Positions 1-64,000 of a stretch of DNA of 64,000 nt are shown here, one piece after another. Each line of letters begins with the position of its first letter. Position 1 is the first letter of the stretch. The position numbers and the translations under genes were made by a program. The notes under the pieces are model-generated. The model did no database searches. It was not told the DNA's origin and saw nothing but the letters and a program-made list of their open reading frames with translations. The DNA is from Halodesulfurarchaeum sp. (GTDB taxonomy: Archaea; Halobacteriota; Halobacteria; Halobacteriales; Halobacteriaceae), in assembly GCA_034520565.1 (NCBI GenBank), contig JAXHNL010000002.1, positions 1,376,001 through 1,440,000 of the forward strand, read 5' to 3'.

Positions 1-2
1 CA

Positions 3-932
3 CCGGTTGATCCTGGTTTCGCGGACACGGATCGTGCACTGGGAACGTTGAAAACATTGACCAGTGGCCTCATAGAGTACGGGAAGGCTCACGAAGTCGA
101 TATCCTTTTTCAGGTGACGAAATTTCCGGTTCACGGTTTTGCTACAGCTGTTGCAGGGAAGGTGACGGATACTCCCGTTTTGACTCGATTGGCGGGAGAC
201 AACTTCCGGGAATATAGGGTCTCCTCGGAAAGATTACAGGCAGTAAAGGCCTTCGGGCTCAACAATATCATGGGTCGGGTACCTCTTTACTGGAGTGACC
301 GAATCATTGTGCTCGGTCCGCACGGACGCTCAGAAATCGCACGTCGAAATGGTGATATCCCAATTTCGGAGATACCACAACCCATCGATTTCGAACAGTT
401 CAGACGAATTCCTCAGGAAATAGAGCAGGAAATTAGGAACAAATTGGGTTTTCCGTCACGCGAGCGCGTATTATTAACTGTGGGTCGTCTCACCGAACGG
501 AAAGGAATGGGAACCCTCATCGAGACCGCTGAAAACCTATCCGAAAGAGGACAATTGTTTCATTGGTATGTTATTGGAAAAGGACCAATGCGCGAGGAAC
601 TAGGAAATACCAATGGTGTTGAGACTTTAGGGCGAATTCCATTCGAGCAAATAACTGACTATTACCACGCTTCCGACATTGTAGTTCACCCTTCTTTTAT
701 CGAAGGGTTGCCGAATGTACTTCTTGAGGCGTCGGCCTGCGGGACACCTACCTTAGCGCGAGAAGTGGGTGATAGCGCAATGGTGGCCAGTGCGACTTTC
801 TCCGATGACGAGGAACTTCTTGACCTACTTAGAAAGGAACACGAACCTGCCGAACTTCCCGAAGGTTTTGATCCTAATAGATTAGAGGAGGCCTATGCTG
901 AGGCCATCTTGAGGACGATTCGTGATCACTAA
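3..932 (+). CDS. Glycosyltransferase family 4 (5' end runs off the window)
   Basis: GT-B motifs VGRLTERKG and EGLPNVLLEASACG; the frame is open from position 3. Confidence 0.85.
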   Translation, partial: PVDPGFADTDRALGTLKTLTSGLIEYGKAHEVDILFQVTKFPVHGFATAVAGKVTDTPVLTRLAGDNFREYRVSSERLQAVKAFGLNNIMGRVPLYWSDRIIVLGPHGRSEIARRNGDIPISEIPQPIDFEQFRRIPQEIEQEIRNKLGFPSRERVLLTVGRLTERKGMGTLIETAENLSERGQLFHWYVIGKGPMREELGNTNGVETLGRIPFEQITDYYHASDIVVHPSFIEGLPNVLLEASACGTPTLAREVGDSAMVASATFSDDEELLDLLRKEHEPAELPEGFDPNRLEEAYAEAILRTIRDH

Positions 933-1009
933 CACGTTGGCAATACGATATAGGATTATTGGCATCGTAACGGCAAGACAGAAACCCAAGGACCGTTTAC
1001 ATATGGTCG

Positions 1010-1807
1010 ATGTCGAAGTGGGCTGCCATTTCAGTTGATCTTGAGCCCAACAAAGACGGTACTTTAGAGGGTGTTACCGAGGCAATGGAGTGGTTCAATG
1101 AGACTGTTCCTCGCGGAACTGTCTACGCTACCTATCGGATTGCGACCGAACTTCCAGGGCCAATTGCGGACATGGCTAATGACCATGAGATTGGGGTCCA
1201 CGTTCACCCCCGTGAATTTGGTCACGAACACGACAGTCTGGCGCAACTGGATGGGGAACGCCAAAGAGAATTGATTATCGAAACGCGGGCCGCGGTTGCG
1301 GATGCGGCCGATCTCAAGCCAAATAATTTGGTGGCGTTCCGGGCGGGCCGACATAGTGCTAGCGATACAACAATTTCTGTTTTAGCTGACCTTGGGTTTA
1401 CTGTCGACGCCTCGGTTAACGTCAATTACAATGAACACCTCCCCCACTCTTTACTTGGTCATCAGGCACCTTTCAAGATAAGATCCGGGCTAGTGGAACT
1501 CCCGACGACATATGGACATCCCCCGATTATTTCGCGGATAGGAGTTCGGGCGTTCCCCAGCCGAACGGTTACTGCAACTGCTAACACACTTCGGACCGAC
1601 AAACGTGGGACGACTGGATTAACTGTTCTACGCTGGCTGCTGGACCTTGACTCTCCCTTCTCTTTTTATATGCATCCCTACGACGCGACCAGTTACCAAA
1701 CGGGTCTGGAAAACAATGGCAAGATTTTTACAGGTCGGTTTGAGTCTCTTTTGGACGGGTACGGCGGTGAATTCCTCACAGCCAGCGATGTCTTCCATTA
1801 CCAATAG
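1010..1807 (+). CDS. Polysaccharide deacetylase family protein
   Basis: SVDLE, HEIGVHVHP, FRAG and YMHPYD motifs of NodB-like deacetylases. Confidence 0.8.
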   Translation: MSKWAAISVDLEPNKDGTLEGVTEAMEWFNETVPRGTVYATYRIATELPGPIADMANDHEIGVHVHPREFGHEHDSLAQLDGERQRELIIETRAAVADAADLKPNNLVAFRAGRHSASDTTISVLADLGFTVDASVNVNYNEHLPHSLLGHQAPFKIRSGLVELPTTYGHPPIISRIGVRAFPSRTVTATANTLRTDKRGTTGLTVLRWLLDLDSPFSFYMHPYDATSYQTGLENNGKIFTGRFESLLDGYGGEFLTASDVFHYQ

Positions 1808-1845
1808 TACAACTTTTATGACTGGACGGCCTCAATTTTTCGGTA

Positions 1846-2673
1846 ATGACTGTTAAGTATAGCATCACATCGACGCATTACAACAATAACGACTTCATAC
1901 GGGAATCTGCGGGTGTGTTCGCAGATTTAATCGAAGGCAAGGACGACTGGGAACTTGTTATCTCCGATGCCGGATCAAACGACGGATCACTGTCGTATCT
2001 CCGGGAACTAGAAGCTGACCAGTCGAATGTCCGGATTGTGATGGCCGAAGAAGCCTCTATTGGAAAGGGTAGACAGATCGCCTTTGAGCACAGCCGCGGA
2101 GACGTAATTATTTCGTTGGGCGATCTCGATGCGAGCTACTACGAGGACGAGCGGTTGCTGGATGTCGTCGAGTTCTATGAGGATTTGCGCGAAAGGGAGG
2201 GTGATATCTTGCTGGGGGGGCCGGTGATGATCGGCTCACGTACCTTAATTAGCGAACTCGGCGGTTGGAATGACCTCTGGACGACCGAGCGGCGCGATCT
2301 CAAACGAAGAGCACTTCGGGCGGAGAAACTCCGATTCGTCGATTTTTCTATTGTCAAGTCCCACCCAAGTCAAGAAAAGGGGTTTAGCGACGCTTTTGAC
2401 CGCTTTTACACGAACGCGAGAATGAAGCTAAAAACAGGGATGACGCTCTCTCATTTGGTTGCCCACTGGCTGCGGAATGCGCCGGGTCTAAAGCCAAAGA
2501 TTGGTGCAATAATCGTGTTTCCCACGGCATGGTTGCATAACCGACTGGTCGGGACCGAGCGTCTCTACACCTTTGATCCCTACGATCCATACGCACTTGA
2601 TTTCCAGCGGTCGGTACAGCGCGAGAACCCAGATATCTGGCTAGAACCGATCGGTCCGCTAGCCAAGTACTAG
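1846..2673 (+). CDS. Glycosyltransferase family 2
   Basis: N-terminal GT-A pattern ELVISDAGSNDGS and DLD motif. Confidence 0.8.
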   Translation: MTVKYSITSTHYNNNDFIRESAGVFADLIEGKDDWELVISDAGSNDGSLSYLRELEADQSNVRIVMAEEASIGKGRQIAFEHSRGDVIISLGDLDASYYEDERLLDVVEFYEDLREREGDILLGGPVMIGSRTLISELGGWNDLWTTERRDLKRRALRAEKLRFVDFSIVKSHPSQEKGFSDAFDRFYTNARMKLKTGMTLSHLVAHWLRNAPGLKPKIGAIIVFPTAWLHNRLVGTERLYTFDPYDPYALDFQRSVQRENPDIWLEPIGPLAKY

Positions 2674-3620
2674 AGTAGTCCGACTAACTTGTACCAACCC
2701 CAGGTATCCCGGACGGCTTCCTGCCAGGACTTCCCTGGGACAGGTGCCCGGCTTTCCTGTACCGGGGGGACCGTCCCCGTCTCGGCGTCAAGGACTAATC
2801 GGTCGGCGTCGACGTTAGTGATTCCGGTAGCGTCGATGGTCTTCACACCTAGGGGCAAGAGCTTCTTCCGGAACGGGATATTGAACACGACCGTTCGGTG
2901 GTCTGACAGCGAGGCAAGTTCTTTCGCAAATGCTTTGCGGTTGATATTGGGGCCACTGACCATGTGGTGGTTGTCCGTCGGATTCTCGAGGTAATAGAGG
3001 ATGCTGTCGGCGATGGTGTTGACGTGGACGATGTTGATCCTCCCCGGCGTGTACATCGGCGGTACCAGAAGCGCATTCGAAGCGGCCAGTCGGAACGGTT
3101 CGTAGCGTTTCAGTCGAAAGTCGCGTTGGCCCATCACGTACGTCGGGTGGACGATACTGTACTTGAAGGGGTATTCGCCACTCTCCAGCAGATCCCCCCC
3201 CTTGCCTTTGGTCTTGACGTACATGGAGGGATCTTCGGCCTCGATAGCTGGATGGGCCTTGGTCGTGCTGAGATAGACCACCGATTCGACACCAGCGTCG
3301 GCAGCAGTCGCCAGAACGTTCTCAGTCCCCTCAACGTTGACCCGACGAAATACCTCGTCGGATACGGTTGATGTGATTTCTGGGGAGTTACGAGACCCCG
3401 GATTGACCGCGGCCATGTGGACGACGGCGTCGATATCAACCATTGCGGAGGCCAGCGAGTCTTTATCGGTGACATCACCATGGACGGTTTCGACCCCGTC
3501 AGGCAGAAGTTCTTCTCGAGAGGAGTCCCGCACGAGCGTAACGGGCTCGTACTTTTCGGGAAACCGAGAGAGGAGGTTTGTGCCGATGTATCCCGTTCCA
3601 CCGGTAACGAGAACCCTCAT
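2670..3620 (-). CDS. NAD-dependent epimerase/dehydratase
   Basis: VTGGTGYIG Rossmann motif and YVKTK (YxxxK). Confidence 0.85.
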   Translation of the reverse strand: MRVLVTGGTGYIGTNLLSRFPEKYEPVTLVRDSSREELLPDGVETVHGDVTDKDSLASAMVDIDAVVHMAAVNPGSRNSPEITSTVSDEVFRRVNVEGTENVLATAADAGVESVVYLSTTKAHPAIEAEDPSMYVKTKGKGGDLLESGEYPFKYSIVHPTYVMGQRDFRLKRYEPFRLAASNALLVPPMYTPGRINIVHVNTIADSILYYLENPTDNHHMVSGPNINRKAFAKELASLSDHRTVVFNIPFRKKLLPLGVKTIDATGITNVDADRLVLDAETGTVPPVQESRAPVPGKSWQEAVRDTWGWYKLVGLL

Positions 3621-4633
3621 TTGACCTCACCCCTCTCGTAGACCTCTGCTATGATACGTGTCACGTCCAGTCCCCGCTGGGCAGGAGCAGTGGTATCGTG
3701 GTCCTCGTCGACGGCATGGTCTACGAAATCCCAGACGCGGCGATCGTGAAAGTCATTGCTGCCGCCCCACCACGCACGGAACTCTCCGCGGAGGTCGATA
3801 AAGGGCTGGTTGCCGTACTGCTGGGCTACCGTTTCTCCCTGGACATCCCCCGTGAGCTTATCCAGATTGAACTCCAGCAGACCACCGGTTCCCATGAGGA
3901 CATTTCGGTGGTGTTTGGCATGTGGAGTCCAGTGAAGGGTGGTCTCGACCGGGACGCCGTCGAAATCAAAGTGCAATTCTGCGAAATCTTCGATGGTTGG
4001 TACGTCTAGCCGTTCAAGCGTGACCGAGGTGATGTCTGGTGTGGTTTTAAAAAGCCGGATGTAAAAGTCGAGAATGTGGCCTAGTTGATCGGCCACTACG
4101 CCACCACCGCTCATCGTCGGGTCGAAGTTCCAGTCTGCCGCCGGAGGCGAACGGACTCGGTGTGTCTTGAGCCGTTTGATCTCCCCTAAGAGGTGGTTTT
4201 GGACCATCGAAAGAACGTGACGGTAATTCTCCACATACCCACGTGTATAGCCCACCTGTGTGACGACATCTGCGGCTTCTGCTGCGTTTACCATGTCCTC
4301 TGCGCTCTCGACGTCTGTACTGAAAGGTTTCTCACAGTAAATGTGAGAACCTGCCTCGGCTGCGGCAACGAAGAGGTCCCGGTGGGTGCCGGCGGGAGTA
4401 CAAATGCTCACGATATCAAGGTCTTCTTCTGCGAGCATAGCTTCGCCTCGTTCGTACTCGGAGTCGATATCAAACTCCTCGACTGATGCGGTCCTTTTCT
4501 CATTATCAAGGTCTGCGACCGCGACCAGTTCCGTCTCCGGATGCTTGACGTAGGTCGGAAAGTGCGCGGTCTGGGCGACGGAGCCGGCACCGATAACGCC
4601 GGCACGAAGCCCAGAACCCCTCAAAAGTCCCAT
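3617..4633 (-). CDS. Gfo/Idh/MocA oxidoreductase
   Basis: GVIGAG, CEKP and DQLGH motifs; ATG at 4633 preferred as start. Confidence 0.85.
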   Translation of the reverse strand: MGLLRGSGLRAGVIGAGSVAQTAHFPTYVKHPETELVAVADLDNEKRTASVEEFDIDSEYERGEAMLAEEDLDIVSICTPAGTHRDLFVAAAEAGSHIYCEKPFSTDVESAEDMVNAAEAADVVTQVGYTRGYVENYRHVLSMVQNHLLGEIKRLKTHRVRSPPAADWNFDPTMSGGGVVADQLGHILDFYIRLFKTTPDITSVTLERLDVPTIEDFAELHFDFDGVPVETTLHWTPHAKHHRNVLMGTGGLLEFNLDKLTGDVQGETVAQQYGNQPFIDLRGEFRAWWGGSNDFHDRRVWDFVDHAVDEDHDTTAPAQRGLDVTRIIAEVYERGEVK

Positions 4634-4708
4634 GGATCGCCGATTCTCTAGTTCAATCAATCAAGCTTTCGATTCGTCCGACTAACTGTCCTCAATCATA
4701 AGTGGTGC

Positions 4709-6067
4709 TTACTTGTCGAGATAGCCGAGATCAGCCAGTCGCTCTTGGGTTTCGGATGAGTATTCTACATTGGCTGTGGTAGCCGCACGATCGATGCCGT
4801 CTCGATACTCTGCGATGACGGCCTCGAATCGGTCGGCAACGTCAGTAGCCTCCGCGATGACATTCTTGGTCTCGTCTGGATCTGCAGCCAGGTTGAATAG
4901 GTATGACTCTTCGTCGTCGACGCGTGTGATATATTTCCACTCTTCAGTTCGACAGCCGAAAATGGTGCCGTTGTCCGAAATAGTCATCGCGGTCCGTTCT
5001 TCGATATGGTCGCCGGAAACTGCTGGGGCAAAACTCTCCCCTTCCATCGTCTCGGGTATCTCGACATCGACCAGATCAAGCACCGTCGGTGGGAGATCAA
5101 GCAGGGAGACCTGTTGGTCAACGGTAGTCGGTTCGATCCCCGGGCCGGCGATGGCCAACGGAACCCTGATTAGTTCGTCGTAGGGATACGGATGATGGCC
5201 AAACCGGTCGTGTTCCCCGAAGGCCTCCCCATGGTCTGCCGTGACGACGACGATGGTCTCATCAAGAATTCCGCTTGTTTTGAGCGCATCGATGACACGG
5301 CCGATCTGTTGGTCAGTGTACCGTATCTCTGCGTCGTAGAGTTTCAACAGGTCCGTAACATCTTTCTCGGTCAGGTCTTCCGGACGTTCCTGCATCTTCC
5401 CATTGAGATCTACGATTCGTCGTTTCGAGATAGGCGAAAAGGAGAGCTCCTTCATGGCCGTTTTTGGTGGTTGGAAAGGGTAATGAACATCCATGTAATG
5501 GAGCCAGATGAAAAACGGATCATTGTCTGACCTTTTAGCGTTGATCCACTCGATAGCATTGTCGGAAATCGTGTCGGCACGCGCGTAGGCCGAACTTGTC
5601 GTTGTCATACTGAAATAGTGCCAGGCACGCCGGAGAAACCGATAGAGGATCGTATCTGTCGAGAGTAGCCGTTCGACCTTGTCTTTTAGGGTAACGACTG
5701 AATCCTCACCTTCGACGGCGTCGTTGAACGTATCGAAACCGGTTGGATAGCCCTGATCCTCGCCGAGATGTGGGTTCGAGTGATAGCCGACTGTCTGATA
5801 TCCAGCCTCGTTGAGCGTGCGGGAAAGAAACGGAGAGCCGCCCCCACAGACGCCGTAGGGACCGTACGTGAGCGAGTGTGCACCAGTCAGGATCGATGGA
5901 AAGCTTGCGGTCGTATTCGGGCCGTTGGCGACTGCCTTTCGAAACATCGTTCCCTGCTCGCATAGCTCTCTCAGACGTGGATCGACAGCCTGGTCGTAAT
6001 CAAGACAGGCGGTATGATCTGCGCGAAGGCTATCGATCGTAATGTAAACGACGTTGGGGGTATCCAT
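4709..6067 (-). CDS. Sulfatase-like (alkaline phosphatase superfamily) protein
   Basis: ITIDSLRADH, LHYMDVHYP, TADHGE and C-terminal RLADLGY; lacks the canonical CxPxR motif (has PNTTASFP). Confidence 0.85.
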   Translation of the reverse strand: MDTPNVVYITIDSLRADHTACLDYDQAVDPRLRELCEQGTMFRKAVANGPNTTASFPSILTGAHSLTYGPYGVCGGGSPFLSRTLNEAGYQTVGYHSNPHLGEDQGYPTGFDTFNDAVEGEDSVVTLKDKVERLLSTDTILYRFLRRAWHYFSMTTTSSAYARADTISDNAIEWINAKRSDNDPFFIWLHYMDVHYPFQPPKTAMKELSFSPISKRRIVDLNGKMQERPEDLTEKDVTDLLKLYDAEIRYTDQQIGRVIDALKTSGILDETIVVVTADHGEAFGEHDRFGHHPYPYDELIRVPLAIAGPGIEPTTVDQQVSLLDLPPTVLDLVDVEIPETMEGESFAPAVSGDHIEERTAMTISDNGTIFGCRTEEWKYITRVDDEESYLFNLAADPDETKNVIAEATDVADRFEAVIAEYRDGIDRAATTANVEYSSETQERLADLGYLDK

Positions 6068-6184
6068 ATCCGGAGTCAGTCTACGGCGGAAAATAAAGAT
6101 GGTCATCTATGTGGCCGGGACTCGACAGTTACACGTTCGGAAAGCAACGTTAGGTTGAAGTGTGCAACTCCGAATCAACGAGCA

Positions 6185-6943
6185 ATGATCGAGACGGTTG
6201 TCCACACTATCGGTTCCTTGATCAACGGAACGCCGCTGGAGGAACCGCTAGACCGCGCCTACTACGATTTTATGGGGCCACGGCGGACACAAGCAACCCT
6301 CGGCGGAATCACAGCCCAGTTCAACGCCAGATCTAGTAGTGAATACTACTCGGTTCAGGATTTTGGCGGTGAGAAAGCTCTCGTCGAAGAAATGCTCGAC
6401 GCACTTCAGCCGTCGGACGTGCTTTGGGATATTGGTGCGTTTGTCGGGTGGCACGCGGCGTTTTTTGGCCAGGTCGCAGAGACTGTCGCGTTTGAGGCCG
6501 ACCCGGATACGTTCTGTAAGCTTCAGGAGACCGCTACCCTCAACCCTGTGGCACGGATTACGCCGGTCTGTCTCGGTCTCGGGAACCCCTCGGCTCATCG
6601 AGAACGGGTTTCAATCGCCGCGGGTGAGGGTGGGGGGATCACGGACAGGGGATCAGATGGCAAACCTACCACCGTCGCCAGACCGGAAACCCTGATCACT
6701 ACTGCACTGTCACCACCAACCGCTGTCAAGTTAGATGTTCAGGGATTGGAGGGGGAAGTGATCGAGGGATTCGGCGATTACCTTATGGATATCCAGCTGC
6801 TGTTCGTTGAGTTCCACGAGGGTCGGATGACTGGGGACTGGACGGTTGAGACCCTCCACGACCGCATCACAGAGGCGGGGCTTGAACAACAGCGAGAGAT
6901 GACACGTCGGGAGGATATTTTGAAACTCTATCGGCGCCCCTGA
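6185..6943 (+). CDS. FkbM-family methyltransferase
   Basis: WDIGAFVG, FEAD, KLDVQGLE and FVEFH motifs. Confidence 0.85.
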   Translation: MIETVVHTIGSLINGTPLEEPLDRAYYDFMGPRRTQATLGGITAQFNARSSSEYYSVQDFGGEKALVEEMLDALQPSDVLWDIGAFVGWHAAFFGQVAETVAFEADPDTFCKLQETATLNPVARITPVCLGLGNPSAHRERVSIAAGEGGGITDRGSDGKPTTVARPETLITTALSPPTAVKLDVQGLEGEVIEGFGDYLMDIQLLFVEFHEGRMTGDWTVETLHDRITEAGLEQQREMTRREDILKLYRRP

Positions 6944-6944
6944 A

Positions 6945-7178
6945 CACCAGAGGAAATAGACGGCTGCCGTCCCGATGACGGCACCGTTTGCCTAGCAGGG
7001 GAATCCTATGCAGGGCGAGCCCAACATTCAGCGCTCTTGGAAAGAAGTTGTTGACGTCGACAATCCAAGATATTGCGACAGCTTCCAGCAGGTTTCCCTG
7101 GATACTGATGATGTTGTAGATTGCAAACGAAACTGCAAAAATTACAAGTGCCGAGACACCACTGGCGTAACTCGGTCA
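6945..7178 (-). pseudogene. Degraded C-terminal fragment of a Wzx/MATE-like oligosaccharide flippase
   Basis: Hand translation *PSYASGVSALVIFAVSFAIYNIISIQGNLLEA...ALNVGLALHRIPLLG, then a frameshift to NGAVIGTAAVYFL; resembles flippase C-terminal helices. Confidence 0.55.
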
Positions 7179-7365
7179 GCATATGTTCTGATGGAACCAG
7201 TAGGAAAACTAGGTAGTGTCACAAGTTCTGAAATCGATACCATCTTGAGCCAGCACAACAAGGTAGAGTCGACTAACACTGGACTTTTGACATTTTTACA
7301 TGGTTGGAGGTTAATTGCGGTGGACTCCCAAGAAAAATTTGAGTCCAGACCTCTTCAGATGAGCT

Positions 7366-8394
7366 TTATTTATAACCTAACGCTTTTAATTGATTTTCGA
7401 CATTAATATCTTTATCACCTGATTTGTTTACACCTTCATCAATGATTTCTCTCCTCTCCTTGTTATCAATAACTGCCCAGGGTACTTTTCGAAGTTCTTT
7501 TACATATATACCATCCCCATGACCCATATTATTTTTCAAACCGCTCAGATTTTTTGGTACGAAATACCTGGAATCACCTAGCATTTCTCCATGATCAGCT
7601 GTCACAATAGTTTTTCCCTTTATTTCTTGGGATAATTTTTCAACATATTCCATAACAACTAAAATGTTCTCTTTATAAATTTCATATAATTCGCCCTTAG
7701 TTATGATATTTAGTTTTGCAGCTTCTTGTAAGGAATACAATACATTATCATTTTCAGATTTATCTTTCCTGTCCAACTTATCACTCCAAGCCCAAAACTC
7801 ATAACCCTGTTCTCGAAGTTCTTCTCTTAGCGATCTCGACTTTTCTCCAAAATATGGGCTATGGGGTTGCATAAAATGTATTATTAGTCGCTTATCGGGG
7901 TTTTCTTTATACATTCTGAGAGCTGTATTGAACACTATTTCCGGCTCCCAGCCCTTTCCTAAATTGTCAACTTTGGCCTTTTTCCCGTTTTCCGTAAACT
8001 TTCTATCAAAAGTGACTACATTTTTATAGAAGGTGTCAGTAACTCGGGCACCATATGGATTGGCAGTAATATATATCGTGTCGCCAAAATCACCGTTATT
8101 TTCAAAATACTCCTCAATAAATTCCTCACTGGTCGATGATTTCATTATCTTGTAACTTAAGTTTTCAAATAAATCCATTTCATCTAAAACATCAAACCTA
8201 CACGAATCAAGAATAATCAGATTATCCCAATCCTCTTTCATAATGTCGAATTCGGATGTATATTTAAATCTAAATATGAGTTCACGTGGAGTGTGTCGAA
8301 TTCGATTAACAATTCGCTTAAATTCATCAAAAAATTTACGTGGCTCAAATAATGCCCCTCTGAAATTCTCCCAGTTATATCTTTCTGGAATCAT
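7366..8394 (-). CDS. Sulfatase-like / alkaline phosphatase superfamily protein, very AT-rich
   Basis: WDNLIILDSCRFD, HFMQPHSPY, TADHGE and QLKALGY motifs. Confidence 0.8.
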   Translation of the reverse strand: MIPERYNWENFRGALFEPRKFFDEFKRIVNRIRHTPRELIFRFKYTSEFDIMKEDWDNLIILDSCRFDVLDEMDLFENLSYKIMKSSTSEEFIEEYFENNGDFGDTIYITANPYGARVTDTFYKNVVTFDRKFTENGKKAKVDNLGKGWEPEIVFNTALRMYKENPDKRLIIHFMQPHSPYFGEKSRSLREELREQGYEFWAWSDKLDRKDKSENDNVLYSLQEAAKLNIITKGELYEIYKENILVVMEYVEKLSQEIKGKTIVTADHGEMLGDSRYFVPKNLSGLKNNMGHGDGIYVKELRKVPWAVIDNKERREIIDEGVNKSGDKDINVENQLKALGYK

Positions 8395-8648
8395 GGGTTA
8401 TCAGTAGAATCTCGCATTTTTAAAGATATCGTAGTCAGCTTACCCCCTGTTTCGGTTTGGGTATTTTCCACCGATCCAAAGCCCCTAAAATATTTTTTTA
8501 GGTTCCCGCCAACAATTAATTTATTTCACATGTAACAAGTATAGGGCGAGATATTGCAATTTTCCGGGTGCCGTTTCAACAAGTTTCATTTGGGATTGCC
8601 AGTTTGATTTGATTGAAACTGGAACTTCTTGTGGTAATTAAAAAATTC

Positions 8649-9848
8649 TTATCTGTTGGGTTCTGTTAGACTTTCATTCACTATTCTCCGGATCTCATCC
8701 ATAAATTTGTTTTTTTCGTATCGTTCCGAAATATCAGGTAGGTTTTCGATAATTTGTCTCTGTTTGACAGAGTCGGACAGAACTGCTGATATTTTTTTGA
8801 CGGCTTCCTCTGATTCTCCGTACATTATTTCCTCAATATTGTTTACAATCTCGCGTTGTCCTCCGTCATTGCTAACGAACGGAATCATCCCCGCTCCAAT
8901 CATTTCGGCAATAGACATCCCAAATGATTCTGTCGATGCCGATATACCGTACTTGTGACGCAACAACATATTGTTAAGTTCGTTATTGTATAGAGGTCCT
9001 TCTAAAGTAACAAAGTCGTTGTTCTGACTCAGAGACTGGACGTAATCATAATAATCCGGGGTATCTTTATTTTTAGGCCCCACAAGATGGAGATGAATAT
9101 CGTGCTTGTGTGCTTGCACCTCTTTTAGGATGTTAATAATTTCTACAACTCCCTTTCCAGGAGCGATCCGCCCCACGTAAACGAACCCCTTCTCTCGTTC
9201 CGACCAGGTCCGGGAGGGGTCAAATCCTGTTGTGTCAATTGGGGGATGCAGGATTTTTGGTTCTATTTTGTACCAGTCCCGTATTTTCGAGGCAGTTCGT
9301 TCCGAGTTTGCAAGTACTGTACTTTTTGAGACTAAATCTGTGTCGTAGTTTGCTAACGTTCGCCCGATGTATTTGAAGAATTTTGCTAGATTGATAGTCA
9401 CGCGGTCTGCCGCATAGTCGTGTGCCATTTCGAACGTTTCGTATCTTCTTGGAAAATGGACATACTGTATGGAATTGCCTTCTACAGCGACTTCGTCCCA
9501 GACACTTATGAATACGTCAGGATTGTCTACCGATTTCTTGCAATATCGGTGGTAAATCGCCTGTCTGAGTATGTTTTCCAGAACTTTTAGTCGAGTGCCA
9601 CCCCATCCTGTGTTGAAAAAATCCATAATTCGGGTGAGTTCGATACCCATACTGGTAATAACCTCGACATCGATCTCATCAAGTTCGTTATTATACTTTT
9701 TCGATAAGGATTTGAGGTCTTCAATCTCCGAAGTAACTAGTAATTTTACATTGTGATCCTCCTGTATTGCCTCAAGAATACTAAAGCAAACGGCTGGGCC
9801 GCCACCACCCTTATTGAGGTCCTCATAGGCGACGGTTATTTCTGCCAT
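8649..9848 (-). CDS. Glycosyltransferase family 4
   Basis: YVGRIAPGKG and ESFGMSIAEMIGAG motifs; ATG at 9848. Confidence 0.85.
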   Translation of the reverse strand: MAEITVAYEDLNKGGGGPAVCFSILEAIQEDHNVKLLVTSEIEDLKSLSKKYNNELDEIDVEVITSMGIELTRIMDFFNTGWGGTRLKVLENILRQAIYHRYCKKSVDNPDVFISVWDEVAVEGNSIQYVHFPRRYETFEMAHDYAADRVTINLAKFFKYIGRTLANYDTDLVSKSTVLANSERTASKIRDWYKIEPKILHPPIDTTGFDPSRTWSEREKGFVYVGRIAPGKGVVEIINILKEVQAHKHDIHLHLVGPKNKDTPDYYDYVQSLSQNNDFVTLEGPLYNNELNNMLLRHKYGISASTESFGMSIAEMIGAGMIPFVSNDGGQREIVNNIEEIMYGESEEAVKKISAVLSDSVKQRQIIENLPDISERYEKNKFMDEIRRIVNESLTEPNR

Positions 9849-9925
9849 ATTGAACAGAAAATACCGCTCGTATAATTGTGTTATGTAAGTTGCCCCGTAC
9901 CTTTCCCTTAGGAGAGCTCCTAACA

Positions 9926-11074
9926 CTACTTCTGTCCCGAACGACTACCCTCGTGGGTTCGGAGTATCCGGTCCAGGTACCGTTCGTATCGGTCGTATAG
10001 CTTTTCCCAAGTAAATTCGTCTTCGATTGCTGCCCGGCCGTTGTCGCCGAGATGGCGTCGTTTCGCCTCATTCGAAGCTAAGTGATCTAGCGTTTCGGCC
10101 AGATTTTCCGGCTGTCCCGGATCAATTAGCCGCCCCGTCTCACCATCACTGACGATTTCTGGAATTCCGCCGACCCGTGTCGCAACGACTGCCTTCCCCG
10201 CCGCCTGTGCTTCGAGAACCACTCGTGGCAATCCCTCCGTGTAAGAAGGGAGCACGAACACGTCGAATTGATGGTAAAGGGCAGGGACTTGTTCGTAAGG
10301 GACTGCCCCAAGAAATAACGCCCTCCCAGCGAACTCCTTTTTCAGATTGTCACGTTCGGGGCCGTCCCCGGCGATCACGACAACCGGATCGCTATCTGTC
10401 CTCTCAAGTGCCGAAGCAAGATCTGTGAGCCCTTTATATGGATATAGCCCACCAATATAGCCCAGAACGAATTTATTTTTGACAAATGGTTTTATTTGCC
10501 TTCTATAATACTCATCAAGATTTACGGGGGCACCTTCGGGATGAAATTGATTGGTGTTGACTGCGTTTTTAATATTGAAAATTCGTTCTTTGGGCACGCC
10601 AATTTCTCCGAGATCATTTGCAATCGATTCGGAAACGGCGAAATAGCCATCATGACCGAAACGTAAGCGACGAATGATTGATTCGGTCTCAATTCGATTT
10701 AGAAAATTGGATTTGTTGACACTTTTTGGACTGGACCCTACCTGAATGACGTGGGGGATGTTCAAAAGCCGGGCTACGGTTTTACCAGGTACATACGTCT
10801 TTCGAGTCTTTGATATTATTACATTAGCCTCAATACTCTTTGCGAGGTTTCTCGCCTGTAATACAGTTCGCAAGGGATCGATAGCGACACGAAACTGGGG
10901 TTTCAGGGAATGATGAAACGGGAAGTCGTCGTCAGTTGTATTCCAATCGAGAAGGTGAATATCATGGCCGCGATTACGTAGTCCTTTCACGACGTTGCGT
11001 ACGTGAATTTGCCCTCCTCGCACCATTGAATCAGAAAACGAAATTGATTCTTCGGTGATATAGAGGGCTTTCAT
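9926..11074 (-). CDS. Glycosyltransferase family 4
   Basis: GGLYPYKG and EGLPRVVLEAQAAG motifs. Confidence 0.9.
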   Translation of the reverse strand: MKALYITEESISFSDSMVRGGQIHVRNVVKGLRNRGHDIHLLDWNTTDDDFPFHHSLKPQFRVAIDPLRTVLQARNLAKSIEANVIISKTRKTYVPGKTVARLLNIPHVIQVGSSPKSVNKSNFLNRIETESIIRRLRFGHDGYFAVSESIANDLGEIGVPKERIFNIKNAVNTNQFHPEGAPVNLDEYYRRQIKPFVKNKFVLGYIGGLYPYKGLTDLASALERTDSDPVVVIAGDGPERDNLKKEFAGRALFLGAVPYEQVPALYHQFDVFVLPSYTEGLPRVVLEAQAAGKAVVATRVGGIPEIVSDGETGRLIDPGQPENLAETLDHLASNEAKRRHLGDNGRAAIEDEFTWEKLYDRYERYLDRILRTHEGSRSGQK

Positions 11075-11437
11075 CCTTTAGCAATTATGGATTATGTAAG
11101 TAAGTAATTCTCGGTTATCCCACGCGAATTTTGCAGGTGAAATTTGACTGGGTGAGGGAAGGGAACTTGAACCGGATTGTGGGCTACATAACAGGACCTC
11201 TACCGATACAAAATATTTGAAGTATTTTACTTTTAAACGACGCATAATATTGCCACTGAACCTGAGTATATCAAGGATAGAGCACCGAATAACTCGGACA
11301 TTGCCCCGTCATATGGGTTAAAACTCCATCCTCACCATTCAGATATTGTGATTCAGATGTGGTCTGCGCGGTCGCAATATCAAACATCTCATCCATGTCT
11401 TTTACCCGTAAAATTAAACGTCGAAAACTAGGCCATA

Positions 11438-13231
11438 TCACTTCTTTGACTGAATTTCGTATAATTCGGCGTATTTTCCCTCTTCACTAAGCAATTCCTC
11501 ATGCGTACCAGACTCAATGATTTCTCCTTGATCAAGTGTATAAATCTGATCGGCGTTCTTCACCGTCGACAATCGGTGTGCAATCGCAATCATGCCGTAA
11601 TCTCTATCCATAGACTCGATTGCATCTTGAACTTCTTGTTCCAAGTTCGAGTCCAGATCGCTGGTCGCCTCGTCTAGGACGAGGAAATCTGCTTCCTTCA
11701 ATAGTGCTCTCGCCAGGGCGACTCGCTGGCGTTGCCCGCCGGAAAGTCGGACACCATCATCCCCAAGTTTTGAATCATAGCCCTTGGGCAATTCGTCGAG
11801 AAACTCATCTACCTTCGCGATTTCACAGACTTCTTTGACCGCCTCTCTGTTTGCGTCTCGATTTCCAATCGTAACATTCGCTTCCAAGGTATCGTTGAAT
11901 ATGTATGGTTGTTGTCTCACTACCGCGATTCGTTCTCGCCATTCGCGAAGATCGTATTTGCTAATTGATACCCCATTACCACTGACATCACCTTTGTCCG
12001 GGGTGTACATTCTTGCCAGGAGAGATACGATAGTCGACTTTCCAGCCCCGGACTGACCCACGAAGGCAATGAAATCACCTCGTTTTGCCTCGAACGAAAT
12101 TCCGCGAAGGACCGTTTCGTCTTCCGTGTAAGAGAAATTTACGTCGTCAAATTTAACCAGATCTAATGTGTCAATCGATTCATATCCATTTGATTCGGCC
12201 CGGTTTGAAAGGTTGTCAAGAAAGTCGTGAGTCCGAACTAAGTGAGAGATATGTCCCTCGAGAGAATATACCCAGTTATTCAAGGTACTCACTCGAGGAG
12301 CCAATTGGAACATTGCTATCAAGAAAATCCCCAATTCCCCAAGTGAAAGGCCAGTATATTCGAATCCCACGTATATCAAGACAAAAATTGTGATCGCTGC
12401 GGCTAATTGGTAGAAATTTGTGATGCCAGCTTGGTTCCTACTCAGATGGATCTCTGAACTCGCATATCGATCGATGGAATCCTGAAACGTCGAAAACACC
12501 TCGTCGGCTAACCCAAAGAGCTTGACGTCCCGAATTCCTTGCGTGCCTGCCTGCACGGACTCTTGTACCTGCTCGTTCGCCTCTGCCACCCGGTTTCCAA
12601 TCGTCACTGCCGGTTCGATAACGAACCGAAGTAGGACAGTAATTCCTCCGAGAAGAACAATTGCCAGGGCAGTCATTTCTGGCGTGATGTACAGCATGAC
12701 TCCCATGTATATGGCAACCAAGAACGCGTATTCCATCGTCCGCACTGCTTTATCGATCACTCGACCAGAATACCGAGTTTCGGTAATGATTGCATTCAGA
12801 ACATCATCCGAACCCTCCTCATCGAAGTAGGCAATTTCAGCATCGAGGGCCTGACTGAAAGCTCGTGTCCGCAGATCTTTTTCGTATTCTTTCGAAAGTA
12901 TCGCTCGCAACCACCCGACTAAAAACGACATCGTATACCGGACCGTCATTACGAATGCAACACCGATAATCAGATATCCCAATGAAAAAGGAAGTCCCAA
13001 TAACTCGTACGTGCTGAGAAAAACCTCCAAAACCGGCCCCCCACCTTCAACTGGTCCCTCGCTTTGTGCAACTTCGATAATCGGATAAATAAATCCTAGA
13101 CCAACACCCTCTAGCACGGCAGCCATAGCCCCAAGTAAAATTAGTCCGACCGTGAAGAGCGGCCGATACTGGGCGACCCGTTTCAGCGCAACCAGCTTTT
13201 CTTTCCAACTCAAGTCTTTATCTTCAACCAT
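11438..13231 (-). CDS. ABC exporter, fused TMD-NBD (MsbA/PglK-like)
   Basis: N-terminal transmembrane helices; Walker A GQSGAGKS, signature LSGGQ, Walker B LVLDE. Confidence 0.92.
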   Translation of the reverse strand: MVEDKDLSWKEKLVALKRVAQYRPLFTVGLILLGAMAAVLEGVGLGFIYPIIEVAQSEGPVEGGGPVLEVFLSTYELLGLPFSLGYLIIGVAFVMTVRYTMSFLVGWLRAILSKEYEKDLRTRAFSQALDAEIAYFDEEGSDDVLNAIITETRYSGRVIDKAVRTMEYAFLVAIYMGVMLYITPEMTALAIVLLGGITVLLRFVIEPAVTIGNRVAEANEQVQESVQAGTQGIRDVKLFGLADEVFSTFQDSIDRYASSEIHLSRNQAGITNFYQLAAAITIFVLIYVGFEYTGLSLGELGIFLIAMFQLAPRVSTLNNWVYSLEGHISHLVRTHDFLDNLSNRAESNGYESIDTLDLVKFDDVNFSYTEDETVLRGISFEAKRGDFIAFVGQSGAGKSTIVSLLARMYTPDKGDVSGNGVSISKYDLREWRERIAVVRQQPYIFNDTLEANVTIGNRDANREAVKEVCEIAKVDEFLDELPKGYDSKLGDDGVRLSGGQRQRVALARALLKEADFLVLDEATSDLDSNLEQEVQDAIESMDRDYGMIAIAHRLSTVKNADQIYTLDQGEIIESGTHEELLSEEGKYAELYEIQSKK

Positions 13232-13695
13232 TCGATTGGGCGAGGATTTTGGTTCTCCGTGGTTAAAGATAGCGGATTGGTGTAGCGACGAACGTGCTTA
13301 TCTATTAGATTAATGCACAAGCCTGGGGAATGTGGCATTCATTTCGACTCATCTGATCTCAATATCCATTAGTAGTCGCCCTTACCTCGGACAAAGGGAC
13401 TTGCCTGAAACCCTCTAACCAACGATAAACCGAAAGACATGGCGAGGTGGACGTGTCGAAAATCGGGGTGTCCACTTTCCGCCACGTCTTCAAACGACCT
13501 TCCTCGCCACTCCATTAGCTGCATCGTTTTATACTCACCCGCACGCGAGGATCTAAGCTCGTCGGCCTTGAGCGACCCACTCTCACCGAAGTGTGATATG
13601 CACGACTCGCAAATATTCCTATACTGGACTCATTGAAACGTGACTAGCACCTCGTTCCCGAGCTTGTGACGCCCTCGCACACCCATTGCGAGCAC

Positions 13696-13822
13696 ACAAA
13701 GCATTTATACCGAGCTTCCGTTCTTTCCTATACCCCTACCCACTCCCATAGCTGACCGGGAGTCCGCCAAACACGGAAACGTGGAGTGCGGAAGCGGAGT
13801 CAGCAAACGAAACACGATACAC
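13696..13822 (+). promoter_or_regulatory. S-layer gene promoter (BRE/TATA) and structured 5' leader
   Basis: cacaaagcaTTTATA with the TATA box at 13704-13709; nested stems gctgac/gtcagc, ccgc/gcgg and cacg-GAAA-cgtg before the ATG. Confidence 0.6.
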
Positions 13823-16231
13823 ATGACAAGCAAAAACGATAAACTCCGCGGCCTGTTCCTGGCTGCGCTGATGGTACTCAGCATCACTGTTGGGTCCATT
13901 GCGTTTGCAGGGACAGCTGCTGCGGCTGGAGAACCTGTGGTCACCAGTTCCATCGAGTTTGATGGTACTGATATGACCAGCCAATTTAATGGAAGTAATG
14001 GTGATGTAAGTACAATTGAAGTCGCCTTCGACCAGGCAGTCCGAATGGACGATGGGACAAATATTACGAGCGGAGACTTCGAGGTATTCGTCAACGATAC
14101 CAACGTGACCACCGGCTATACACTGATTGGGAATGGTAACACCAGTGGAGTCGAAGGTCAGGTTGTGTTAACCTCAAGCACTGCACTGGCACCAAATGAC
14201 GACCTCGTTCTTAACTTTACTGACAAAATAGAGGACGTCGACGGTAATAACGTCTCGTTTACCAACGAGTCGATTACCGTAACTGGTGCAACGATTTCTG
14301 AAGCTGGAGTTCAGAGCTATACTGAATACGCAGGTACAGATGTTGCATATGTGACGAACAGTACTGGGCTTAACACAGACTTCGAGATCAGCACCGAAGA
14401 TGAACTGATCCTTGACGGTAGCACCGGTGCGGGTAGTCAGGTGTACCTCTTCGATAGTGCGGACCGTGAGACGAGTGTCAAGCACTGGTTCAACAATACC
14501 GCTAACGACATTTCGCTCACCCTCCGTAACCTGAACTTGGACGCCACGCTGGCGGACGACACGGCTGACGGGATTTACGTCGACGCTGACGACAACGCTG
14601 ACGACACAGTCGTCGATGTCTCGGCCGTCCGTGGAAACGAAGACGTAGAAGTGCAAGTCTTGGACAGCGACGGAGATGACTTCGGCGACGCCCAGGCATT
14701 CACCCTGGACGGCAGCGGTGAAGTCGAGGCGAACCTTGGAGACGTCTTCACCCAGGACGACACTGGTACGTACACGCTCGAAGTGATGGACGTGACGACG
14801 GGTGTTACTACAGAAACGGACGAATTCGACGTGGAGGAACTCCCGGACATTGAAGCGGGGTTCGCGCAGACATCCTACACGGACGAGCGCGGTGACATCA
14901 TGAACATCACGGTCGACATCTCGGAGGGTGACTCCGCGACCGTGTTCGTTGGTGACGACGACGCGAACTACCTCTACGAAGTCGACATCACGGACGACGA
15001 TGAAGACGGAGAGGTCGTGCTGAGCTGGAACACGTACAAACACAGTTCAGGAACTGCTACCGCTGCAACGGATAGTTTCTCGGCACCATACGGTGAGGAC
15101 GACAACGAAGTCACTGGTGTCACGGAGCACCAGGGTGTCAGCGACGATAAAGTCCTGGCAGCCATCTCGTACGAGCTGAACGTGACGGCGAACGATGAGG
15201 AGCTTGGCGTCGCACAGGCGACCCTCTCGGAACGTTCGACTGACGCGGTCAACACGTGGATCGCGCCGAACGGCGACGTCACTGAAGTCGCGGATATCAG
15301 CGAGTACGCAACTGACCTCTCCGAGACGTCCCTCGGTGAAGACGTGATCGTGGAGGTCGAGGCCTCTGGCTTCGAAGGCTTCATGGTGGACCACGACTCG
15401 GAGGCCTATGAGTCGTCGGACCTCAACATGTCCAGTGACGGGCTGTACATGAACATCACGGAGACGAACGTTGCGAGCAACGCCGACCCGAAAACAGCAA
15501 ACGTGTCGAACACGACGCTGCTGCTGGACCAGGACAACAACAAGTTCTACGTCCTGATTGATACGAGCGACTCGGACAAGTTCGACTTCTCCGCTGACGA
15601 AGACTACGAAGCGAAACTGACGCTGAACCAGGACTCGCCGTACGTGGAGTCCACGACGACGAGTTCGGTCCAGTCCGAGGAATGGACGACAACCTTCTCG
15701 CTGGTTGAGGAGGACTATACGTTCGACAACCTGAACGACACGGACATGCTGAACGTTGAGGCAACAGAAGACGTGACGGTTTCGGGTGAGACCTCGATCG
15801 CGCCCAAGCAGAACGTCACAGTGCGCGTGCGCTCGCCAGGTAACTACCTGATGAGCGACGAGAAGGTGACTGTGCAGGACGACGGCACCTTCAGCACGAG
15901 CTTCGACTTTAGCGACAAGGCCGACACCGAATTCACGGTTTCACTTCAGAGCGTGGACGGCACGGACGCTGACGGCTACGTGATGGAGGCTGCTCCGGAG
16001 GAGACGACGGAGGAGACCACCGAAGAGACCACCGAGGAAACGACCGAAGAGACAACCGAAGAGACGACTGAGGAGACGACCGAGGAGCCCGTCGAAACTA
16101 CCGAGGAGCCGGTAGAGACGACGGAGGAACCGGTTGAGACGACGGAGACCCAGACGCCCGGCTTCACGATGGGCCTGGGCCTGATCGCGCTGCTCGGTGC
16201 GGCGCTCCTGGCGCTCCGCCGCAAGAACTAA
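13823..16231 (+). CDS. csg: Cell-surface (S-layer) glycoprotein with Sec signal, Thr-rich linker and PGF-CTERM
   Basis: Signal peptide MTSKNDKLRGLFLAALMV; acidic; about 18 N-x-S/T sequons; C-terminal TPGF-hydrophobic helix-RRKN archaeosortase signal. Confidence 0.9.
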   Translation: MTSKNDKLRGLFLAALMVLSITVGSIAFAGTAAAAGEPVVTSSIEFDGTDMTSQFNGSNGDVSTIEVAFDQAVRMDDGTNITSGDFEVFVNDTNVTTGYTLIGNGNTSGVEGQVVLTSSTALAPNDDLVLNFTDKIEDVDGNNVSFTNESITVTGATISEAGVQSYTEYAGTDVAYVTNSTGLNTDFEISTEDELILDGSTGAGSQVYLFDSADRETSVKHWFNNTANDISLTLRNLNLDATLADDTADGIYVDADDNADDTVVDVSAVRGNEDVEVQVLDSDGDDFGDAQAFTLDGSGEVEANLGDVFTQDDTGTYTLEVMDVTTGVTTETDEFDVEELPDIEAGFAQTSYTDERGDIMNITVDISEGDSATVFVGDDDANYLYEVDITDDDEDGEVVLSWNTYKHSSGTATAATDSFSAPYGEDDNEVTGVTEHQGVSDDKVLAAISYELNVTANDEELGVAQATLSERSTDAVNTWIAPNGDVTEVADISEYATDLSETSLGEDVIVEVEASGFEGFMVDHDSEAYESSDLNMSSDGLYMNITETNVASNADPKTANVSNTTLLLDQDNNKFYVLIDTSDSDKFDFSADEDYEAKLTLNQDSPYVESTTTSSVQSEEWTTTFSLVEEDYTFDNLNDTDMLNVEATEDVTVSGETSIAPKQNVTVRVRSPGNYLMSDEKVTVQDDGTFSTSFDFSDKADTEFTVSLQSVDGTDADGYVMEAAPEETTEETTEETTEETTEETTEETTEETTEEPVETTEEPVETTEEPVETTETQTPGFTMGLGLIALLGAALLALRRKN
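15998..16147 (+). repeat. Coding tandem repeat (EETT)x7 + (EEPVETT)x3, likely O-glycosylated linker
   Basis: Visible in the translation; synonymous codons vary between units. Confidence 0.9.
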
Positions 16232-16250
16232 CGACGACTAAGTAGCGAGT

Positions 16251-16317
16251 AACGGGCGCAACCCGTTTTCGATCCCAACCCTGGGATCGATACCCCTACC
16301 CATTTTCATTTTTTCAC
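16251..16317 (+). terminator. csg 3' UTR: two hairpins followed by T tracts
   Basis: aacggg-cgcaa-cccgtt; tcgatccca-accc-tgggatcga; ttttcattttttc. Confidence 0.7.
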
Positions 16318-16428
16318 GATCCAAGAGCGACGGCTTCTGCCAGCCGACCTTCTCGACCTATTGTGACTGGACAATCTCGCCATAGTTGCCCAGGTAATGC
16401 CGCGTAAACTTAGGATGGGGAAATTTGG

Positions 16429-16542
16429 TGGGTGGGAATCCAAAAGGGGCCGACCGGTCGCGTGCGCTTCTGCGGGCCCTATTTCGAGCGGAGCGAGAAA
16501 TATCTCGCAGAGCGTGCGCGAGCGGGAGGGGGCTTTCGGAGG
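16429..16542 (+). repeat. Hairpin-mosaic intergenic element, copy 1
   Basis: Left end tgggtgggaatccaaaaggg identical to 21787-21806; right end gcgagcgggagggggctttcg identical to 34471-34491. Confidence 0.75.
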
Positions 16543-16624
16543 ACGAGTCACTCACTAATCCAATCCAAATTATTCCACCACCAAAACCGGAACCATCAAC
16601 TTCCCACCTCACCCCCAAACAACC

Positions 16625-17615
16625 ATGACCGTACTCGTCACCGGCGGCGCCGGCTTCATCGGCTCCAACCTCTCGGAAGCTCTTCTAAAGAGAAACCACG
16701 ACGTCGTAGTCCTCGACAACCTCGACCCCTACTACGACCTCGAGATCAAACACCACAACATCGACCAGTGCCGAAACACGGCCCCAAACAACTACACCTT
16801 CGTCGAGGGCTCAATAACAAACGAATCGTTAGTCAACGAGATCTTCACCAACCACGACATAGACTTTGTCTACCACGAAGCAGCCAGAGCCGGCGTCAGA
16901 ACCTCCGTCAACCAACCCAAATTCTACGAAAAAAACAACGTCCAGGGCCTCTTAACACTCCTCGAAGCCGCAAAAGACAACAACGTCACCCGCTTCGTCA
17001 ACGCCTCTTCGTCATCAGTCTACGGCCGACCGGACTACCTCCCCTACGACGAGGACCACCCGAACTACCCCAAGAGCCCCTACGCAGTCACCAAACTCGC
17101 CGCCGAACACTACTGCAAGGTCTACACCGACGACCTCCACGACCTCCCCACGGTCAGCCTCCGGTACTTCACCGTCTACGGCCCCCGCATGCGCCCCAAC
17201 ATGGCCATCTCGAACTTCGTCTCACGCGCCCTCAACGACGAACCGCCGATCATCTACGGCGACGGCGAACAGACACGCGATTTCACCTACATCGACGACA
17301 TCGTCGACGCGAACCGCTCGCCTCCTGCGATACCGACACCGCAGACGGACGAGCGTACTCAACGTCGGCTCCACGGACACCATCACCATCAACGAACTCG
17401 CAACGTACGTCATCAGCGAAACGAACACCGACCTCGAACCGATCCACGAGGACCCGAAGGACGCAGACGCGAGACACACCCACGCCGACGTCTCGAAGGC
17501 CCGAGACCTACTCGACTACGATCCCCAGACCTCGATCAAAGACGGCGTCTCGCGTTTCATCGACTGGTACGAAGACAACCGGGACTGGTACGAACCGCTC
17601 GTCCTGAACGCGTAA
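16625..17615 (+). CDS. NDP-sugar epimerase (GalE/UDP-GlcA epimerase-like), frame disrupted at about 17320-17355
   Basis: VTGGAGFIGS, YAVTK and RYFTVYGP motifs; removing four single bases restores NRSLLDTDTADGEVLNVGST...WYEPLVLNA-stop at 17613-17615. Confidence 0.85.
17517..17602 (+). repeat. 86-bp direct repeat (epimerase 3' end), live copy; partner at 22688-22773
   Basis: 81 of 86 nt identical by eye. Confidence 0.92.
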
Positions 17616-17807
17616 TCGATTCGGTTTGCACAATCGATTCCGCTCGTCAGTCGTTCACACCGACAATCGAAACCCCTGGAAAACAGGCCCCGCTCCGAAT
17701 TCCCGAACGTGACTCGCCTCGGGGTCAAGTGGTTCGAGAATCGAATTCTCCCGTCACGAAGCGAAGCCGAAGGCTTCGCGAGGGCTGCGAACGCGTTGCG
17801 TTCGCCC

Positions 17808-18265
17808 GATCACGAAACTCTCCGATTTTCGAACGACCGCATTGACCGGGCCACAAGACAGCCACTCCGAGGGCGAAACGCGCCCGGAGACGAGTGAAAC
17901 GAATGCGTCTTGAAACCGTGACGGGTCACTGAGACCCGAAATCCCATGGTGGGATTCCACGGCGTCGTCGGGCGACGCCCGACTGCCTGAGACCTTCGGA
18001 CCATCTCTGTTCATGCCGTGGAAGAGGTCAATGCCGGGTTTCAGGTCGTTGAGACGGTCAATGCAGGCATCGAGTTAAACTCCCCAAACCCCAATCAGGC
18101 GTCGGAGTCAGTTGCTTCCTCGAGGAGATCGCACATTCGATCGAAGTGCTGGCTGATTTGCTCTGGCATCGACTCGAACGCGTCATCGCTCACAGGTTTC
18201 CCTCCGTTCACTTCGTGCCATTTTTCAAACCTCTTGATGAAACGTTCGACGTTCTCACGTGAATC
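17808..18265 (+). repeat. About 370-bp direct repeat, copy 1 (carries about 88 extra nt); partner at 21929-22300
   Basis: Near-identical blocks such as ggccacaagacagccactccgagggcgaaacgcg and tttttcaaacctcttgatgaaacgttcgacgttctc. Confidence 0.93.
18095..18262 (-). pseudogene. 3' half of a small hypothetical gene; 5' part missing, vapC abuts it
   Basis: RENVERFIKRFEKWHEVNGG...EEATDSDA-stop; matches 22128-22438. Confidence 0.65.
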
Positions 18266-18269
18266 GCTT

Positions 18270-18656
18270 CTATTTCAATTCTCGCGGGTCAACATGTTCG
18301 ACCTCGCTGATCTCGGGAAACAGGGTATCCGTGGACACGATCGGCTCGCCACGTGCGTACGCGGCGCCGAGGTGAATCGAATCGAACACACCCACTCGGT
18401 CGTATTTCTCTCGGAGCGTTCCCGCCGCCTCGATGTCCTCGCGTGTGAGTGCGACGAGGACAACCCCTTCGTTTTCGATCGACGCGTACCCGGTGGCAAG
18501 ATCCCTTCGGTCCCAGTCGGATTCCATGACGTATTGGATCTCGATTGCGGTCGCGACGGATGTGATCGGTTCGGGTATCGCGTCGATATCGACGTCGGAG
18601 GAAAGCCAATCGTCTTCCTTGAGCCGGGCGAGGATCGTATCGGTGTCGAGGTACAT
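18270..18656 (-). CDS. vapC: PIN-domain toxin (VapC-like)
   Basis: MYLDTD, FDSIH and IVSTD PIN motifs; directly follows an RHH gene. Confidence 0.88.
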   Translation of the reverse strand: MYLDTDTILARLKEDDWLSSDVDIDAIPEPITSVATAIEIQYVMESDWDRRDLATGYASIENEGVVLVALTREDIEAAGTLREKYDRVGVFDSIHLGAAYARGEPIVSTDTLFPEISEVEHVDPRELK

Positions 18657-18890
18657 TCAGGCCTGGCGCTTGCGTTCTAACCGCTCCCGAATATCGCGCT
18701 CGGCGACGGCGTCGGTCACTTCGTGGAGGCGAATGCGATCTCGCTCCTCCCGAACGACGAGCCGAGCACCGTACCGGAGTGCCTCGGATCGCGAGCTAAA
18801 CACGCCCTCCTCGACGAGTTCGTCGAGTTCCTCGACGACCCCCACCGGTAGCGATACCGGGATCGGTTTTCTGGATGAATCGGTACTCAT
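18657..18890 (-). CDS. Ribbon-helix-helix (CopG-like) antitoxin
   Basis: VSLPVGVVEELDELVEEGVFSSRSEALR pattern. Confidence 0.85.
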   Translation of the reverse strand: MSTDSSRKPIPVSLPVGVVEELDELVEEGVFSSRSEALRYGARLVVREERDRIRLHEVTDAVAERDIRERLERKRQA

Positions 18891-18956
18891 GCCTCACTGT
18901 TTGTTATACAATGGTATAAATTATCGGGATAACACGAGAGTTTTCTATTGGGGGAG

Positions 18957-19097
18957 TACGAGCCCCCGCTCACACGGTTCGCGGGGACGCCGCAAAGACT
19001 AACGTCTTTGCGAGATCCCGCTCGCTTCGCTCGCGGGGACGCCGTAAGGACTAACGTCCTTACGAGCCCCCGCTCGCTTCGCTCGCGGGAACGCCGT
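18957..19097. repeat. Tandem array of about 52-nt units with alternating hairpins (REP/BIME-like)
   Basis: cccgc-N-gcggg three times, alternating with gcaaagac-taac-gtctttgc and gtaaggac-taac-gtccttac. Confidence 0.85.
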
Positions 19098-19192
19098 CGC
19101 AGCTAAGTAGGTAAAAGCGACTGACCGGCGTTACCGGTCACTTCGATTCCGTAACCCTGGTATCGATACCCCTGCCAACGTTTCATTTTCAC
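19092..19192 (+). pseudogene. Relic 3' end (RRRS-stop) and 3' UTR of a second S-layer/PGF-CTERM gene
   Basis: cgc cgt cgc agc taa; 19153-19173 matches 16277-16297 at 20/21 nt; homologous hairpins and T tract. Confidence 0.75.
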
Positions 19193-19199
19193 CTAATTC

Positions 19200-20661
19200 G
19201 AGGCGGAGGCCCCACCCTCAAGGAGCGCCGGGCTTCCGGCCCCGGCGGAAGCACAAGCGGAGGTGAGGAGCTGGGGACGGAACGCGCGAGCGCCACGGTA
19301 CTGACCAGCCACCAGACTGTTGCCTGCTAACTCCCAATTATTAAGTAACTATGTATAGATATGTGAAAATACAGTGGAGTACCGTCGTACTGCCGTTATC
19401 AAGCTCGACACGCCCGAAGGCGCGGATACACACCTTCGAGAGACTGTCGAGCAATTCAAATACTGTGCCAACACCGCAAGCGAATGGTGCTGGCACGGTG
19501 ACGACGGCTACCACGTCACCTCGAAAGCCAAGGCTGAACGCGCCCTGTACGACCAGTTACGCGAGGAGACGGAGTTGACCGCGAATCTTGTCCAGAAAGG
19601 GATTCGCCAAGCCGTCGAAGCCGTCAAAAGCGGCGTCGAACGGCTCAAGAACGACCAAGATACGGCCCGTCCAACATTCTCGGCAGATACCGCTATCTAC
19701 GACAAGCGAAGCGCCACGTTCCACCGCGACCACGTTTCGCTGTCAACAGTTGACGGACGAATCGAGTGTGACTATATCCTCCCTGACGACGCTGACGTAC
19801 CACCGACGAAGTACGTCACAGACGAGGACTACGAGTTTCGGCGGGCGACTCTCCATCGACGTGACGGCGACTGGTTTCTCCATGCGTCGATGCTCAAAGA
19901 GGACGACACCGACACCACAACCGGGCACAGAACAGTCCTCGGTGTGGACCTCGGTGTGAACCAACTCGCGGTCGCTTCGACCGGACGATTCTGGTCGGCA
20001 GACGAGTTCAACCACTGGAAGCGAGAGTACGAGAAGCGGCGTGGCGACCTCCAACAGTGCGGAACGAGAGCTGCACACGACGCGATAGCAGGTGTTGAAC
20101 GCAAAGAGGACGGACGCTTCGAGATATTCCTGCATCGTGTCGCCAACGAAATCGTCGCTGAAGCCGTCGAACACGACTGTTCGCATATCGTGTTCGAGGA
20201 CCTGACCGACATTCGTGAGAACGTCCCAGAAGCGTCGTGGCACCATCTGTGGGCGTTCCGCCGGCTCTACGAGTACGTCGAATACAAAGCCAGAGAGCAG
20301 GGCGTCGAAGCCGTCCAAGTAGACCCACGGAACACGTCAAAGCGGTGTTCGACCTGTGGGTTTACCCACGACGACAACCGCCACGGCGAGGATTTCGAGT
20401 GTCAGAAGTGTGGCTACCAGAACCACGCTGACTACAACGCTTCCAAGAACATCGGCTTGCAGTATCTCCGGCGTCGGCAAAACGCAGATGCCGGAGGCGC
20501 ACCCGTAGACGTGCGCTTGAATCGCGGGACGTTGAACGTGAGTGGAGAGTACGACCTTCCCGCCTCATCCGAGGCGTAGAACGGGAGTCCACGCGAAAGC
20601 CCTACCCTCAACGAGCGAGTGGGTCCATAGACCCCGAGCGAAGTAGGGCAGGCTGGTGCAC
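19200..20661 (+). mobile_element. IS200/IS605-family, IS1341-type (tnpB only) element; ends approximate
   Basis: Related subterminal motifs gccccaccctcaaggagcg (left) and gccctaccctcaacgagcg...gtagggc (right) flank tnpB. Confidence 0.75.
19374..20579 (+). CDS. tnpB: RNA-guided endonuclease TnpB
   Basis: RuvC motifs GVDLG, VFEDL and HADYNA; zinc finger CSTC..CQKC. Confidence 0.93.
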   Translation: MEYRRTAVIKLDTPEGADTHLRETVEQFKYCANTASEWCWHGDDGYHVTSKAKAERALYDQLREETELTANLVQKGIRQAVEAVKSGVERLKNDQDTARPTFSADTAIYDKRSATFHRDHVSLSTVDGRIECDYILPDDADVPPTKYVTDEDYEFRRATLHRRDGDWFLHASMLKEDDTDTTTGHRTVLGVDLGVNQLAVASTGRFWSADEFNHWKREYEKRRGDLQQCGTRAAHDAIAGVERKEDGRFEIFLHRVANEIVAEAVEHDCSHIVFEDLTDIRENVPEASWHHLWAFRRLYEYVEYKAREQGVEAVQVDPRNTSKRCSTCGFTHDDNRHGEDFECQKCGYQNHADYNASKNIGLQYLRRRQNADAGGAPVDVRLNRGTLNVSGEYDLPASSEA

Positions 20662-20967
20662 CGACAGTGGCGGCTCCGTTTGGACACTCACCTTTGGTTT
20701 TCGGACTCCGACGCCGCTCTCTTGTGACTCCGAAACTATCGTAAGCCCAATTCATGGATCGGTACTAGAACCGCTTCGGCAACTCTCAGTGCCGGTTCGG
20801 GCCCCAGTCTTCGTATTCACCCCAAAAACTCTCCCCGGCAATGGCCACCGGCCACTGCGCTCTGCATCCGCTCCGTCGTCTCGGTTACCGTGTTCGAAAA
20901 TATCTATCGCGTTCTGCACGGATGGGCGTTACGGTCGTTTTCTCATTGCTGGGAGATGAATCACCGC

Positions 20968-21247
20968 TCAGTCATCGGCAGTGTACGCCCCGGATCGATG
21001 TTCGATATCGTAGATGACGAGTATCGACCGTTCCCGGTCAGCAGCTGCGCCGAGTCGGTACTCCCCGACCCGAATTTTCCCGTGTGGCAGTCCCGTGAGC
21101 GGCTCGACGTATTCGTGCGGGGCCCGCCACTCCTCAGCGATGATTTGCTCGAGTTTCGCGACGATTCGTTCCTGCGTGACTTCATCGAGATCATCGAACG
21201 CATCTGCGGCGGGACCGAAACTCCCAGCTCCAATCACGACTCGTCAT
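20968..21247 (-). pseudogene. relE: RelE/ParE-family toxin, apparent frameshift after about codon 13
   Basis: ATG at 21247 gives MTSRDWSWEFRSR, out of frame with AADAFDDLDEVTQERI...KIRVGEYRL...IEHRSGAY. Confidence 0.7.
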
Positions 21248-21524
21248 CCATCATTGCGAGGACTTCGTCACGAGAGACGGCCTCACTCTCCCCGTTTCGC
21301 ATGGCGTATTCCTCGGCCGCGATGCTCGCCAGCATTGCCCGCGACGCGCCGGGATGAGCCGTCGCGTCCCTGATCGCGTGTCGAAGAAACTCGCTTCTGG
21401 ACGTGTATCCCTCCTCCTTCCAGACGGCGTCGATCTCCTCGAGTTGGCGCTCGGTGACGCGAACGTTGATCGTCGTCGTCTCGGGGTCTTCGATGGGATC
21501 GTTATTCGTATCGCTTTTCGACAT
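21234..21524 (-). CDS. Ribbon-helix-helix antitoxin
   Basis: TINVRVTERQLEEID...GYTSRSEFLRHAIRD pattern. Confidence 0.85.
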   Translation of the reverse strand: MSKSDTNNDPIEDPETTTINVRVTERQLEEIDAVWKEEGYTSRSEFLRHAIRDATAHPGASRAMLASIAAEEYAMRNGESEAVSRDEVLAMMDDES

Positions 21525-21786
21525 ACGGACGTATTACAGACGCGGTGTATAAATATCTGGCTTCCCCGTAACAACAAACGTGTGAGGACCGCATCGAGTC
21601 TCAAGTTGCCAGGTATTCGAGTCCAACAACAGCATCGAGACGATATTCGACTGCTCCGGGAATGCGACGAATTCAGCGGTTTTCCGTCGAAGAACTCCCG
21701 ATGGAACTCGAGACTGGTCGGATTAACGAGGATCGCCCCGTTCCAGGAGGTGTTCAAATAAGCGGCCCCAGCCTGAACAATGGTGT

Positions 21787-22072
21787 TGGGTGGGAATCCA
21801 AAAGGGTTCCCGCGAGGTCCGCAGGACCGAGGGGGAGCAAGCGAGAGCCGAAGGCTCTCGCCCAGGCCGACCGGTCGACCCGGTGAGACGAAGTAAGCAC
21901 CGTCGCCCGAGAGAGCAACCTCTCTCGGGATCACGAAAATTGTCCGATTTTCGAACGACCTCATTGGCCGGGCCACAAGACAGCCACTCCGAGGGCGAAA
22001 CGCGTCCGGAGACGAGTGAAACGAATGCGTCTTGAAACCGTGACGGGTCACTGAGTCCCGAAATCCCATGGT
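21787..22072 (+). repeat. Hairpin-mosaic intergenic element, copy 2
   Basis: Left end shared with 16429; 21801-21862 identical to 34210-34271 (62 nt); stacked short hairpins. Confidence 0.8.
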
Positions 22073-22300
22073 TTCAGGTCGTTGAGAAAGTCAATGCAGG
22101 CATCGAGTTAAACTCCTCAAACCCCAATCAGGCGTCGGAGTCAGTTGCTTCCTCGAGGATATCGCACATTCGATCGAAGTGCTGGCTGATGCGCTCTGGC
22201 ATCGACTCGAACGCGTCATCGCTCACAGGTTGCTCCCTCCGTTCACTTCGTGTCATTTTTCAAACCTCTTGATGAAACGTTCGACGTTCTCGCGTAAATC
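21929..22300 (+). repeat. About 370-bp direct repeat, copy 2
   Basis: Aligns with 17808-18265. Confidence 0.93.
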
Positions 22301-22438
22301 TTCTTCGGCGGCATCGAACCCTTCGTTCGCCGGAATTGGCGGCGTGACTTTCTGGGTTCGTATTTTCTGACCCTCGCGGTAGACATCTCGATGAACGCTA
22401 TTCGGTGATGTCGTGGCCACCTGGCGTGACTCGGTCAT
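22128..22438 (-). pseudogene. Small hypothetical gene with TGG>TGA stop and a frameshift
   Basis: MTESRQ...RFIKRFEK-stop; the paralogous copy at 18095-18262 reads through as W. Confidence 0.65.
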
Positions 22439-22687
22439 GATCGTAGCGAACGATTACGCCAGTCGCCCTCCAGCCAGTACTCCAGCTGTACCATGAACTT
22501 CGTCACAGTGCCCCGATGTGTCGAAAAGGCCGAACGAAGCTGAACACGGTCGGCCAGCCGATCTGGAGGGGGTGTGACCTCGTAGTCTTTCATTCATCGA
22601 GCCTCTTTGAGTCGTCGAGTTGGTTCCGAATATGCCGTCTGGTACTGTAATTTTTCCGAAGTCAATACTATCCATGAGCCATTGAGT

Positions 22688-22773
22688 TACGACCCCCAGA
22701 CCTCGATCAAAGACGGCGTCTCCCGTTTCATCGACTGGTATCAGGACAACCGGGACTGGTACGAACCGCTCGT
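22688..22773 (+). pseudogene. Relic 3' end of the NDP-sugar epimerase
   Basis: YDPQTSIKDGVSRFIDWYQDNRDWYEPLV; 94% identical to 17517-17602. Confidence 0.9.
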
Positions 22774-22791
22774 GAGGGGAGCGGACGGAAA

Positions 22792-23280
22792 TCACGCGGG
22801 CCAGTGAGGAAGTGAGGGCATCCCGTGCTCCCAGGAAATCGCTGCCACCGCCGAGGGGAGTTGCTGCAGTCGGTCATCGAGAACGGCGAGTGGATGTCCA
22901 TCGAGAAACCTCACGCGATGCCGATCGACCGGCATATTTTCGTGATTGAGCTGGATATGGCAGGCCCCAAGATCCGGATGATCAGCGTCCCGATGGAAGC
23001 CGAGCATCAGGTTCCGGTTCGGTTCGACCCAGTTGATGCGATAGTATTCATCGTCCCCGCCGGCGGGGTACCAGAAGCGAATCTCCAGTCGTGCGGTTTC
23101 TACGGTGGTTGTATCACCCAGGAACGTGGGCGGATCAACAGCAGCGATGACCTCCCGGGGTCGGCGTCGAGACGGACGATAGCGCACGTCCGCACAACCC
23201 GCCTGATTCGTTAGTCGATCGTGAACGTCGCGGAGAAGTGTCCGCTGCGTATAGCGGTCGCGACCGGCGAGAAAGATCAT
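22792..23280 (-). CDS. Hypothetical protein, partner of the upstream HTH gene
   Basis: 162-aa ORF starting 7 nt after the HTH gene stop; His-containing motif GFHRDADHPDLGACHIQ. Confidence 0.7.
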   Translation of the reverse strand: MIFLAGRDRYTQRTLLRDVHDRLTNQAGCADVRYRPSRRRPREVIAAVDPPTFLGDTTTVETARLEIRFWYPAGGDDEYYRINWVEPNRNLMLGFHRDADHPDLGACHIQLNHENMPVDRHRVRFLDGHPLAVLDDRLQQLPSAVAAISWEHGMPSLPHWPA

Positions 23281-23287
23281 CGCCAGA

Positions 23288-23839
23288 TTAGCTCCTGGCG
23301 CGTTCGGCCACGTCGGTCAGTTGTTCGCGAGCGGCTTCGACGTCGGAGTACAGTTCCAGTGCATGCTTGATGAGGTGTCGATCCTGCTCGTTCTCGCGCC
23401 AGAACGCGATGACGCCGCGGCGTTCCCGGAGTGCATCACTCGATAGGTCGCCGTCGGCGAGGGACTGTTCGAACTCCGCCCACGTCTCGACGTCGTACGT
23501 TGCCTGCCACGCCTCGATTTCCTCGGTGATCGCGGTCAAATCACTTTGCAACTCCTCGCGCGTGTTCTCCTCGATGAGAGTACGAATTTCCTCGAAGAGC
23601 AGCCGCGTGTAGTCCGGCTGGTAGCGCGTCATCTCGCCGGTCTCGACACGACGCAGCTGGCCTTGGTCGACGAGCGACTGGAGTTCCTCGTTGGTCGTGC
23701 TCCAGGCGGCCTCGGCCTGCTCGCTAATCCAGTTGACTGACCGCGGTTCACGAAGCGTCTCGGCGACTGCCCGAATACGGTCGCGTGCACTCATCGACTC
23801 GGTCCACGACTGGACCCCATCTCGCGAGGACTCTGCCAT
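23288..23839 (-). CDS. Winged-HTH + coiled-coil protein (haloarchaeal DUF7342-like, from recall)
   Basis: PRSVNWISEQAEAAWSTTNEELQSLVDQG HTH-like segment; ATG at 23839. Confidence 0.7.
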   Translation of the reverse strand: MAESSRDGVQSWTESMSARDRIRAVAETLREPRSVNWISEQAEAAWSTTNEELQSLVDQGQLRRVETGEMTRYQPDYTRLLFEEIRTLIEENTREELQSDLTAITEEIEAWQATYDVETWAEFEQSLADGDLSSDALRERRGVIAFWRENEQDRHLIKHALELYSDVEAAREQLTDVAERARS

Positions 23840-24095
23840 GTTTTGGACCTCTTGAGAGTGTTGACGCTGTACTCCCATATATGTTTGTATCTTTTCGCAT
23901 AATCAAGAGTCATTTACGAGCGAGGGGGATCGGACACTGCAAAGCGAAGCTGAAAGCAACGCTGGCAACCGAGACAAAACCGTATACTGACGATCTCGTT
24001 TTGCAGTGACGTTCCATTCTCACCACTACCCAAAGGACGATGTTGGAACACCCTTTGCCGGACGTTTTAACCCTTGACCTCCCGAATACTCGTTC

Positions 24096-24341
24096 ATGAG
24101 TGTCTCACGGGAGATCCACCTCACGGAGGGCGATGATTGGTGGACGGCGGTCGATGTGGACACTGGCGTGGCAAGCCAGGGCAAAACACCGAACGAAGCC
24201 GTCGAAAACCTCGAGGAGGCGGTCGCGCTCCACGATGGCGAAATCGGCCACGCGCCGACGGACGAGGAGCTCCGGGAACTCGGCGTCGACCCGGAGAACG
24301 CTCGAACGCAGGGTGAGGAATTGCCCGACGTCCTGCAGTGA
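24096..24341 (+). CDS. hicB: HicB-family antitoxin
   Basis: WWTAVDVDTGVASQGKTPNEAVENLEEA; TTTTAA box about 30 nt upstream. Confidence 0.88.
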   Translation: MSVSREIHLTEGDDWWTAVDVDTGVASQGKTPNEAVENLEEAVALHDGEIGHAPTDEELRELGVDPENARTQGEELPDVLQ

Positions 24342-24345
24342 GTGA

Positions 24346-24429
24346 CTGGCCCGACGAGTCTTCTCCGGCGAAGAAGTGTATCGAGTACTGGTAACAGCGG
24401 GCCATCCACTCAGGCGTCTCGCGGTTTAA
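24346..24429 (+). pseudogene. hicA: HicA toxin N-terminal stub
   Basis: (CTG)ARRVFSGEEVYRVLV then unrelated sequence; resembles the N-terminus of 26217-26471. Confidence 0.65.
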
Positions 24430-24471
24430 TCCACCACAAGACTGAAGCCAAATCCGTAAAAGATTGAAAAT

Positions 24472-24660
24472 ATGACACAGGCGACGAAACGGATCCCGGT
24501 TCGCGAAGAGACCTTCGAGGAACTCGGCAGGTTCAAGGGAGCTGGCGAAACCTGGGACGACGTGGTTACCGACCTCATCGAGGCCCGCCAACGGGAGAAT
24601 CGCCGTCAACTCATAGAACGCACCGAGGACGACGAGTACGTCCCGCTTGACGACGTTTGA
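24472..24660 (+). CDS. Small RHH-like antitoxin
   Basis: TKRIPVREETFEELGRFKGAGETWDDVV pattern. Confidence 0.8.
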   Translation: MTQATKRIPVREETFEELGRFKGAGETWDDVVTDLIEARQRENRRQLIERTEDDEYVPLDDV

Positions 24661-24955
24661 ATGGGGCTATCAGGTTCTCCGTGGTGAACAACCGAGAGCG
24701 TTTCTTGGGGATGTCGAGGAGAAAACCGAACGGATCGTGACGGACCACCTCCGTTCGCTCGAAGACGAACCGTTCCCTCGCCCTGGATCCGGTCGCGGGG
24801 ATCGCGAACGATTGCCTGTCGATGGTGACGAGCTGTATCGCTTGCACATCTCTCGGACCTACACCAACCTCTACACCATCGACGCGTCCGCACACGAAGT
24901 CCGGGTGAGAGAAATCGTCCCGATCGACGAAGCTCACAAGCGCTACGGCTATTGA
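24661..24955 (+). pseudogene. relE: RelE/ParE-family toxin; an extra G after the ATG puts the start out of frame
   Basis: ATGGGGCTAT where ATGGGCTAT (MGYQVL) is expected; body LYRLHISRTYT...IDEAHKRYG; a TTG at 24647 could rescue translation. Confidence 0.7.
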
Positions 24956-25014
24956 CATTCGCTCCGCAGCGTCGTCGATTCCGGGGAAGTCACCGATCTC
25001 CGCCGGCAATTACA

Positions 25015-25051
25015 TTTATTACGTATCGTAACGTACTACATCGTAACGATG
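25015..25051 (+). promoter_or_regulatory. TA promoter with a repeated operator-like motif
   Basis: TTTATT box, then atcgtaacg twice immediately before a leaderless ATG. Confidence 0.5.
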
Positions 25052-25342
25052 AAGACGGTCACCACGCGGATTCCGGAGGACGACGAGGCGGCACTCGCCG
25101 AACTGGAGGCGGAGATGAGTGTCGATCGCTCGACGGTCCTCCGCCGACTCATTCGGGACGGGCTCGATGACTGGCGAACCGAGCGGGCACTCGACAAACT
25201 TCGCGAGCACGCCATTACGATTCGAAAAGCGGCTACTCTCGCAGATGTCACGTACGTCGAGATGCTCACCCTCGCCGCCGAGGAGGGGATCGACGTGGGC
25301 TACACGACGGACGACCTCGAACGCGACCTCGATCGAATATAA
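25049..25342 (+). CDS. UPF0175-family antitoxin
   Basis: RHH-like N-terminus plus ITIRKAATLADV HTH. Confidence 0.82.
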   Translation: MKTVTTRIPEDDEAALAELEAEMSVDRSTVLRRLIRDGLDDWRTERALDKLREHAITIRKAATLADVTYVEMLTLAAEEGIDVGYTTDDLERDLDRI

Positions 25343-25830
25343 TGGTCGTCCTCGACGCGTCAGCGCTCATCCCGCTTGCCTGGGTCGGGCAACTCGATCT
25401 CATCTCACGGACGTTCGACGATCTTCGGACGACTGAGACGGTTCGAGCGGAGGTCCTTACTGATGGCAAGCGTGGCACGGCGGCACTCGAGGAGTTCCTG
25501 TCGGATGTGACCGTCGCGGAGTCCCCTGCCCGGGCCGAGACGGTCTCGTCTCTGGAGGGAATCGCGGTCGCGGACGCGTCGGTGATCCTTTTGGCGGAGA
25601 CCGCCGATGAACGGCTCCTCGCCAATGACAAGGGGTTGATCGAGGTCGCACGGAGCCACGGCATCGAGTGCTGGTGGGTGACGACGTTGTTGCTCAGCTG
25701 TACCAAACACGGGCACCTGACCGCCGAAGAGGCGACCACTGTCCTCTATGACCTCGTGAACGAGGGGATGAATCTCCATCCGAAAGTATACACGAGAGTC
25801 CAGAAGAAACTCCGCGAAATGGCGAGGTAA
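25342..25830 (+). CDS. PIN-domain toxin (DUF3368-like)
   Basis: MVVLDASALI, ADASVI and LLAND motifs; TAATG coupling. Confidence 0.82.
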   Translation: MVVLDASALIPLAWVGQLDLISRTFDDLRTTETVRAEVLTDGKRGTAALEEFLSDVTVAESPARAETVSSLEGIAVADASVILLAETADERLLANDKGLIEVARSHGIECWWVTTLLLSCTKHGHLTAEEATTVLYDLVNEGMNLHPKVYTRVQKKLREMAR

Positions 25831-25958
25831 TCGACCTTCGTGCTCCTTTGGACGGGCGAACACGGAAACGGCACCCCGATTACGTTCCTTACTTGTCAAA
25901 GTGCGACCAGTCTTCCCATGCAATATATGTACGTCCCCTCCGTATCGTATTCCACACG

Positions 25959-26204
25959 ATGAGTATTGGCGTCGAGCCGACCATCACCCTCACTGATGAG
26001 GGTGAGTGGTGGATCGCGAGAGACACCGAAACAGGCGTTGTCAGCCAGGGCCGGACGAGGACGTCTGCCCTCGACAACCTGGATGAGGCACTCGCCGGAT
26101 ATCATGGTGAGGGCGATTCGCCAAGCGAAGAGGACCTCCGGGAGAGCGGAATCGATCCCGAGCGAAACGTTTCTGGGAAATCGCTCCCGGGACCACTCGA
26201 ATAA
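25959..26204 (+). CDS. hicB: HicB-family antitoxin
   Basis: WWIARDTETGVVSQGRTRTSALDNLDEA. Confidence 0.88.
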   Translation: MSIGVEPTITLTDEGEWWIARDTETGVVSQGRTRTSALDNLDEALAGYHGEGDSPSEEDLRESGIDPERNVSGKSLPGPLE

Positions 26205-26216
26205 TCCACTCATCGA

Positions 26217-26471
26217 ATGGGTATTCGACGGTATTCTGGCGAAGAGGTTCGCAAAGTGCTGGTCAATCATGGCCCCTTCTACGTGGACCGTGTCTGAGGT
26301 GATCATTTCATTCTTCGTTGGGAGCCTCCTGATGGTCACGATTCCGCTGCAAGGACCGTGCCAGTTCCAGACCACGATGAATTAGCCACCGGAACACTCC
26401 GGTCGATCGGTGAGCAAGCTGGAATGAAAGACTTCAACAAATTTCTCGACTGGCTGGATCGGAATTGCTGA
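26217..26471 (+). pseudogene. hicA: HicA toxin with an in-frame TGA at 26295-26297
   Basis: MGIRRYSGEEVRKVLVNHG...DRV*GDHF...TVPVPDHDELATGTLRSI...WLDRNC-stop (84 codons). Confidence 0.85.
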
Positions 26472-26603
26472 GACGTTCTCTGATTTTCCAGGAGCCCTTG
26501 GCTCCGGGGAACGTCGTTTGGCTTGGCGGACTGGGTGTAGTCCCCTCCCCAATCCACTCCGTCCCAGAACGGCTTTGTCCGCGCCGTGTTTACCACCACC
26601 CAG

Positions 26604-27902
26604 ATGGATCTCAGCATCGTCGGTTCCGGCTACGTCGGAACCACCATCGCGGGCTGTTTCGCCGACCTCGGCCACGACGTCGTCAACGTCGACATCGACG
26701 AAACGGTCGTCGAGTCGATCAACGCCGGCACCTCCCCGATTCACGAACCCGGCCTCGACGAACTGATCGCTGAGAACGCCGGAGCAAACCTCCGGGCAAC
26801 CACGGACTACGATGTCATCCCCGACACCGAGGTCACCTTTCTCGCCCTGCCCACCCCATCGAACCCGGACGGCAGCATCGACACGAGTTACATCGAGAGC
26901 GCCGCCGAATCCATCGGCGAAGCCATCGTAAAGAGTGAAAAAACCCACCTGATCGTCGTCAAGAGCACCGTCATCCCCACAACGACCGAAGAAATCATCA
27001 CCCCGATCCTCGAGCAATCCTCGGGTAAAACCGCCGGCGAGGACTTCCACGTCGCGATGAACCCGGAGTTCCTCCGCGAGGGCACGGCCGTCGAGGACTT
27101 CCTCGAACCCCACAAGATCGTCTTCGGCGCCGAAAATCAGCCCGCATACGACACCCTCCGCGAGGTCTACCGACCACTGACTGAAGCCGCGACGGCCGAC
27201 CCCACCATTGTTGAGACCGCCACCCGCGAGGCCGAGATGATCAAGTACGCCAACAACGCGTTCCTCGCGGCGAAGGTCAGCCTCATCAACGACATCGGGA
27301 ACATCTGCAAGGAGTTCGGCGTCGACGCCTACGAGGTCGCCGACGCCATCGGCCTCGACGACCGCATCAGCGAAAAGTTCCTCCGCAGCGGGGTAGGTTT
27401 CGGCGGCTCGTGCTTTCCAAAGGACGTCAAAGCCATCATCGCCGCCGCGAAAGCACAGGGCTACGAACCCCCGCTCCTCGAGGCCGCAATTGAGGTCAAC
27501 GACTTGCAGCCAGAGCGCATGCTCGCACTGCTGGACGACCACGTCGACGTCGCCGGCAAACGCGTCGCCGTCCTCGGCCTGGCGTTCAAACCCGGCACGG
27601 ACGACGTCCGCAACTCCCGGGCGATCGACGTCATCGAGGGACTCCAGGACCGAAACGCAGAGGTCGTCGCCTACGACCCGGTCGCGACCGAGAACATGCG
27701 CGAGTACTTCCCGGACCTCGCGTACGCCGACTCCGCCGCCGACGCCCTTCAGGGCGCAAACGCGGCCATGATCCTCACCGACTGGGACGAGTTTGCCGCT
27801 CTCGACGAGGAGTTCGACGCGATGGACTCACACCTCGTGATCGACGGCCGCAGAGTCATCGAACCCCGCGAGGGGATGACCTACGAAGGCCTGACGTGGT
27901 GA
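26604..27902 (+). CDS. aglM: UDP-glucose 6-dehydrogenase
   Basis: [25 protein letters not shown] and FKPGTDDVR motifs. Confidence 0.93.
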
Positions 27903-28062
27903 TTGAATAGGGTACGTCGATCGTTCTCGGTTATACGCTCCCCGAAAATCGGAACCCCAAGCCGGGCTCCGCGATACTGATGCCACGTACCCAAATAGCT
28001 CAAGTTCCGTACATCTACGGGACTTCGATTGTGTCACACGGCTTGCCGCCTCAAACTCAAGT

Positions 28063-28308
28063 TCAGTTGGCAGAGGCGAGATCTTCGTCGAGTTCTGCCT
28101 CGGTGTAGTGGCGGGGGATTTCCCGCTCCCCAAGGAGGTCGTGGAACTCTCGCTTCGATAGTTCCGCCAACGCTCGTGCTTTGCCGAATGAAAGTGCCCC
28201 TGTGGCGTACAGGGAGACGGCCAATTCCCGTTTGAGGGCCCGAGGACGGTCTGCTTCGGGGAATTGTAACGCGTCGTATACCTCTTCGTCGATCTCGATC
28301 GTGGCCAT
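28063..28308 (-). CDS. UPF0175-family antitoxin, orphan
   Basis: LSFGKARALAELSKREFHDLLGER; no toxin ORF downstream. Confidence 0.82.
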   Translation of the reverse strand: MATIEIDEEVYDALQFPEADRPRALKRELAVSLYATGALSFGKARALAELSKREFHDLLGEREIPRHYTEAELDEDLASAN

Positions 28309-28395
28309 ACGACACGTTGGGTTACTGTATTATTGAGTGTTTGGACGGGGAGTGAATGGGATCTGCTCCACCTACATGGATTTCTCCCACACAAA

Positions 28396-28690
28396 TCAGG
28401 CGTTTTCTCCGAGGTCGGGGGCCTCGGTCGCCCAGGTGTCGTCTTCGCCATAGGTATCAGATTCGTATTCCGCCGAGATTTCCTCGAGACTCACCACGTT
28501 CGCGATGCTCGACCCGGTCACTTCATCCGCGAGTGCCCAGAACGAATCGACGTTGCGAACGAGCCCCTTCTCTCGAAGCCGAGAGAGCGTTTTGTGGACT
28601 TCCCCTGGGCACGTCGGTCAATTCGGCCAGTTCTGTGGGCGAAAATCTCGGCTGCAATTGCACTCAACCGCGCCGAAGACCATTAATCCA
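28396..28690 (-). pseudogene. Degraded MarR-like HTH protein (antitoxin-type)
   Basis: Hand translation GEVHKTLSRLREKGLVRNVDSFWA...YGEDDTWATEAPDLGENA-stop; 5' part disrupted. Confidence 0.6.
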
Positions 28691-28745
28691 AGAACCTCGA
28701 ACGGTTCGTTAAACGGTACGAACAATGGCACAGGATCGAGACCCA

Positions 28746-28886
28746 ATGACCGACGACGAGATCGCTGAATTGCGCGAAGAGATGGACGCACAGCGCACAA
28801 TAATCCGTGAATCGTTGGCCGAAGACCTCGGCGGCGATCCGGAGGATTATCGTCCCGAAAGGCCGGTCACTGATGGCGGTCAGTGA
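28746..28886 (+). CDS. 46-aa acidic small protein
   Basis: MTDDEIAELREEMDAQRTIIRESLAEDLGGDPEDYRPERPVTDGGQ; haloarchaeal composition; below the ORF-track cutoff. Confidence 0.6.
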   Translation: MTDDEIAELREEMDAQRTIIRESLAEDLGGDPEDYRPERPVTDGGQ

Positions 28887-29053
28887 TTGGCGGTACCTTA
28901 GGTAGGCATCGGCTTTGCCAGATTTCTCTATGGCCACATCAAAGGGTTGATCTGGCGACGCACAACTGAATTGGGGCTGCTGCTTGTGCAACACTGTCTC
29001 GAAATTTCGATCGAGTGCGTCTTCCGATTTGGCCGACAAACGCCTTTTCTCAA

Positions 29054-29467
29054 TCAATACTGCTGCCAATCCCGGACCCGAACGCCATCGATGCGCTCGA
29101 AATGCGAGACGTTGGCCGTAAGGACAGGCATATCGTCGACAGCAGCGGTGGCCCCGATATAGACGTCGTGTAAATCGTGCAACGGGTTCCCATCTGCTTC
29201 CAGCGATGCCAGTATTCGAGCGGCCCGCTGTGAAACGGATCGACCCACTGGAAGCACCTCGAAACGCGAAAGCAGGGCATCGAGTTGGCTCATCGCCCCC
29301 TCGAACTCCGCAGTGCCGCGCTCGTATTGCTTTTCGACTCCCAGCCGCAGTTCGGTTTCCGTGACCACGCTGATTCCCAGGGGGCGTTCGCTGTCCAGGC
29401 GCTCGATTCGGTCCATCCCGTTGCCCCGATCGATATCCACGAGAACCGAGGAGTTACAGAGGATCAC
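29054..29467 (-). CDS. vapC: PIN-domain toxin (VapC); first acidic catalytic position is Asn
   Basis: ILCNSSVL, TETEL, HDVYIGAT and LTANVSHF motifs. Confidence 0.85.
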   Translation of the reverse strand: MILCNSSVLVDIDRGNGMDRIERLDSERPLGISVVTETELRLGVEKQYERGTAEFEGAMSQLDALLSRFEVLPVGRSVSQRAARILASLEADGNPLHDLHDVYIGATAAVDDMPVLTANVSHFERIDGVRVRDWQQY

Positions 29468-29682
29468 GAGTCCAGCCGTTCCAGGGTTCCATCGCTTTCT
29501 CGCTGTACCGTCTCTTTCACGTCGGTGATGGTCCCGGGCTCGAAAATACCCTGGCCGGCGACGTCTCGAAGCGACCCGCCAGCGGCCAGTTTGTCTTCGA
29601 TCACCTCGCTGAAGCTTCGATCTCCTTTCTCGCGCTTGAGCTTCTCGTAGACGTCATCGGAAATCGAGATGTTCTTGCTCAT
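29464..29682 (-). CDS. vapB: VapB-family antitoxin
   Basis: MSKNISISDDVYEKLKREKGDRSFSEVI. Confidence 0.88.
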   Translation of the reverse strand: MSKNISISDDVYEKLKREKGDRSFSEVIEDKLAAGGSLRDVAGQGIFEPGTITDVKETVQRESDGTLERLDS

Positions 29683-29759
29683 GGTGATATGTATGGGTAC
29701 CAACACACAAATATATTACTTCGAAACCAGGGAGCCGCCGCTGGTGAGATGATACTCGT

Positions 29760-29779
29760 CCGGACCCGAACGCCATCGA
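29760..29779. repeat. 20-bp direct repeat of the vapC 3' end (29072-29091)
   Basis: ccggacccgaacgccatcga identical at both sites. Confidence 0.85.
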
Positions 29780-29821
29780 ATTTCTGCCCACTGGAATTCC
29801 GCAGTTTCACTTCGGGCCCAT

Positions 29822-31483
29822 TCACTTTTCGTCTACCGCCAACACCGGCACCGCGAACACCACTTCCGTTCCGCCCGACGCCCGCTCCCCGAAGGTCACC
29901 TGTCCCTCTGCGAGGTCCACGCCCCAGGTGATGGTCCAGAGGCCGATGCCGCTGCCGTGGGAGAGGGCCGTCTCGGTGCCTTCCTCGAGCACCTCGAGTT
30001 CGTGGTCGCCGATCCCCGGCCCATTGTCTGCCACCCGGACCTGCACCTGCTCGCCCTCGAGACTCGTCTCGATCCACACCCGTTGGTCTTCTCCCTCGTT
30101 GTGCATCGCCGCGTTCTCGATCGCGTTGCGGAACACCCCCTCGAGCAACCCATCCACCATCACACCCGGCCCCACCGCATCGTACCGAACCTCGACGGCC
30201 GGGAACTCCCGTTCGACGTCCGCGATCGCCCCCTCGAGCATCGTCGCGAGCTTCCGTGGCTCGGTCTCCGTCCGGGCCATGCTGAACAGGTCGATCGCCT
30301 CACGTCCCTTCTCGCCCAGCGCCTCGATGGTTTCGGCACTTTTCCGGATCTTCTGGGTGTATTCTCCCTCCTCGGCCTGGGCGTAGCCGAGAATGAGATT
30401 CGTTTCGGTGCGGATGTTGTGGCGCAGCACCCGGTGGAGGACCTCCAGGCGCTGCTGCTGGCGGAGCAGCCCTGTGACCTCGTTGATCGTGACCAGCCGG
30501 CCGATCGTGTTGTCCGGCGTCGAGGCGATCGGCTGGACGCCCACTTCGAACTGTCTGGCACCCGTTTCGCCCTGGATGGTGAGATAGTCCTCGTTCGTTC
30601 CCCGTGTTGGCAACTCGTCGAATTCCGCAAACACGTCCGACCCCGGGGCCCCGATCACCGTCTTGCGAGGGGTCCCGAAGATCTCCTCGGCCCGTTCGTT
30701 CATCTCGATGACGTGATCGTCCATGTCGACGATGAGGGCCCCCTCCTGGACGCCGTTGAAGACCATCCGTCTGGCCTGCCGGGTGGGGGCCGGGTTGGCA
30801 CGCAAGAGCTGGAATCGCTTGATTGCGAGGAAGTATATGACACCCGACGGGGCAAAAGCCACCGGAGTGGGGTCGAAACCGAAGTCGAGAAGACCCGTAA
30901 CGAAGAGCACGTTTGTGAGCCAGGGGAGGACGAGCCCGAACCCGAGCGCGATCCCTTGTCTGCGAAACAACACGCCACGATCGGCAGCGAGCTCGAACAC
31001 CAGGACCAGCCCGACGATTCCCATCAGGTAGGTGTACACGGCGATGACCCAGTACCAGGCCCCGCCGAATTCGACCCGGAGAATGCCGAAATCGGTGTAT
31101 CCGGACGTCGTAATCGTGATCAAGTCATGATACGAGTGAGTCAGAACGAGGAGGATTGTGAGGAGTGGAACCACCGCGAGCATTCCGATCGTTTCATTCG
31201 TGATGTACTGGTCGCGGCCGGAATACTCGAGGGTAAAGAGGATCCAGGCGAGTGGAATCAGGACGACGCCGATCCACATCACGACCAACCAGAATAGCTT
31301 CCCCTCGATTCCGGGCGATTGGATCCGGTACAGGGTCGAAATCGACCACCAGACCTGGCCGACGAGCAGGACGGAAAGCCACTGAGCCCCCGGCCGAGGG
31401 ATGGCCCGCCAGGAAAGGATCGCCGCTGTCGATCCGACGAGGATCGAGAGCGCGAGTGCGGCCACTAACACGGCTGGAGGCAT
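29822..31483 (-). CDS. Sensor histidine kinase (HisKA_7TM + PAS + HATPase)
   Basis: About 7 N-terminal transmembrane helices; LRHNIR H-box, DNGPGI and GSGIGLW motifs. Confidence 0.88.
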   Translation of the reverse strand: MPPAVLVAALALSILVGSTAAILSWRAIPRPGAQWLSVLLVGQVWWSISTLYRIQSPGIEGKLFWLVVMWIGVVLIPLAWILFTLEYSGRDQYITNETIGMLAVVPLLTILLVLTHSYHDLITITTSGYTDFGILRVEFGGAWYWVIAVYTYLMGIVGLVLVFELAADRGVLFRRQGIALGFGLVLPWLTNVLFVTGLLDFGFDPTPVAFAPSGVIYFLAIKRFQLLRANPAPTRQARRMVFNGVQEGALIVDMDDHVIEMNERAEEIFGTPRKTVIGAPGSDVFAEFDELPTRGTNEDYLTIQGETGARQFEVGVQPIASTPDNTIGRLVTINEVTGLLRQQQRLEVLHRVLRHNIRTETNLILGYAQAEEGEYTQKIRKSAETIEALGEKGREAIDLFSMARTETEPRKLATMLEGAIADVEREFPAVEVRYDAVGPGVMVDGLLEGVFRNAIENAAMHNEGEDQRVWIETSLEGEQVQVRVADNGPGIGDHELEVLEEGTETALSHGSGIGLWTITWGVDLAEGQVTFGERASGGTEVVFAVPVLAVDEK

Positions 31484-31574
31484 TCAGTTTGAATGTTCCG
31501 CCGGCTCTGCACATAAGTGGTTGTGTGTTCGAATACTGTCCGTTCGGACACCGATATACAAAACAGAGGCCGGC

Positions 31575-32513
31575 TCAGGCGAACAGGAGGCCGGCGAACA
31601 CGATCACCACGAGGACGTGTTTCATTTCGCCGAAGAACTCGAGCAATCGATAGCGGTCGGTTCGACCGACGAACCCGTGGAGCGTGACCGCGTAGGCTCG
31701 ACCGACGAGGGCCGCTCCGATAAACGCCACTGAGAGGAGCTCCGTCGTGAACGCGAAAAGCAACACGCCCACGATCAACACGTTAATGGTGTAGATGATG
31801 TGTCGGGAGCGGGTGATGCCGAAAACGATTGGGAGTGAACGGACGTCGTTTGCGATGTCGTCCTCGATGTCACGGAAATTTGGAATCTCCGTCCCGAGGA
31901 AGATGTCGAGGGCGAAGTAGGCAAAGAGGACGACGGCTATCGGCCCGATCTCTGCGTTGGCAAACGCAATGGGCAGGAAGACGATCGCCGTAGCCCAGGC
32001 GACACCGACGATTGCCGAGTTGAGAACGAGAACGCGTTTTAGCCGTGAGATCGGGAGTCCAGTGCCGTTCAGGAAGTCAGAGGCATAGAGTACCCAGGAA
32101 AGTCCGGGAACCAGCGTGATCGCCAGCGCGAGTGGCCCGCCAAAAACCGAGACCGTGATCGCGAGGCCATAGGCCCCCGCTGATGCGATCGAGAGGGGAG
32201 TTTTGTAGCGATTCATGAACTGGCTTCTTGCCGAGGTCGCCTCGGGTTCACGCTTGGTGTCGCTGATTCGATCCCCGACGTACACGGCGAAGGTAACGAA
32301 GGCAATGACCAGTGGGGCCGGTGAGGGCGGAAGCCCGAGCAGCAACATAACGGTTACGACCCCCGCGACGCCCATTGCGATAAGGTCGAGCTGTGTGTAG
32401 TTCGCGACCTGTTTCAGTCGGTGCCCGTACCGCAATAACACGGCGAAGAACTCCCCGAGTTCCCCGCTGAGGAGCCCCGGTTCGATCGATTGGGTGGTTG
32501 TTTTACTCGACAT
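31575..32513 (-). CDS. UbiA-family prenyltransferase
   Basis: Multi-pass membrane protein; YVGDRISD and NFRDIEDD aspartate-rich motifs. Confidence 0.82.
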   Translation of the reverse strand: MSSKTTTQSIEPGLLSGELGEFFAVLLRYGHRLKQVANYTQLDLIAMGVAGVVTVMLLLGLPPSPAPLVIAFVTFAVYVGDRISDTKREPEATSARSQFMNRYKTPLSIASAGAYGLAITVSVFGGPLALAITLVPGLSWVLYASDFLNGTGLPISRLKRVLVLNSAIVGVAWATAIVFLPIAFANAEIGPIAVVLFAYFALDIFLGTEIPNFRDIEDDIANDVRSLPIVFGITRSRHIIYTINVLIVGVLLFAFTTELLSVAFIGAALVGRAYAVTLHGFVGRTDRYRLLEFFGEMKHVLVVIVFAGLLFA

Positions 32514-32716
32514 GGTTGAATCGGTACCGAACGGGCCAGGCCCGCAGTCGATACCTTGCTAATGGTATCCAGGGTTACCACATTAATCCTTGTAGATGGC
32601 GAGTGGTCGGTGTCTTCCGCCCAGGGCGGTTCGTTTCTGACCGTGCGGACGCTTCGCGAACACCCGTTGAACGAAAGTCAGGCCTTTACCCGTCGGCCCG
32701 CTCTCCCCGCATAGCA

Positions 32717-33154
32717 ATGACCCAGACTGCCCAGCGGTGGTGGGTTCGCCTCGCCGCCAGATGGCTCGCTCGCGTCGACGGCGTGAGCGGGATGATCCGC
32801 CTCGCGATGCTCGGAATGACCGGCCTCTCGACGGCCACGCTCACGCTCAGACAGTACGGCCACGGCGAGTACGCCTGGCCGCTCATCGCCGTGGTCATGA
32901 GTGGCACGCTCGTCTTCACCTACCTCTACACCGAGGGCGGGGTCTGGAACCAGATGTCCCGGGACCGCCAGGACCTCTCGAACAACTTCGCCGGCCCCTC
33001 GATGCGCATCAACGACGAACTCCTCGCCCGGGCGTTGCTCGCGGCCCAGGAGAAACGGGAACTCTCCGAGACCGAGCGGCAGGCGATCAAGACCGAACTC
33101 GACGACGCCTTCGACGAGTATCGGGACGGGCTGCCACTCGAAGACGCACCGTAG
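32717..33154 (+). CDS. Hypothetical membrane protein (about 2 TM)
   Basis: 145-aa ORF with host-like codon usage, two hydrophobic segments and an acidic tail. Confidence 0.65.
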   Translation: MTQTAQRWWVRLAARWLARVDGVSGMIRLAMLGMTGLSTATLTLRQYGHGEYAWPLIAVVMSGTLVFTYLYTEGGVWNQMSRDRQDLSNNFAGPSMRINDELLARALLAAQEKRELSETERQAIKTELDDAFDEYRDGLPLEDAP

Positions 33155-33212
33155 ACCACAGCCCTGGCCAACGAACCCAGCCGAGGTCGAAACCGCAGCC
33201 AAAATCAGCCCG

Positions 33213-34130
33213 CTACCACTTCCAGGTGCCGTAGAGATACCCGCTCCCGACCATCGCGGTCAACAGGAACAGCATCACGAACTGCTTCAGCTTCGCGACC
33301 GACGGCCCACCGACCAGTGATCGTACCCGACCGGGCACGAACTCGGTCAGCAACTGCCCCAGGAACTCGCTCTCGGTCCCGCCGGATTCGGGCACCAGCG
33401 TCTCCATCGCTCGCTTCGAATACCCCTGCCAGAAGGCCCGATCGAGCAACCACCCGATTTCCGTCCGATAGGCAAACACCTTGTGGGCCACTTCCGCCTC
33501 GGGCTCGTACCACACCCCGTCGCCGTATTCGCTCGCCATCCGGGCCGCGAGTTCAGTCTCACCGCCCTGCAGGTTCGCATCGCCCTTGCGACCGCCGATC
33601 TCCGTGTCGAAGCCGCCCAGGTCCAGAAACACGTCCCGCTTGAACGAGATGTTCGACCCGAAGGTGTTCCGCACGTATCCCGGTCCGTCGGCGAACCCGC
33701 GATGGGTTACGCCAACCAACCAGTAGAATTCTTCAGGGAGAAACGCCGGCTTGCCAGCCACCCATGCAGGTGTCATTTTCCCACCCGCAGCCGGCGGGTC
33801 CTGCGCCTCGTAGGCCTCGACGAGCCGCCTCACCCAGTCCGGGTCGGCGATGGCGTCGTCGTCGATGAATGCCACGACATCGCCGCTCGCAATCTCGGCC
33901 CCGGTGTTCCGGCTCTCCAGCAATCCGACGTTCTCGTCGTTACAGTGAACGACCACCCTTTCCTTGCTCCCGTAGTCCTCCTGCACTCGCTCACAGACCG
34001 CACGATTCCCGTCGACGACGATCACGAGTTCCACGTCCGAATAGGACTGTGCCAACACGCTCTCCGCCGCCTCCGTGAAGTGCTCGTACGCGTCCATTGA
34101 GTAGGTGCAGAGGACGACGGAGACCTTCAT
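33213..34130 (-). CDS. aglG: GT2 glycosyltransferase, AglG-like
   Basis: MKVSVVLCTY, FIDDD, RNTFGSNISF and RAFWQGYSKR motifs. Confidence 0.85.
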   Translation of the reverse strand: MKVSVVLCTYSMDAYEHFTEAAESVLAQSYSDVELVIVVDGNRAVCERVQEDYGSKERVVVHCNDENVGLLESRNTGAEIASGDVVAFIDDDAIADPDWVRRLVEAYEAQDPPAAGGKMTPAWVAGKPAFLPEEFYWLVGVTHRGFADGPGYVRNTFGSNISFKRDVFLDLGGFDTEIGGRKGDANLQGGETELAARMASEYGDGVWYEPEAEVAHKVFAYRTEIGWLLDRAFWQGYSKRAMETLVPESGGTESEFLGQLLTEFVPGRVRSLVGGPSVAKLKQFVMLFLLTAMVGSGYLYGTWKW

Positions 34131-34196
34131 TGCACCCTCGTAGGGGGGGTTTGCGAAAAGATGTTTCCTTCTCCGGGGTAGCCCGCAAACCGATTC

Positions 34197-34545
34197 GGGT
34201 GGGGCTACGAAAGGGTTCCCGCGAGGTCCGCAGGACCGAGGGGGAGCAAGCGAGAGCCGAAGGCTCTCGCCATGGCCGAGCGCTCGTGTTCGTCTCGCGG
34301 AGCCCTATCGCGACTGAGCGTAGCGATGGAAGCGATATCTCCGCGAGCGGGCAGCGAGACGACCGAAGGGAGTCTCGAAATAAACGAACGGCGAACGTGA
34401 GACGCGAGTGAAACGAGCGTCTCAGACTGGGCGAACGGCGATAGCCGTGAGCCGGAGTGAGCCGTGAGTTGCGAGCGGGAGGGGGCTTTCGAGGGGATTG
34501 GGTTTGTGTCCCGCGTTTCCGATAAGCACGAGGGGCTTTCGGAGG
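34197..34545 (+). repeat. Hairpin-mosaic intergenic element, copy 3 (longest, with a duplicated right end)
   Basis: gggtggggctacgaaaggg ... gcgagcgggagggggctttcg; a second ggggctttcggagg at about 34532. Confidence 0.8.
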
Positions 34546-34668
34546 TGATGAGAAGAAGTCTCGACACTTCGAACACCGAGAGACCTTCAAAAGACGTCCA
34601 CTCCCGAGTCCCCAGCTCTCACCAACCCCAACACCTATTATGCATACAATCATATTATCACGTGCATA

Positions 34669-36045
34669 ATGATCGACCGGGAACCGGAACTCGAGTGGCT
34701 CACCACCCACCTCCAAAACGAATCACGCCAACTCCTCGTCCTCTACGGCCGACGTCGCGTCGGGAAGACGACCCTCATCACCGAGGCCCTCGAAACGATG
34801 GCCATCCCATCGGTGTATTACCTCTGTGACGAACGCGGCCCGAAGTCGAATGCCCGGGCTTTTGCCGAGCAGTGTGCCACCACCTTTGACGACGTTCCTC
34901 CCGATGTCGACGGGTTTCCCGAAGCCTTTGCATACCTCAAACGTCGGGTCGATGGACCGTTCGTCGTCGCCCTCGACGAGTTCTCGTATCTCGTCGATTC
35001 CGACGAGACGATCCCCTCGGTCTTCCAGACGATACAGGATGCTGTCCTCGCCGAGACGAATATCTCGCTCGTTCTCGCGGGCTCTTCGATTTCGATGATG
35101 GAAGAGGGCGTCTTGAGCTACGAGAGTCCATTGTACGGCCGACGAACCGGCCAGTGGGAACTGGATCCGCTCGAATTTGCTGCCGCACGGGAGTTCTTCC
35201 CGGACACGAACATCGAGACCCAGATACAACTCTACAGTGTATTGGGGGGCGTTCCGGCGTACCTGGAACAGTTCGATCCGGAAACCCCACTGTTCGACAA
35301 CGTCGAGGGATCGATTCTCTCGAAAGGGGAATTCCTGTACGAGGAACCGGAATTCCTCCTGCGCCAGGAACTCCGGGAGCCCGCGACCTACATGGCCATT
35401 CTCGAGGCAATCGCGACAGGCGCCACGCGCGTGACCGAAATCGCGAACGAAATCGACAGGGACGCCAGTGCCCTCTCGCGCTATCTAAAGAACCTGACCC
35501 AACTGGCGATTCTGGAACGGGAAACGCCGGTAACTGATCCGGACGATCGAGGGCTGTATCGACTGACCGATGATTTCCTTCGGTTCTGGTTCCGCTACGT
35601 GGCCCCCAATCGCAGCGTGCTCGAACAGGGACGAACTGAACCAGTCCGAGCGGCCATCGAGGAGACACTGTCGACCCACACGAGTGATACCTTCGAACGC
35701 GTTTCACAGCAGGCAGTGGCGATTAGCGGATTTGGCGGCTCCTTCGCCCGGATCGGTCGCTGGTGGTATGGTGGGGAGGAAATCGACGTGGTGGGAGTGG
35801 ATCCGAAATCGGAAACGCTGCTACTCGGTGAATGCAAGTGGACTGAATCGCCGGTGGGCACGAGACTTTTCGACGAGCTCCGGGACCTCGAAACGAATGT
35901 ACGGTGGCATGGAGACGAGCGAACTGTCGAGTATGCCCTGTTCTCACGCTCGGGGTTCACAGAGGATTTGCGCGCTCTCGCTCGTGAACGGGTGGACCTT
36001 CGGCTTCTCGGACTCCAGGATTTGGACGAACTATTTGGCGTCTAG
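34669..36045 (+). CDS. Archaeal ATPase with wHTH and C-terminal DUF234 / PD-(D/E)XK-like domain
   Basis: YGRRRVGKT, LDEF, PLYGRRT and EIDVVG...GECKW motifs. Confidence 0.9.
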   Translation: MIDREPELEWLTTHLQNESRQLLVLYGRRRVGKTTLITEALETMAIPSVYYLCDERGPKSNARAFAEQCATTFDDVPPDVDGFPEAFAYLKRRVDGPFVVALDEFSYLVDSDETIPSVFQTIQDAVLAETNISLVLAGSSISMMEEGVLSYESPLYGRRTGQWELDPLEFAAAREFFPDTNIETQIQLYSVLGGVPAYLEQFDPETPLFDNVEGSILSKGEFLYEEPEFLLRQELREPATYMAILEAIATGATRVTEIANEIDRDASALSRYLKNLTQLAILERETPVTDPDDRGLYRLTDDFLRFWFRYVAPNRSVLEQGRTEPVRAAIEETLSTHTSDTFERVSQQAVAISGFGGSFARIGRWWYGGEEIDVVGVDPKSETLLLGECKWTESPVGTRLFDELRDLETNVRWHGDERTVEYALFSRSGFTEDLRALARERVDLRLLGLQDLDELFGV

Positions 36046-36065
36046 TGTGACTGCGGTACGTGCGT

Positions 36066-36746
36066 TCACCCCTCGACCGTCGGCGTCAACGACTTCAACG
36101 AAAAATCCGATTTCGAACAGTACCGCTGGGATAACCGTCCCAACTCCAGCGTCCGAGACACGTCGGCGACGTTGTGCAACACCAACTCCAGGTAGTCACC
36201 CGTCTCGAACGCAGCTACGGCCTCCTCACTGTCCACGAACGGATCGATCGAAGAAGCGTCCCCACTGACCAGCGTCTCGTACACCCCGACCAGATCCGAC
36301 ACCGACTCCCCGTCCACGACGGCCGTGTTGAACCGTCGATTCAGCACCGGCATGAGATCGGCGTAGGGAACATTGCCGAACGGCCAGTCAACGTCGTGGC
36401 TCGCCAGCCGCGTTCGCAGGAACGGCAGATCGAATCCCGACTGCCATCGCTCGCCGTTGTACGCCACCAGCAACAAGTCCCCGTCCGCCAGCCGGGAGCC
36501 ACCGAACGACCCGACCGCCTCCAGCAGATCCCGCTCCGTGTCGTGGACCGACAGTTGCACGGGCGTTCCACTCGCTTCGCGAACCCGTGTCTCCAACTCG
36601 TCCTCGGCAATCGACTGATCCCCGCCGACCTGCAGGAATACCCGCGTCCCCATCTCGAATTCAAATCCGACGACCGTCACCTTGTCCTCGACGGCAAAGC
36701 CAGTGGTCTCGATGTCGAAGGCCACGAGTTCGAGGACGTCACTCAT
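36066..36746 (-). CDS. RNase H-like 3'-5' exonuclease-fold protein
   Basis: FDIETTG, YNG...FDLPFL and HNVAD DEDD-type motifs. Confidence 0.8.
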   Translation of the reverse strand: MSDVLELVAFDIETTGFAVEDKVTVVGFEFEMGTRVFLQVGGDQSIAEDELETRVREASGTPVQLSVHDTERDLLEAVGSFGGSRLADGDLLLVAYNGERWQSGFDLPFLRTRLASHDVDWPFGNVPYADLMPVLNRRFNTAVVDGESVSDLVGVYETLVSGDASSIDPFVDSEEAVAAFETGDYLELVLHNVADVSRTLELGRLSQRYCSKSDFSLKSLTPTVEG

Positions 36747-36874
36747 TTTCCACCCCGCGGACCGGCTCCCAACGTGCGTGTTCGTCCATGGACCACTCAC
36801 TTCGCGGCGCTCCGAAATGAGTGTCCGCCAGGCGGGGTGAAAGTGAAATCCTTGTTGTCTCTCGACCGGAGACC

Positions 36875-38347
<1,473 letters not shown>

Positions 38348-38434
38348 ATAAACCCGATTCTGGAACCGGCTCCCGCTTACCCTCAAGTGAGATTGGACGG
38401 CGAAATATGCTGTGGGAAACGTGCTAGTCAACCC

Positions 38435-38815
38435 TCACTCGGTTTGTTTGGACTCGATCGGGATCCGTTCGGCAGTCACCCGGTCGATTCGCTTGTCCGA
38501 TGAAATGATCGGGTCGTCTGTTGCGTAGGCGACGTGATACGCGTCGAATGCAGTCAATCCGTGTCGATCCATGTAATCTGCAGCCCGGAACAGCACGGAT
38601 TCGTCTTCTGCTACCTGCGCGATTTCGAGTGCGTAACTGAGTGCCTCGATCCGGTCGAAGTCAAACCGATCCGAAATGACGAGCAATTCCAGCAACGTCG
38701 CCCGCGAGGTGTATATTTCGTTCTCGTGTTTTCGTGCGAGATCCGTTGCTTGTCCTTGGAGCCAGTCGTCGTCCTTCACGAGTGCGATGAAAAAATCAGT
38801 ATCGGCATAGATCAT
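38435..38815 (-). CDS. vapC: PIN-domain toxin
   Basis: MIYADTD, FDAYH and IISSD motifs; ATGA coupling. Confidence 0.88.
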   Translation of the reverse strand: MIYADTDFFIALVKDDDWLQGQATDLARKHENEIYTSRATLLELLVISDRFDFDRIEALSYALEIAQVAEDESVLFRAADYMDRHGLTAFDAYHVAYATDDPIISSDKRIDRVTAERIPIESKQTE

Positions 38816-39069
38816 GCCGATTCGTCAGTCTCGTGGAGCGCGTGCTTCTGTGCCGCAGAGCGGGCCTCGGCCTTGATTTCCGCGATCGACTTGCCCGCAA
38901 ACGCGTCCCCGACGGCCTCACGGAGGCCCTCGATCGGATCGGAACGAAGCGGAATGAGTTCGACCCGATCCGCGAGTTCGACGATCCGATAGTGCTCGCC
39001 ATGCTTCTCGCGGATCTCGCGGGGGAGAACGATCCGCCCACGGTCGTCCGTCGTCGTGGTTCCACTCAT
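38812..39069 (-). CDS. AbrB/MazE/SpoVT antitoxin
   Basis: TDDRGRIVLPREIRE. Confidence 0.9.
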   Translation of the reverse strand: MSGTTTTDDRGRIVLPREIREKHGEHYRIVELADRVELIPLRSDPIEGLREAVGDAFAGKSIAEIKAEARSAAQKHALHETDESA

Positions 39070-39182
39070 TACGTCGAGTATTGGGTGGGAAGAACTATTA
39101 AAATTTCCCCTATTTATTGGCCAATTCCCACAAACAATGAATTGCTGGGAATACCATAAAATAAGCCCATACAGCTAACTCG

Positions 39183-40982
39183 TTACTGCACCGTCACGCT
39201 CTTGGCCAGATTCCGCGGCTTGTCGATCGCCCGGTCCTTCAACCGCGCGACGTGATACGCGAACAGCTGCATGTAGACGTTCGCCACGACCGGCTCCAAC
39301 AGCCCCGCTTCGGGTACCGAGAACGAATAGTCCAGCACGCCTCCGTCACCCGCAGTTTCGCCGAACCCAACTGTCGCCGCGCCCCGGGTATCCACCTCTG
39401 CGACGTTGTGCAACGTCGCGTCCGGCCGTGAGCCCTCGGTCAACACCGACAACACCAGCACGTCGTCGGTCACCAGCGCCAGCGGGCCGTGTTTCAACTC
39501 CCCGGCGGCAAACCCCTCGGCGTGATCATACGAGATCTCCTTCAGCTTCAGCGCCCCCTCCAGCGCGACCGGATACCCGAACCGCCGCCCGAGGAAGAAA
39601 AACGCCTCCCGATCCGCGTACTCCGCCGCAATCGCCTCGATCTCGTCCTCGCGATCGAGCACCTGCTGGATCGCCCCGGGTAAACTCCGGAGTGATTCGA
39701 GCACGTCACTCGCCCGCTCGCGACTCAACACGCCTCGCAGCCGGCCCAGTGCGACCGCGAGCATCGTCACGGTCGCCACCTGCGAGACGAAGGTCTTGGT
39801 CGCGGCCACGCCGATCTCCGGGCCGGCGTGGATGTAGACGCTCTCATCGGCCTCGCGGGTCACGGTGCTCCCGACCGTGTTCGTCACGGCCATCGTTCGC
39901 GCTCCTGCCGCCTTGGCCTTCCGCAGCGCCTCCAGCGTGTCCGCGGTCTCGCCGCTCTGGGTGATCGCCACGACCAGGGTTTGCCACGGATCTCGACCCC
40001 CACCGACGTCGTACTCGCTTGCGACGTGGGTGGTCACCCGGACGTCCGCCAGGTCCTCGAAGAGCCGTTCGGCGTACAGTCCGGCGTGATACGAGGTCCC
40101 CGCCGCGACGATCTGGATCTCGTCGAGTGACTGGAGGTACTCCCGCGGGAGGTCGACGTCCAGATCGACGTCCCCCGAGAGCGCGTCGACGCGCCCGGTC
40201 AGGGCCTGTCGCAACGCCCGGGGCTGTTCGTGGATCTCCTTGAGCATGAAGTGCTCGTAGCCGCCCTTTTCGGCGGCTTCGGCCTCCCACTCGATGTGGA
40301 TCCGCTCGCGCTCGACCAGCTCCTCGCCGCGGTAAATCTCGACGCCCTCCGGCGTGATCCGGGCGACGTCCCCGTCCTCGAGGAAGGTCACGTCCCGGGA
40401 GTGCTCGACGAACGCCGGGACGTCGCTTGCCAGGAACTGCTCGCCGTCGCCGTGACCGATCACGAGCGGACTGTCCTGTCTGGCCGCGACGATCTCGGCC
40501 CGATCTTTCACCATGACTGCGATGGCATAACTCCCTTCGAGTCGATCGACAACCCTGCTCACTGCCGTGCGGAGATCGCCTCCCTCCCATTCCTCTTCGA
40601 TCAAGTGGGGAACGACCTCCGTGTCCGTCTCGCTCGTGAACGTGTGCTCCTCGGCCAGTTCTGCCTTTAGAGCGGCGTGGTTTTCGATGATCCCGTTGTG
40701 AACGACCGCGATCTCACCCGTACAGTCGGTGTGGGGGTGGGCGTTTTCGTCCGTCGGCGGGCCGTGGGTCGACCAGCGCGTGTGCCCGATGCCGGTTTTC
40801 GCCGTCGAACTGTCCGGGAGGGTCAACTCGCCGATCTTCCCTTCGGCCTTGTAGACGTCGAGGGCGGAATTCCCCAGGGCCACCCCTGCAGAATCGTAGC
40901 CCCGGTACTCGAGGTTCGCAAGCGTCGAGGCCACGATCGGCAATGCGTCTCGATCGCCCACGTAGCCGGTGATCCCACACAT
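39183..40982 (-). CDS. glmS: Glutamine--fructose-6-phosphate aminotransferase
   Basis: MCGI, GHTRWSTHG and PRNLAKSVT motifs. Confidence 0.97.
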   Translation of the reverse strand: MCGITGYVGDRDALPIVASTLANLEYRGYDSAGVALGNSALDVYKAEGKIGELTLPDSSTAKTGIGHTRWSTHGPPTDENAHPHTDCTGEIAVVHNGIIENHAALKAELAEEHTFTSETDTEVVPHLIEEEWEGGDLRTAVSRVVDRLEGSYAIAVMVKDRAEIVAARQDSPLVIGHGDGEQFLASDVPAFVEHSRDVTFLEDGDVARITPEGVEIYRGEELVERERIHIEWEAEAAEKGGYEHFMLKEIHEQPRALRQALTGRVDALSGDVDLDVDLPREYLQSLDEIQIVAAGTSYHAGLYAERLFEDLADVRVTTHVASEYDVGGGRDPWQTLVVAITQSGETADTLEALRKAKAAGARTMAVTNTVGSTVTREADESVYIHAGPEIGVAATKTFVSQVATVTMLAVALGRLRGVLSRERASDVLESLRSLPGAIQQVLDREDEIEAIAAEYADREAFFFLGRRFGYPVALEGALKLKEISYDHAEGFAAGELKHGPLALVTDDVLVLSVLTEGSRPDATLHNVAEVDTRGAATVGFGETAGDGGVLDYSFSVPEAGLLEPVVANVYMQLFAYHVARLKDRAIDKPRNLAKSVTVQ

Positions 40983-41004
40983 CGTTATTGGACCTCACTC
41001 ATGG

Positions 41005-42156
41005 TTACTGGACCGTGCCGTTCGGCTCGATTCGCCCGTCGATCCGTGCGCCATCTCGGACACTCGCCCCGTTCCCGACGAAACTGCCCGGGAGGACCGT
41101 CGCCGCGCCGCCGATCCGTGCGTTGTCGCCGATCACCCCGCCGAGGGTCACGTCCCGATGGACCGTGTCCTGGAGGACCACGTCGGCCTGCCCGCCGACG
41201 ATGGTGGCGTTCGCGCCGATGGTGACGTTCTCGGCGACGATCGCATCACGAACGACGGCACCGGCCTCGACCGTCACGTCGGCCATCAAAAGCGAGTTCG
41301 AGATCGTGGCGTTCGGACCGATCGAGACGTTGTCGCCGAGTGCCGTCCCGCTCAGGATCGTCGCGTTCGGATACACCTGAACGTCGGCGCCGAGTTTGAC
41401 CGCCGAGGTAACGGATGCACCTGGATCGATCGCCTCGCCGTCCGGAGCCGGCTCCCTCTCGAGAAGGGCCGCGTTGACCGCGAGCAGGTCCCAGGGCCGG
41501 GTCACGTCGAACCAGCTTCCCCGGTCCGGGACGGCCTGGATCGGCGCGTTTTCGAGGTACCGGGAGAGCACGTCCGTCAAGGCCAGTTCGCCGTGGACGG
41601 TCGTCTCGCGAATCGCCGGAAAGATCTCCGGGCCGAAGGCGTACACGCCGGCGTTGATCACGTCCGAGCTGATCTGGTGGGGCTGGGGTTTCTCCACGAT
41701 ACGGGTCACGCGATCGCCCTCGAGTTCCACGACTCCGTACAGGGAGGGCTCGTCGGCCCGCGTGACGGCCATGACCGTCTCGTCGGTCTCGCGTCGCCGG
41801 TCGATCACGTCCTCGAGGACGGCGCTGTCGATGACCCGGTCCCCGTTCAGCACGAGGAAATCCCCGTCCACGAACGGTTCTGCTTCGAGGACGGCGTCCC
41901 CCGTCCCCAACTGCTTGTCCTGTGTGACGTATTCGACGTCGACGCCCCAGTCGTCGCCGTCGCCGACGTACTGCTGGATGCGGTCGGACTTGTACCCGAC
42001 CACGAGCAACACGTCCTCGAGACCGGCTTCAGCAACCGCCGAAATCACGTCGGCCAGGATCGGTTCGTTCGCGACCGGGAGCATCGGTTTCGGTCGCACG
42101 TTCGTCAGGGGAGAGAGCCGTCGGCCCTCGCCGGCGGCCAGGATGACTGCTTTCAT
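41005..42156 (-). CDS. Sugar-phosphate nucleotidyltransferase with hexapeptide repeats (GlmU-like)
   Basis: ILAAGEGRRL...PKPM; C-terminal left-handed beta-helix repeats. Confidence 0.9.
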   Translation of the reverse strand: MKAVILAAGEGRRLSPLTNVRPKPMLPVANEPILADVISAVAEAGLEDVLLVVGYKSDRIQQYVGDGDDWGVDVEYVTQDKQLGTGDAVLEAEPFVDGDFLVLNGDRVIDSAVLEDVIDRRRETDETVMAVTRADEPSLYGVVELEGDRVTRIVEKPQPHQISSDVINAGVYAFGPEIFPAIRETTVHGELALTDVLSRYLENAPIQAVPDRGSWFDVTRPWDLLAVNAALLEREPAPDGEAIDPGASVTSAVKLGADVQVYPNATILSGTALGDNVSIGPNATISNSLLMADVTVEAGAVVRDAIVAENVTIGANATIVGGQADVVLQDTVHRDVTLGGVIGDNARIGGAATVLPGSFVGNGASVRDGARIDGRIEPNGTVQ

Positions 42157-42226
42157 GAATGGTGTGTACTGGTCTCACGGACCGACCGAGCTACTCGAAC
42201 GGAACCGCTCCAGACGAAAAAACCCA

Positions 42227-42376
42227 TCAGTCGTCTGCTGATGCTGCAGCTTTGGACCGCTGTTCGCTGAGCGTCTCCCAGATTTCCGTACAGCCAGCGC
42301 CGCTCTCGACGTCCTCGAGGTGACTTCTGTCGGGATCAGCCCCACCTTCTTTCGGCTCTGAGACCTGGTTACTCAT
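42227..42376 (-). CDS. 49-aa small protein with a GAGCTEIWE motif
   Basis: ATG at 42376; HLEDVESGAGCTEIWETLSEQR. Confidence 0.65.
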   Translation of the reverse strand: MSNQVSEPKEGGADPDRSHLEDVESGAGCTEIWETLSEQRSKAAASADD

Positions 42377-42600
42377 TTTCTTAGTAACTCCAATGAACCC
42401 GGTGACCAAAAAGGTACCGGACGGGACGAAATCATTGCGCCTCCATGGTGGAACGACCCAGTAGGGTTCTCTTGTTCGCACTGACATCGGTCACCGGACC
42501 GACGAAATTCGCACTCATCACTGAATCCATCCTCTTATTCTAATACTCAATAATCAACAAAAACGTAGAGTTTAAGCATACGAAATAAGAATATGATACT

Positions 42601-43272
42601 GTGACTGACCTCCGTGATTGGGCCGCAGATCAGCCGCTTTTCGGGCTCAACGAAGCCCAACGAGCGACGGGGATGCAGCGCCCGACACTCCGGGAAACGC
42701 TGTCGCGAGCCGTCAAACGGGGTGACTTGATCCGCGTCGAACGGGGTAAATACACGGCTCACGCCGATCCGATGATTTACGCATCACATATCGAGACGCC
42801 TTCATATCTCTCGCTTTGGTCCGGACTACGGTATTACGACGTGACGACTCAGCAACCGGCTCGCGTTCAAATCATCGCGGCACGGAACCGGGAGGACCTG
42901 GAATCAGTTGAATTCTTCAGGTCCCGATCACTGTTCGGGTTCGGAAAGCGGCGATATGCAGATTTCGAGATCTTTGTGGCCGATCCCGAACGATTGCTCC
43001 TCGATTGTTTGGAGCGGAAAGCCGTCCCAGTGGAGGAACTTTTTGAACTGGCCGAGATCGTCGATATTGATACAAGCGTCGAATACGCCACTCGTCTGGG
43101 GATGGCTTCAGTAAAGAAACGCCTGGGATATCTCCTTGAAGTGGTGCGCGGTGAATCCGTTGATATCCTCCAAGTGGGGGATCGAAACTATCCTCGATTG
43201 GATCTCACACGTCCCGGGAATGGCGAAATCGATTCGAAGTGGCGCCTCAAGGTGAATACGGATGTTACGTAG
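42601..43272 (+). CDS. abiEi: Type IV TA AbiEi-like antitoxin
   Basis: N-terminal wHTH; YLSLWSGL, ADPERLLLD and KRLGYLL motifs. Confidence 0.8.
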   Translation: MTDLRDWAADQPLFGLNEAQRATGMQRPTLRETLSRAVKRGDLIRVERGKYTAHADPMIYASHIETPSYLSLWSGLRYYDVTTQQPARVQIIAARNREDLESVEFFRSRSLFGFGKRRYADFEIFVADPERLLLDCLERKAVPVEELFELAEIVDIDTSVEYATRLGMASVKKRLGYLLEVVRGESVDILQVGDRNYPRLDLTRPGNGEIDSKWRLKVNTDVT

Positions 43273-44020
43273 GTCTCAAATCGAATCTTACGCACGAACT
43301 TTTACGAACGGGAACGCGGGCCAGGCAGAAACCCTGTATCTCCAGGATCTCGTGCTGTCGACGATCAGTCGGGAGACTGCGGACCAGCTCGTATTCAAAG
43401 GTGGTACGGCACTGTTGAAGTTCTATCAACTCGATCGATTTTCCGAGGATCTCGATTTCACTGCTCGGGTATCGATCGATGACGATGCGTTGGTTCGGGC
43501 AGTATCTCGTGACCTCGAGGCCTATGGGGCCAGTCCCGAGGAGACGGACATCGAACGAGAGAATCGTTCCGTCCAGATACGATTGGGCATTCAGGGGCCG
43601 TTGTACACGGGCGATCGACGCTCACTCAACTTTCTTCGGCTCGAGATCAATACCGAAAGCTCGATTCGTTCCGTCGATATCAAGCGATACAATCCGCACT
43701 TCCAGGATATTCCGGCCTTCGAACTTTCCGTATTGTCAGAACGAGAGATCTTGGCCGAAAAGATTCGAGCACTCCTGACCCGGGATCAGCCGCGTGATCT
43801 GTACGACATCTATCACCTGCTCTCGAAGTCGGTTTCCATCGACCCCGACGTAGTCGGACGAAAACTCGAGTACTATGATAGACAGTACGATCCCTCAGCG
43901 GTCCTCGAGGCGGCAACTGAGCTTGAAATACGGTGGGAAACGCTCAGTCCCTTGGTCTATTCCACACTGCCGGAGTTTACGACGGTTATCGATCTGTTGG
44001 GCGAGGAATTGAGGGTGTGA
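43262..44020 (+). CDS. abiEii: AbiEii-family nucleotidyltransferase toxin
   Basis: FKGGTAL, RFSEDLDF, AEKIRA and RDLYD motifs. Confidence 0.9.
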   Translation: MLRRSQIESYARTFTNGNAGQAETLYLQDLVLSTISRETADQLVFKGGTALLKFYQLDRFSEDLDFTARVSIDDDALVRAVSRDLEAYGASPEETDIERENRSVQIRLGIQGPLYTGDRRSLNFLRLEINTESSIRSVDIKRYNPHFQDIPAFELSVLSEREILAEKIRALLTRDQPRDLYDIYHLLSKSVSIDPDVVGRKLEYYDRQYDPSAVLEAATELEIRWETLSPLVYSTLPEFTTVIDLLGEELRV

Positions 44021-44123
44021 GACTTACTCTCTACAATCGTCGGTCGATTTCGCCCTGACTTTTTACCGCCTCTATCGCCATTCCCGATTCCTTTTTGCCC
44101 ACTCCGATTCATTCCCCGGATGA

Positions 44124-44969
44124 ATGGACTCCCGCACGGACCCCGATCGACTCCTCGAACGCCTCGATCTGGGCGAGTACGAGTCGACCGCCCTCGAGGA
44201 GCTCTTGACGATCGGCCGCTCGACTGCCCCGACCCTCTCGGAGGCGACGGGGATTCCCAAGGCACGGATCTACGACGTCCTCTCGGATCTCAACGACCGC
44301 GGATTCATCAAGGTCGTGCCCGGCCGGCCGAAGGAGTATCAGCCCAAGGATCCGGAGGTGATCCTCGACCGGGCGATCGAGAACCGCCGCCAGACCTTCG
44401 AGTCCGATCGGCAATCGATCGAGTCGATACGCGAGACGTTCCTCGAGACCTTCGAACCCCGATTCGAGGACGCCTCCCGCGATATCACGCCCACCGAGGA
44501 ACTCTTCTGGGTCGTCGATGTCGGCGAGGTGAGCGAGCGGGAGACCCGCCAACTGTACGCGGAGGCCGAGAATCGGGTCCACGTCTTCACCAAGAGTTTC
44601 GAGTACCTCCCGAGCGTCGAGGAGGCACTGCGGGACGCCGTTTCCCGGGGCGTGGAGGTGCAGGTACTCTTCGTCCATCCGGACCACATCGAACCGGAAA
44701 ACCGGTCGATTCAGGACGAGCGGATCGATCACATCGAGTCGATCGAGGGGGTCCAGTACCGGATCAGCGAATCCAAACTCCCGGTTCGGGGCACGCTTGC
44801 CGACCCGAGCATGGAGTACGACACCGGCAAAGCACTCTTTCTCGTCGAGGAGGAGGAGATTCCGTTGCACCTCCGGCAGGCGGCAGTGACGGAGAACGCC
44901 TCGTTCGTGGCGGGGATGAACCGGCTGTTCGAGTTGATCTGGGAGTACGAGTCCCTCGGGAGTTATTGA
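44124..44969 (+). CDS. TrmB-family transcriptional regulator
   Basis: LGEYE...GIPKARIYDVL HTH. Confidence 0.9.
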   Translation: MDSRTDPDRLLERLDLGEYESTALEELLTIGRSTAPTLSEATGIPKARIYDVLSDLNDRGFIKVVPGRPKEYQPKDPEVILDRAIENRRQTFESDRQSIESIRETFLETFEPRFEDASRDITPTEELFWVVDVGEVSERETRQLYAEAENRVHVFTKSFEYLPSVEEALRDAVSRGVEVQVLFVHPDHIEPENRSIQDERIDHIESIEGVQYRISESKLPVRGTLADPSMEYDTGKALFLVEEEEIPLHLRQAAVTENASFVAGMNRLFELIWEYESLGSY

Positions 44970-45029
44970 TCGACTTCCGCCTCATCTACGTTCGAGCCGA
45001 CAGCATGCCTGTTTCCGTGGAACGGTAAT

Positions 45030-46017
45030 CTATTGTTCAGACCGTTTCTCGAGCAACTCCCGAACCGTCTCCTCGACGCTGTGAGTGGGCTCCCACCCCA
45101 ACTCCGCCTTCGCTTTCGACGTGTCGACGGCGAACTCGCTCACCAGCGTCTCGTTCCCGCGGGGATTCTCGACCAAATCGACGTCGGTCTCGATGCCCTG
45201 CTCCGCCGCGATCTCTTGCACCAGCTTTGCCACCTCCATCACGCTTGGATCCTCCGAACTCGCGATCTCGTAGGTCCAGGTGCCGGTCTCCCCACCATCG
45301 AGCTGCTCGAGCAACCGCTCGGCACTCCGGACGTAGGCGTTTGCCACGTCTTTCACGTGGATGTAGTTCCGCGCCTGCGTCCCGGGTTCGTAGACCGTGA
45401 TCGGCTCGTCGGAAAACACCCGGTCCACGAAGAAGTTGATCACCGTCCCCTTCGTCACCGTCTTACCGCCCACCTCGTGCTCACCGTACAGATTCGACTT
45501 CAGGTAGAGGTGCGCCGGGAATGCCCCATCCGCCATCGTCTCGATTGCCCGCTCTCCCAGCACCTTCGTCCGGCCGTACCAGTTCATCGGATCGCGCTCC
45601 TGATCGGCCGTGATGGGGAACTCGTTCGGGATCGCCCAGCGTGGCCATACTGAACGGGAACACGAGCCCGGCACCGGTCTTCCGACAGAACCAGGCGACG
45701 TTGTTCGTGCCCTGGACGTTGACCTCGTAAGCGAGATCGGGGTTGTTCGTGCAGTCGTCGACGCCGCTGACCGCAGCGAGGTGAAGGACGATATCGCTCC
45801 CGGCGAGCGCGTCCTCGAGGGCGTCTCGATTTCGGATATCGACGTACTGGACTTCGACGTCCCCGATCTGGCGGACCTCCCCGAGGTAGAAGTTATCGAG
45901 GGGGATCAGCTCCCAGTCGGGATGCTCGTCCCGGATGAGCTTCACGACGCGACTGGCGATGAACCCGGCTGCGCCGGTGACCGCGATCGTCGGGTTTGTC
46001 GCTGTCTCTGCGTTCAT
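45030..46017 (-). CDS. NAD-dependent epimerase/dehydratase, split by a 1-nt insertion at about 45628-45630
   Basis: VTGAAGFIA in ORF 45481-46017 joins PNEFP...WYGRTK in ORF 45030-45674. Confidence 0.85.
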
Positions 46018-46955
46018 GCCTGGAACTGTGCGGCGAGGTCCCGAATACCTTCCCGTAGCGTTTCCCGGGGCTCGAAGTCCGTGTCTGCGGCCAGCCGATC
46101 GAAGTTCACGTGATAGGACGGCCCCGGCTTGCGATCTTCGAGATACGTGATCTCGAGGTCGGTGTCGAGTTCCTCCCGGACGACTTCCGCGATCTCCCGG
46201 ATCTGGTAGTTCTGGTCGTTCGCGCCGACGTTGTAGACCGGGTGGTCGTACTGTTCTGGATGCCCGGCCGCGTGCGCGAACGCCCGCGCGGCGTCGCGAA
46301 CGTGGATGAACGGTCGCCAGTTCGTTCCGTCCCCGTAGACCGTCAGCGGCCGATCAGTCAACGCCCGGAAGACGAAGTGATTGACGACCAGGTTGAAACG
46401 AACCCCTGGTGCGTCCCCGAAATTCGTGCTCATCCGGAGCGCGGTCGCCGAAAATCCGTTGTCCGAACTCGCCTTCCGGAGCAATTCCTCGGACTCGAGT
46501 TTCGACTCTGCGTAGGGGTTCAGCGGATCGGCCTCGGTCTCCTCGGTGATGTCCGCAGTCGTCGCCCGGCCATAGAGGTTACACGATGAGGCAAAGACCA
46601 CGTTCCCAACGTTGTACTTCTCGGCGGCCTGAACGACGTTCTCGGTACCCCCGTAATTGATGGCAAAGGTCTCGTCCTCGCGGTCGTGGGTGCTCTCCGC
46701 GCCGGTGATCGCGGCGAGGTGGATCACCGTATCGACACCTCGCATCGCGTTCTCGACGGCCCCGTACTCCCTGACGTCACCGCGATAGACGGTCAAATCG
46801 TCGTCGGTACCCAGACCCGTCCCGAACAGATTGCGGGGGCTCCCCGTGGACTGGTCGTCGAACACCGAAACGGTGTCGACAACGTCGCGATCCAGCAGGT
46901 ACGGCACCAGCGCGCTGCCGATGTAGCCCAGGCCACCGGTGACGAGGACGTCCAT
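46014..46955 (-). CDS. NAD-dependent epimerase/dehydratase
   Basis: VTGGLGYIG and YAESK motifs. Confidence 0.9.
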   Translation of the reverse strand: MDVLVTGGLGYIGSALVPYLLDRDVVDTVSVFDDQSTGSPRNLFGTGLGTDDDLTVYRGDVREYGAVENAMRGVDTVIHLAAITGAESTHDREDETFAINYGGTENVVQAAEKYNVGNVVFASSCNLYGRATTADITEETEADPLNPYAESKLESEELLRKASSDNGFSATALRMSTNFGDAPGVRFNLVVNHFVFRALTDRPLTVYGDGTNWRPFIHVRDAARAFAHAAGHPEQYDHPVYNVGANDQNYQIREIAEVVREELDTDLEITYLEDRKPGPSYHVNFDRLAADTDFEPRETLREGIRDLAAQFQA

Positions 46956-46956
46956 C

Positions 46957-48126
46957 TCAATCCTCAAGGACGCCCGGGAGGAACCGGTCCTCGTGGGCCG
47001 TGATGGCCTCCTCGTATTCGCTGATCGTGCCGATGGTCTCCCGCATGCCCGCCTCGAAGGTCACGCTTTGCCCGTCGATGAGGTCTGCATAGCGGTCGTT
47101 CTCGATCTCCATCTTGTGGGTCTCGTCCTCGTCCCGGGGGTTCTCGAAGTGCTCGACATCGACGTCGTACCCGAACTCCCCGGCCACGTCCGCGATCGTC
47201 TCGGCGACCTCGACGATGCTGATTGCTCGGGTGACCTGATTGTACACGGTGAGATCGTCCGGTCGGTCATCGACGTCCGCGAGTGCCAGCCGCGCGAGTC
47301 CCTCGACGGCGTCTTCGAGGCTGATGAACGGCTTCCGCTGTTCGCCCTTGCCGTAGACGGTCATCGGGTAGCCGGCGACGGCCTGGGCGGCAAAGCGGTG
47401 CGCGACGACGCCGAAGTAGTAGTCGAAGTCGAAGCGGGTCGCCAGCCGGTCGTCGGCGTTGGTCTCGGAGGTGCCAGCCCCGTACGTGATGGCCGTGCGG
47501 ACGTCCGAGATGGGGATGTCGAACTGCGAATGGGCCAACCGCATGTTCGCCGCGTCGTGGCTCTTGGTGAGGTGATACCAGCTGCCGGCCATCGCGGGGA
47601 ACGGGACCTCGTCGCGCTCGCCCTGGTTCTCCATGACGGCCCCACCCTCGGGAATCGGGAACTCGGGCGCGCCGTAGACGCCCGTGGTGGTCGTCTCGAT
47701 GAAGTGTGTGTCGGTGAGATCCTGTTCCTCGAGTCCCCAGAGCAGGTTCCGCGTGGCCTGCATGTTGTTGTGCTGGGTGTAGTTCGCCCGCTCGCCGTTG
47801 ATCTGGGAGTACGGCGCGGAGGGCTGTGCGGCGGTGTGAACGATGACGCGGGGCTCGTGGACGGAGATGATCTCGTCAGTGAAGTCCTTGTTCGCGAGGT
47901 CGCCCTCGACGAAGGAGAGGTTCGTGATCCCGAGGACCTCCTCGGCCGCAGCGATGCGCTCCTCGATCGGCGCGACGGGGGTCGCACTCCGTGAGCCCAC
48001 GTTTTCGACCCACTCGCGACGGGCGAAATTGTCCGCAAGCAGCACGCGTTCGTCCGTCTGTTCGGCCGTTCGGAGGGCGGTCGGCCAGCCGATGTAGCCG
48101 TCGCCGCCAGTGATGAGGATGGTCAT
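46957..48126 (-). CDS. UDP-sulfoquinovose synthase (SqdB/Agl3-like)
   Basis: GGDGYIGWPTA, AAQPSAPYS, SWYHLTK and TRFDFD motifs. Confidence 0.85.
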   Translation of the reverse strand: MTILITGGDGYIGWPTALRTAEQTDERVLLADNFARREWVENVGSRSATPVAPIEERIAAAEEVLGITNLSFVEGDLANKDFTDEIISVHEPRVIVHTAAQPSAPYSQINGERANYTQHNNMQATRNLLWGLEEQDLTDTHFIETTTTGVYGAPEFPIPEGGAVMENQGERDEVPFPAMAGSWYHLTKSHDAANMRLAHSQFDIPISDVRTAITYGAGTSETNADDRLATRFDFDYYFGVVAHRFAAQAVAGYPMTVYGKGEQRKPFISLEDAVEGLARLALADVDDRPDDLTVYNQVTRAISIVEVAETIADVAGEFGYDVDVEHFENPRDEDETHKMEIENDRYADLIDGQSVTFEAGMRETIGTISEYEEAITAHEDRFLPGVLED

Positions 48127-48238
48127 AGTTACTCAGATCATGAGTTACTTTTCCAGGTGCATAAGCGTACCTACCTGCGGACGGTATTGGTGTGACGGGG
48201 CTCTCCATTTTCCGGATTTGACCAGCACCCTTTTGCAT

Positions 48239-48258
48239 TTGTATGCGTATGCATATAC
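48239..48258 (+). promoter_or_regulatory. Palindromic operator before vapB
   Basis: Imperfect palindrome tgtatgcgtatgcatataca abutting the ATG. Confidence 0.5.
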
Positions 48259-48489
48259 ATGGGTGACACCTCGATTCGGGTCTCCAAGGAAACGAAGCAT
48301 CGGCTCGACCTTTTCAAATCCGAGGGGGAGAGCTATGAGGATGTCATTCGACGATTGACTGAGCGAGACAAATGGGCAGGATTTGGCGTCCTGGCCGAAA
48401 CTGAGGGAGATACTCGTGCAGGCATGTCCAAAATGCGGAGTTCAATGCGTGACGGGATGGCCGAAGATCTCGAGGCAGACGACGAATGA
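48259..48489 (+). CDS. vapB: VapB-family antitoxin
   Basis: TSIRVSKETKHRL...ESYEDVIRRL. Confidence 0.87.
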   Translation: MGDTSIRVSKETKHRLDLFKSEGESYEDVIRRLTERDKWAGFGVLAETEGDTRAGMSKMRSSMRDGMAEDLEADDE

Positions 48490-48893
48490 TCGTCTTGGAT
48501 AACAATCTTCTCAGTGAGTATTTGGACGGAACATCGTCGGCCAGTTCGTTTCTCAAACGGTACGAGGCGGAAGCGTGGGCCGTTTCTGCAGTTGTGCTGT
48601 ACGAGGCGTATATGGGGGCCGTACACGGATATATCGATGGTTCACCAGAATCGGTTCGGCAGGCAGTGACCGCTTCGATGGACGTATTGACGGTTACCGA
48701 GCGGACAGCGATGGAAGCGAAGACGCTTCAGGAGGAGTTATTGGTGCGGGGTGTCCCGGCTGATCATCCTGATGCGTTGATCGCCGCGACTGCTCGGGAA
48801 CATGGGGCGACCTTCGCAACCGCGGAGAAGCATTTCTGGAAAGACGAAGTTCGGGACGTGCTCGAAGTTGCCGAGTATCATCCCGAGAAATGA
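48486..48893 (+). CDS. vapC: PIN-domain toxin
   Basis: MIVLDNN, VLYE and PDALIAAT motifs. Confidence 0.88.
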   Translation: MIVLDNNLLSEYLDGTSSASSFLKRYEAEAWAVSAVVLYEAYMGAVHGYIDGSPESVRQAVTASMDVLTVTERTAMEAKTLQEELLVRGVPADHPDALIAATAREHGATFATAEKHFWKDEVRDVLEVAEYHPEK

Positions 48894-48931
48894 ACAGTCC
48901 TGGCTCTGGGAGTCGAAACGAGGTGCCAAGA

Positions 48932-49141
48932 ATGAAAACACTCCGGATACGTGAGGAGGTGTACGAAAAGTTACAGGTCCTGAAACGGCCCGATGAGAGC
49001 ATCTCAGACCTTCTTTCTCGCTTATTGGATCGGGAAAATCAGTTCGAACGTGGATTTGGCGAGTTCTCGGATGTCAACTTCGAGCAGGAATTGGACGAAT
49101 TAGACGAACGGCTCGACGATGAATCATCTCGATCTGGATGA
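48932..49141 (+). CDS. vapB: VapB-family antitoxin, orphan; followed by a MILLE toxin-like stub at 49138
   Basis: MKTLRIREEVYEKL...DESISDLLSRL; ATGA overlap into an 11-codon ORF. Confidence 0.8.
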   Translation: MKTLRIREEVYEKLQVLKRPDESISDLLSRLLDRENQFERGFGEFSDVNFEQELDELDERLDDESSRSG

Positions 49142-49218
49142 TTTTGCTGGAACGAAGTCACGAACCGATCTGAGCTCGACCCGTTAGTTCTTTGCCCTAT
49201 GGCACTCCCAGTGACTCC

Positions 49219-50408
49219 ATGGACGCAGTCGTCTTGGCCGCCGGCGAGGGAACCCGGATGCGGCCGCTCACCGCCGACCGACCGAAACCGATGCTCCCGG
49301 TTGCGGACCGGCCGCTCCTCGAGCATACGATCGAGGCCGCGCGATCGGCCGGCGCCGACCACATTATCCTCGTGGTCGGCTATGAGGCCGATGTTATTCG
49401 CACCCACTTCGGCTCGGAGTGGGACGGCCTCGAAATCGAGTACGTCGAGCAGGAATCCCGAGACGGGACCGCAGATGCACTCCGGCAGGCCGCGTCGCGT
49501 CTGAACGGCGAGCAGTTCGCGGTCCTCAACGGCGACGGACTCTACGATCCGCCATCGCTCAGGGCCGTGTTCGAATCCGGCCCCGCAGTCGGCGCGATGC
49601 GCGTCGAGGACCCCTCCCAGTACGGCGTGCTCGAACTGTCCGCGGACGGTTCGCGGGTGACCGGCGTCACTGAGAAGCCGGCAGACCCCCCGTCGGACCT
49701 CGTCAACACTGGCGCGTACGTCTTCCCCGGCGAAGCGGTCGACTGGCTCGACGTGGGCGAAAGTGAGCGCGGCGAGCGCGAACTCACGGACGTCCTCGAA
49801 CGGGCCTGCGCGGAGTCGACGGTCGCGCCTGTCGAGATGGAGGACTGGCTCGACGTCGGTCGGCCCTGGGACCTCCTTGAGGCAAACGAGTGGCTGATCG
49901 GCGAGCGCTCCCGCGCGATCGCCGGGAACGTCCACCCCGGAGCCGATCTTCAGGGTCCCGTGGTCGTCGAACCGGGGGCCACCATCCACTCGGGCGTCGT
50001 CATCGAAGGGCCGGCCATCATCCGCGAGGGTGCGACTGTCGGCCCGAATGCCTACATTCGGGGGACGACCCTCGTCGATCGAGACGCAGCGATCGGCCAC
50101 GCCGTCGAGATCAAAAACAGCGTCGTCATGCATGACGCAAGCATCGCACACCTCTCCTACGTCGGTGACAGCGTCATTGGGCCGCGAGTCAACTTCGGTG
50201 CGGGAACCGTCGTCGCCAACCTCCGTCACGACGATGCAACGGTCCCGACGATCGTCAAAGGCGAAGTGGTCGATACCGGGCGCAGAAAATACGGGTGTGT
50301 CTGTGGACCGGACGCGAAAACGGGAATCAATACCAGCCTTGACCCGGGCGTGGTCCTCGATTCGGGGCGAGGACTGCGCCTGGGGAAGTGCGAACCCGAT
50401 CGGAGTGA
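49219..50408 (+). CDS. glmU: Bifunctional sugar-1-phosphate nucleotidylyl/acetyltransferase; 1-nt deletion in a G run at about 50364
   Basis: LAAGEGTRM and HLSYVGDS motifs; adding one G gives SGARTAPGEVRTRSE-stop at 50406-50408. Confidence 0.88.
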
Positions 50409-50436
50409 TCGTCTCCTGGGGGGGGGGGATCACTCC
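50402..50436. terminator. Hairpin with a G11 tract at the end of glmU
   Basis: ggagtgatc...gatcactcc inverted repeat. Confidence 0.5.
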
Positions 50437-50562
50437 CATTTGCCGGTAGCGGAATCGAGAGGTTCGGGCACCCGGAGGGAGATGCCATGAGAAACGGGTC
50501 ACTGAACAGTTTCGGACCAGGATATAGGACGAACATGAACCCCCATCTCCACGACGCTGACC

Positions 50563-51459
50563 ATGACTGAGCAACGCGTCGGCATTCTCGGCTGCGGATA
50601 CGTCGGAACCGAGCTTGCGCGGCAGCTGCGTGACGAGTACGAGGTGTACGGTGTCCGGCGATCATCGGCGGGGCTGGAGGCTGTCGCGGAGACGGGCGCC
50701 GAACCCATTCGAGCCGACCTCACCGATCCGGACGACGTCACCTCGCTTCCGGATGCGGACGTCCTCGTGTTCACCGCGAGTTCCCGCGGCAATCCCGGGC
50801 CCGGGGCAATCTACAATACAGCCCTCGAATCGGTCATTACGAACTTCGGTCCACGCAGGCATCCCCCTGATCGGCTCATCTACACCGGGAGCACCGGCGT
50901 CTATGGTGACTTCGGCGGTGACTGGGTGGACGAGGAGACGCCGATCGAACCCGAAACGGACCGCCAGGAGATCCTCCGCGAGGCGGAGCGACTCACCCTG
51001 GAAACCGCCCCCGAGTTCGATATCGATGGAACCGTGGTCCGTTTTGGCGGGCTGTACGGGCCGGATCGATACCGGATGGATCGGTACCTGGAGGGACCGG
51101 TCACGGCGGGATACCTGAATCTCGTCCACCGCGAAGACGCGGCCGGGGCCGTCGCGTTTCTCATCGAAGGAGACCGGCTCCGGAACGAGACGTTGCTCGC
51201 AGTCGACGACGAACCACTCGACAAATGGCAGTTCGCCGATTGGCTGGCGGAAGCGATCGGCGTGGCACAGCCACCAAAACAAACCGTCGACGATCGCCTG
51301 GAAGTGGGAACCCGATCGACGGCCACGCGCCAGCGGATCGTCGCGAGCAAGCGGTGTTCGAACCAGAAACTCCGGGAGATCGGCTACGAATATCGCTTTC
51401 CCACTGCCTATGACGGATACGAGCCCGCTATCGAAGCCGCCCGAGACGGAGCCCGGTAG
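50563..51459 (+). CDS. Atypical SDR oxidoreductase
   Basis: ILGCGYVG and STGVYGD motifs. Confidence 0.88.
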   Translation: MTEQRVGILGCGYVGTELARQLRDEYEVYGVRRSSAGLEAVAETGAEPIRADLTDPDDVTSLPDADVLVFTASSRGNPGPGAIYNTALESVITNFGPRRHPPDRLIYTGSTGVYGDFGGDWVDEETPIEPETDRQEILREAERLTLETAPEFDIDGTVVRFGGLYGPDRYRMDRYLEGPVTAGYLNLVHREDAAGAVAFLIEGDRLRNETLLAVDDEPLDKWQFADWLAEAIGVAQPPKQTVDDRLEVGTRSTATRQRIVASKRCSNQKLREIGYEYRFPTAYDGYEPAIEAARDGAR

Positions 51460-51528
51460 TCGATATTCCACGTCAGTGACCCATTCGGAAGGATACGTTT
51501 TTGGCATCGGCCCCGCGACTCCCTTGTA

Positions 51529-52491
51529 ATGGAAGCCGACGGGGACGTCTGCGTGCTGATTCCGACGCTCAACGAGGCCGAGACCATCGGCGACGTCATC
51601 GAGGGCCTCCGGGCGGCGGGCCTCGACAACATTCTCGTCATCGACGGCGATTCGGCCGACGACACGGCCGAAATCGCCGAGTCAGCAGGCGCCCGCGTCA
51701 TGGTTCAATCGGGGAGCGGCAAGGGCCAGGCCGTTCGCGAGGCGCTCGAACACGTCGAAAGCGAATACGTCCTCATGCTCGATGGTGACGGCACCTACGC
51801 TCCCTCGCAGGCCGAACGGCTGCTGGAGCCGCTCCGGTCCGGGAACGCTGATCACGTCGTCGGCAACCGGTTTGCCGACATGGAGGCAGGCGCGATGACG
51901 CGGCTCAACAAAGTCGGAAACAGGATCTTCAACGGCGTGTTCAAGCGCGTTCACGGCGAGGACCACGGCGACATTCTGAGCGGCTATCGAGCGTTCACCC
52001 GGGACTCCTTCGACCGGATGCACCTCCAGGCGGAGGGATTCGGCATCGAGACCGAAATCGCCGTCGAGTGTGTCAAACGCGGCCTCGAGGTGGCCGTGGT
52101 CCCGATCACCTACCGGGCTCGTCCGGCCGAATCGGATCCGAACCTCAACCCCATCGCGGACGGCGGGCGGATCTTGCTCACGCTCTACAGCCTCGCGAAG
52201 ACGACGAACCCGCTTTTCTACTTCGGGAGCATCGGCGCGGTGATTTTCGGCGGGGGCGTGGTCCTGGGCGGGTACGTCGGGATCGAGTACTTCACGCAGG
52301 GGATCTCCCACGAGATCATCGCCGTCGTGGCGACGCTCGCCCTATTGCTCGGGGGGCAGTTGATCCTCTTCGGCTTTCTCGCGGACATGCTCGCGAGCCT
52401 GCACCGCGAGCGGCTTCGGCGGTTCGACGAGCTCGACGAGCGCCTCGAGGCCCTCGACGACCGGACCGAGGGCTCGAGACTAGCGATGTGA
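51529..52491 (+). CDS. aglJ: Dolichol-phosphate glycosyltransferase AglJ
   Basis: VCVLIPTLNE, DGDGTY and DILSGYR motifs; two C-terminal TM helices. Confidence 0.87.
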   Translation: MEADGDVCVLIPTLNEAETIGDVIEGLRAAGLDNILVIDGDSADDTAEIAESAGARVMVQSGSGKGQAVREALEHVESEYVLMLDGDGTYAPSQAERLLEPLRSGNADHVVGNRFADMEAGAMTRLNKVGNRIFNGVFKRVHGEDHGDILSGYRAFTRDSFDRMHLQAEGFGIETEIAVECVKRGLEVAVVPITYRARPAESDPNLNPIADGGRILLTLYSLAKTTNPLFYFGSIGAVIFGGGVVLGGYVGIEYFTQGISHEIIAVVATLALLLGGQLILFGFLADMLASLHRERLRRFDELDERLEALDDRTEGSRLAM

Positions 52492-53134
52492 GCGCACCAA
52501 GCCACGCCTGCGGGAGTCGTCGGCGAGCGCCGGCAAGCGACCGGTCGAGCGCTCGCGTCGCGTTTTCGTGGATGCCCGGGCCGTGGCCCACGAGTATTCG
52601 GTCCGGGTTCAACCCGGCGAGTGCGGTCGGCGGCGCGATTCGAACCATCGGATGGACGCCGATGCGCTCCGGCCCGACCGTGAAGTAGGAGGCATTCCCC
52701 AGCACGTCCGCGGTAACCAGCGTCTCACCGTCGTACAGGGCTGCCTCTCTCCACCGTGGCCAGTTAAGGGTTTGAATGACCTGGACATCCTCGTCTGGCA
52801 GGGTTTCTCCGAGGATTTCGACCGGCGCGTCGAATTTCCGATCCACGTAGTGCGGGCGGAAAACCGGGACGTCGAATCGGTTCGCGAACGCTGCGGCATC
52901 GCGTTCGTGCCGGTCGAGCAATACCACCACGCCCGTGACCTCGCCGAGGGCTTCGATCTCCTCGTCGATCCCACCGGCATCGACCGGGTCGATGATCCAG
53001 ACGCCGTTTCCGAAGTCGATGGCGTGACTGGCCCGTTGCATCGTCTCCTCGGGGTGGGCGATCCAGCCGAAGCCGTCGTCGAATCGATCGACGATCTCGG
53101 GTTCGATCGGGGAGCCGTCGTCCCGGAATGGCAT
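52316..53134 (-). CDS. Metallo-beta-lactamase-like hypothetical protein (3' end uncertain, overlaps aglJ)
   Basis: LLDRHERD and LVGHG motifs. Confidence 0.7.
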   Translation of the reverse strand: MPFRDDGSPIEPEIVDRFDDGFGWIAHPEETMQRASHAIDFGNGVWIIDPVDAGGIDEEIEALGEVTGVVVLLDRHERDAAAFANRFDVPVFRPHYVDRKFDAPVEILGETLPDEDVQVIQTLNWPRWREAALYDGETLVTADVLGNASYFTVGPERIGVHPMVRIAPPTALAGLNPDRILVGHGPGIHENATRALDRSLAGARRRLPQAWLGALTSLVSSPRSGRRGPRGARRARRTAEAARGAGSRACPRESRRGSTAPRAIGRASPRRR

Positions 53135-53227
53135 ACCGGTGCTACGGGCCCTGTGCTGTTAATGATTCGTCCAGCGGCGACGGGTCCGATCGTGGTTTCT
53201 TGCAGGGCTGTCGTGGAACGAAGACCG

Positions 53228-53530
53228 CTACAGCCGTTCGGTGTCGATCACGACTCCCGGTGGCCCGACCACGAGAAACCGGCGGAAGTGGGTCAACGTG
53301 CCACCGCCTTCCTTGATGTCGCGGGCGAAGCCGGCAGCCAGCTCGTTGATGTCACCCTCGATGGCGAGGATGAGCACGTTGCCGGCCTCGATTTCGGCGA
53401 TCCACTCGTCGTCGGGCGTCGTCCCGTCGAGGGTACCAAGGACGATTCGTCCGCCAAAGGCGCCTTCCTCGGTCTCCTCGATGTCGAGTTCCTCCTCGGC
53501 GTCGCGGAGGTCGAGGCTGAAATCGCTCAT
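53228..53530 (-). CDS. Conserved haloarchaeal protein (DUF5779-like, from recall)
   Basis: Acidic 100-aa ORF, MSDFSLDLR...VIDTERL. Confidence 0.75.
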   Translation of the reverse strand: MSDFSLDLRDAEEELDIEETEEGAFGGRIVLGTLDGTTPDDEWIAEIEAGNVLILAIEGDINELAAGFARDIKEGGGTLTHFRRFLVVGPPGVVIDTERL

Positions 53531-53625
53531 TGGCTTTGAGAAGGCCGCCGGCAGATAAAAACGTTCGTCCGAGGGGCGGTCTCGAGGCCGCCCACGAGGG
53601 AGGCACTGTCCGTCTCGTGGCCGCC

Positions 53626-54336
53626 CTACAGTTCGACGGTCTCGTCGCCTGCCAGAATCTCGACGCTCGCCCCGCTACCAGTCGCTTCGACGGCTGCCGC
53701 GAAGTCGTTCGGATCCTGTTCGATCGGCGGGAACGTGTCGTAGTGCATCGGGAACGCGCGCCTGACGCCGAGCCAATCGACGGCGAGGGCGGCCTGCTCC
53801 GGGCCCATGGTGAAGTGATCCCCGATGGGGACCGCGGCCGCGTCCGGTTCGAGGTGAGCGCCGATCACGTCACGCATTTCGCTCATCAGGGCCGTGTCGC
53901 CGGCGTGGTAGAAGGTCGTGCGCTCGACTGTCTCCGCGTTCGGATCGGTGTCGCCGATCAGGAACCCGGCTGGCATCCCGGCCGAGTTGGCGTAGTCGGT
54001 TTCGATGCCGTTCGTGTGATCGGCCCGGTGCATCGTGACGAAGGCGTCACCGGCTTCGACGGTTCCGCCGAGGTTCATGCCGATGGTGTCCTCGACGCCG
54101 TACTCGTCGCCGACGTAGGCCGCGAGTTCCGGGGTCGCGATGACAGTGCTCCCAGTGAACTGGGGGACGTGTGCGATGTGGTCCGCGTGCCCGTGGGTCA
54201 GCAGGACGAAGTCGGGTTCCGTCACGCCCGCGGGTCCGAGATCGGTTTTCGGGTTGTCGAAGAACGGGTCGATCAGCAGGTTCGTTTCGCCGACGGTCAC
54301 CGCCCAGGTCGAATGGCCGTGCCAGGTGAGTTCCAT
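53626..54336 (-). CDS. Metal-dependent hydrolase (UPF0173)
   Basis: [16 protein letters not shown] and PMHYDTF motifs. Confidence 0.9.
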
Positions 54337-54426
54337 ACCCTCGTGTTCGAGCAATACGATCAAAAACGTGATGGCGAGGAACTCCCGCTCGCAACCCTTA
54401 GGCCCCGGGGGGTCAAAATCCGGCCC

Positions 54427-55161
54427 ATGCGAACCGTACGCTTTCGGGATCCAGCAGGTGCGACCCGGGTTGGCGAGTGGACGAGTGCAGGCATCGAGTT
54501 CGGCGGCCGGGTGTACGATCCGGGCGACGTCGACGTGCTGCCACCGGCCGAACCGACGAAGATCATTGCGATCGGGCTGAACTACGCCGACCACGCCGCA
54601 GAGCGGGACTCGGAGATTCCCGATCGCCCACTGCTTTTTCTCAAAACGCCGAACGCTGTCGCGGGCCACGGCGACACGATCACGCTCCCGGCCGGAAAGG
54701 AGCGGGTCGACTACGAGGCCGAATTCGGCGTGGTGATCGGCGAGCAGGCCCGAAACGTGGACGAAGCCGACGCCTGGGACGTCGTCAAGGGCTTCACCGC
54801 CGTCAACGACGTCTCTAACCGGGACGACCAGGAGCGAGAACAGAACTGGATCCGCGCGAAGGCCTTCGACGGAGCCGCCCCGATGGGACCGGTCGTCGCC
54901 GCCCCCGGGGACGTCCCCGCGGACGCGACGATCGAACTGCGAGTGAACGGGGAGGTCAAACAACACTCCTCCCGGGCCGAGTTCATCTTCTCCGTCCCCG
55001 AACTGATCGCCGAGATCACGGCCCTCATGACCCTCGAACCGGGCGACGTCATCAGCACGGGGACGCCGGCAGGCGTCGGCCCGCTCGAGGACGGGGACAC
55101 CGTCGAAATCGAGATCGAGGGCGTCGGCACCCTCGAACACGACGTCGAACGGGTCGAGTGA
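54427..55161 (+). CDS. Fumarylacetoacetate hydrolase family protein
   Basis: GLNYADH, DYEAE and STGTPAGVG motifs. Confidence 0.92.
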
Positions 55162-55210
55162 CTGTCGCGCGGTGACCACGCTTAAGCCGCGGCCCCGTTT
55201 TCCTTCTCTC

Positions 55211-56283
55211 ATGCACCCACGGGACCTCTCCGCGAACCCGGAGTACGTCGCCGGCAAGGGCATCGAGGAGGTCGTCCGCGAACTGGGGATGGACCCCGCG
55301 GAGCTCGTGAAACTCGCGTCGAACGAGAATCCGCTCGGACCGAGTCCGAAGGCCGTCACGGCCATTCGCGAGACGGCCCCGGACGTCCATCACTACCCGA
55401 AGTCGGTCCACACGGACCTCACCGACGCGATCGCCGCAAAGTGGGACGTCGAACCCGCACAGATCTGGCTCTCGCCCGGTGGGGACGGGGCACTGGACTT
55501 TCTCGCGCGGGCGATGCTCGATCCCGGTGACGGCGTCCTCGTTCCGGAGCCGGGATTCGCCTACTACGAGATGTCCGCGCGCTTTCACCACGGGACGGTG
55601 GCGCCGTACCGGATCGAGGCGGGGAACGGGTTCGCCCTCGAACCGGAAACGGTCCTCGGGAGCTACGACGGCGAGCGGATCGTCCATCTCACGAGTCCCC
55701 ACAACCCGACCGGCCACCGCTTCACCCTCGACGCGATTCGGGAGATCAGCGATCGAACCGACGAGGAGACCCTGCTGATCGTCGACGAAGCGTACGGCGA
55801 GTTCTCCGACGGGGAGAGCGCAGGGACCCTCTTCGACGAGCGGGAGGACATCGCCGTCCTCCGGACCTTCTCGAAGGCCTACGGGCTGGCCGGACTTCGG
55901 CTCGGCTACGCCATCGTGCCCGATTCCTGGGCGGATGCGTACGCGCGAGTCAACACCCCCTTTTCCGTCAGTTCGATCGCCTGTCGAGCGGGGCTGGCCG
56001 CCCTCGAGGATGAGGCCCACGTCGAAGCAACCGTCGAGACCGTCGAGGAATCCCGCGAGCACCTGGAGTCCGCAATCGACGCGCCGGTTCTCGCGAGCCA
56101 CGGCAATTTCGTCATGGTCGAGGTTGGGGATGGGACGGCCGTCGCGGACGCCATGCGTGAACGAGGGGTCATCATCCGGGATCTGTCGAGTTTTGGCCTC
56201 CCGAGTACGTCCGGATCACCGCCGGGACCGAATCGGAGACGGAACGGGCGGTTCGGGAACTCAACGAGGTGCTCGCGACGTGA
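55211..56283 (+). CDS. hisC: Histidinol-phosphate aminotransferase; 1-nt deletion at about 56200
   Basis: [10 protein letters not shown] and [16 protein letters not shown]; adding one C restores [10 protein letters not shown]...EVLAT-stop. Confidence 0.92.
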
Positions 56284-56786
56284 AAGTGGCCGTCACTGGA
56301 ACGCCGGGGACGGGGAAAACGACCGCGACCGAACGGCTCGATACCGTCCTCGACGTCGTTCACCTGAACGAGGTCATCCGCGATGAAGGGCTCTACACGG
56401 AGCGAGACGAGGAGCGGGATACCGTGGTCGCCGACCTCGAGGCCGTCGGGGAGTATCTCGTGGGGATGGACCACGTCGTGATCGAATCACATCTCTCACA
56501 TCACCTCGACGTGGACCGGGTGATCGTCCTTCGCTGTCGTCCCGAGACCATCGAATCACGCCTTCTCGATCGAGGCGAATCCGCCGAATCGGCCCGCGAG
56601 AACGCCGAAAGCGAAGCCCTCGACGTGATCCTCACCGAAGCAGTCGAAGCCAACGGTCGGGACGCGGTGTTCGAAATCGAGACGACCGACCAGTCCCCCG
56701 ACGAAACGGCCCGGGCGATCGAATCGGCGATCGCGGGCGATCGCGAACCGAGTGCAGGGAGCGTCGATTTCACTGACTACCTATGA
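56280..56786 (+). CDS. Adenylate kinase, AK6 family
   Basis: VTGTPGTGKTT and ESHLSH motifs. Confidence 0.9.
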   Translation: MKVAVTGTPGTGKTTATERLDTVLDVVHLNEVIRDEGLYTERDEERDTVVADLEAVGEYLVGMDHVVIESHLSHHLDVDRVIVLRCRPETIESRLLDRGESAESARENAESEALDVILTEAVEANGRDAVFEIETTDQSPDETARAIESAIAGDREPSAGSVDFTDYL

Positions 56787-57382
56787 CACTCGATAGACTG
56801 AGACCGATTGCGAACCTGTTCCTCGATCCCTTCGTCGGCACCGCCAAGCGCATCGGGCTGACTCCGGACGTCGTTTCGCTCGTGGCGTTTACGGTGGCCA
56901 TCGCGGCCGGAATCTCGTTTTTCCAGGCCAGGCCGGCGTGGTATCTCGCCGGGGCGATCTTCGTCGTCATGAACGGCTGGCTCGACCTCCTGGATGGCGC
57001 GCTGGCCCGCGAGATGAATATCGATTCCCGGGCCGGCGATCTTCTCGATCACGTGCTCGACCGGTACGCCGACCTCGTGATCGTCGCGGGTCTGGCCGGT
57101 GGTATCGGGCGATACGGACTCGGATTTGCCGCCGTGACAGGGGTCCTCCTCACCTCCTACATGGGGACACAGATCGAGGCCGTGGGCCTCGAACGGGAGT
57201 ACGGCGGGCTCGTGGGTCGGGCAGACCGACTCGCCGGGATCGGGATCGTCGCGGTCGTCGTGACGGTGGTGCCCGAGGTCGCTGGCGTCTCGCTCGTGGC
57301 GATCCTGTTGGGGGCCCTTGCGGTCGTCGGTCACGTCACCGCCCTCCAGCGCTTTTACGGGGCCTGGACCGCACTTCGGTGA
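56783..57382 (+). CDS. CDP-alcohol phosphatidyltransferase
   Basis: DLLDGALAR...GDLLDHVLDRYAD motif. Confidence 0.92.
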   Translation: MTLDRLRPIANLFLDPFVGTAKRIGLTPDVVSLVAFTVAIAAGISFFQARPAWYLAGAIFVVMNGWLDLLDGALAREMNIDSRAGDLLDHVLDRYADLVIVAGLAGGIGRYGLGFAAVTGVLLTSYMGTQIEAVGLEREYGGLVGRADRLAGIGIVAVVVTVVPEVAGVSLVAILLGALAVVGHVTALQRFYGAWTALR

Positions 57383-57425
57383 GCCGGTCGTACCATTTAA
57401 GGCCGGTGACAGGGAATACTCGCCC

Positions 57426-57950
57426 ATGGTTCAGTGTGAGATGTGCGGCGCCGAGACTCCCGCTCCGAACACGGTCAAGATCGAGGGCGCCGAGTTGCAG
57501 GTCTGTGATGACTGTGCCGAGTTCGGCACCGAAGTCAAGACCCAGAAGACCACGAGCACCTCGAGTAAGTATTCGACCAAATCGAGCGGGTCGAGTTCCT
57601 CGACTGGGTCGGCGACCACCGGCGGCAGTGGCGGCTCGAGCGGCCGACGTCGCGACCTCTACGACGAGATGGAGGAACTCGCGGAGGACTACGACGACCG
57701 GATTCGCAACGCACGGGAAAGCCGGGATCTCACCCAGGAGGAACTCGCCAACCAGATCAACGAGAAGGTGAGTCTCATCCGGAAACTCGAACACGGGGAC
57801 ATGCTTCCAAGCGACGAGGTGCAGTCGAAACTCGAAGGCCACTTCGGCATTTCGCTGACGGCCGCTGCCGAGACGAGCGAGGAGGAGTGGGACTCAGGCG
57901 GGAGCGATTCGGGATTGACCCTCGGGGACATGGTCGAGCGGAAGGACTGA
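57426..57950 (+). CDS. mbf1: Archaeal multiprotein bridging factor aMBF1
   Basis: CEMCG..CDDC zinc ribbon, HTH and TLGD C-terminus. Confidence 0.92.
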
Positions 57951-58006
57951 CCGACCCGACACCGACAACCAGCAATCTTTTTCGCCGTCCGCCCAGTTTC
58001 GCCGGT

Positions 58007-58648
58007 ATGTTCGTCCTCGTCAATTTGAAAGCATACGCCGTCGACCCGGTCGAGATTGCCACCGCCGCGGCTGCCGTTGACGACGCGAGCGAGACCGACA
58101 TCGCCGTGGCGCCGCAGGCCGCAGACCTCGCTTCAGTCGCCGAGACCGGTGTCGGGACCTGGGCCCAACATACGAGCCCGGTCGAACCGGGGAGTCACAC
58201 CGGCCAGCCCCTCGCGGAGGGTCTGTCCCGAAACGGCGCGACCGGGACCCTGATCAACCACTCCGAGCGACGACTCACGCTCGCGGAAATCGACGCGGCC
58301 ATCGAAAGCGCGGATCGGGCCGGCCTCGAAACGATCGTCTGTGCGAACAATCCGGACCAGATCGCCGCCGTGAGTGCGCTCGGCCCGGACGCCGTCGCCG
58401 TGGAACCGCCGGAACTCATCGGGACCGGCACCCCTGTCAGCCAGGCCGACCCGTCGATCGTCTCCGAGGCCGTCGAGGCCGCCGCGGCCGTGAATCCCTC
58501 CGTCGACGTGTACTGTGGGGCCGGGATCAGTACGGCCGAAGACGTCGCAGCGGCCGCGGACCTGGGTGCAGATGGGGTGTTGCTCGCGAGTGGCGTCGCG
58601 AAGGCGGACGATCCGGCCGCCGCGCTCGAGGGCCTCGTTTCGGAGTAA
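58007..58648 (+). CDS. tpiA: Triosephosphate isomerase
   Basis: VNLKAY, NHSE and [10 protein letters not shown] motifs. Confidence 0.96.
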
Positions 58649-58652
58649 CTTC

Positions 58653-59888
58653 TCAGCCCTCCTCGCCGAAGGTGTCGAAACGTGCCTGCCCCCTGATCTC
58701 TGATTCGCGATTCGGATCGTCCATGTCGGCAGAGGCGTCGGACCAGTCACCGAGTCCGGCCTGCTCGTTGTCGGCAAAGCTCAGGTTCGACACGCGGACG
58801 CCCAGTTTGCGCACCCGGCCGCCCGCGAATTCGTCGAAGAGGGACTGGGCCGTCTCCCGAACGAGTTCCGGATCGTCCACGGGGCCACTGAGCGAGCGCT
58901 CGCGCGTGTTCAGCTCGTAGGGCGGCTGGATGACTTTGATACCGATGGTCCGGTAGAGGGCCCCCTTGTCGGTGGCTCTGGAGGCGACCGCACGGGCCAG
59001 CGCGTCGATCTGCTCCCGCGCCCCTTCGGGATCCGAAATCGGATCGCCGAAGGAACTCTCCCGCGAAAGACTCTTCGGCCTGCCGCGCGATTCGACCTCG
59101 CGCTCGTCGATCCCCCGGGCGCGGAAGTGGAGGTCTCGCCCGCGCTCGCCGAAGCGGTCGGTGATGTCCTCGAGGTCGGCCTCGGCGAGATTGCCGATGG
59201 TGTCGATTCCGAGGTCGTGGAACGTCGCGGCGCTTTTCGGGCCGACGCCGTGCAGGTCCTCGATGGGAAGCGGGTCGAGGAAGTCCCGAAGATTTTCGGG
59301 TGGGATGACAGTCAGGCCGTCCGGTTTGTCGTGATCCGAGGCGATCTTCGCCGCGCTCATGTTCGGCGCGACGCCGACGCTTGCCGGGACGCCCACCTCT
59401 CGCTCGATGCGCTGTTTGACGTGGCGGCCGAATCCCTCCGCGACCTCCCAGGCGGTCCGCTCGGTCACGTCGAGGTAGGCCTCGTCGATGCTCACTTCTC
59501 TGACGGTTTCGGCCAGTTCGGACAGGATCGATTTCACGTCGCTCGCGACGGACTTGTAGTAGTCGTGATCGACCGAGCGGTAGTAGCCGACAGGCTCCTC
59601 GCTCGCTTCGGTTTCCCCGGGTGGGTGATCTGCTCGCGGGAGTCGATCGAGGGCCTCGGAGATCGGTTGGGCGCTCTGGACCCCGTACTCCCGGGCTTCG
59701 TAACTGGCGGTGGCGACCGCGCCGATGTTCTCACCCGGCTTGTAGCCCATTCCGACGACGACCGGCTCGCCCTCGAGTTCGGGCTCGCGAAGCCGCTCGC
59801 AGGACGCATAGAAGCAGTCCATGTCCACGTGAAGCACGATGGCCGGATCGGACTCGGTTGCACCCGGAAGCCGGCCCTCGCGTGGCAT
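58653..59888 (-). CDS. dinB: Y-family DNA polymerase IV
   Basis: HVDMDCFYASCE, SIDEAY and KPDG motifs. Confidence 0.95.
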   Translation of the reverse strand: MPREGRLPGATESDPAIVLHVDMDCFYASCERLREPELEGEPVVVGMGYKPGENIGAVATASYEAREYGVQSAQPISEALDRLPRADHPPGETEASEEPVGYYRSVDHDYYKSVASDVKSILSELAETVREVSIDEAYLDVTERTAWEVAEGFGRHVKQRIEREVGVPASVGVAPNMSAAKIASDHDKPDGLTVIPPENLRDFLDPLPIEDLHGVGPKSAATFHDLGIDTIGNLAEADLEDITDRFGERGRDLHFRARGIDEREVESRGRPKSLSRESSFGDPISDPEGAREQIDALARAVASRATDKGALYRTIGIKVIQPPYELNTRERSLSGPVDDPELVRETAQSLFDEFAGGRVRKLGVRVSNLSFADNEQAGLGDWSDASADMDDPNRESEIRGQARFDTFGEEG

Positions 59889-59967
59889 AGGTCATCCTCG
59901 GACCTGCGAGCATTTAACGAGTGCCCACGGCGGCCGATTCGGTTGACTGCCGAACGGAACCGACCGT

Positions 59968-60726
59968 TCAGACGCCTTCGATCTGTGTGCCCTTCTCTCG
60001 ACACGTTTCGAGGCCGTGTTTTGCGGCCATACCGGCGTCGTGGGCCGTCGTTCCGGATCCCACGCCGACCTGGAGGGTCACGTCGGCGGTCGCCTCGACG
60101 TGCTCGATGACGTCGCGGTAGTCCGCTTCGTCGAGATCCGGGCAGATCGCGATGACGTTGTCGCCACCCACGAAAAAGGAGAGGCCGCCGTACTCGTCGT
60201 GGAGGTGCTGCATGAGGGCGAAATAGCCGTGTTCGATGTGGATGAAGGTGGAGAAGGCGTCGAGTTCGTCGGTGTACTTCCCGGTCGCGTCGATCACGTC
60301 GAAGTGGGCGATGTGCACGTCCTCGTCGGTCCGTTCGTCACTCGAGATCGTGCTGCCGAGGAGTTCTTCGGTTCGATCCCGGTCCTGGGCACTCCCGCGG
60401 TCTTGCAGCCGGGCGGTGGCCTCGACGAGCGCTTCGCTCGGCGTCGGACCGTGCCCGATCGCCATGCTGATGGTGACCGGATAGCGGTTGCCGATCGATT
60501 CTTGGACCCGGGCGTGATCCGAGACGTCCATCCCGTTCGTCACGGCGATCATGTTGTCAAAGCGGGTGAAGAACGCGTACCCGCCGTGTTCCCCGAACTT
60601 CTGGGAGAGGTCGGCGAAGAGTCGCGACTGGAGGGTCTGGAGGTCGACCTCGCGACGAGGGGAGGGGGTGACCGTCCACGGGCCGTAGTTGTCGATCTGG
60701 ATGAGGGTGACCTGCGTGTTCGTCAC
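59968..60726 (-). CDS. gch3: GTP cyclohydrolase III
   Basis: QIDNYGPWT, RFDN and FVGGDN motifs. Confidence 0.93.
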   Translation of the reverse strand: MTNTQVTLIQIDNYGPWTVTPSPRREVDLQTLQSRLFADLSQKFGEHGGYAFFTRFDNMIAVTNGMDVSDHARVQESIGNRYPVTISMAIGHGPTPSEALVEATARLQDRGSAQDRDRTEELLGSTISSDERTDEDVHIAHFDVIDATGKYTDELDAFSTFIHIEHGYFALMQHLHDEYGGLSFFVGGDNVIAICPDLDEADYRDVIEHVEATADVTLQVGVGSGTTAHDAGMAAKHGLETCREKGTQIEGV

Positions 60727-60923
60727 GGTGAGTCGTCCTTTTCGCCGTTTGACTTAACCGTTTACGGTCCACCGCGAGCCCCTCCAAACCCGTCAGGTGC
60801 CACGAGGTGAACTGGCCCTCGTTCCGTATCGTCTGAGTTGGGACTGCTGTTAACGCGCGAGCGGGTCGTATCGGCCAGCACGCTTCGGCGGAACCTTATA
60901 GCGGAGAGAGCAAAACTGTCGAT

Positions 60924-61391
60924 ATGGAGCCGATCGGAACGATCCACTCGCCATACACCGATGAGTCCGGGATGCCGATTCAGGGGGCGTTTTCGGACGC
61001 GAGGGGCGTCGTCGAACTCGATCCGGAATTCGAAGCGGGCCTGCTCGACGTCGACGGGTTCTCCCACGTGATCCTGCTCTACGAGTTTCACAACGCGGAC
61101 GGCTACGACCTCCAGCCCCGGCCGTTCATGGAGGACGAGGTCCACGGCGTCTTTGCCACCCGGGCTCCCCGGCGCCCAAATCCGATCGGGCTGTCCGTCG
61201 TCGAACTGGAGAAGGTCTCCGGGAATTCGCTTTTCGTCTCCGGGATCGACGTCCTCGACGGGACGCCGTTGCTCGACGTCAAACCCTTCGTGCCGGCCTT
61301 TAACGGCGTCGAGGAGGCAAGAATCGGATGGCTCGAAGACGCGATCGAAAACGAGGAGCGTCGGGAGGCGGACGATCGATTCCTCGACTGA
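60924..61391 (+). CDS. tsaA: tRNA m6t6A37 methyltransferase TsaA/TrmO
   Basis: GVFATRAPRRPNPIGLS and DGTPLLDVKP motifs. Confidence 0.92.
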   Translation: MEPIGTIHSPYTDESGMPIQGAFSDARGVVELDPEFEAGLLDVDGFSHVILLYEFHNADGYDLQPRPFMEDEVHGVFATRAPRRPNPIGLSVVELEKVSGNSLFVSGIDVLDGTPLLDVKPFVPAFNGVEEARIGWLEDAIENEERREADDRFLD

Positions 61392-61474
61392 TTCGTGTCG
61401 GTTCGGGCCTGTAACCCTGGCACCGGATTCGGAGAGACGCGGGTTTTTGGTTCCGGCTGTCCTGTGACTCGAAC

Positions 61475-62695
61475 ATGGGAGACGCCGAGTCTGTAAGAGG
61501 GTCCGGGTTCGTCGAGCGAACCCGGGTCGATGAGGCACGCGAGATCCTCCGGGCGGAGACGCCGGTCGCGGGGACCGAAACGGTCCCGCTCGAGGCGGCG
61601 GACGGTCGGGTGCTCGCCGAAACGGTCACCTCGCCGCGGAACGTTCCGGACTTCCCGCGAGCGGCGATGGACGGCTACGCGGTCCGGGCCGAGGACACCT
61701 TCGGAGCGGCGGACCGATCACCCGCCGCCCTTTCGGTTCACGGGGAGGATCCCGGCACCGAACAGGCGACCTGGGTTCACACGGGCAGTCCGGTCCCGGA
61801 GCCGGCTGACGCCGTCGTGAAAACCGAACACGCCACGGAGGTCGGCGAGATGGTGGAGATCACGACGGCCGTCGCCGTCGGACAGAACGTGAGTGACGTG
61901 GGCGAGGACCTCGAAGCGGGTCAGCACCTCTTCGATCCCGGTCACCGGCTCCGCCCCTCGGATCTCGCACTGCTCCGGTCCGTGGAGATCGAATCGGTGA
62001 CCGTGCGAAATCAACCCGCAGTCGCCGTGATTCCCACGGGGGAGGAACTCGTCGAGTCGGATCCCGACCCCGGCGAGGCAATCGAAACGAACGGGATCAT
62101 GGTCGCCTCGCTCGTCGAGCGCTGGGGCGGCGAGGCGGCCCACCGGGAGGTCGTCACCGACGACTGGGACGCCCTCGCCGACGCGATCGAATCGGACCTC
62201 GACGCCGACCTGATCGTGACGACCGGTGGCTCCTCCATCGGCAAGCGAGACCTCCTTCCGGCTGTGGTGGAGGAGCTGGGCGAGTTGCTCGTTCACGGTG
62301 TCGGGCTCAAGCCGGGTCACCCAGTGGCACTCGGGCAGGTCGAGGGGACGCCGGTGCTCATGCTTCCGGGGTACCCGGTCGCCTGTATCGTCAACGCCTG
62401 GCAGTTCGTCAGGCCGGCGCTCAACTGGGCGGCTGGAACCACGCCCGACGAACCGGCACGGGTGCAGGCCCGTCTGGATCGGAAAATCCGGAGCGAACCC
62501 GGCATCAGGAGTTGTGTCCGGGTCAGGACCGAATCCGGCGATGACGACGTGACGGCCTCGCCGGTGCACGAGAGCGGGGCGAGCATTCTCTCGAGTGTCT
62601 CGCTCGCGGACGGGTGGGTGCAGGTCCCCGAATCGATCGAGGGGTACGACGCTGATGCTGTCGTGACCGTCGAGTTCTGGGAGGCGATGCCATGA
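61475..62695 (+). CDS. moeA: Molybdopterin molybdotransferase
   Basis: RAAMDGYAV, TGGSS and KPGHP motifs. Confidence 0.92.
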   Translation: MGDAESVRGSGFVERTRVDEAREILRAETPVAGTETVPLEAADGRVLAETVTSPRNVPDFPRAAMDGYAVRAEDTFGAADRSPAALSVHGEDPGTEQATWVHTGSPVPEPADAVVKTEHATEVGEMVEITTAVAVGQNVSDVGEDLEAGQHLFDPGHRLRPSDLALLRSVEIESVTVRNQPAVAVIPTGEELVESDPDPGEAIETNGIMVASLVERWGGEAAHREVVTDDWDALADAIESDLDADLIVTTGGSSIGKRDLLPAVVEELGELLVHGVGLKPGHPVALGQVEGTPVLMLPGYPVACIVNAWQFVRPALNWAAGTTPDEPARVQARLDRKIRSEPGIRSCVRVRTESGDDDVTASPVHESGASILSSVSLADGWVQVPESIEGYDADAVVTVEFWEAMP

Positions 62696-64000
62696 CCGAG
62701 CGCAAGCAGTTCCGCGACCTCGCCGAGCCGGCCGAACTGCACGAAGCAATCGCCGAGCTTTCGCTCTCGGGTGGAACGGAAGCCGTCGATCTCCTCGAGG
62801 CGGACGGCCGCGTGGTCGCAGAACGGATCGAATCGACCATCGACGTTCCCGGCTTCGACCGCTCGACGATGGACGGGTACGCCGTGATAGCCCGAGACAC
62901 CTTCGACGCCTCGGAGGGGGATCCATACGAGGCTCGTCTCGGCGGGGTCGTCGAAGCCGGGCAAAAACCGGACGTCGAAGTCGAGCGTGACGCCGTCGTC
63001 AGCGTGGCAACTGGTGCGTCGCTTCCGCCGGGCGCAGACGCAGTGGTCCCGGTCGAGCGGACGAGCCGCCTCGAAGCGGACGATGAAACTCGGGTTTCTA
63101 TCCGGACGTCAGTAGCTCCTGGCGAGAACGTCATGCACGCAGGGGACGACGTGGCTGCCGGCGACCGGGCGGTCGGCCCGGGGACCGTCCTGACGACCCG
63201 CGATATCGGTCTTCTGGCCGCCCTGGGAATCGAATCCGTGCCCGTCTACGCCAATCCGACGGTGGGGATCGTCTCGACGGGGGACGAACTGGTCCGTCCG
63301 GGCGAGCCGCGCGACGACGAACGGGGGCAGATCTACGACCTCAATACGTTCGCACTCGCCGCGGCCGTGCGCGCGGCCGGAGGCGAGCCGGAGGTCGTGC
63401 CGCACATCGCGGACGACTACGATCGGATGTACGAAACCCTCGAATCTGTCGGGAAGCGGTGTGATCTCGTGCTCTCCTCGGGGTCGACGAGCGCGAGCGA
63501 CGCGGACGTCCTGTACCGAGTCGTCGAGGACCACGGTGAACTCGACCTGCACGGTGTGAGTGTCAAACCGGGGCGGCCGACCATCGTCGGCGAAATCGCC
63601 GACACGGCCTACATCGGGCTCCCGGGCAACCCTGTCTCCGCGCTCAGCGTGTTTCGAACCTTCGTCGCGCCTGCGATCCGAAAGGCAGCCGGTCGGCCCC
63701 CGGAGTCCGTCCCGACCCTCGACGGTCGGATGGCAGCCCCGAAACGTTACGCCGAGGGGCGGACCTACCTCCTCCCGGCGGCGGTCATCGAGGACGAGAC
63801 GGGCGAGGTCCTGGTTTATCCGGTCGATAAGGGAAGTGGCGCAATCACGAGTCTCACGGAGGCCGACGGCGTCATCGAGATGCGCCCGGAGACCGAACTT
63901 CTCGAGGTGGGACAACGGGTTACCGTCGACCTCTTTTCTGCAGACACGCGGCCACCAGCCGTCCTCGGTATCGGGGAATCGGATCCGCTCTTCGCGCGGC
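62692..64000 (+). CDS. moeA: Second MoeA-family protein, truncated by the window end
   Basis: MTERKQFRDL..., RSTMDGYAV, STGDEL, KPGRP and GLPGNP; ATGA coupling; no stop codon seen. Confidence 0.9.
   Translation, partial: MTERKQFRDLAEPAELHEAIAELSLSGGTEAVDLLEADGRVVAERIESTIDVPGFDRSTMDGYAVIARDTFDASEGDPYEARLGGVVEAGQKPDVEVERDAVVSVATGASLPPGADAVVPVERTSRLEADDETRVSIRTSVAPGENVMHAGDDVAAGDRAVGPGTVLTTRDIGLLAALGIESVPVYANPTVGIVSTGDELVRPGEPRDDERGQIYDLNTFALAAAVRAAGGEPEVVPHIADDYDRMYETLESVGKRCDLVLSSGSTSASDADVLYRVVEDHGELDLHGVSVKPGRPTIVGEIADTAYIGLPGNPVSALSVFRTFVAPAIRKAAGRPPESVPTLDGRMAAPKRYAEGRTYLLPAAVIEDETGEVLVYPVDKGSGAITSLTEADGVIEMRPETELLEVGQRVTVDLFSADTRPPAVLGIGESDPLFAR

Follow-up and report, generated by a model that had tools for sequence, protein, structure and literature searches.

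Gene-end relics stacked behind an S-layer-type glycoprotein gene in a haloarchaeal glycosylation island

Downstream of an S-layer-type glycoprotein gene (csg) inside the agl N-glycosylation cluster of a Halodesulfurarchaeum assembly (G000), we find a stack of displaced gene ends interspersed with toxin-antitoxin (TA) genes and small repeats. Our preferred reading, to which we give a probability of about 0.58, is that these gene-end relics of the agl island, themselves real, arose through two or more displacement events in succession, integrase-free and driven by recombination along a route that we infer. The window, meaning the whole 64-kb stretch of DNA analysed, has a GC content of 40-53% over 11-14 kb of this region, against about 62% for the genome, and the region carries cell-surface and glycosylation genes. 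Its features, in window coordinates, are as follows.

13823..16231, plus strand: live csg, S-layer-type glycoprotein of 802 aa, ending RRKN-stop
16232..16317, plus strand: conserved csg 3′ UTR with two hairpins, a pyrimidine box and a T tract
16429..16538, plus strand: element B, a complete small hairpin repeat with short inverted ends; fold z -5.6; one of nine copies in the assembly
16625..17615, plus strand: NAD-dependent sugar epimerase (Pfam PF01370)
17808..18265, no strand: repeat X copy 1, a hairpin-rich non-coding part and a DUF7718 gene tail (minus strand); 95% identical to 21929-22300
18270..18890, minus strand: VapBC-type pair, RHH antitoxin 18657-18890 (PF01402) and PIN toxin 18270-18656 (PF01850)
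18959..19091, plus strand: hairpin units at the old csg stop, with RRKD-stop at 18988-19002 and 19040-19054 and a partial unit at 18959-18987
19092..19192, plus strand: displaced csg end, RRRS-stop and a UTR of another type
19193..20650, plus strand: IS1341-type tnpB-only element, tnpB at 19374-20579 (NF040570 above cut-off)
20968..21524, minus strand: RHH antitoxin (21234-21524) and a putatively RelE-like partner (20968-21237)
21787..21877, plus strand: element B′, with the 20-nt left end of B, an extra hairpin insert and a further 13 letters of the B body, after which it is truncated
21929..22438, no strand: repeat X copy 2 (21929-22300), with a longer remnant of DUF7718 on the minus strand (22253-22438, PF24839)
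22688..22773, plus strand: orphan epimerase 3′ tail, 94% identical to 17517-17602
22792..23878, minus strand: DUF7342 gene (PF24033) and partner, the first of further TA-like genes before aglM
26604..27902, plus strand: aglM (NF041297 and NF041394 above cut-off)
33213-34130, minus strand: aglG, part of the surrounding agl N-glycosylation cluster

The live csg product has a haloarchaeal signal peptide, a BGTF domain, a Thr/Glu spacer and a PGF-CTERM end, along with 18 N-glycosylation sequons. Among NCBIfam models, TIGR04207, NF045517 and TIGR04126 score above their cut-offs, and NF041335 reaches 294 bits, under its cut-off of 1100. One close copy of csg was found in the assembly. Relatives G001, G010 and G052 use a csg locus adjoining rpoH, a place that coincides with an assembly gap here, and the window csg may be a second copy, not a replacement, with another csg in that gap; the contigs of the congeners G007 and G002 stop before reaching that locus. 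The 3′ UTR of the live gene has a fold z of -3.2, and 5 of its 15 pairs show both-sided changes among the seven sequences compared; an Rfam scan of 16000-23000, this UTR included, returned zero matches.

Judged from its sequence, the csg relic is the 3′ end of another csg allele lying downstream of the live gene. An earlier note on this DNA had placed it at 19092-19192; it is indeed a csg end, but one whose true span is 18988-19192, with a partial unit from 18959, and the so-called 52-nt repeats are RRKD-stop twice, ahead of RRRS-stop. Over its full length, this longer span aligns with the 3′ end of the live csg in the congener G007, a gene of a different S-layer family from the live csg of the window, at a score of 154 (300 random windows gave a maximum of 40 and a mean of 26). 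Relatives whose full csg ends in a relic-type tail, as the same note had anticipated, are thus at hand: G007 for the left part, and G001 and G010 for the UTR, at 84% and 82%, compared with 77% to the live UTR of the window itself. Over 16217-16317 and 19092-19192, 75 of 106 columns of a global alignment are identical, and the local score of 59 compares with a best of 30 elsewhere among 1244 tile-strand scores covering the whole assembly. With up to three mismatches allowed, a 21-nt UTR core is confined to these two sites within the assembly. A csg-UTR model run on 56 family genomes gave 17 matches in 12 genomes (7 of the 17 had been training rows), all at S-layer-type gene ends or orphans: 14 at PGF-CTERM gene ends and three orphans, in G000, G007 and G049. 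These counts rule out a dispersed repeat unrelated to csg. Viral contigs searched for the first hairpin of the relic UTR yielded zero exact matches. The relic holds the conserved anchor end and UTR, not the variable domain, and its shortness rules it out as a silent cassette from which the variable region could be reused. A microhomology of 6 nt at 19092 was dropped as a deletion junction because the 52-nt units themselves belong to the csg end, and none was seen at the true left junction near 18955.

The recurrence of three landmarks in the same order, the csg end (A), element B and the epimerase end (C), is real, as seen from alignment, the 94% epimerase tail and the exact B left end. These landmarks had been taken as the complete set, which overlooked the larger repeat X: at 95% identity, 17808-17950 pairs with 21929-22072 and 18037-18265 with 22070-22300, copy 2 being without about 86 nt of copy 1. 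From its end motifs, the non-coding part of X may be IS605/PATE-like. The live order is A-B-C-X and the relic order A′-B′-X′-C′. X and the epimerase tail thus come in opposite orders in the two blocks, which calls for a minimum of two events, one of them for the epimerase tail alone. The suggestion that a new csg allele was added ahead of a decayed older one therefore survives in that the csg end of another allele does lie downstream, and fails as a single three-landmark fossil. A whole glycosylation allele may have arrived with csg, as had been proposed, but between the repeats there are only csg, one epimerase and TA genes.

We consider it unlikely that one event added a csg-element-epimerase allele ahead of the old one, leaving the three relics as its remains, with X copied or moved later. 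In its favour, A, B and C recur in order, the 20-letter left end is exact only at 16429 and 21787 (other B copies are two to three letters off) with the B body resuming for 13 letters past the insert of B′, and G052 carries a tandem pair of full csg genes that are 72% identical and followed by TA-like genes. It does not account for X after C but X′ before C′, for unequal divergence (71-77% identity for the csg tail versus 94% for the epimerase tail and 95% for X), or for a lone epimerase tail in the agl cluster of G001, where no csg is nearby.

The epimerase tail is a close copy: 17517-17602 and 22688-22773 differ at five positions, four of them third codon positions. The live epimerase is frameshifted near 17313-17353 in the assembly, with each half matching an intact homologue at 64-67%; since a contig of run X1 is without letters 17351 and 17353, the frameshift is probably a sequencing or assembly error. 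In relatives, tails begin at reference residues 319 (G001), 314 (G075), ~315 (G120), 303 (G236) and 243 (G180), compared with ~320-324 in G000. Five short tails begin within about 20 codons, a clustering that a tail-only query favours and that could also reflect a preferred site. One att site in the epimerase tail was rejected, as the starts are scattered and no fixed crossover core is seen across genomes.

Tail-leaving is not peculiar to the csg locus. Similar tails appear at other G000 genes (5 of 8 pairs viewed by eye, drawn from 74 local repeats) and also in relatives, where epimerase and aglF-like genes have them. Orphan csg tails occur in G007 and G049 as well, and orphan lengths are 0, 4 and at least ~70 codons; the hairpin units sit at one site while these lengths differ. 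A 3′ bias of relics is not established: in a head/mid/tail test over 1516 G000 genes, whose matches are partly paralogue debris, we counted 6 tail-downstream, 3 head-downstream, 2 head-upstream, 2 mid and 1 tail-upstream. Between G001 and G010, flanks of 93-97% identity surround a csg body of ~2.2 kb that is unalignable as DNA (38% at the protein level), with breakpoints within the signal-peptide and C-terminal coding regions, a scar-free swap.

The earlier observation that no integrase, recombinase or TnpA is visible in the window was borne out: Pfam detected no integrase, resolvase or TnpA in 84 ORF translations (46 + 38, picked from 345 ORFs), and two TnpB genes are present. No Y1 transposase or TnpA was found in the assembly, which is 80.7% complete, and tyrosine recombinases occur outside the window only, the nearest 16 kb past it. 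A matrix built from five 27-bp cassette sites (33-44 bits) gave 21 rows above 16 bits elsewhere in the assembly and no site in the window, where the best score was 8.6 bits. Integrative elements with att sites in the 3′ ends of protein genes exist, and like them the window has a displaced 3′ fragment downstream of cargo. However, a tyrosine-integrase element of this kind would be expected to carry its integrase in or beside the element, and the window has none; there is also no fixed epimerase core across genomes, and the repeats are 71-95% alike.

The csg stop codons themselves carry an unusual structure. Each RRKD-stop is followed by its own inverted copy and then by a second hairpin, such that a unit consists of a direct and an inverted copy of the end of the host gene and the loop of the first hairpin provides an in-frame stop. 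Direct-inverted-direct units with covarying arms are found at csg stops in G000, G007 and G049, spanning two genera, and a generalised pattern, derived from these very csg cases, matched four places among 401 genomes, every one a csg stop. Two metagenome matches shared one unrelated context and were taken as chance. For all four csg units, the trailer of tRNA-Arg(GCG) scored best of 44 tRNA trailers; its lead is clear for the two units of the window (54 vs 25 and 42 vs 28) and marginal for those of G007 and G049 (26 vs 24 and 33 vs 29, respectively). The second hairpin is common to the units and this trailer, clearly so in the two window units, and in G000 the start of the unit and the end of tRNA-Arg(GCG) agree in 8-10 of 12 letters. 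No tRNA genes were called in the 64 kb, so the csg units do not stand behind one; unlike the hairpin units behind haloarchaeal tRNA genes, their target is the last codons of a protein gene. The csg units are probably members of the tRNA-trailer hairpin family. The units at csg stops are new: we found no description of them, of orphan csg tails or of the units behind haloarchaeal tRNA genes in the mostly open-access literature searched.

These units raise a second alternative, in which the csg stop would be a secondary attachment site of the system that builds tRNA-trailing hairpin units, and a trans-acting recombinase would insert units, at times with cargo, duplicating the csg end. We regard this as distinctly unlikely. 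The covarying units at csg stops, their likeness to the tRNA-Arg(GCG) trailer and end, a similar hairpin ahead of the orphan UTR of G007 and an integrase-free TA islet at tRNA-Thr (C2:401029), whose pair matches 20968..21524 at 70% as DNA, would all fit. It leaves the epimerase tail and X unexplained, though; the live csg end carries no unit, units may be merely inherited with an allele, the search pattern was built from the cases it recovers, and no enzyme is known. A stronger version, in which the last csg codons mimic the tRNA-Arg(GCG) 3′ end and are a true target of the tRNA-unit machinery, seems quite unlikely to us. Units would then insert at Arg-Arg codons and restore the basic C-terminus and stop, which would preserve the PGF-CTERM anchor; integrase-free displacement of whole csg alleles with TA cargo would be seeded by this same recombination of folded single strands.

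Mobile elements sit at or near the junctions (the IS1341 element, B, B′ and X). Element B is a low-copy dispersed family: 7 of its 9 copies lie within a 46-kb archaellin-agl island, the hairpin insert of B′ is 91-93% identical to three other copies, and 5 of 35 other genomes have matches, at scattered sites. In G001 the single match directly follows the orphan epimerase tail. Outside G000 and G001, there is no support for B as a cassette site specific to the agl island. The IS1341 element, which falls in the 90% cluster of ISNph21, inserted immediately after the T tract of the relic; a contig with different letters before 19189 marks its left end, and its right end is approximate and apparently clipped. 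Because it sits behind the relic's terminator, it postdates that UTR. The product of 20968-21237 had zero Pfam or NCBIfam matches. In our view it is very unlikely that elements of the IS605 family or small hairpin elements drove the process through breaks, adjacent deletions or co-mobilisation, using TnpA from another source, even though indels often begin or end with an element (PMC3119063): TnpA was not found in the 80.7%-complete assembly, the IS is younger than the relic UTR, the B copies of G056, G067 and G019 are far from epimerase matches, and the epimerase relic of G075 showed no small hairpin repeat in self-comparison.

A strain-chimeric misassembly joining alleles of two strains in one contig is highly improbable, since, although the assembly is incomplete with indel errors and 18923-19189 is unbridged among the contig matches listed, the copies are decayed fragments instead of a pair of intact alleles, contigs of run X1 (which may be the source sample) cover both blocks with 0-1 differences at like depth (~3-7) and bridge the epimerase-tail junctions (one covers 22262-22977 with one difference, and the X copy 2 form is a separate contig), and the same relic types occur in the complete or near-complete G001, G049 and G075.

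Under successive recombination-driven displacement, DNA from a relative would pair through homology on the left, in the csg promoter and signal peptide or in the epimerase body, and the right side would be joined without long homology, or the DNA would enter as a circle via one crossover. The resident 3′ end would thereby be pushed downstream of the new allele and its cargo. Both microhomology end joining and homologous recombination are in use in Haloferax volcanii (PMC2700283). The epimerase tail at 22688-22773 would have been displaced first. Later, a csg-UTR-B-epimerase-X-VapBC block would have entered ahead of an older csg′-UTR′-RelBE-like-B′-(epimerase lost)-X′, and last the IS1341 element would have landed behind the old terminator. 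The TA pairs may persist because such pairs are hard to lose. What we infer here are the sequence of events, the relative age of the copies, the route of recombination and virus evasion as the selective driver.

The stack works like the displacement arrays of bacterial rhs loci, where C-termini are displaced (PMC2935791), and Vibrio type VI secretion (T6SS) clusters, where effectors are displaced sequentially (PMC5361080); homology-facilitated illegitimate recombination or circular intermediates have been proposed there (PMC2935791, PMC5361080). In both, 3′ fragments of variable length are stacked downstream of an intact gene without an integrase, and a displaced end matches an attached end elsewhere (here G007, G001 and G010). 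It is nevertheless not such an array, because the displaced relic is a conserved anchor end with its UTR and not a variable functional domain. Those arrays vary a C-terminal tip and carry immunity genes, whereas in this archaeon the S-layer body varies, the relic is conserved and TA pairs make up the cargo.

Swapping of S-layer and glycan islands is already known in haloarchaea. Replacement islands include GI1 of Haloquadratum, with deletion-coupled insertions (PMC3119063, PMC4535781), divSEG18/GI-3 of Halobacterium (PMC7002104) and the homeocassettes of Halorubrum (PMC11078007); S-layer and agl genes are exchanged between relatives at fixed places by recombination, with virus evasion proposed (PMC3119063, PMC4535781, PMC7002104, PMC11078007). 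Several genes listed for divSEG18 recur in the window, namely tpiA, hisC, agl genes and those for a CDP-alcohol phosphatidyltransferase, GTP cyclohydrolase III and a Y-family polymerase, and the clean csg swap between G001 and G010 resembles these islands in placing different versions at one position. Unlike islands swapped without duplicates (PMC4535781 notes an absence of gene duplications in clade I of its GI1), the window keeps old 3′ ends and has csg inside the agl cluster. PMC3119063 describes integrative elements with att sites in tRNA gene 3′ ends and calls the mechanism of deletion-coupled insertion not understood. Its IS1341-type elements, PATEs and SMRs in Haloquadratum resemble ours as tnpB-only IS and transposase-free hairpin repeats clustering in variable regions; B and X are likened to PATEs and SMRs by description, not sequence, and may be among the elements of that paper.

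Without a mechanistic link, the locus would be a well-preserved scar in a known type of variable island. The orphan tails preserve one junction of the event, however, so the route is testable and the former S-layer type of the lineage is recorded. The units at csg stops provide a non-tRNA target for a hairpin repeat family, argue for DNA-level targeting over a role in tRNA processing and are usable as an assay substrate. If the tRNA-mimic reading were true, they would be the first protein-coding target of the hairpin-unit family and part of a dedicated archaeal route of surface switching.

An earlier note had read the region behind the S-layer glycoprotein gene (csg) as a single fossil copy of a csg, hairpin element and epimerase block. 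The observation was largely right, with corrections, and the interpretation is partly supported. The features concerned, in window coordinates, are the following.

13823-16231 (+), live csg gene
16217-16317, live csg end with its 3′ UTR (16232-16317: two hairpins, pyrimidine box, T tract)
16429-16538, hairpin element (element B)
17517-17602, 3′ end of the live epimerase gene
17808-18265, repeat X, copy 1
18988-19192, csg relic, with the same UTR design at 19107-19192
21787 onwards, cut-off copy of element B
21929-22300, repeat X, copy 2
22688-22773, orphan epimerase tail
24000-29700, 38435-39069, 42673-44020 and 48259-49141, dense toxin-antitoxin (TA)-like genes across the agl cluster (DUF7387, VapB-like, UPF0175, PIN, AbiEi/AbiEii)
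36926-38275, second tnpB

The repeat of the csg tail is genuine (75 of 106 columns identical; local score 59, versus at most 30 anywhere else in the assembly), and so is that of the epimerase tail (94% identity). Nor is the csg relic dispersed, its UTR core occurring at two places only within the assembly; its start had been placed too late, at 19092, as the 52-nt repeats ahead of that position belong to it. The left end of element B matches exactly at 16429 and 21787 only, but is part of a dispersed family with nine copies. Although the three landmarks recur, the previously overlooked repeat X (95% identity) is out of order with the epimerase relic, lying 3′ of the live epimerase but 5′ of the relic. 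That a single event accounts for all relics is unlikely: the recurring landmarks speak for it, the position of repeat X against it.

The copies of the csg end, element B and repeat X would be collinear if the old block had lost its epimerase between the cut-off element and repeat X; the tail at 22688 would then be an older layer. The most likely course is therefore that recombination displaced gene ends at least twice. It would have relied on homology on one flank and illegitimate joining on the other, or on a single crossover with a circle; IS insertion and deletion would have come later. The same one-sided or circle model is proposed for rhs tips (PMC2935791) and Vibrio T6SS arrays (PMC5361080). 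The stack works like known 3′-end displacement, located inside a known type of replacement island; it does not qualify as an integrase element, a clean replacement island or an rhs-type array. Such variable islands are described in Haloquadratum, Halobacterium and Halorubrum (PMC3119063, PMC4535781, PMC7002104, PMC11078007), and H. volcanii possesses both repair routes (PMC2700283). Searches of the literature turned up no account of csg orphan tails or of csg stop codons carrying hairpin units, and the available portion of PMC3733652 does not cover archaeal hairpin repeats of this sort.

These units open the csg relic: from 18988 it reads RRKD-stop, an inverted copy of those codons and a second hairpin, the whole set is repeated, and RRRS-stop and the UTR follow. 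The stretch 18988-19192 can be aligned with the end of the live csg gene in a congener, G007 (score 154 versus a null maximum of 40). The csg orphan of another relative, G049, has the same design, with a unit at the Arg-Arg codons giving RRN-stop and the RRRS-stop of its live allele displaced behind the unit. Units resembling tRNA trailers give a new basic C-terminus and stop at csg Arg-Arg codons near 2650-2770 of locus L092 (G007, contig C96) and near 10300-10520 of locus L095 (G049). A generalised unit pattern occurs at four places in 401 genomes, all at csg stops (backwards control: eight scattered places); because it was built from the same cases, this survey shows only the absence of further copies in that form. 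In the species-genome collection a stricter pattern has a single exact match, which lies at a csg end carrying G007's sequence. Of the assembly's 44 tRNAs, 16 have within 170 nt an inverted copy of their own end that is 9 nt or longer, versus 36 of 1515 protein-gene ends. Each of the four csg units finds its best match among the 44 trailers in that of tRNA-Arg(GCG); the margin is clear for the window's two units and narrow for those of G007 and G049. The csg units are alike in design to those behind tRNA genes but sit at protein-gene ends instead; that the machinery behind the tRNA units uses the csg end site-specifically is rather improbable.

Displaced epimerase tails recur in relatives. A search with the 38-aa tail produced 201 matches across 166 of 240 genomes, 160 of the 240 having been picked beforehand for strong matches; 14 matches have open frames shorter than 270 aa, and 12 of these loci were examined. 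In the congener G001 the tail stands alone, behind a low-GC glycan cassette and ahead of element B, and an 83% copy of the inner-to-3′ part of its aglF-like gene lies behind TA cargo. The order at this locus (L014) is orphan tail (17041-17300), the genome's only element B match and the aglF-like gene with its partial copy (17912-19643). In G075 an 88% tail copy lies 1.3 kb behind the gene, separated from it by two cargo genes; short tails also stand in G120 and G236, and a longer one in G180; the epimerase of G074 carries an internal deletion, and that of G087 is 5′-truncated. The short frames of G123 and G251 reflect contig edges, those of G245 and G248 frameshifts and that of G013 a paralogue. 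At L060:6604-17823, G120 has a multi-layer stack like that in the window: two complete epimerase genes (82% identity) separated by 5.5 kb, a third copy reduced to the tail, and partly repeated aglB- and aglF-like genes. Tail starts spread over reference aa 243-324, so the tails share no single att core.

In line with the earlier note, a scan of 84 ORF translations from the window revealed no integrase, resolvase or TnpA; a matrix scan of the window found no 27-bp cassette sites, and Y1 transposase has no match in the whole assembly. Four tyrosine-recombinase loci lie in the assembly outside the window. Rearrangement driven by mobile elements is quite improbable. Elsewhere in the assembly, eight other repeat pairs were inspected by eye, and five of them are gene or tRNA ends that have been displaced and now lie 2-5 kb downstream of cargo (contig C2: 221237/226357, 823283/827553, 1676165/1672254, 525724/530334, 402340/400227). 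Two 27-bp cassette sites lie within the 221237/226357 pair and one within 525724/530334. A formal test gave no demonstrable 3′ bias of gene fragments within this genome. Two tandem genes at C2:1362297-1364398, which we take to be archaellin-like from their GQVGIGTLIVFIAM motif, share 90-93% identity at either end but differ in the middle, and adjoin four element B copies and TA-like genes. An intergenic array of roughly 75-bp units covers 1.1 kb (C2:482950-484077).

The assembly is haloarchaeal (1.86 Mb, two contigs, 80.7% complete), and the window covers C2:1376001-1440000. The csg protein of G001 is named from Halodesulfurarchaeum formicicum; long shared segments are about 68-87% identical in DNA, so the assembly represents another species. 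The csg and relic stretch sits within the agl N-glycosylation cluster. Upstream of it are glycan genes of low GC and an ABC transporter, downstream of it aglM and aglG, with numerous TA-like genes in between. A strain-chimeric assembly is highly improbable: both blocks are covered by contigs of sequencing run X1 (possibly the source sample) at a depth of about 3-7 with 0-1 differences, the epimerase relic is bridged, and copy 2 of repeat X is present as a separate contig. None of the X1 contigs listed bridges 18923-19189. The live epimerase is frameshifted (17313-17353), probably an assembly error. An RND-type transporter gene, otherwise intact, is split by an indel-type break (C2:1358949-1359581), and the two breaks suggest assembly errors. 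Codons ending in G are scarce in the 5′ part of the epimerase (16625-17320), at 3-17% per block versus 14-29% near the 3′ end, and this part is possibly a mosaic or foreign allele. The csg site next to rpoH, used in G001 and the relatives G010 and G052, is unassembled here, contig C1 stopping inside the polymerase operon.

The csg 3′ UTR forms a conserved double hairpin with compensatory changes across seven sequences, whose relatedness makes the shuffle control overstate the structure. It has no match in Rfam and is a candidate mRNA stability or termination element. A model of it matches 17 loci (L071-L087, seven being training rows) in 12 of 56 family genomes, at S-layer-type gene ends; on inspection, PGF-CTERM gene ends account for 14 (three of them on the opposite strand and one at the edge of a contig) and orphans for three, in this assembly, G007 and G049. 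Relatives do carry full csg genes with the relic-type UTR: the relic UTR is closer to those of G001 (84%) and G010 (82%) than to its own genome's live UTR (77%). Between G001 and G010 csg is swapped without a scar, the flanks being 93-97% identical; some 2.2 kb of the csg body cannot be aligned at the DNA level. Congener csg proteins share 23-38% identity where alignable, and that of G007 falls, over cut-off, in another NCBIfam family (TIGR04216). G052 carries two full csg genes in tandem, with 72% identity as proteins and 88% as DNA across their final 1.9 kb; TA-like genes come next (L093:3922-9587). In this group, then, exchange of S-layer alleles takes place between conserved ends, and orphan ends arise repeatedly as a by-product.
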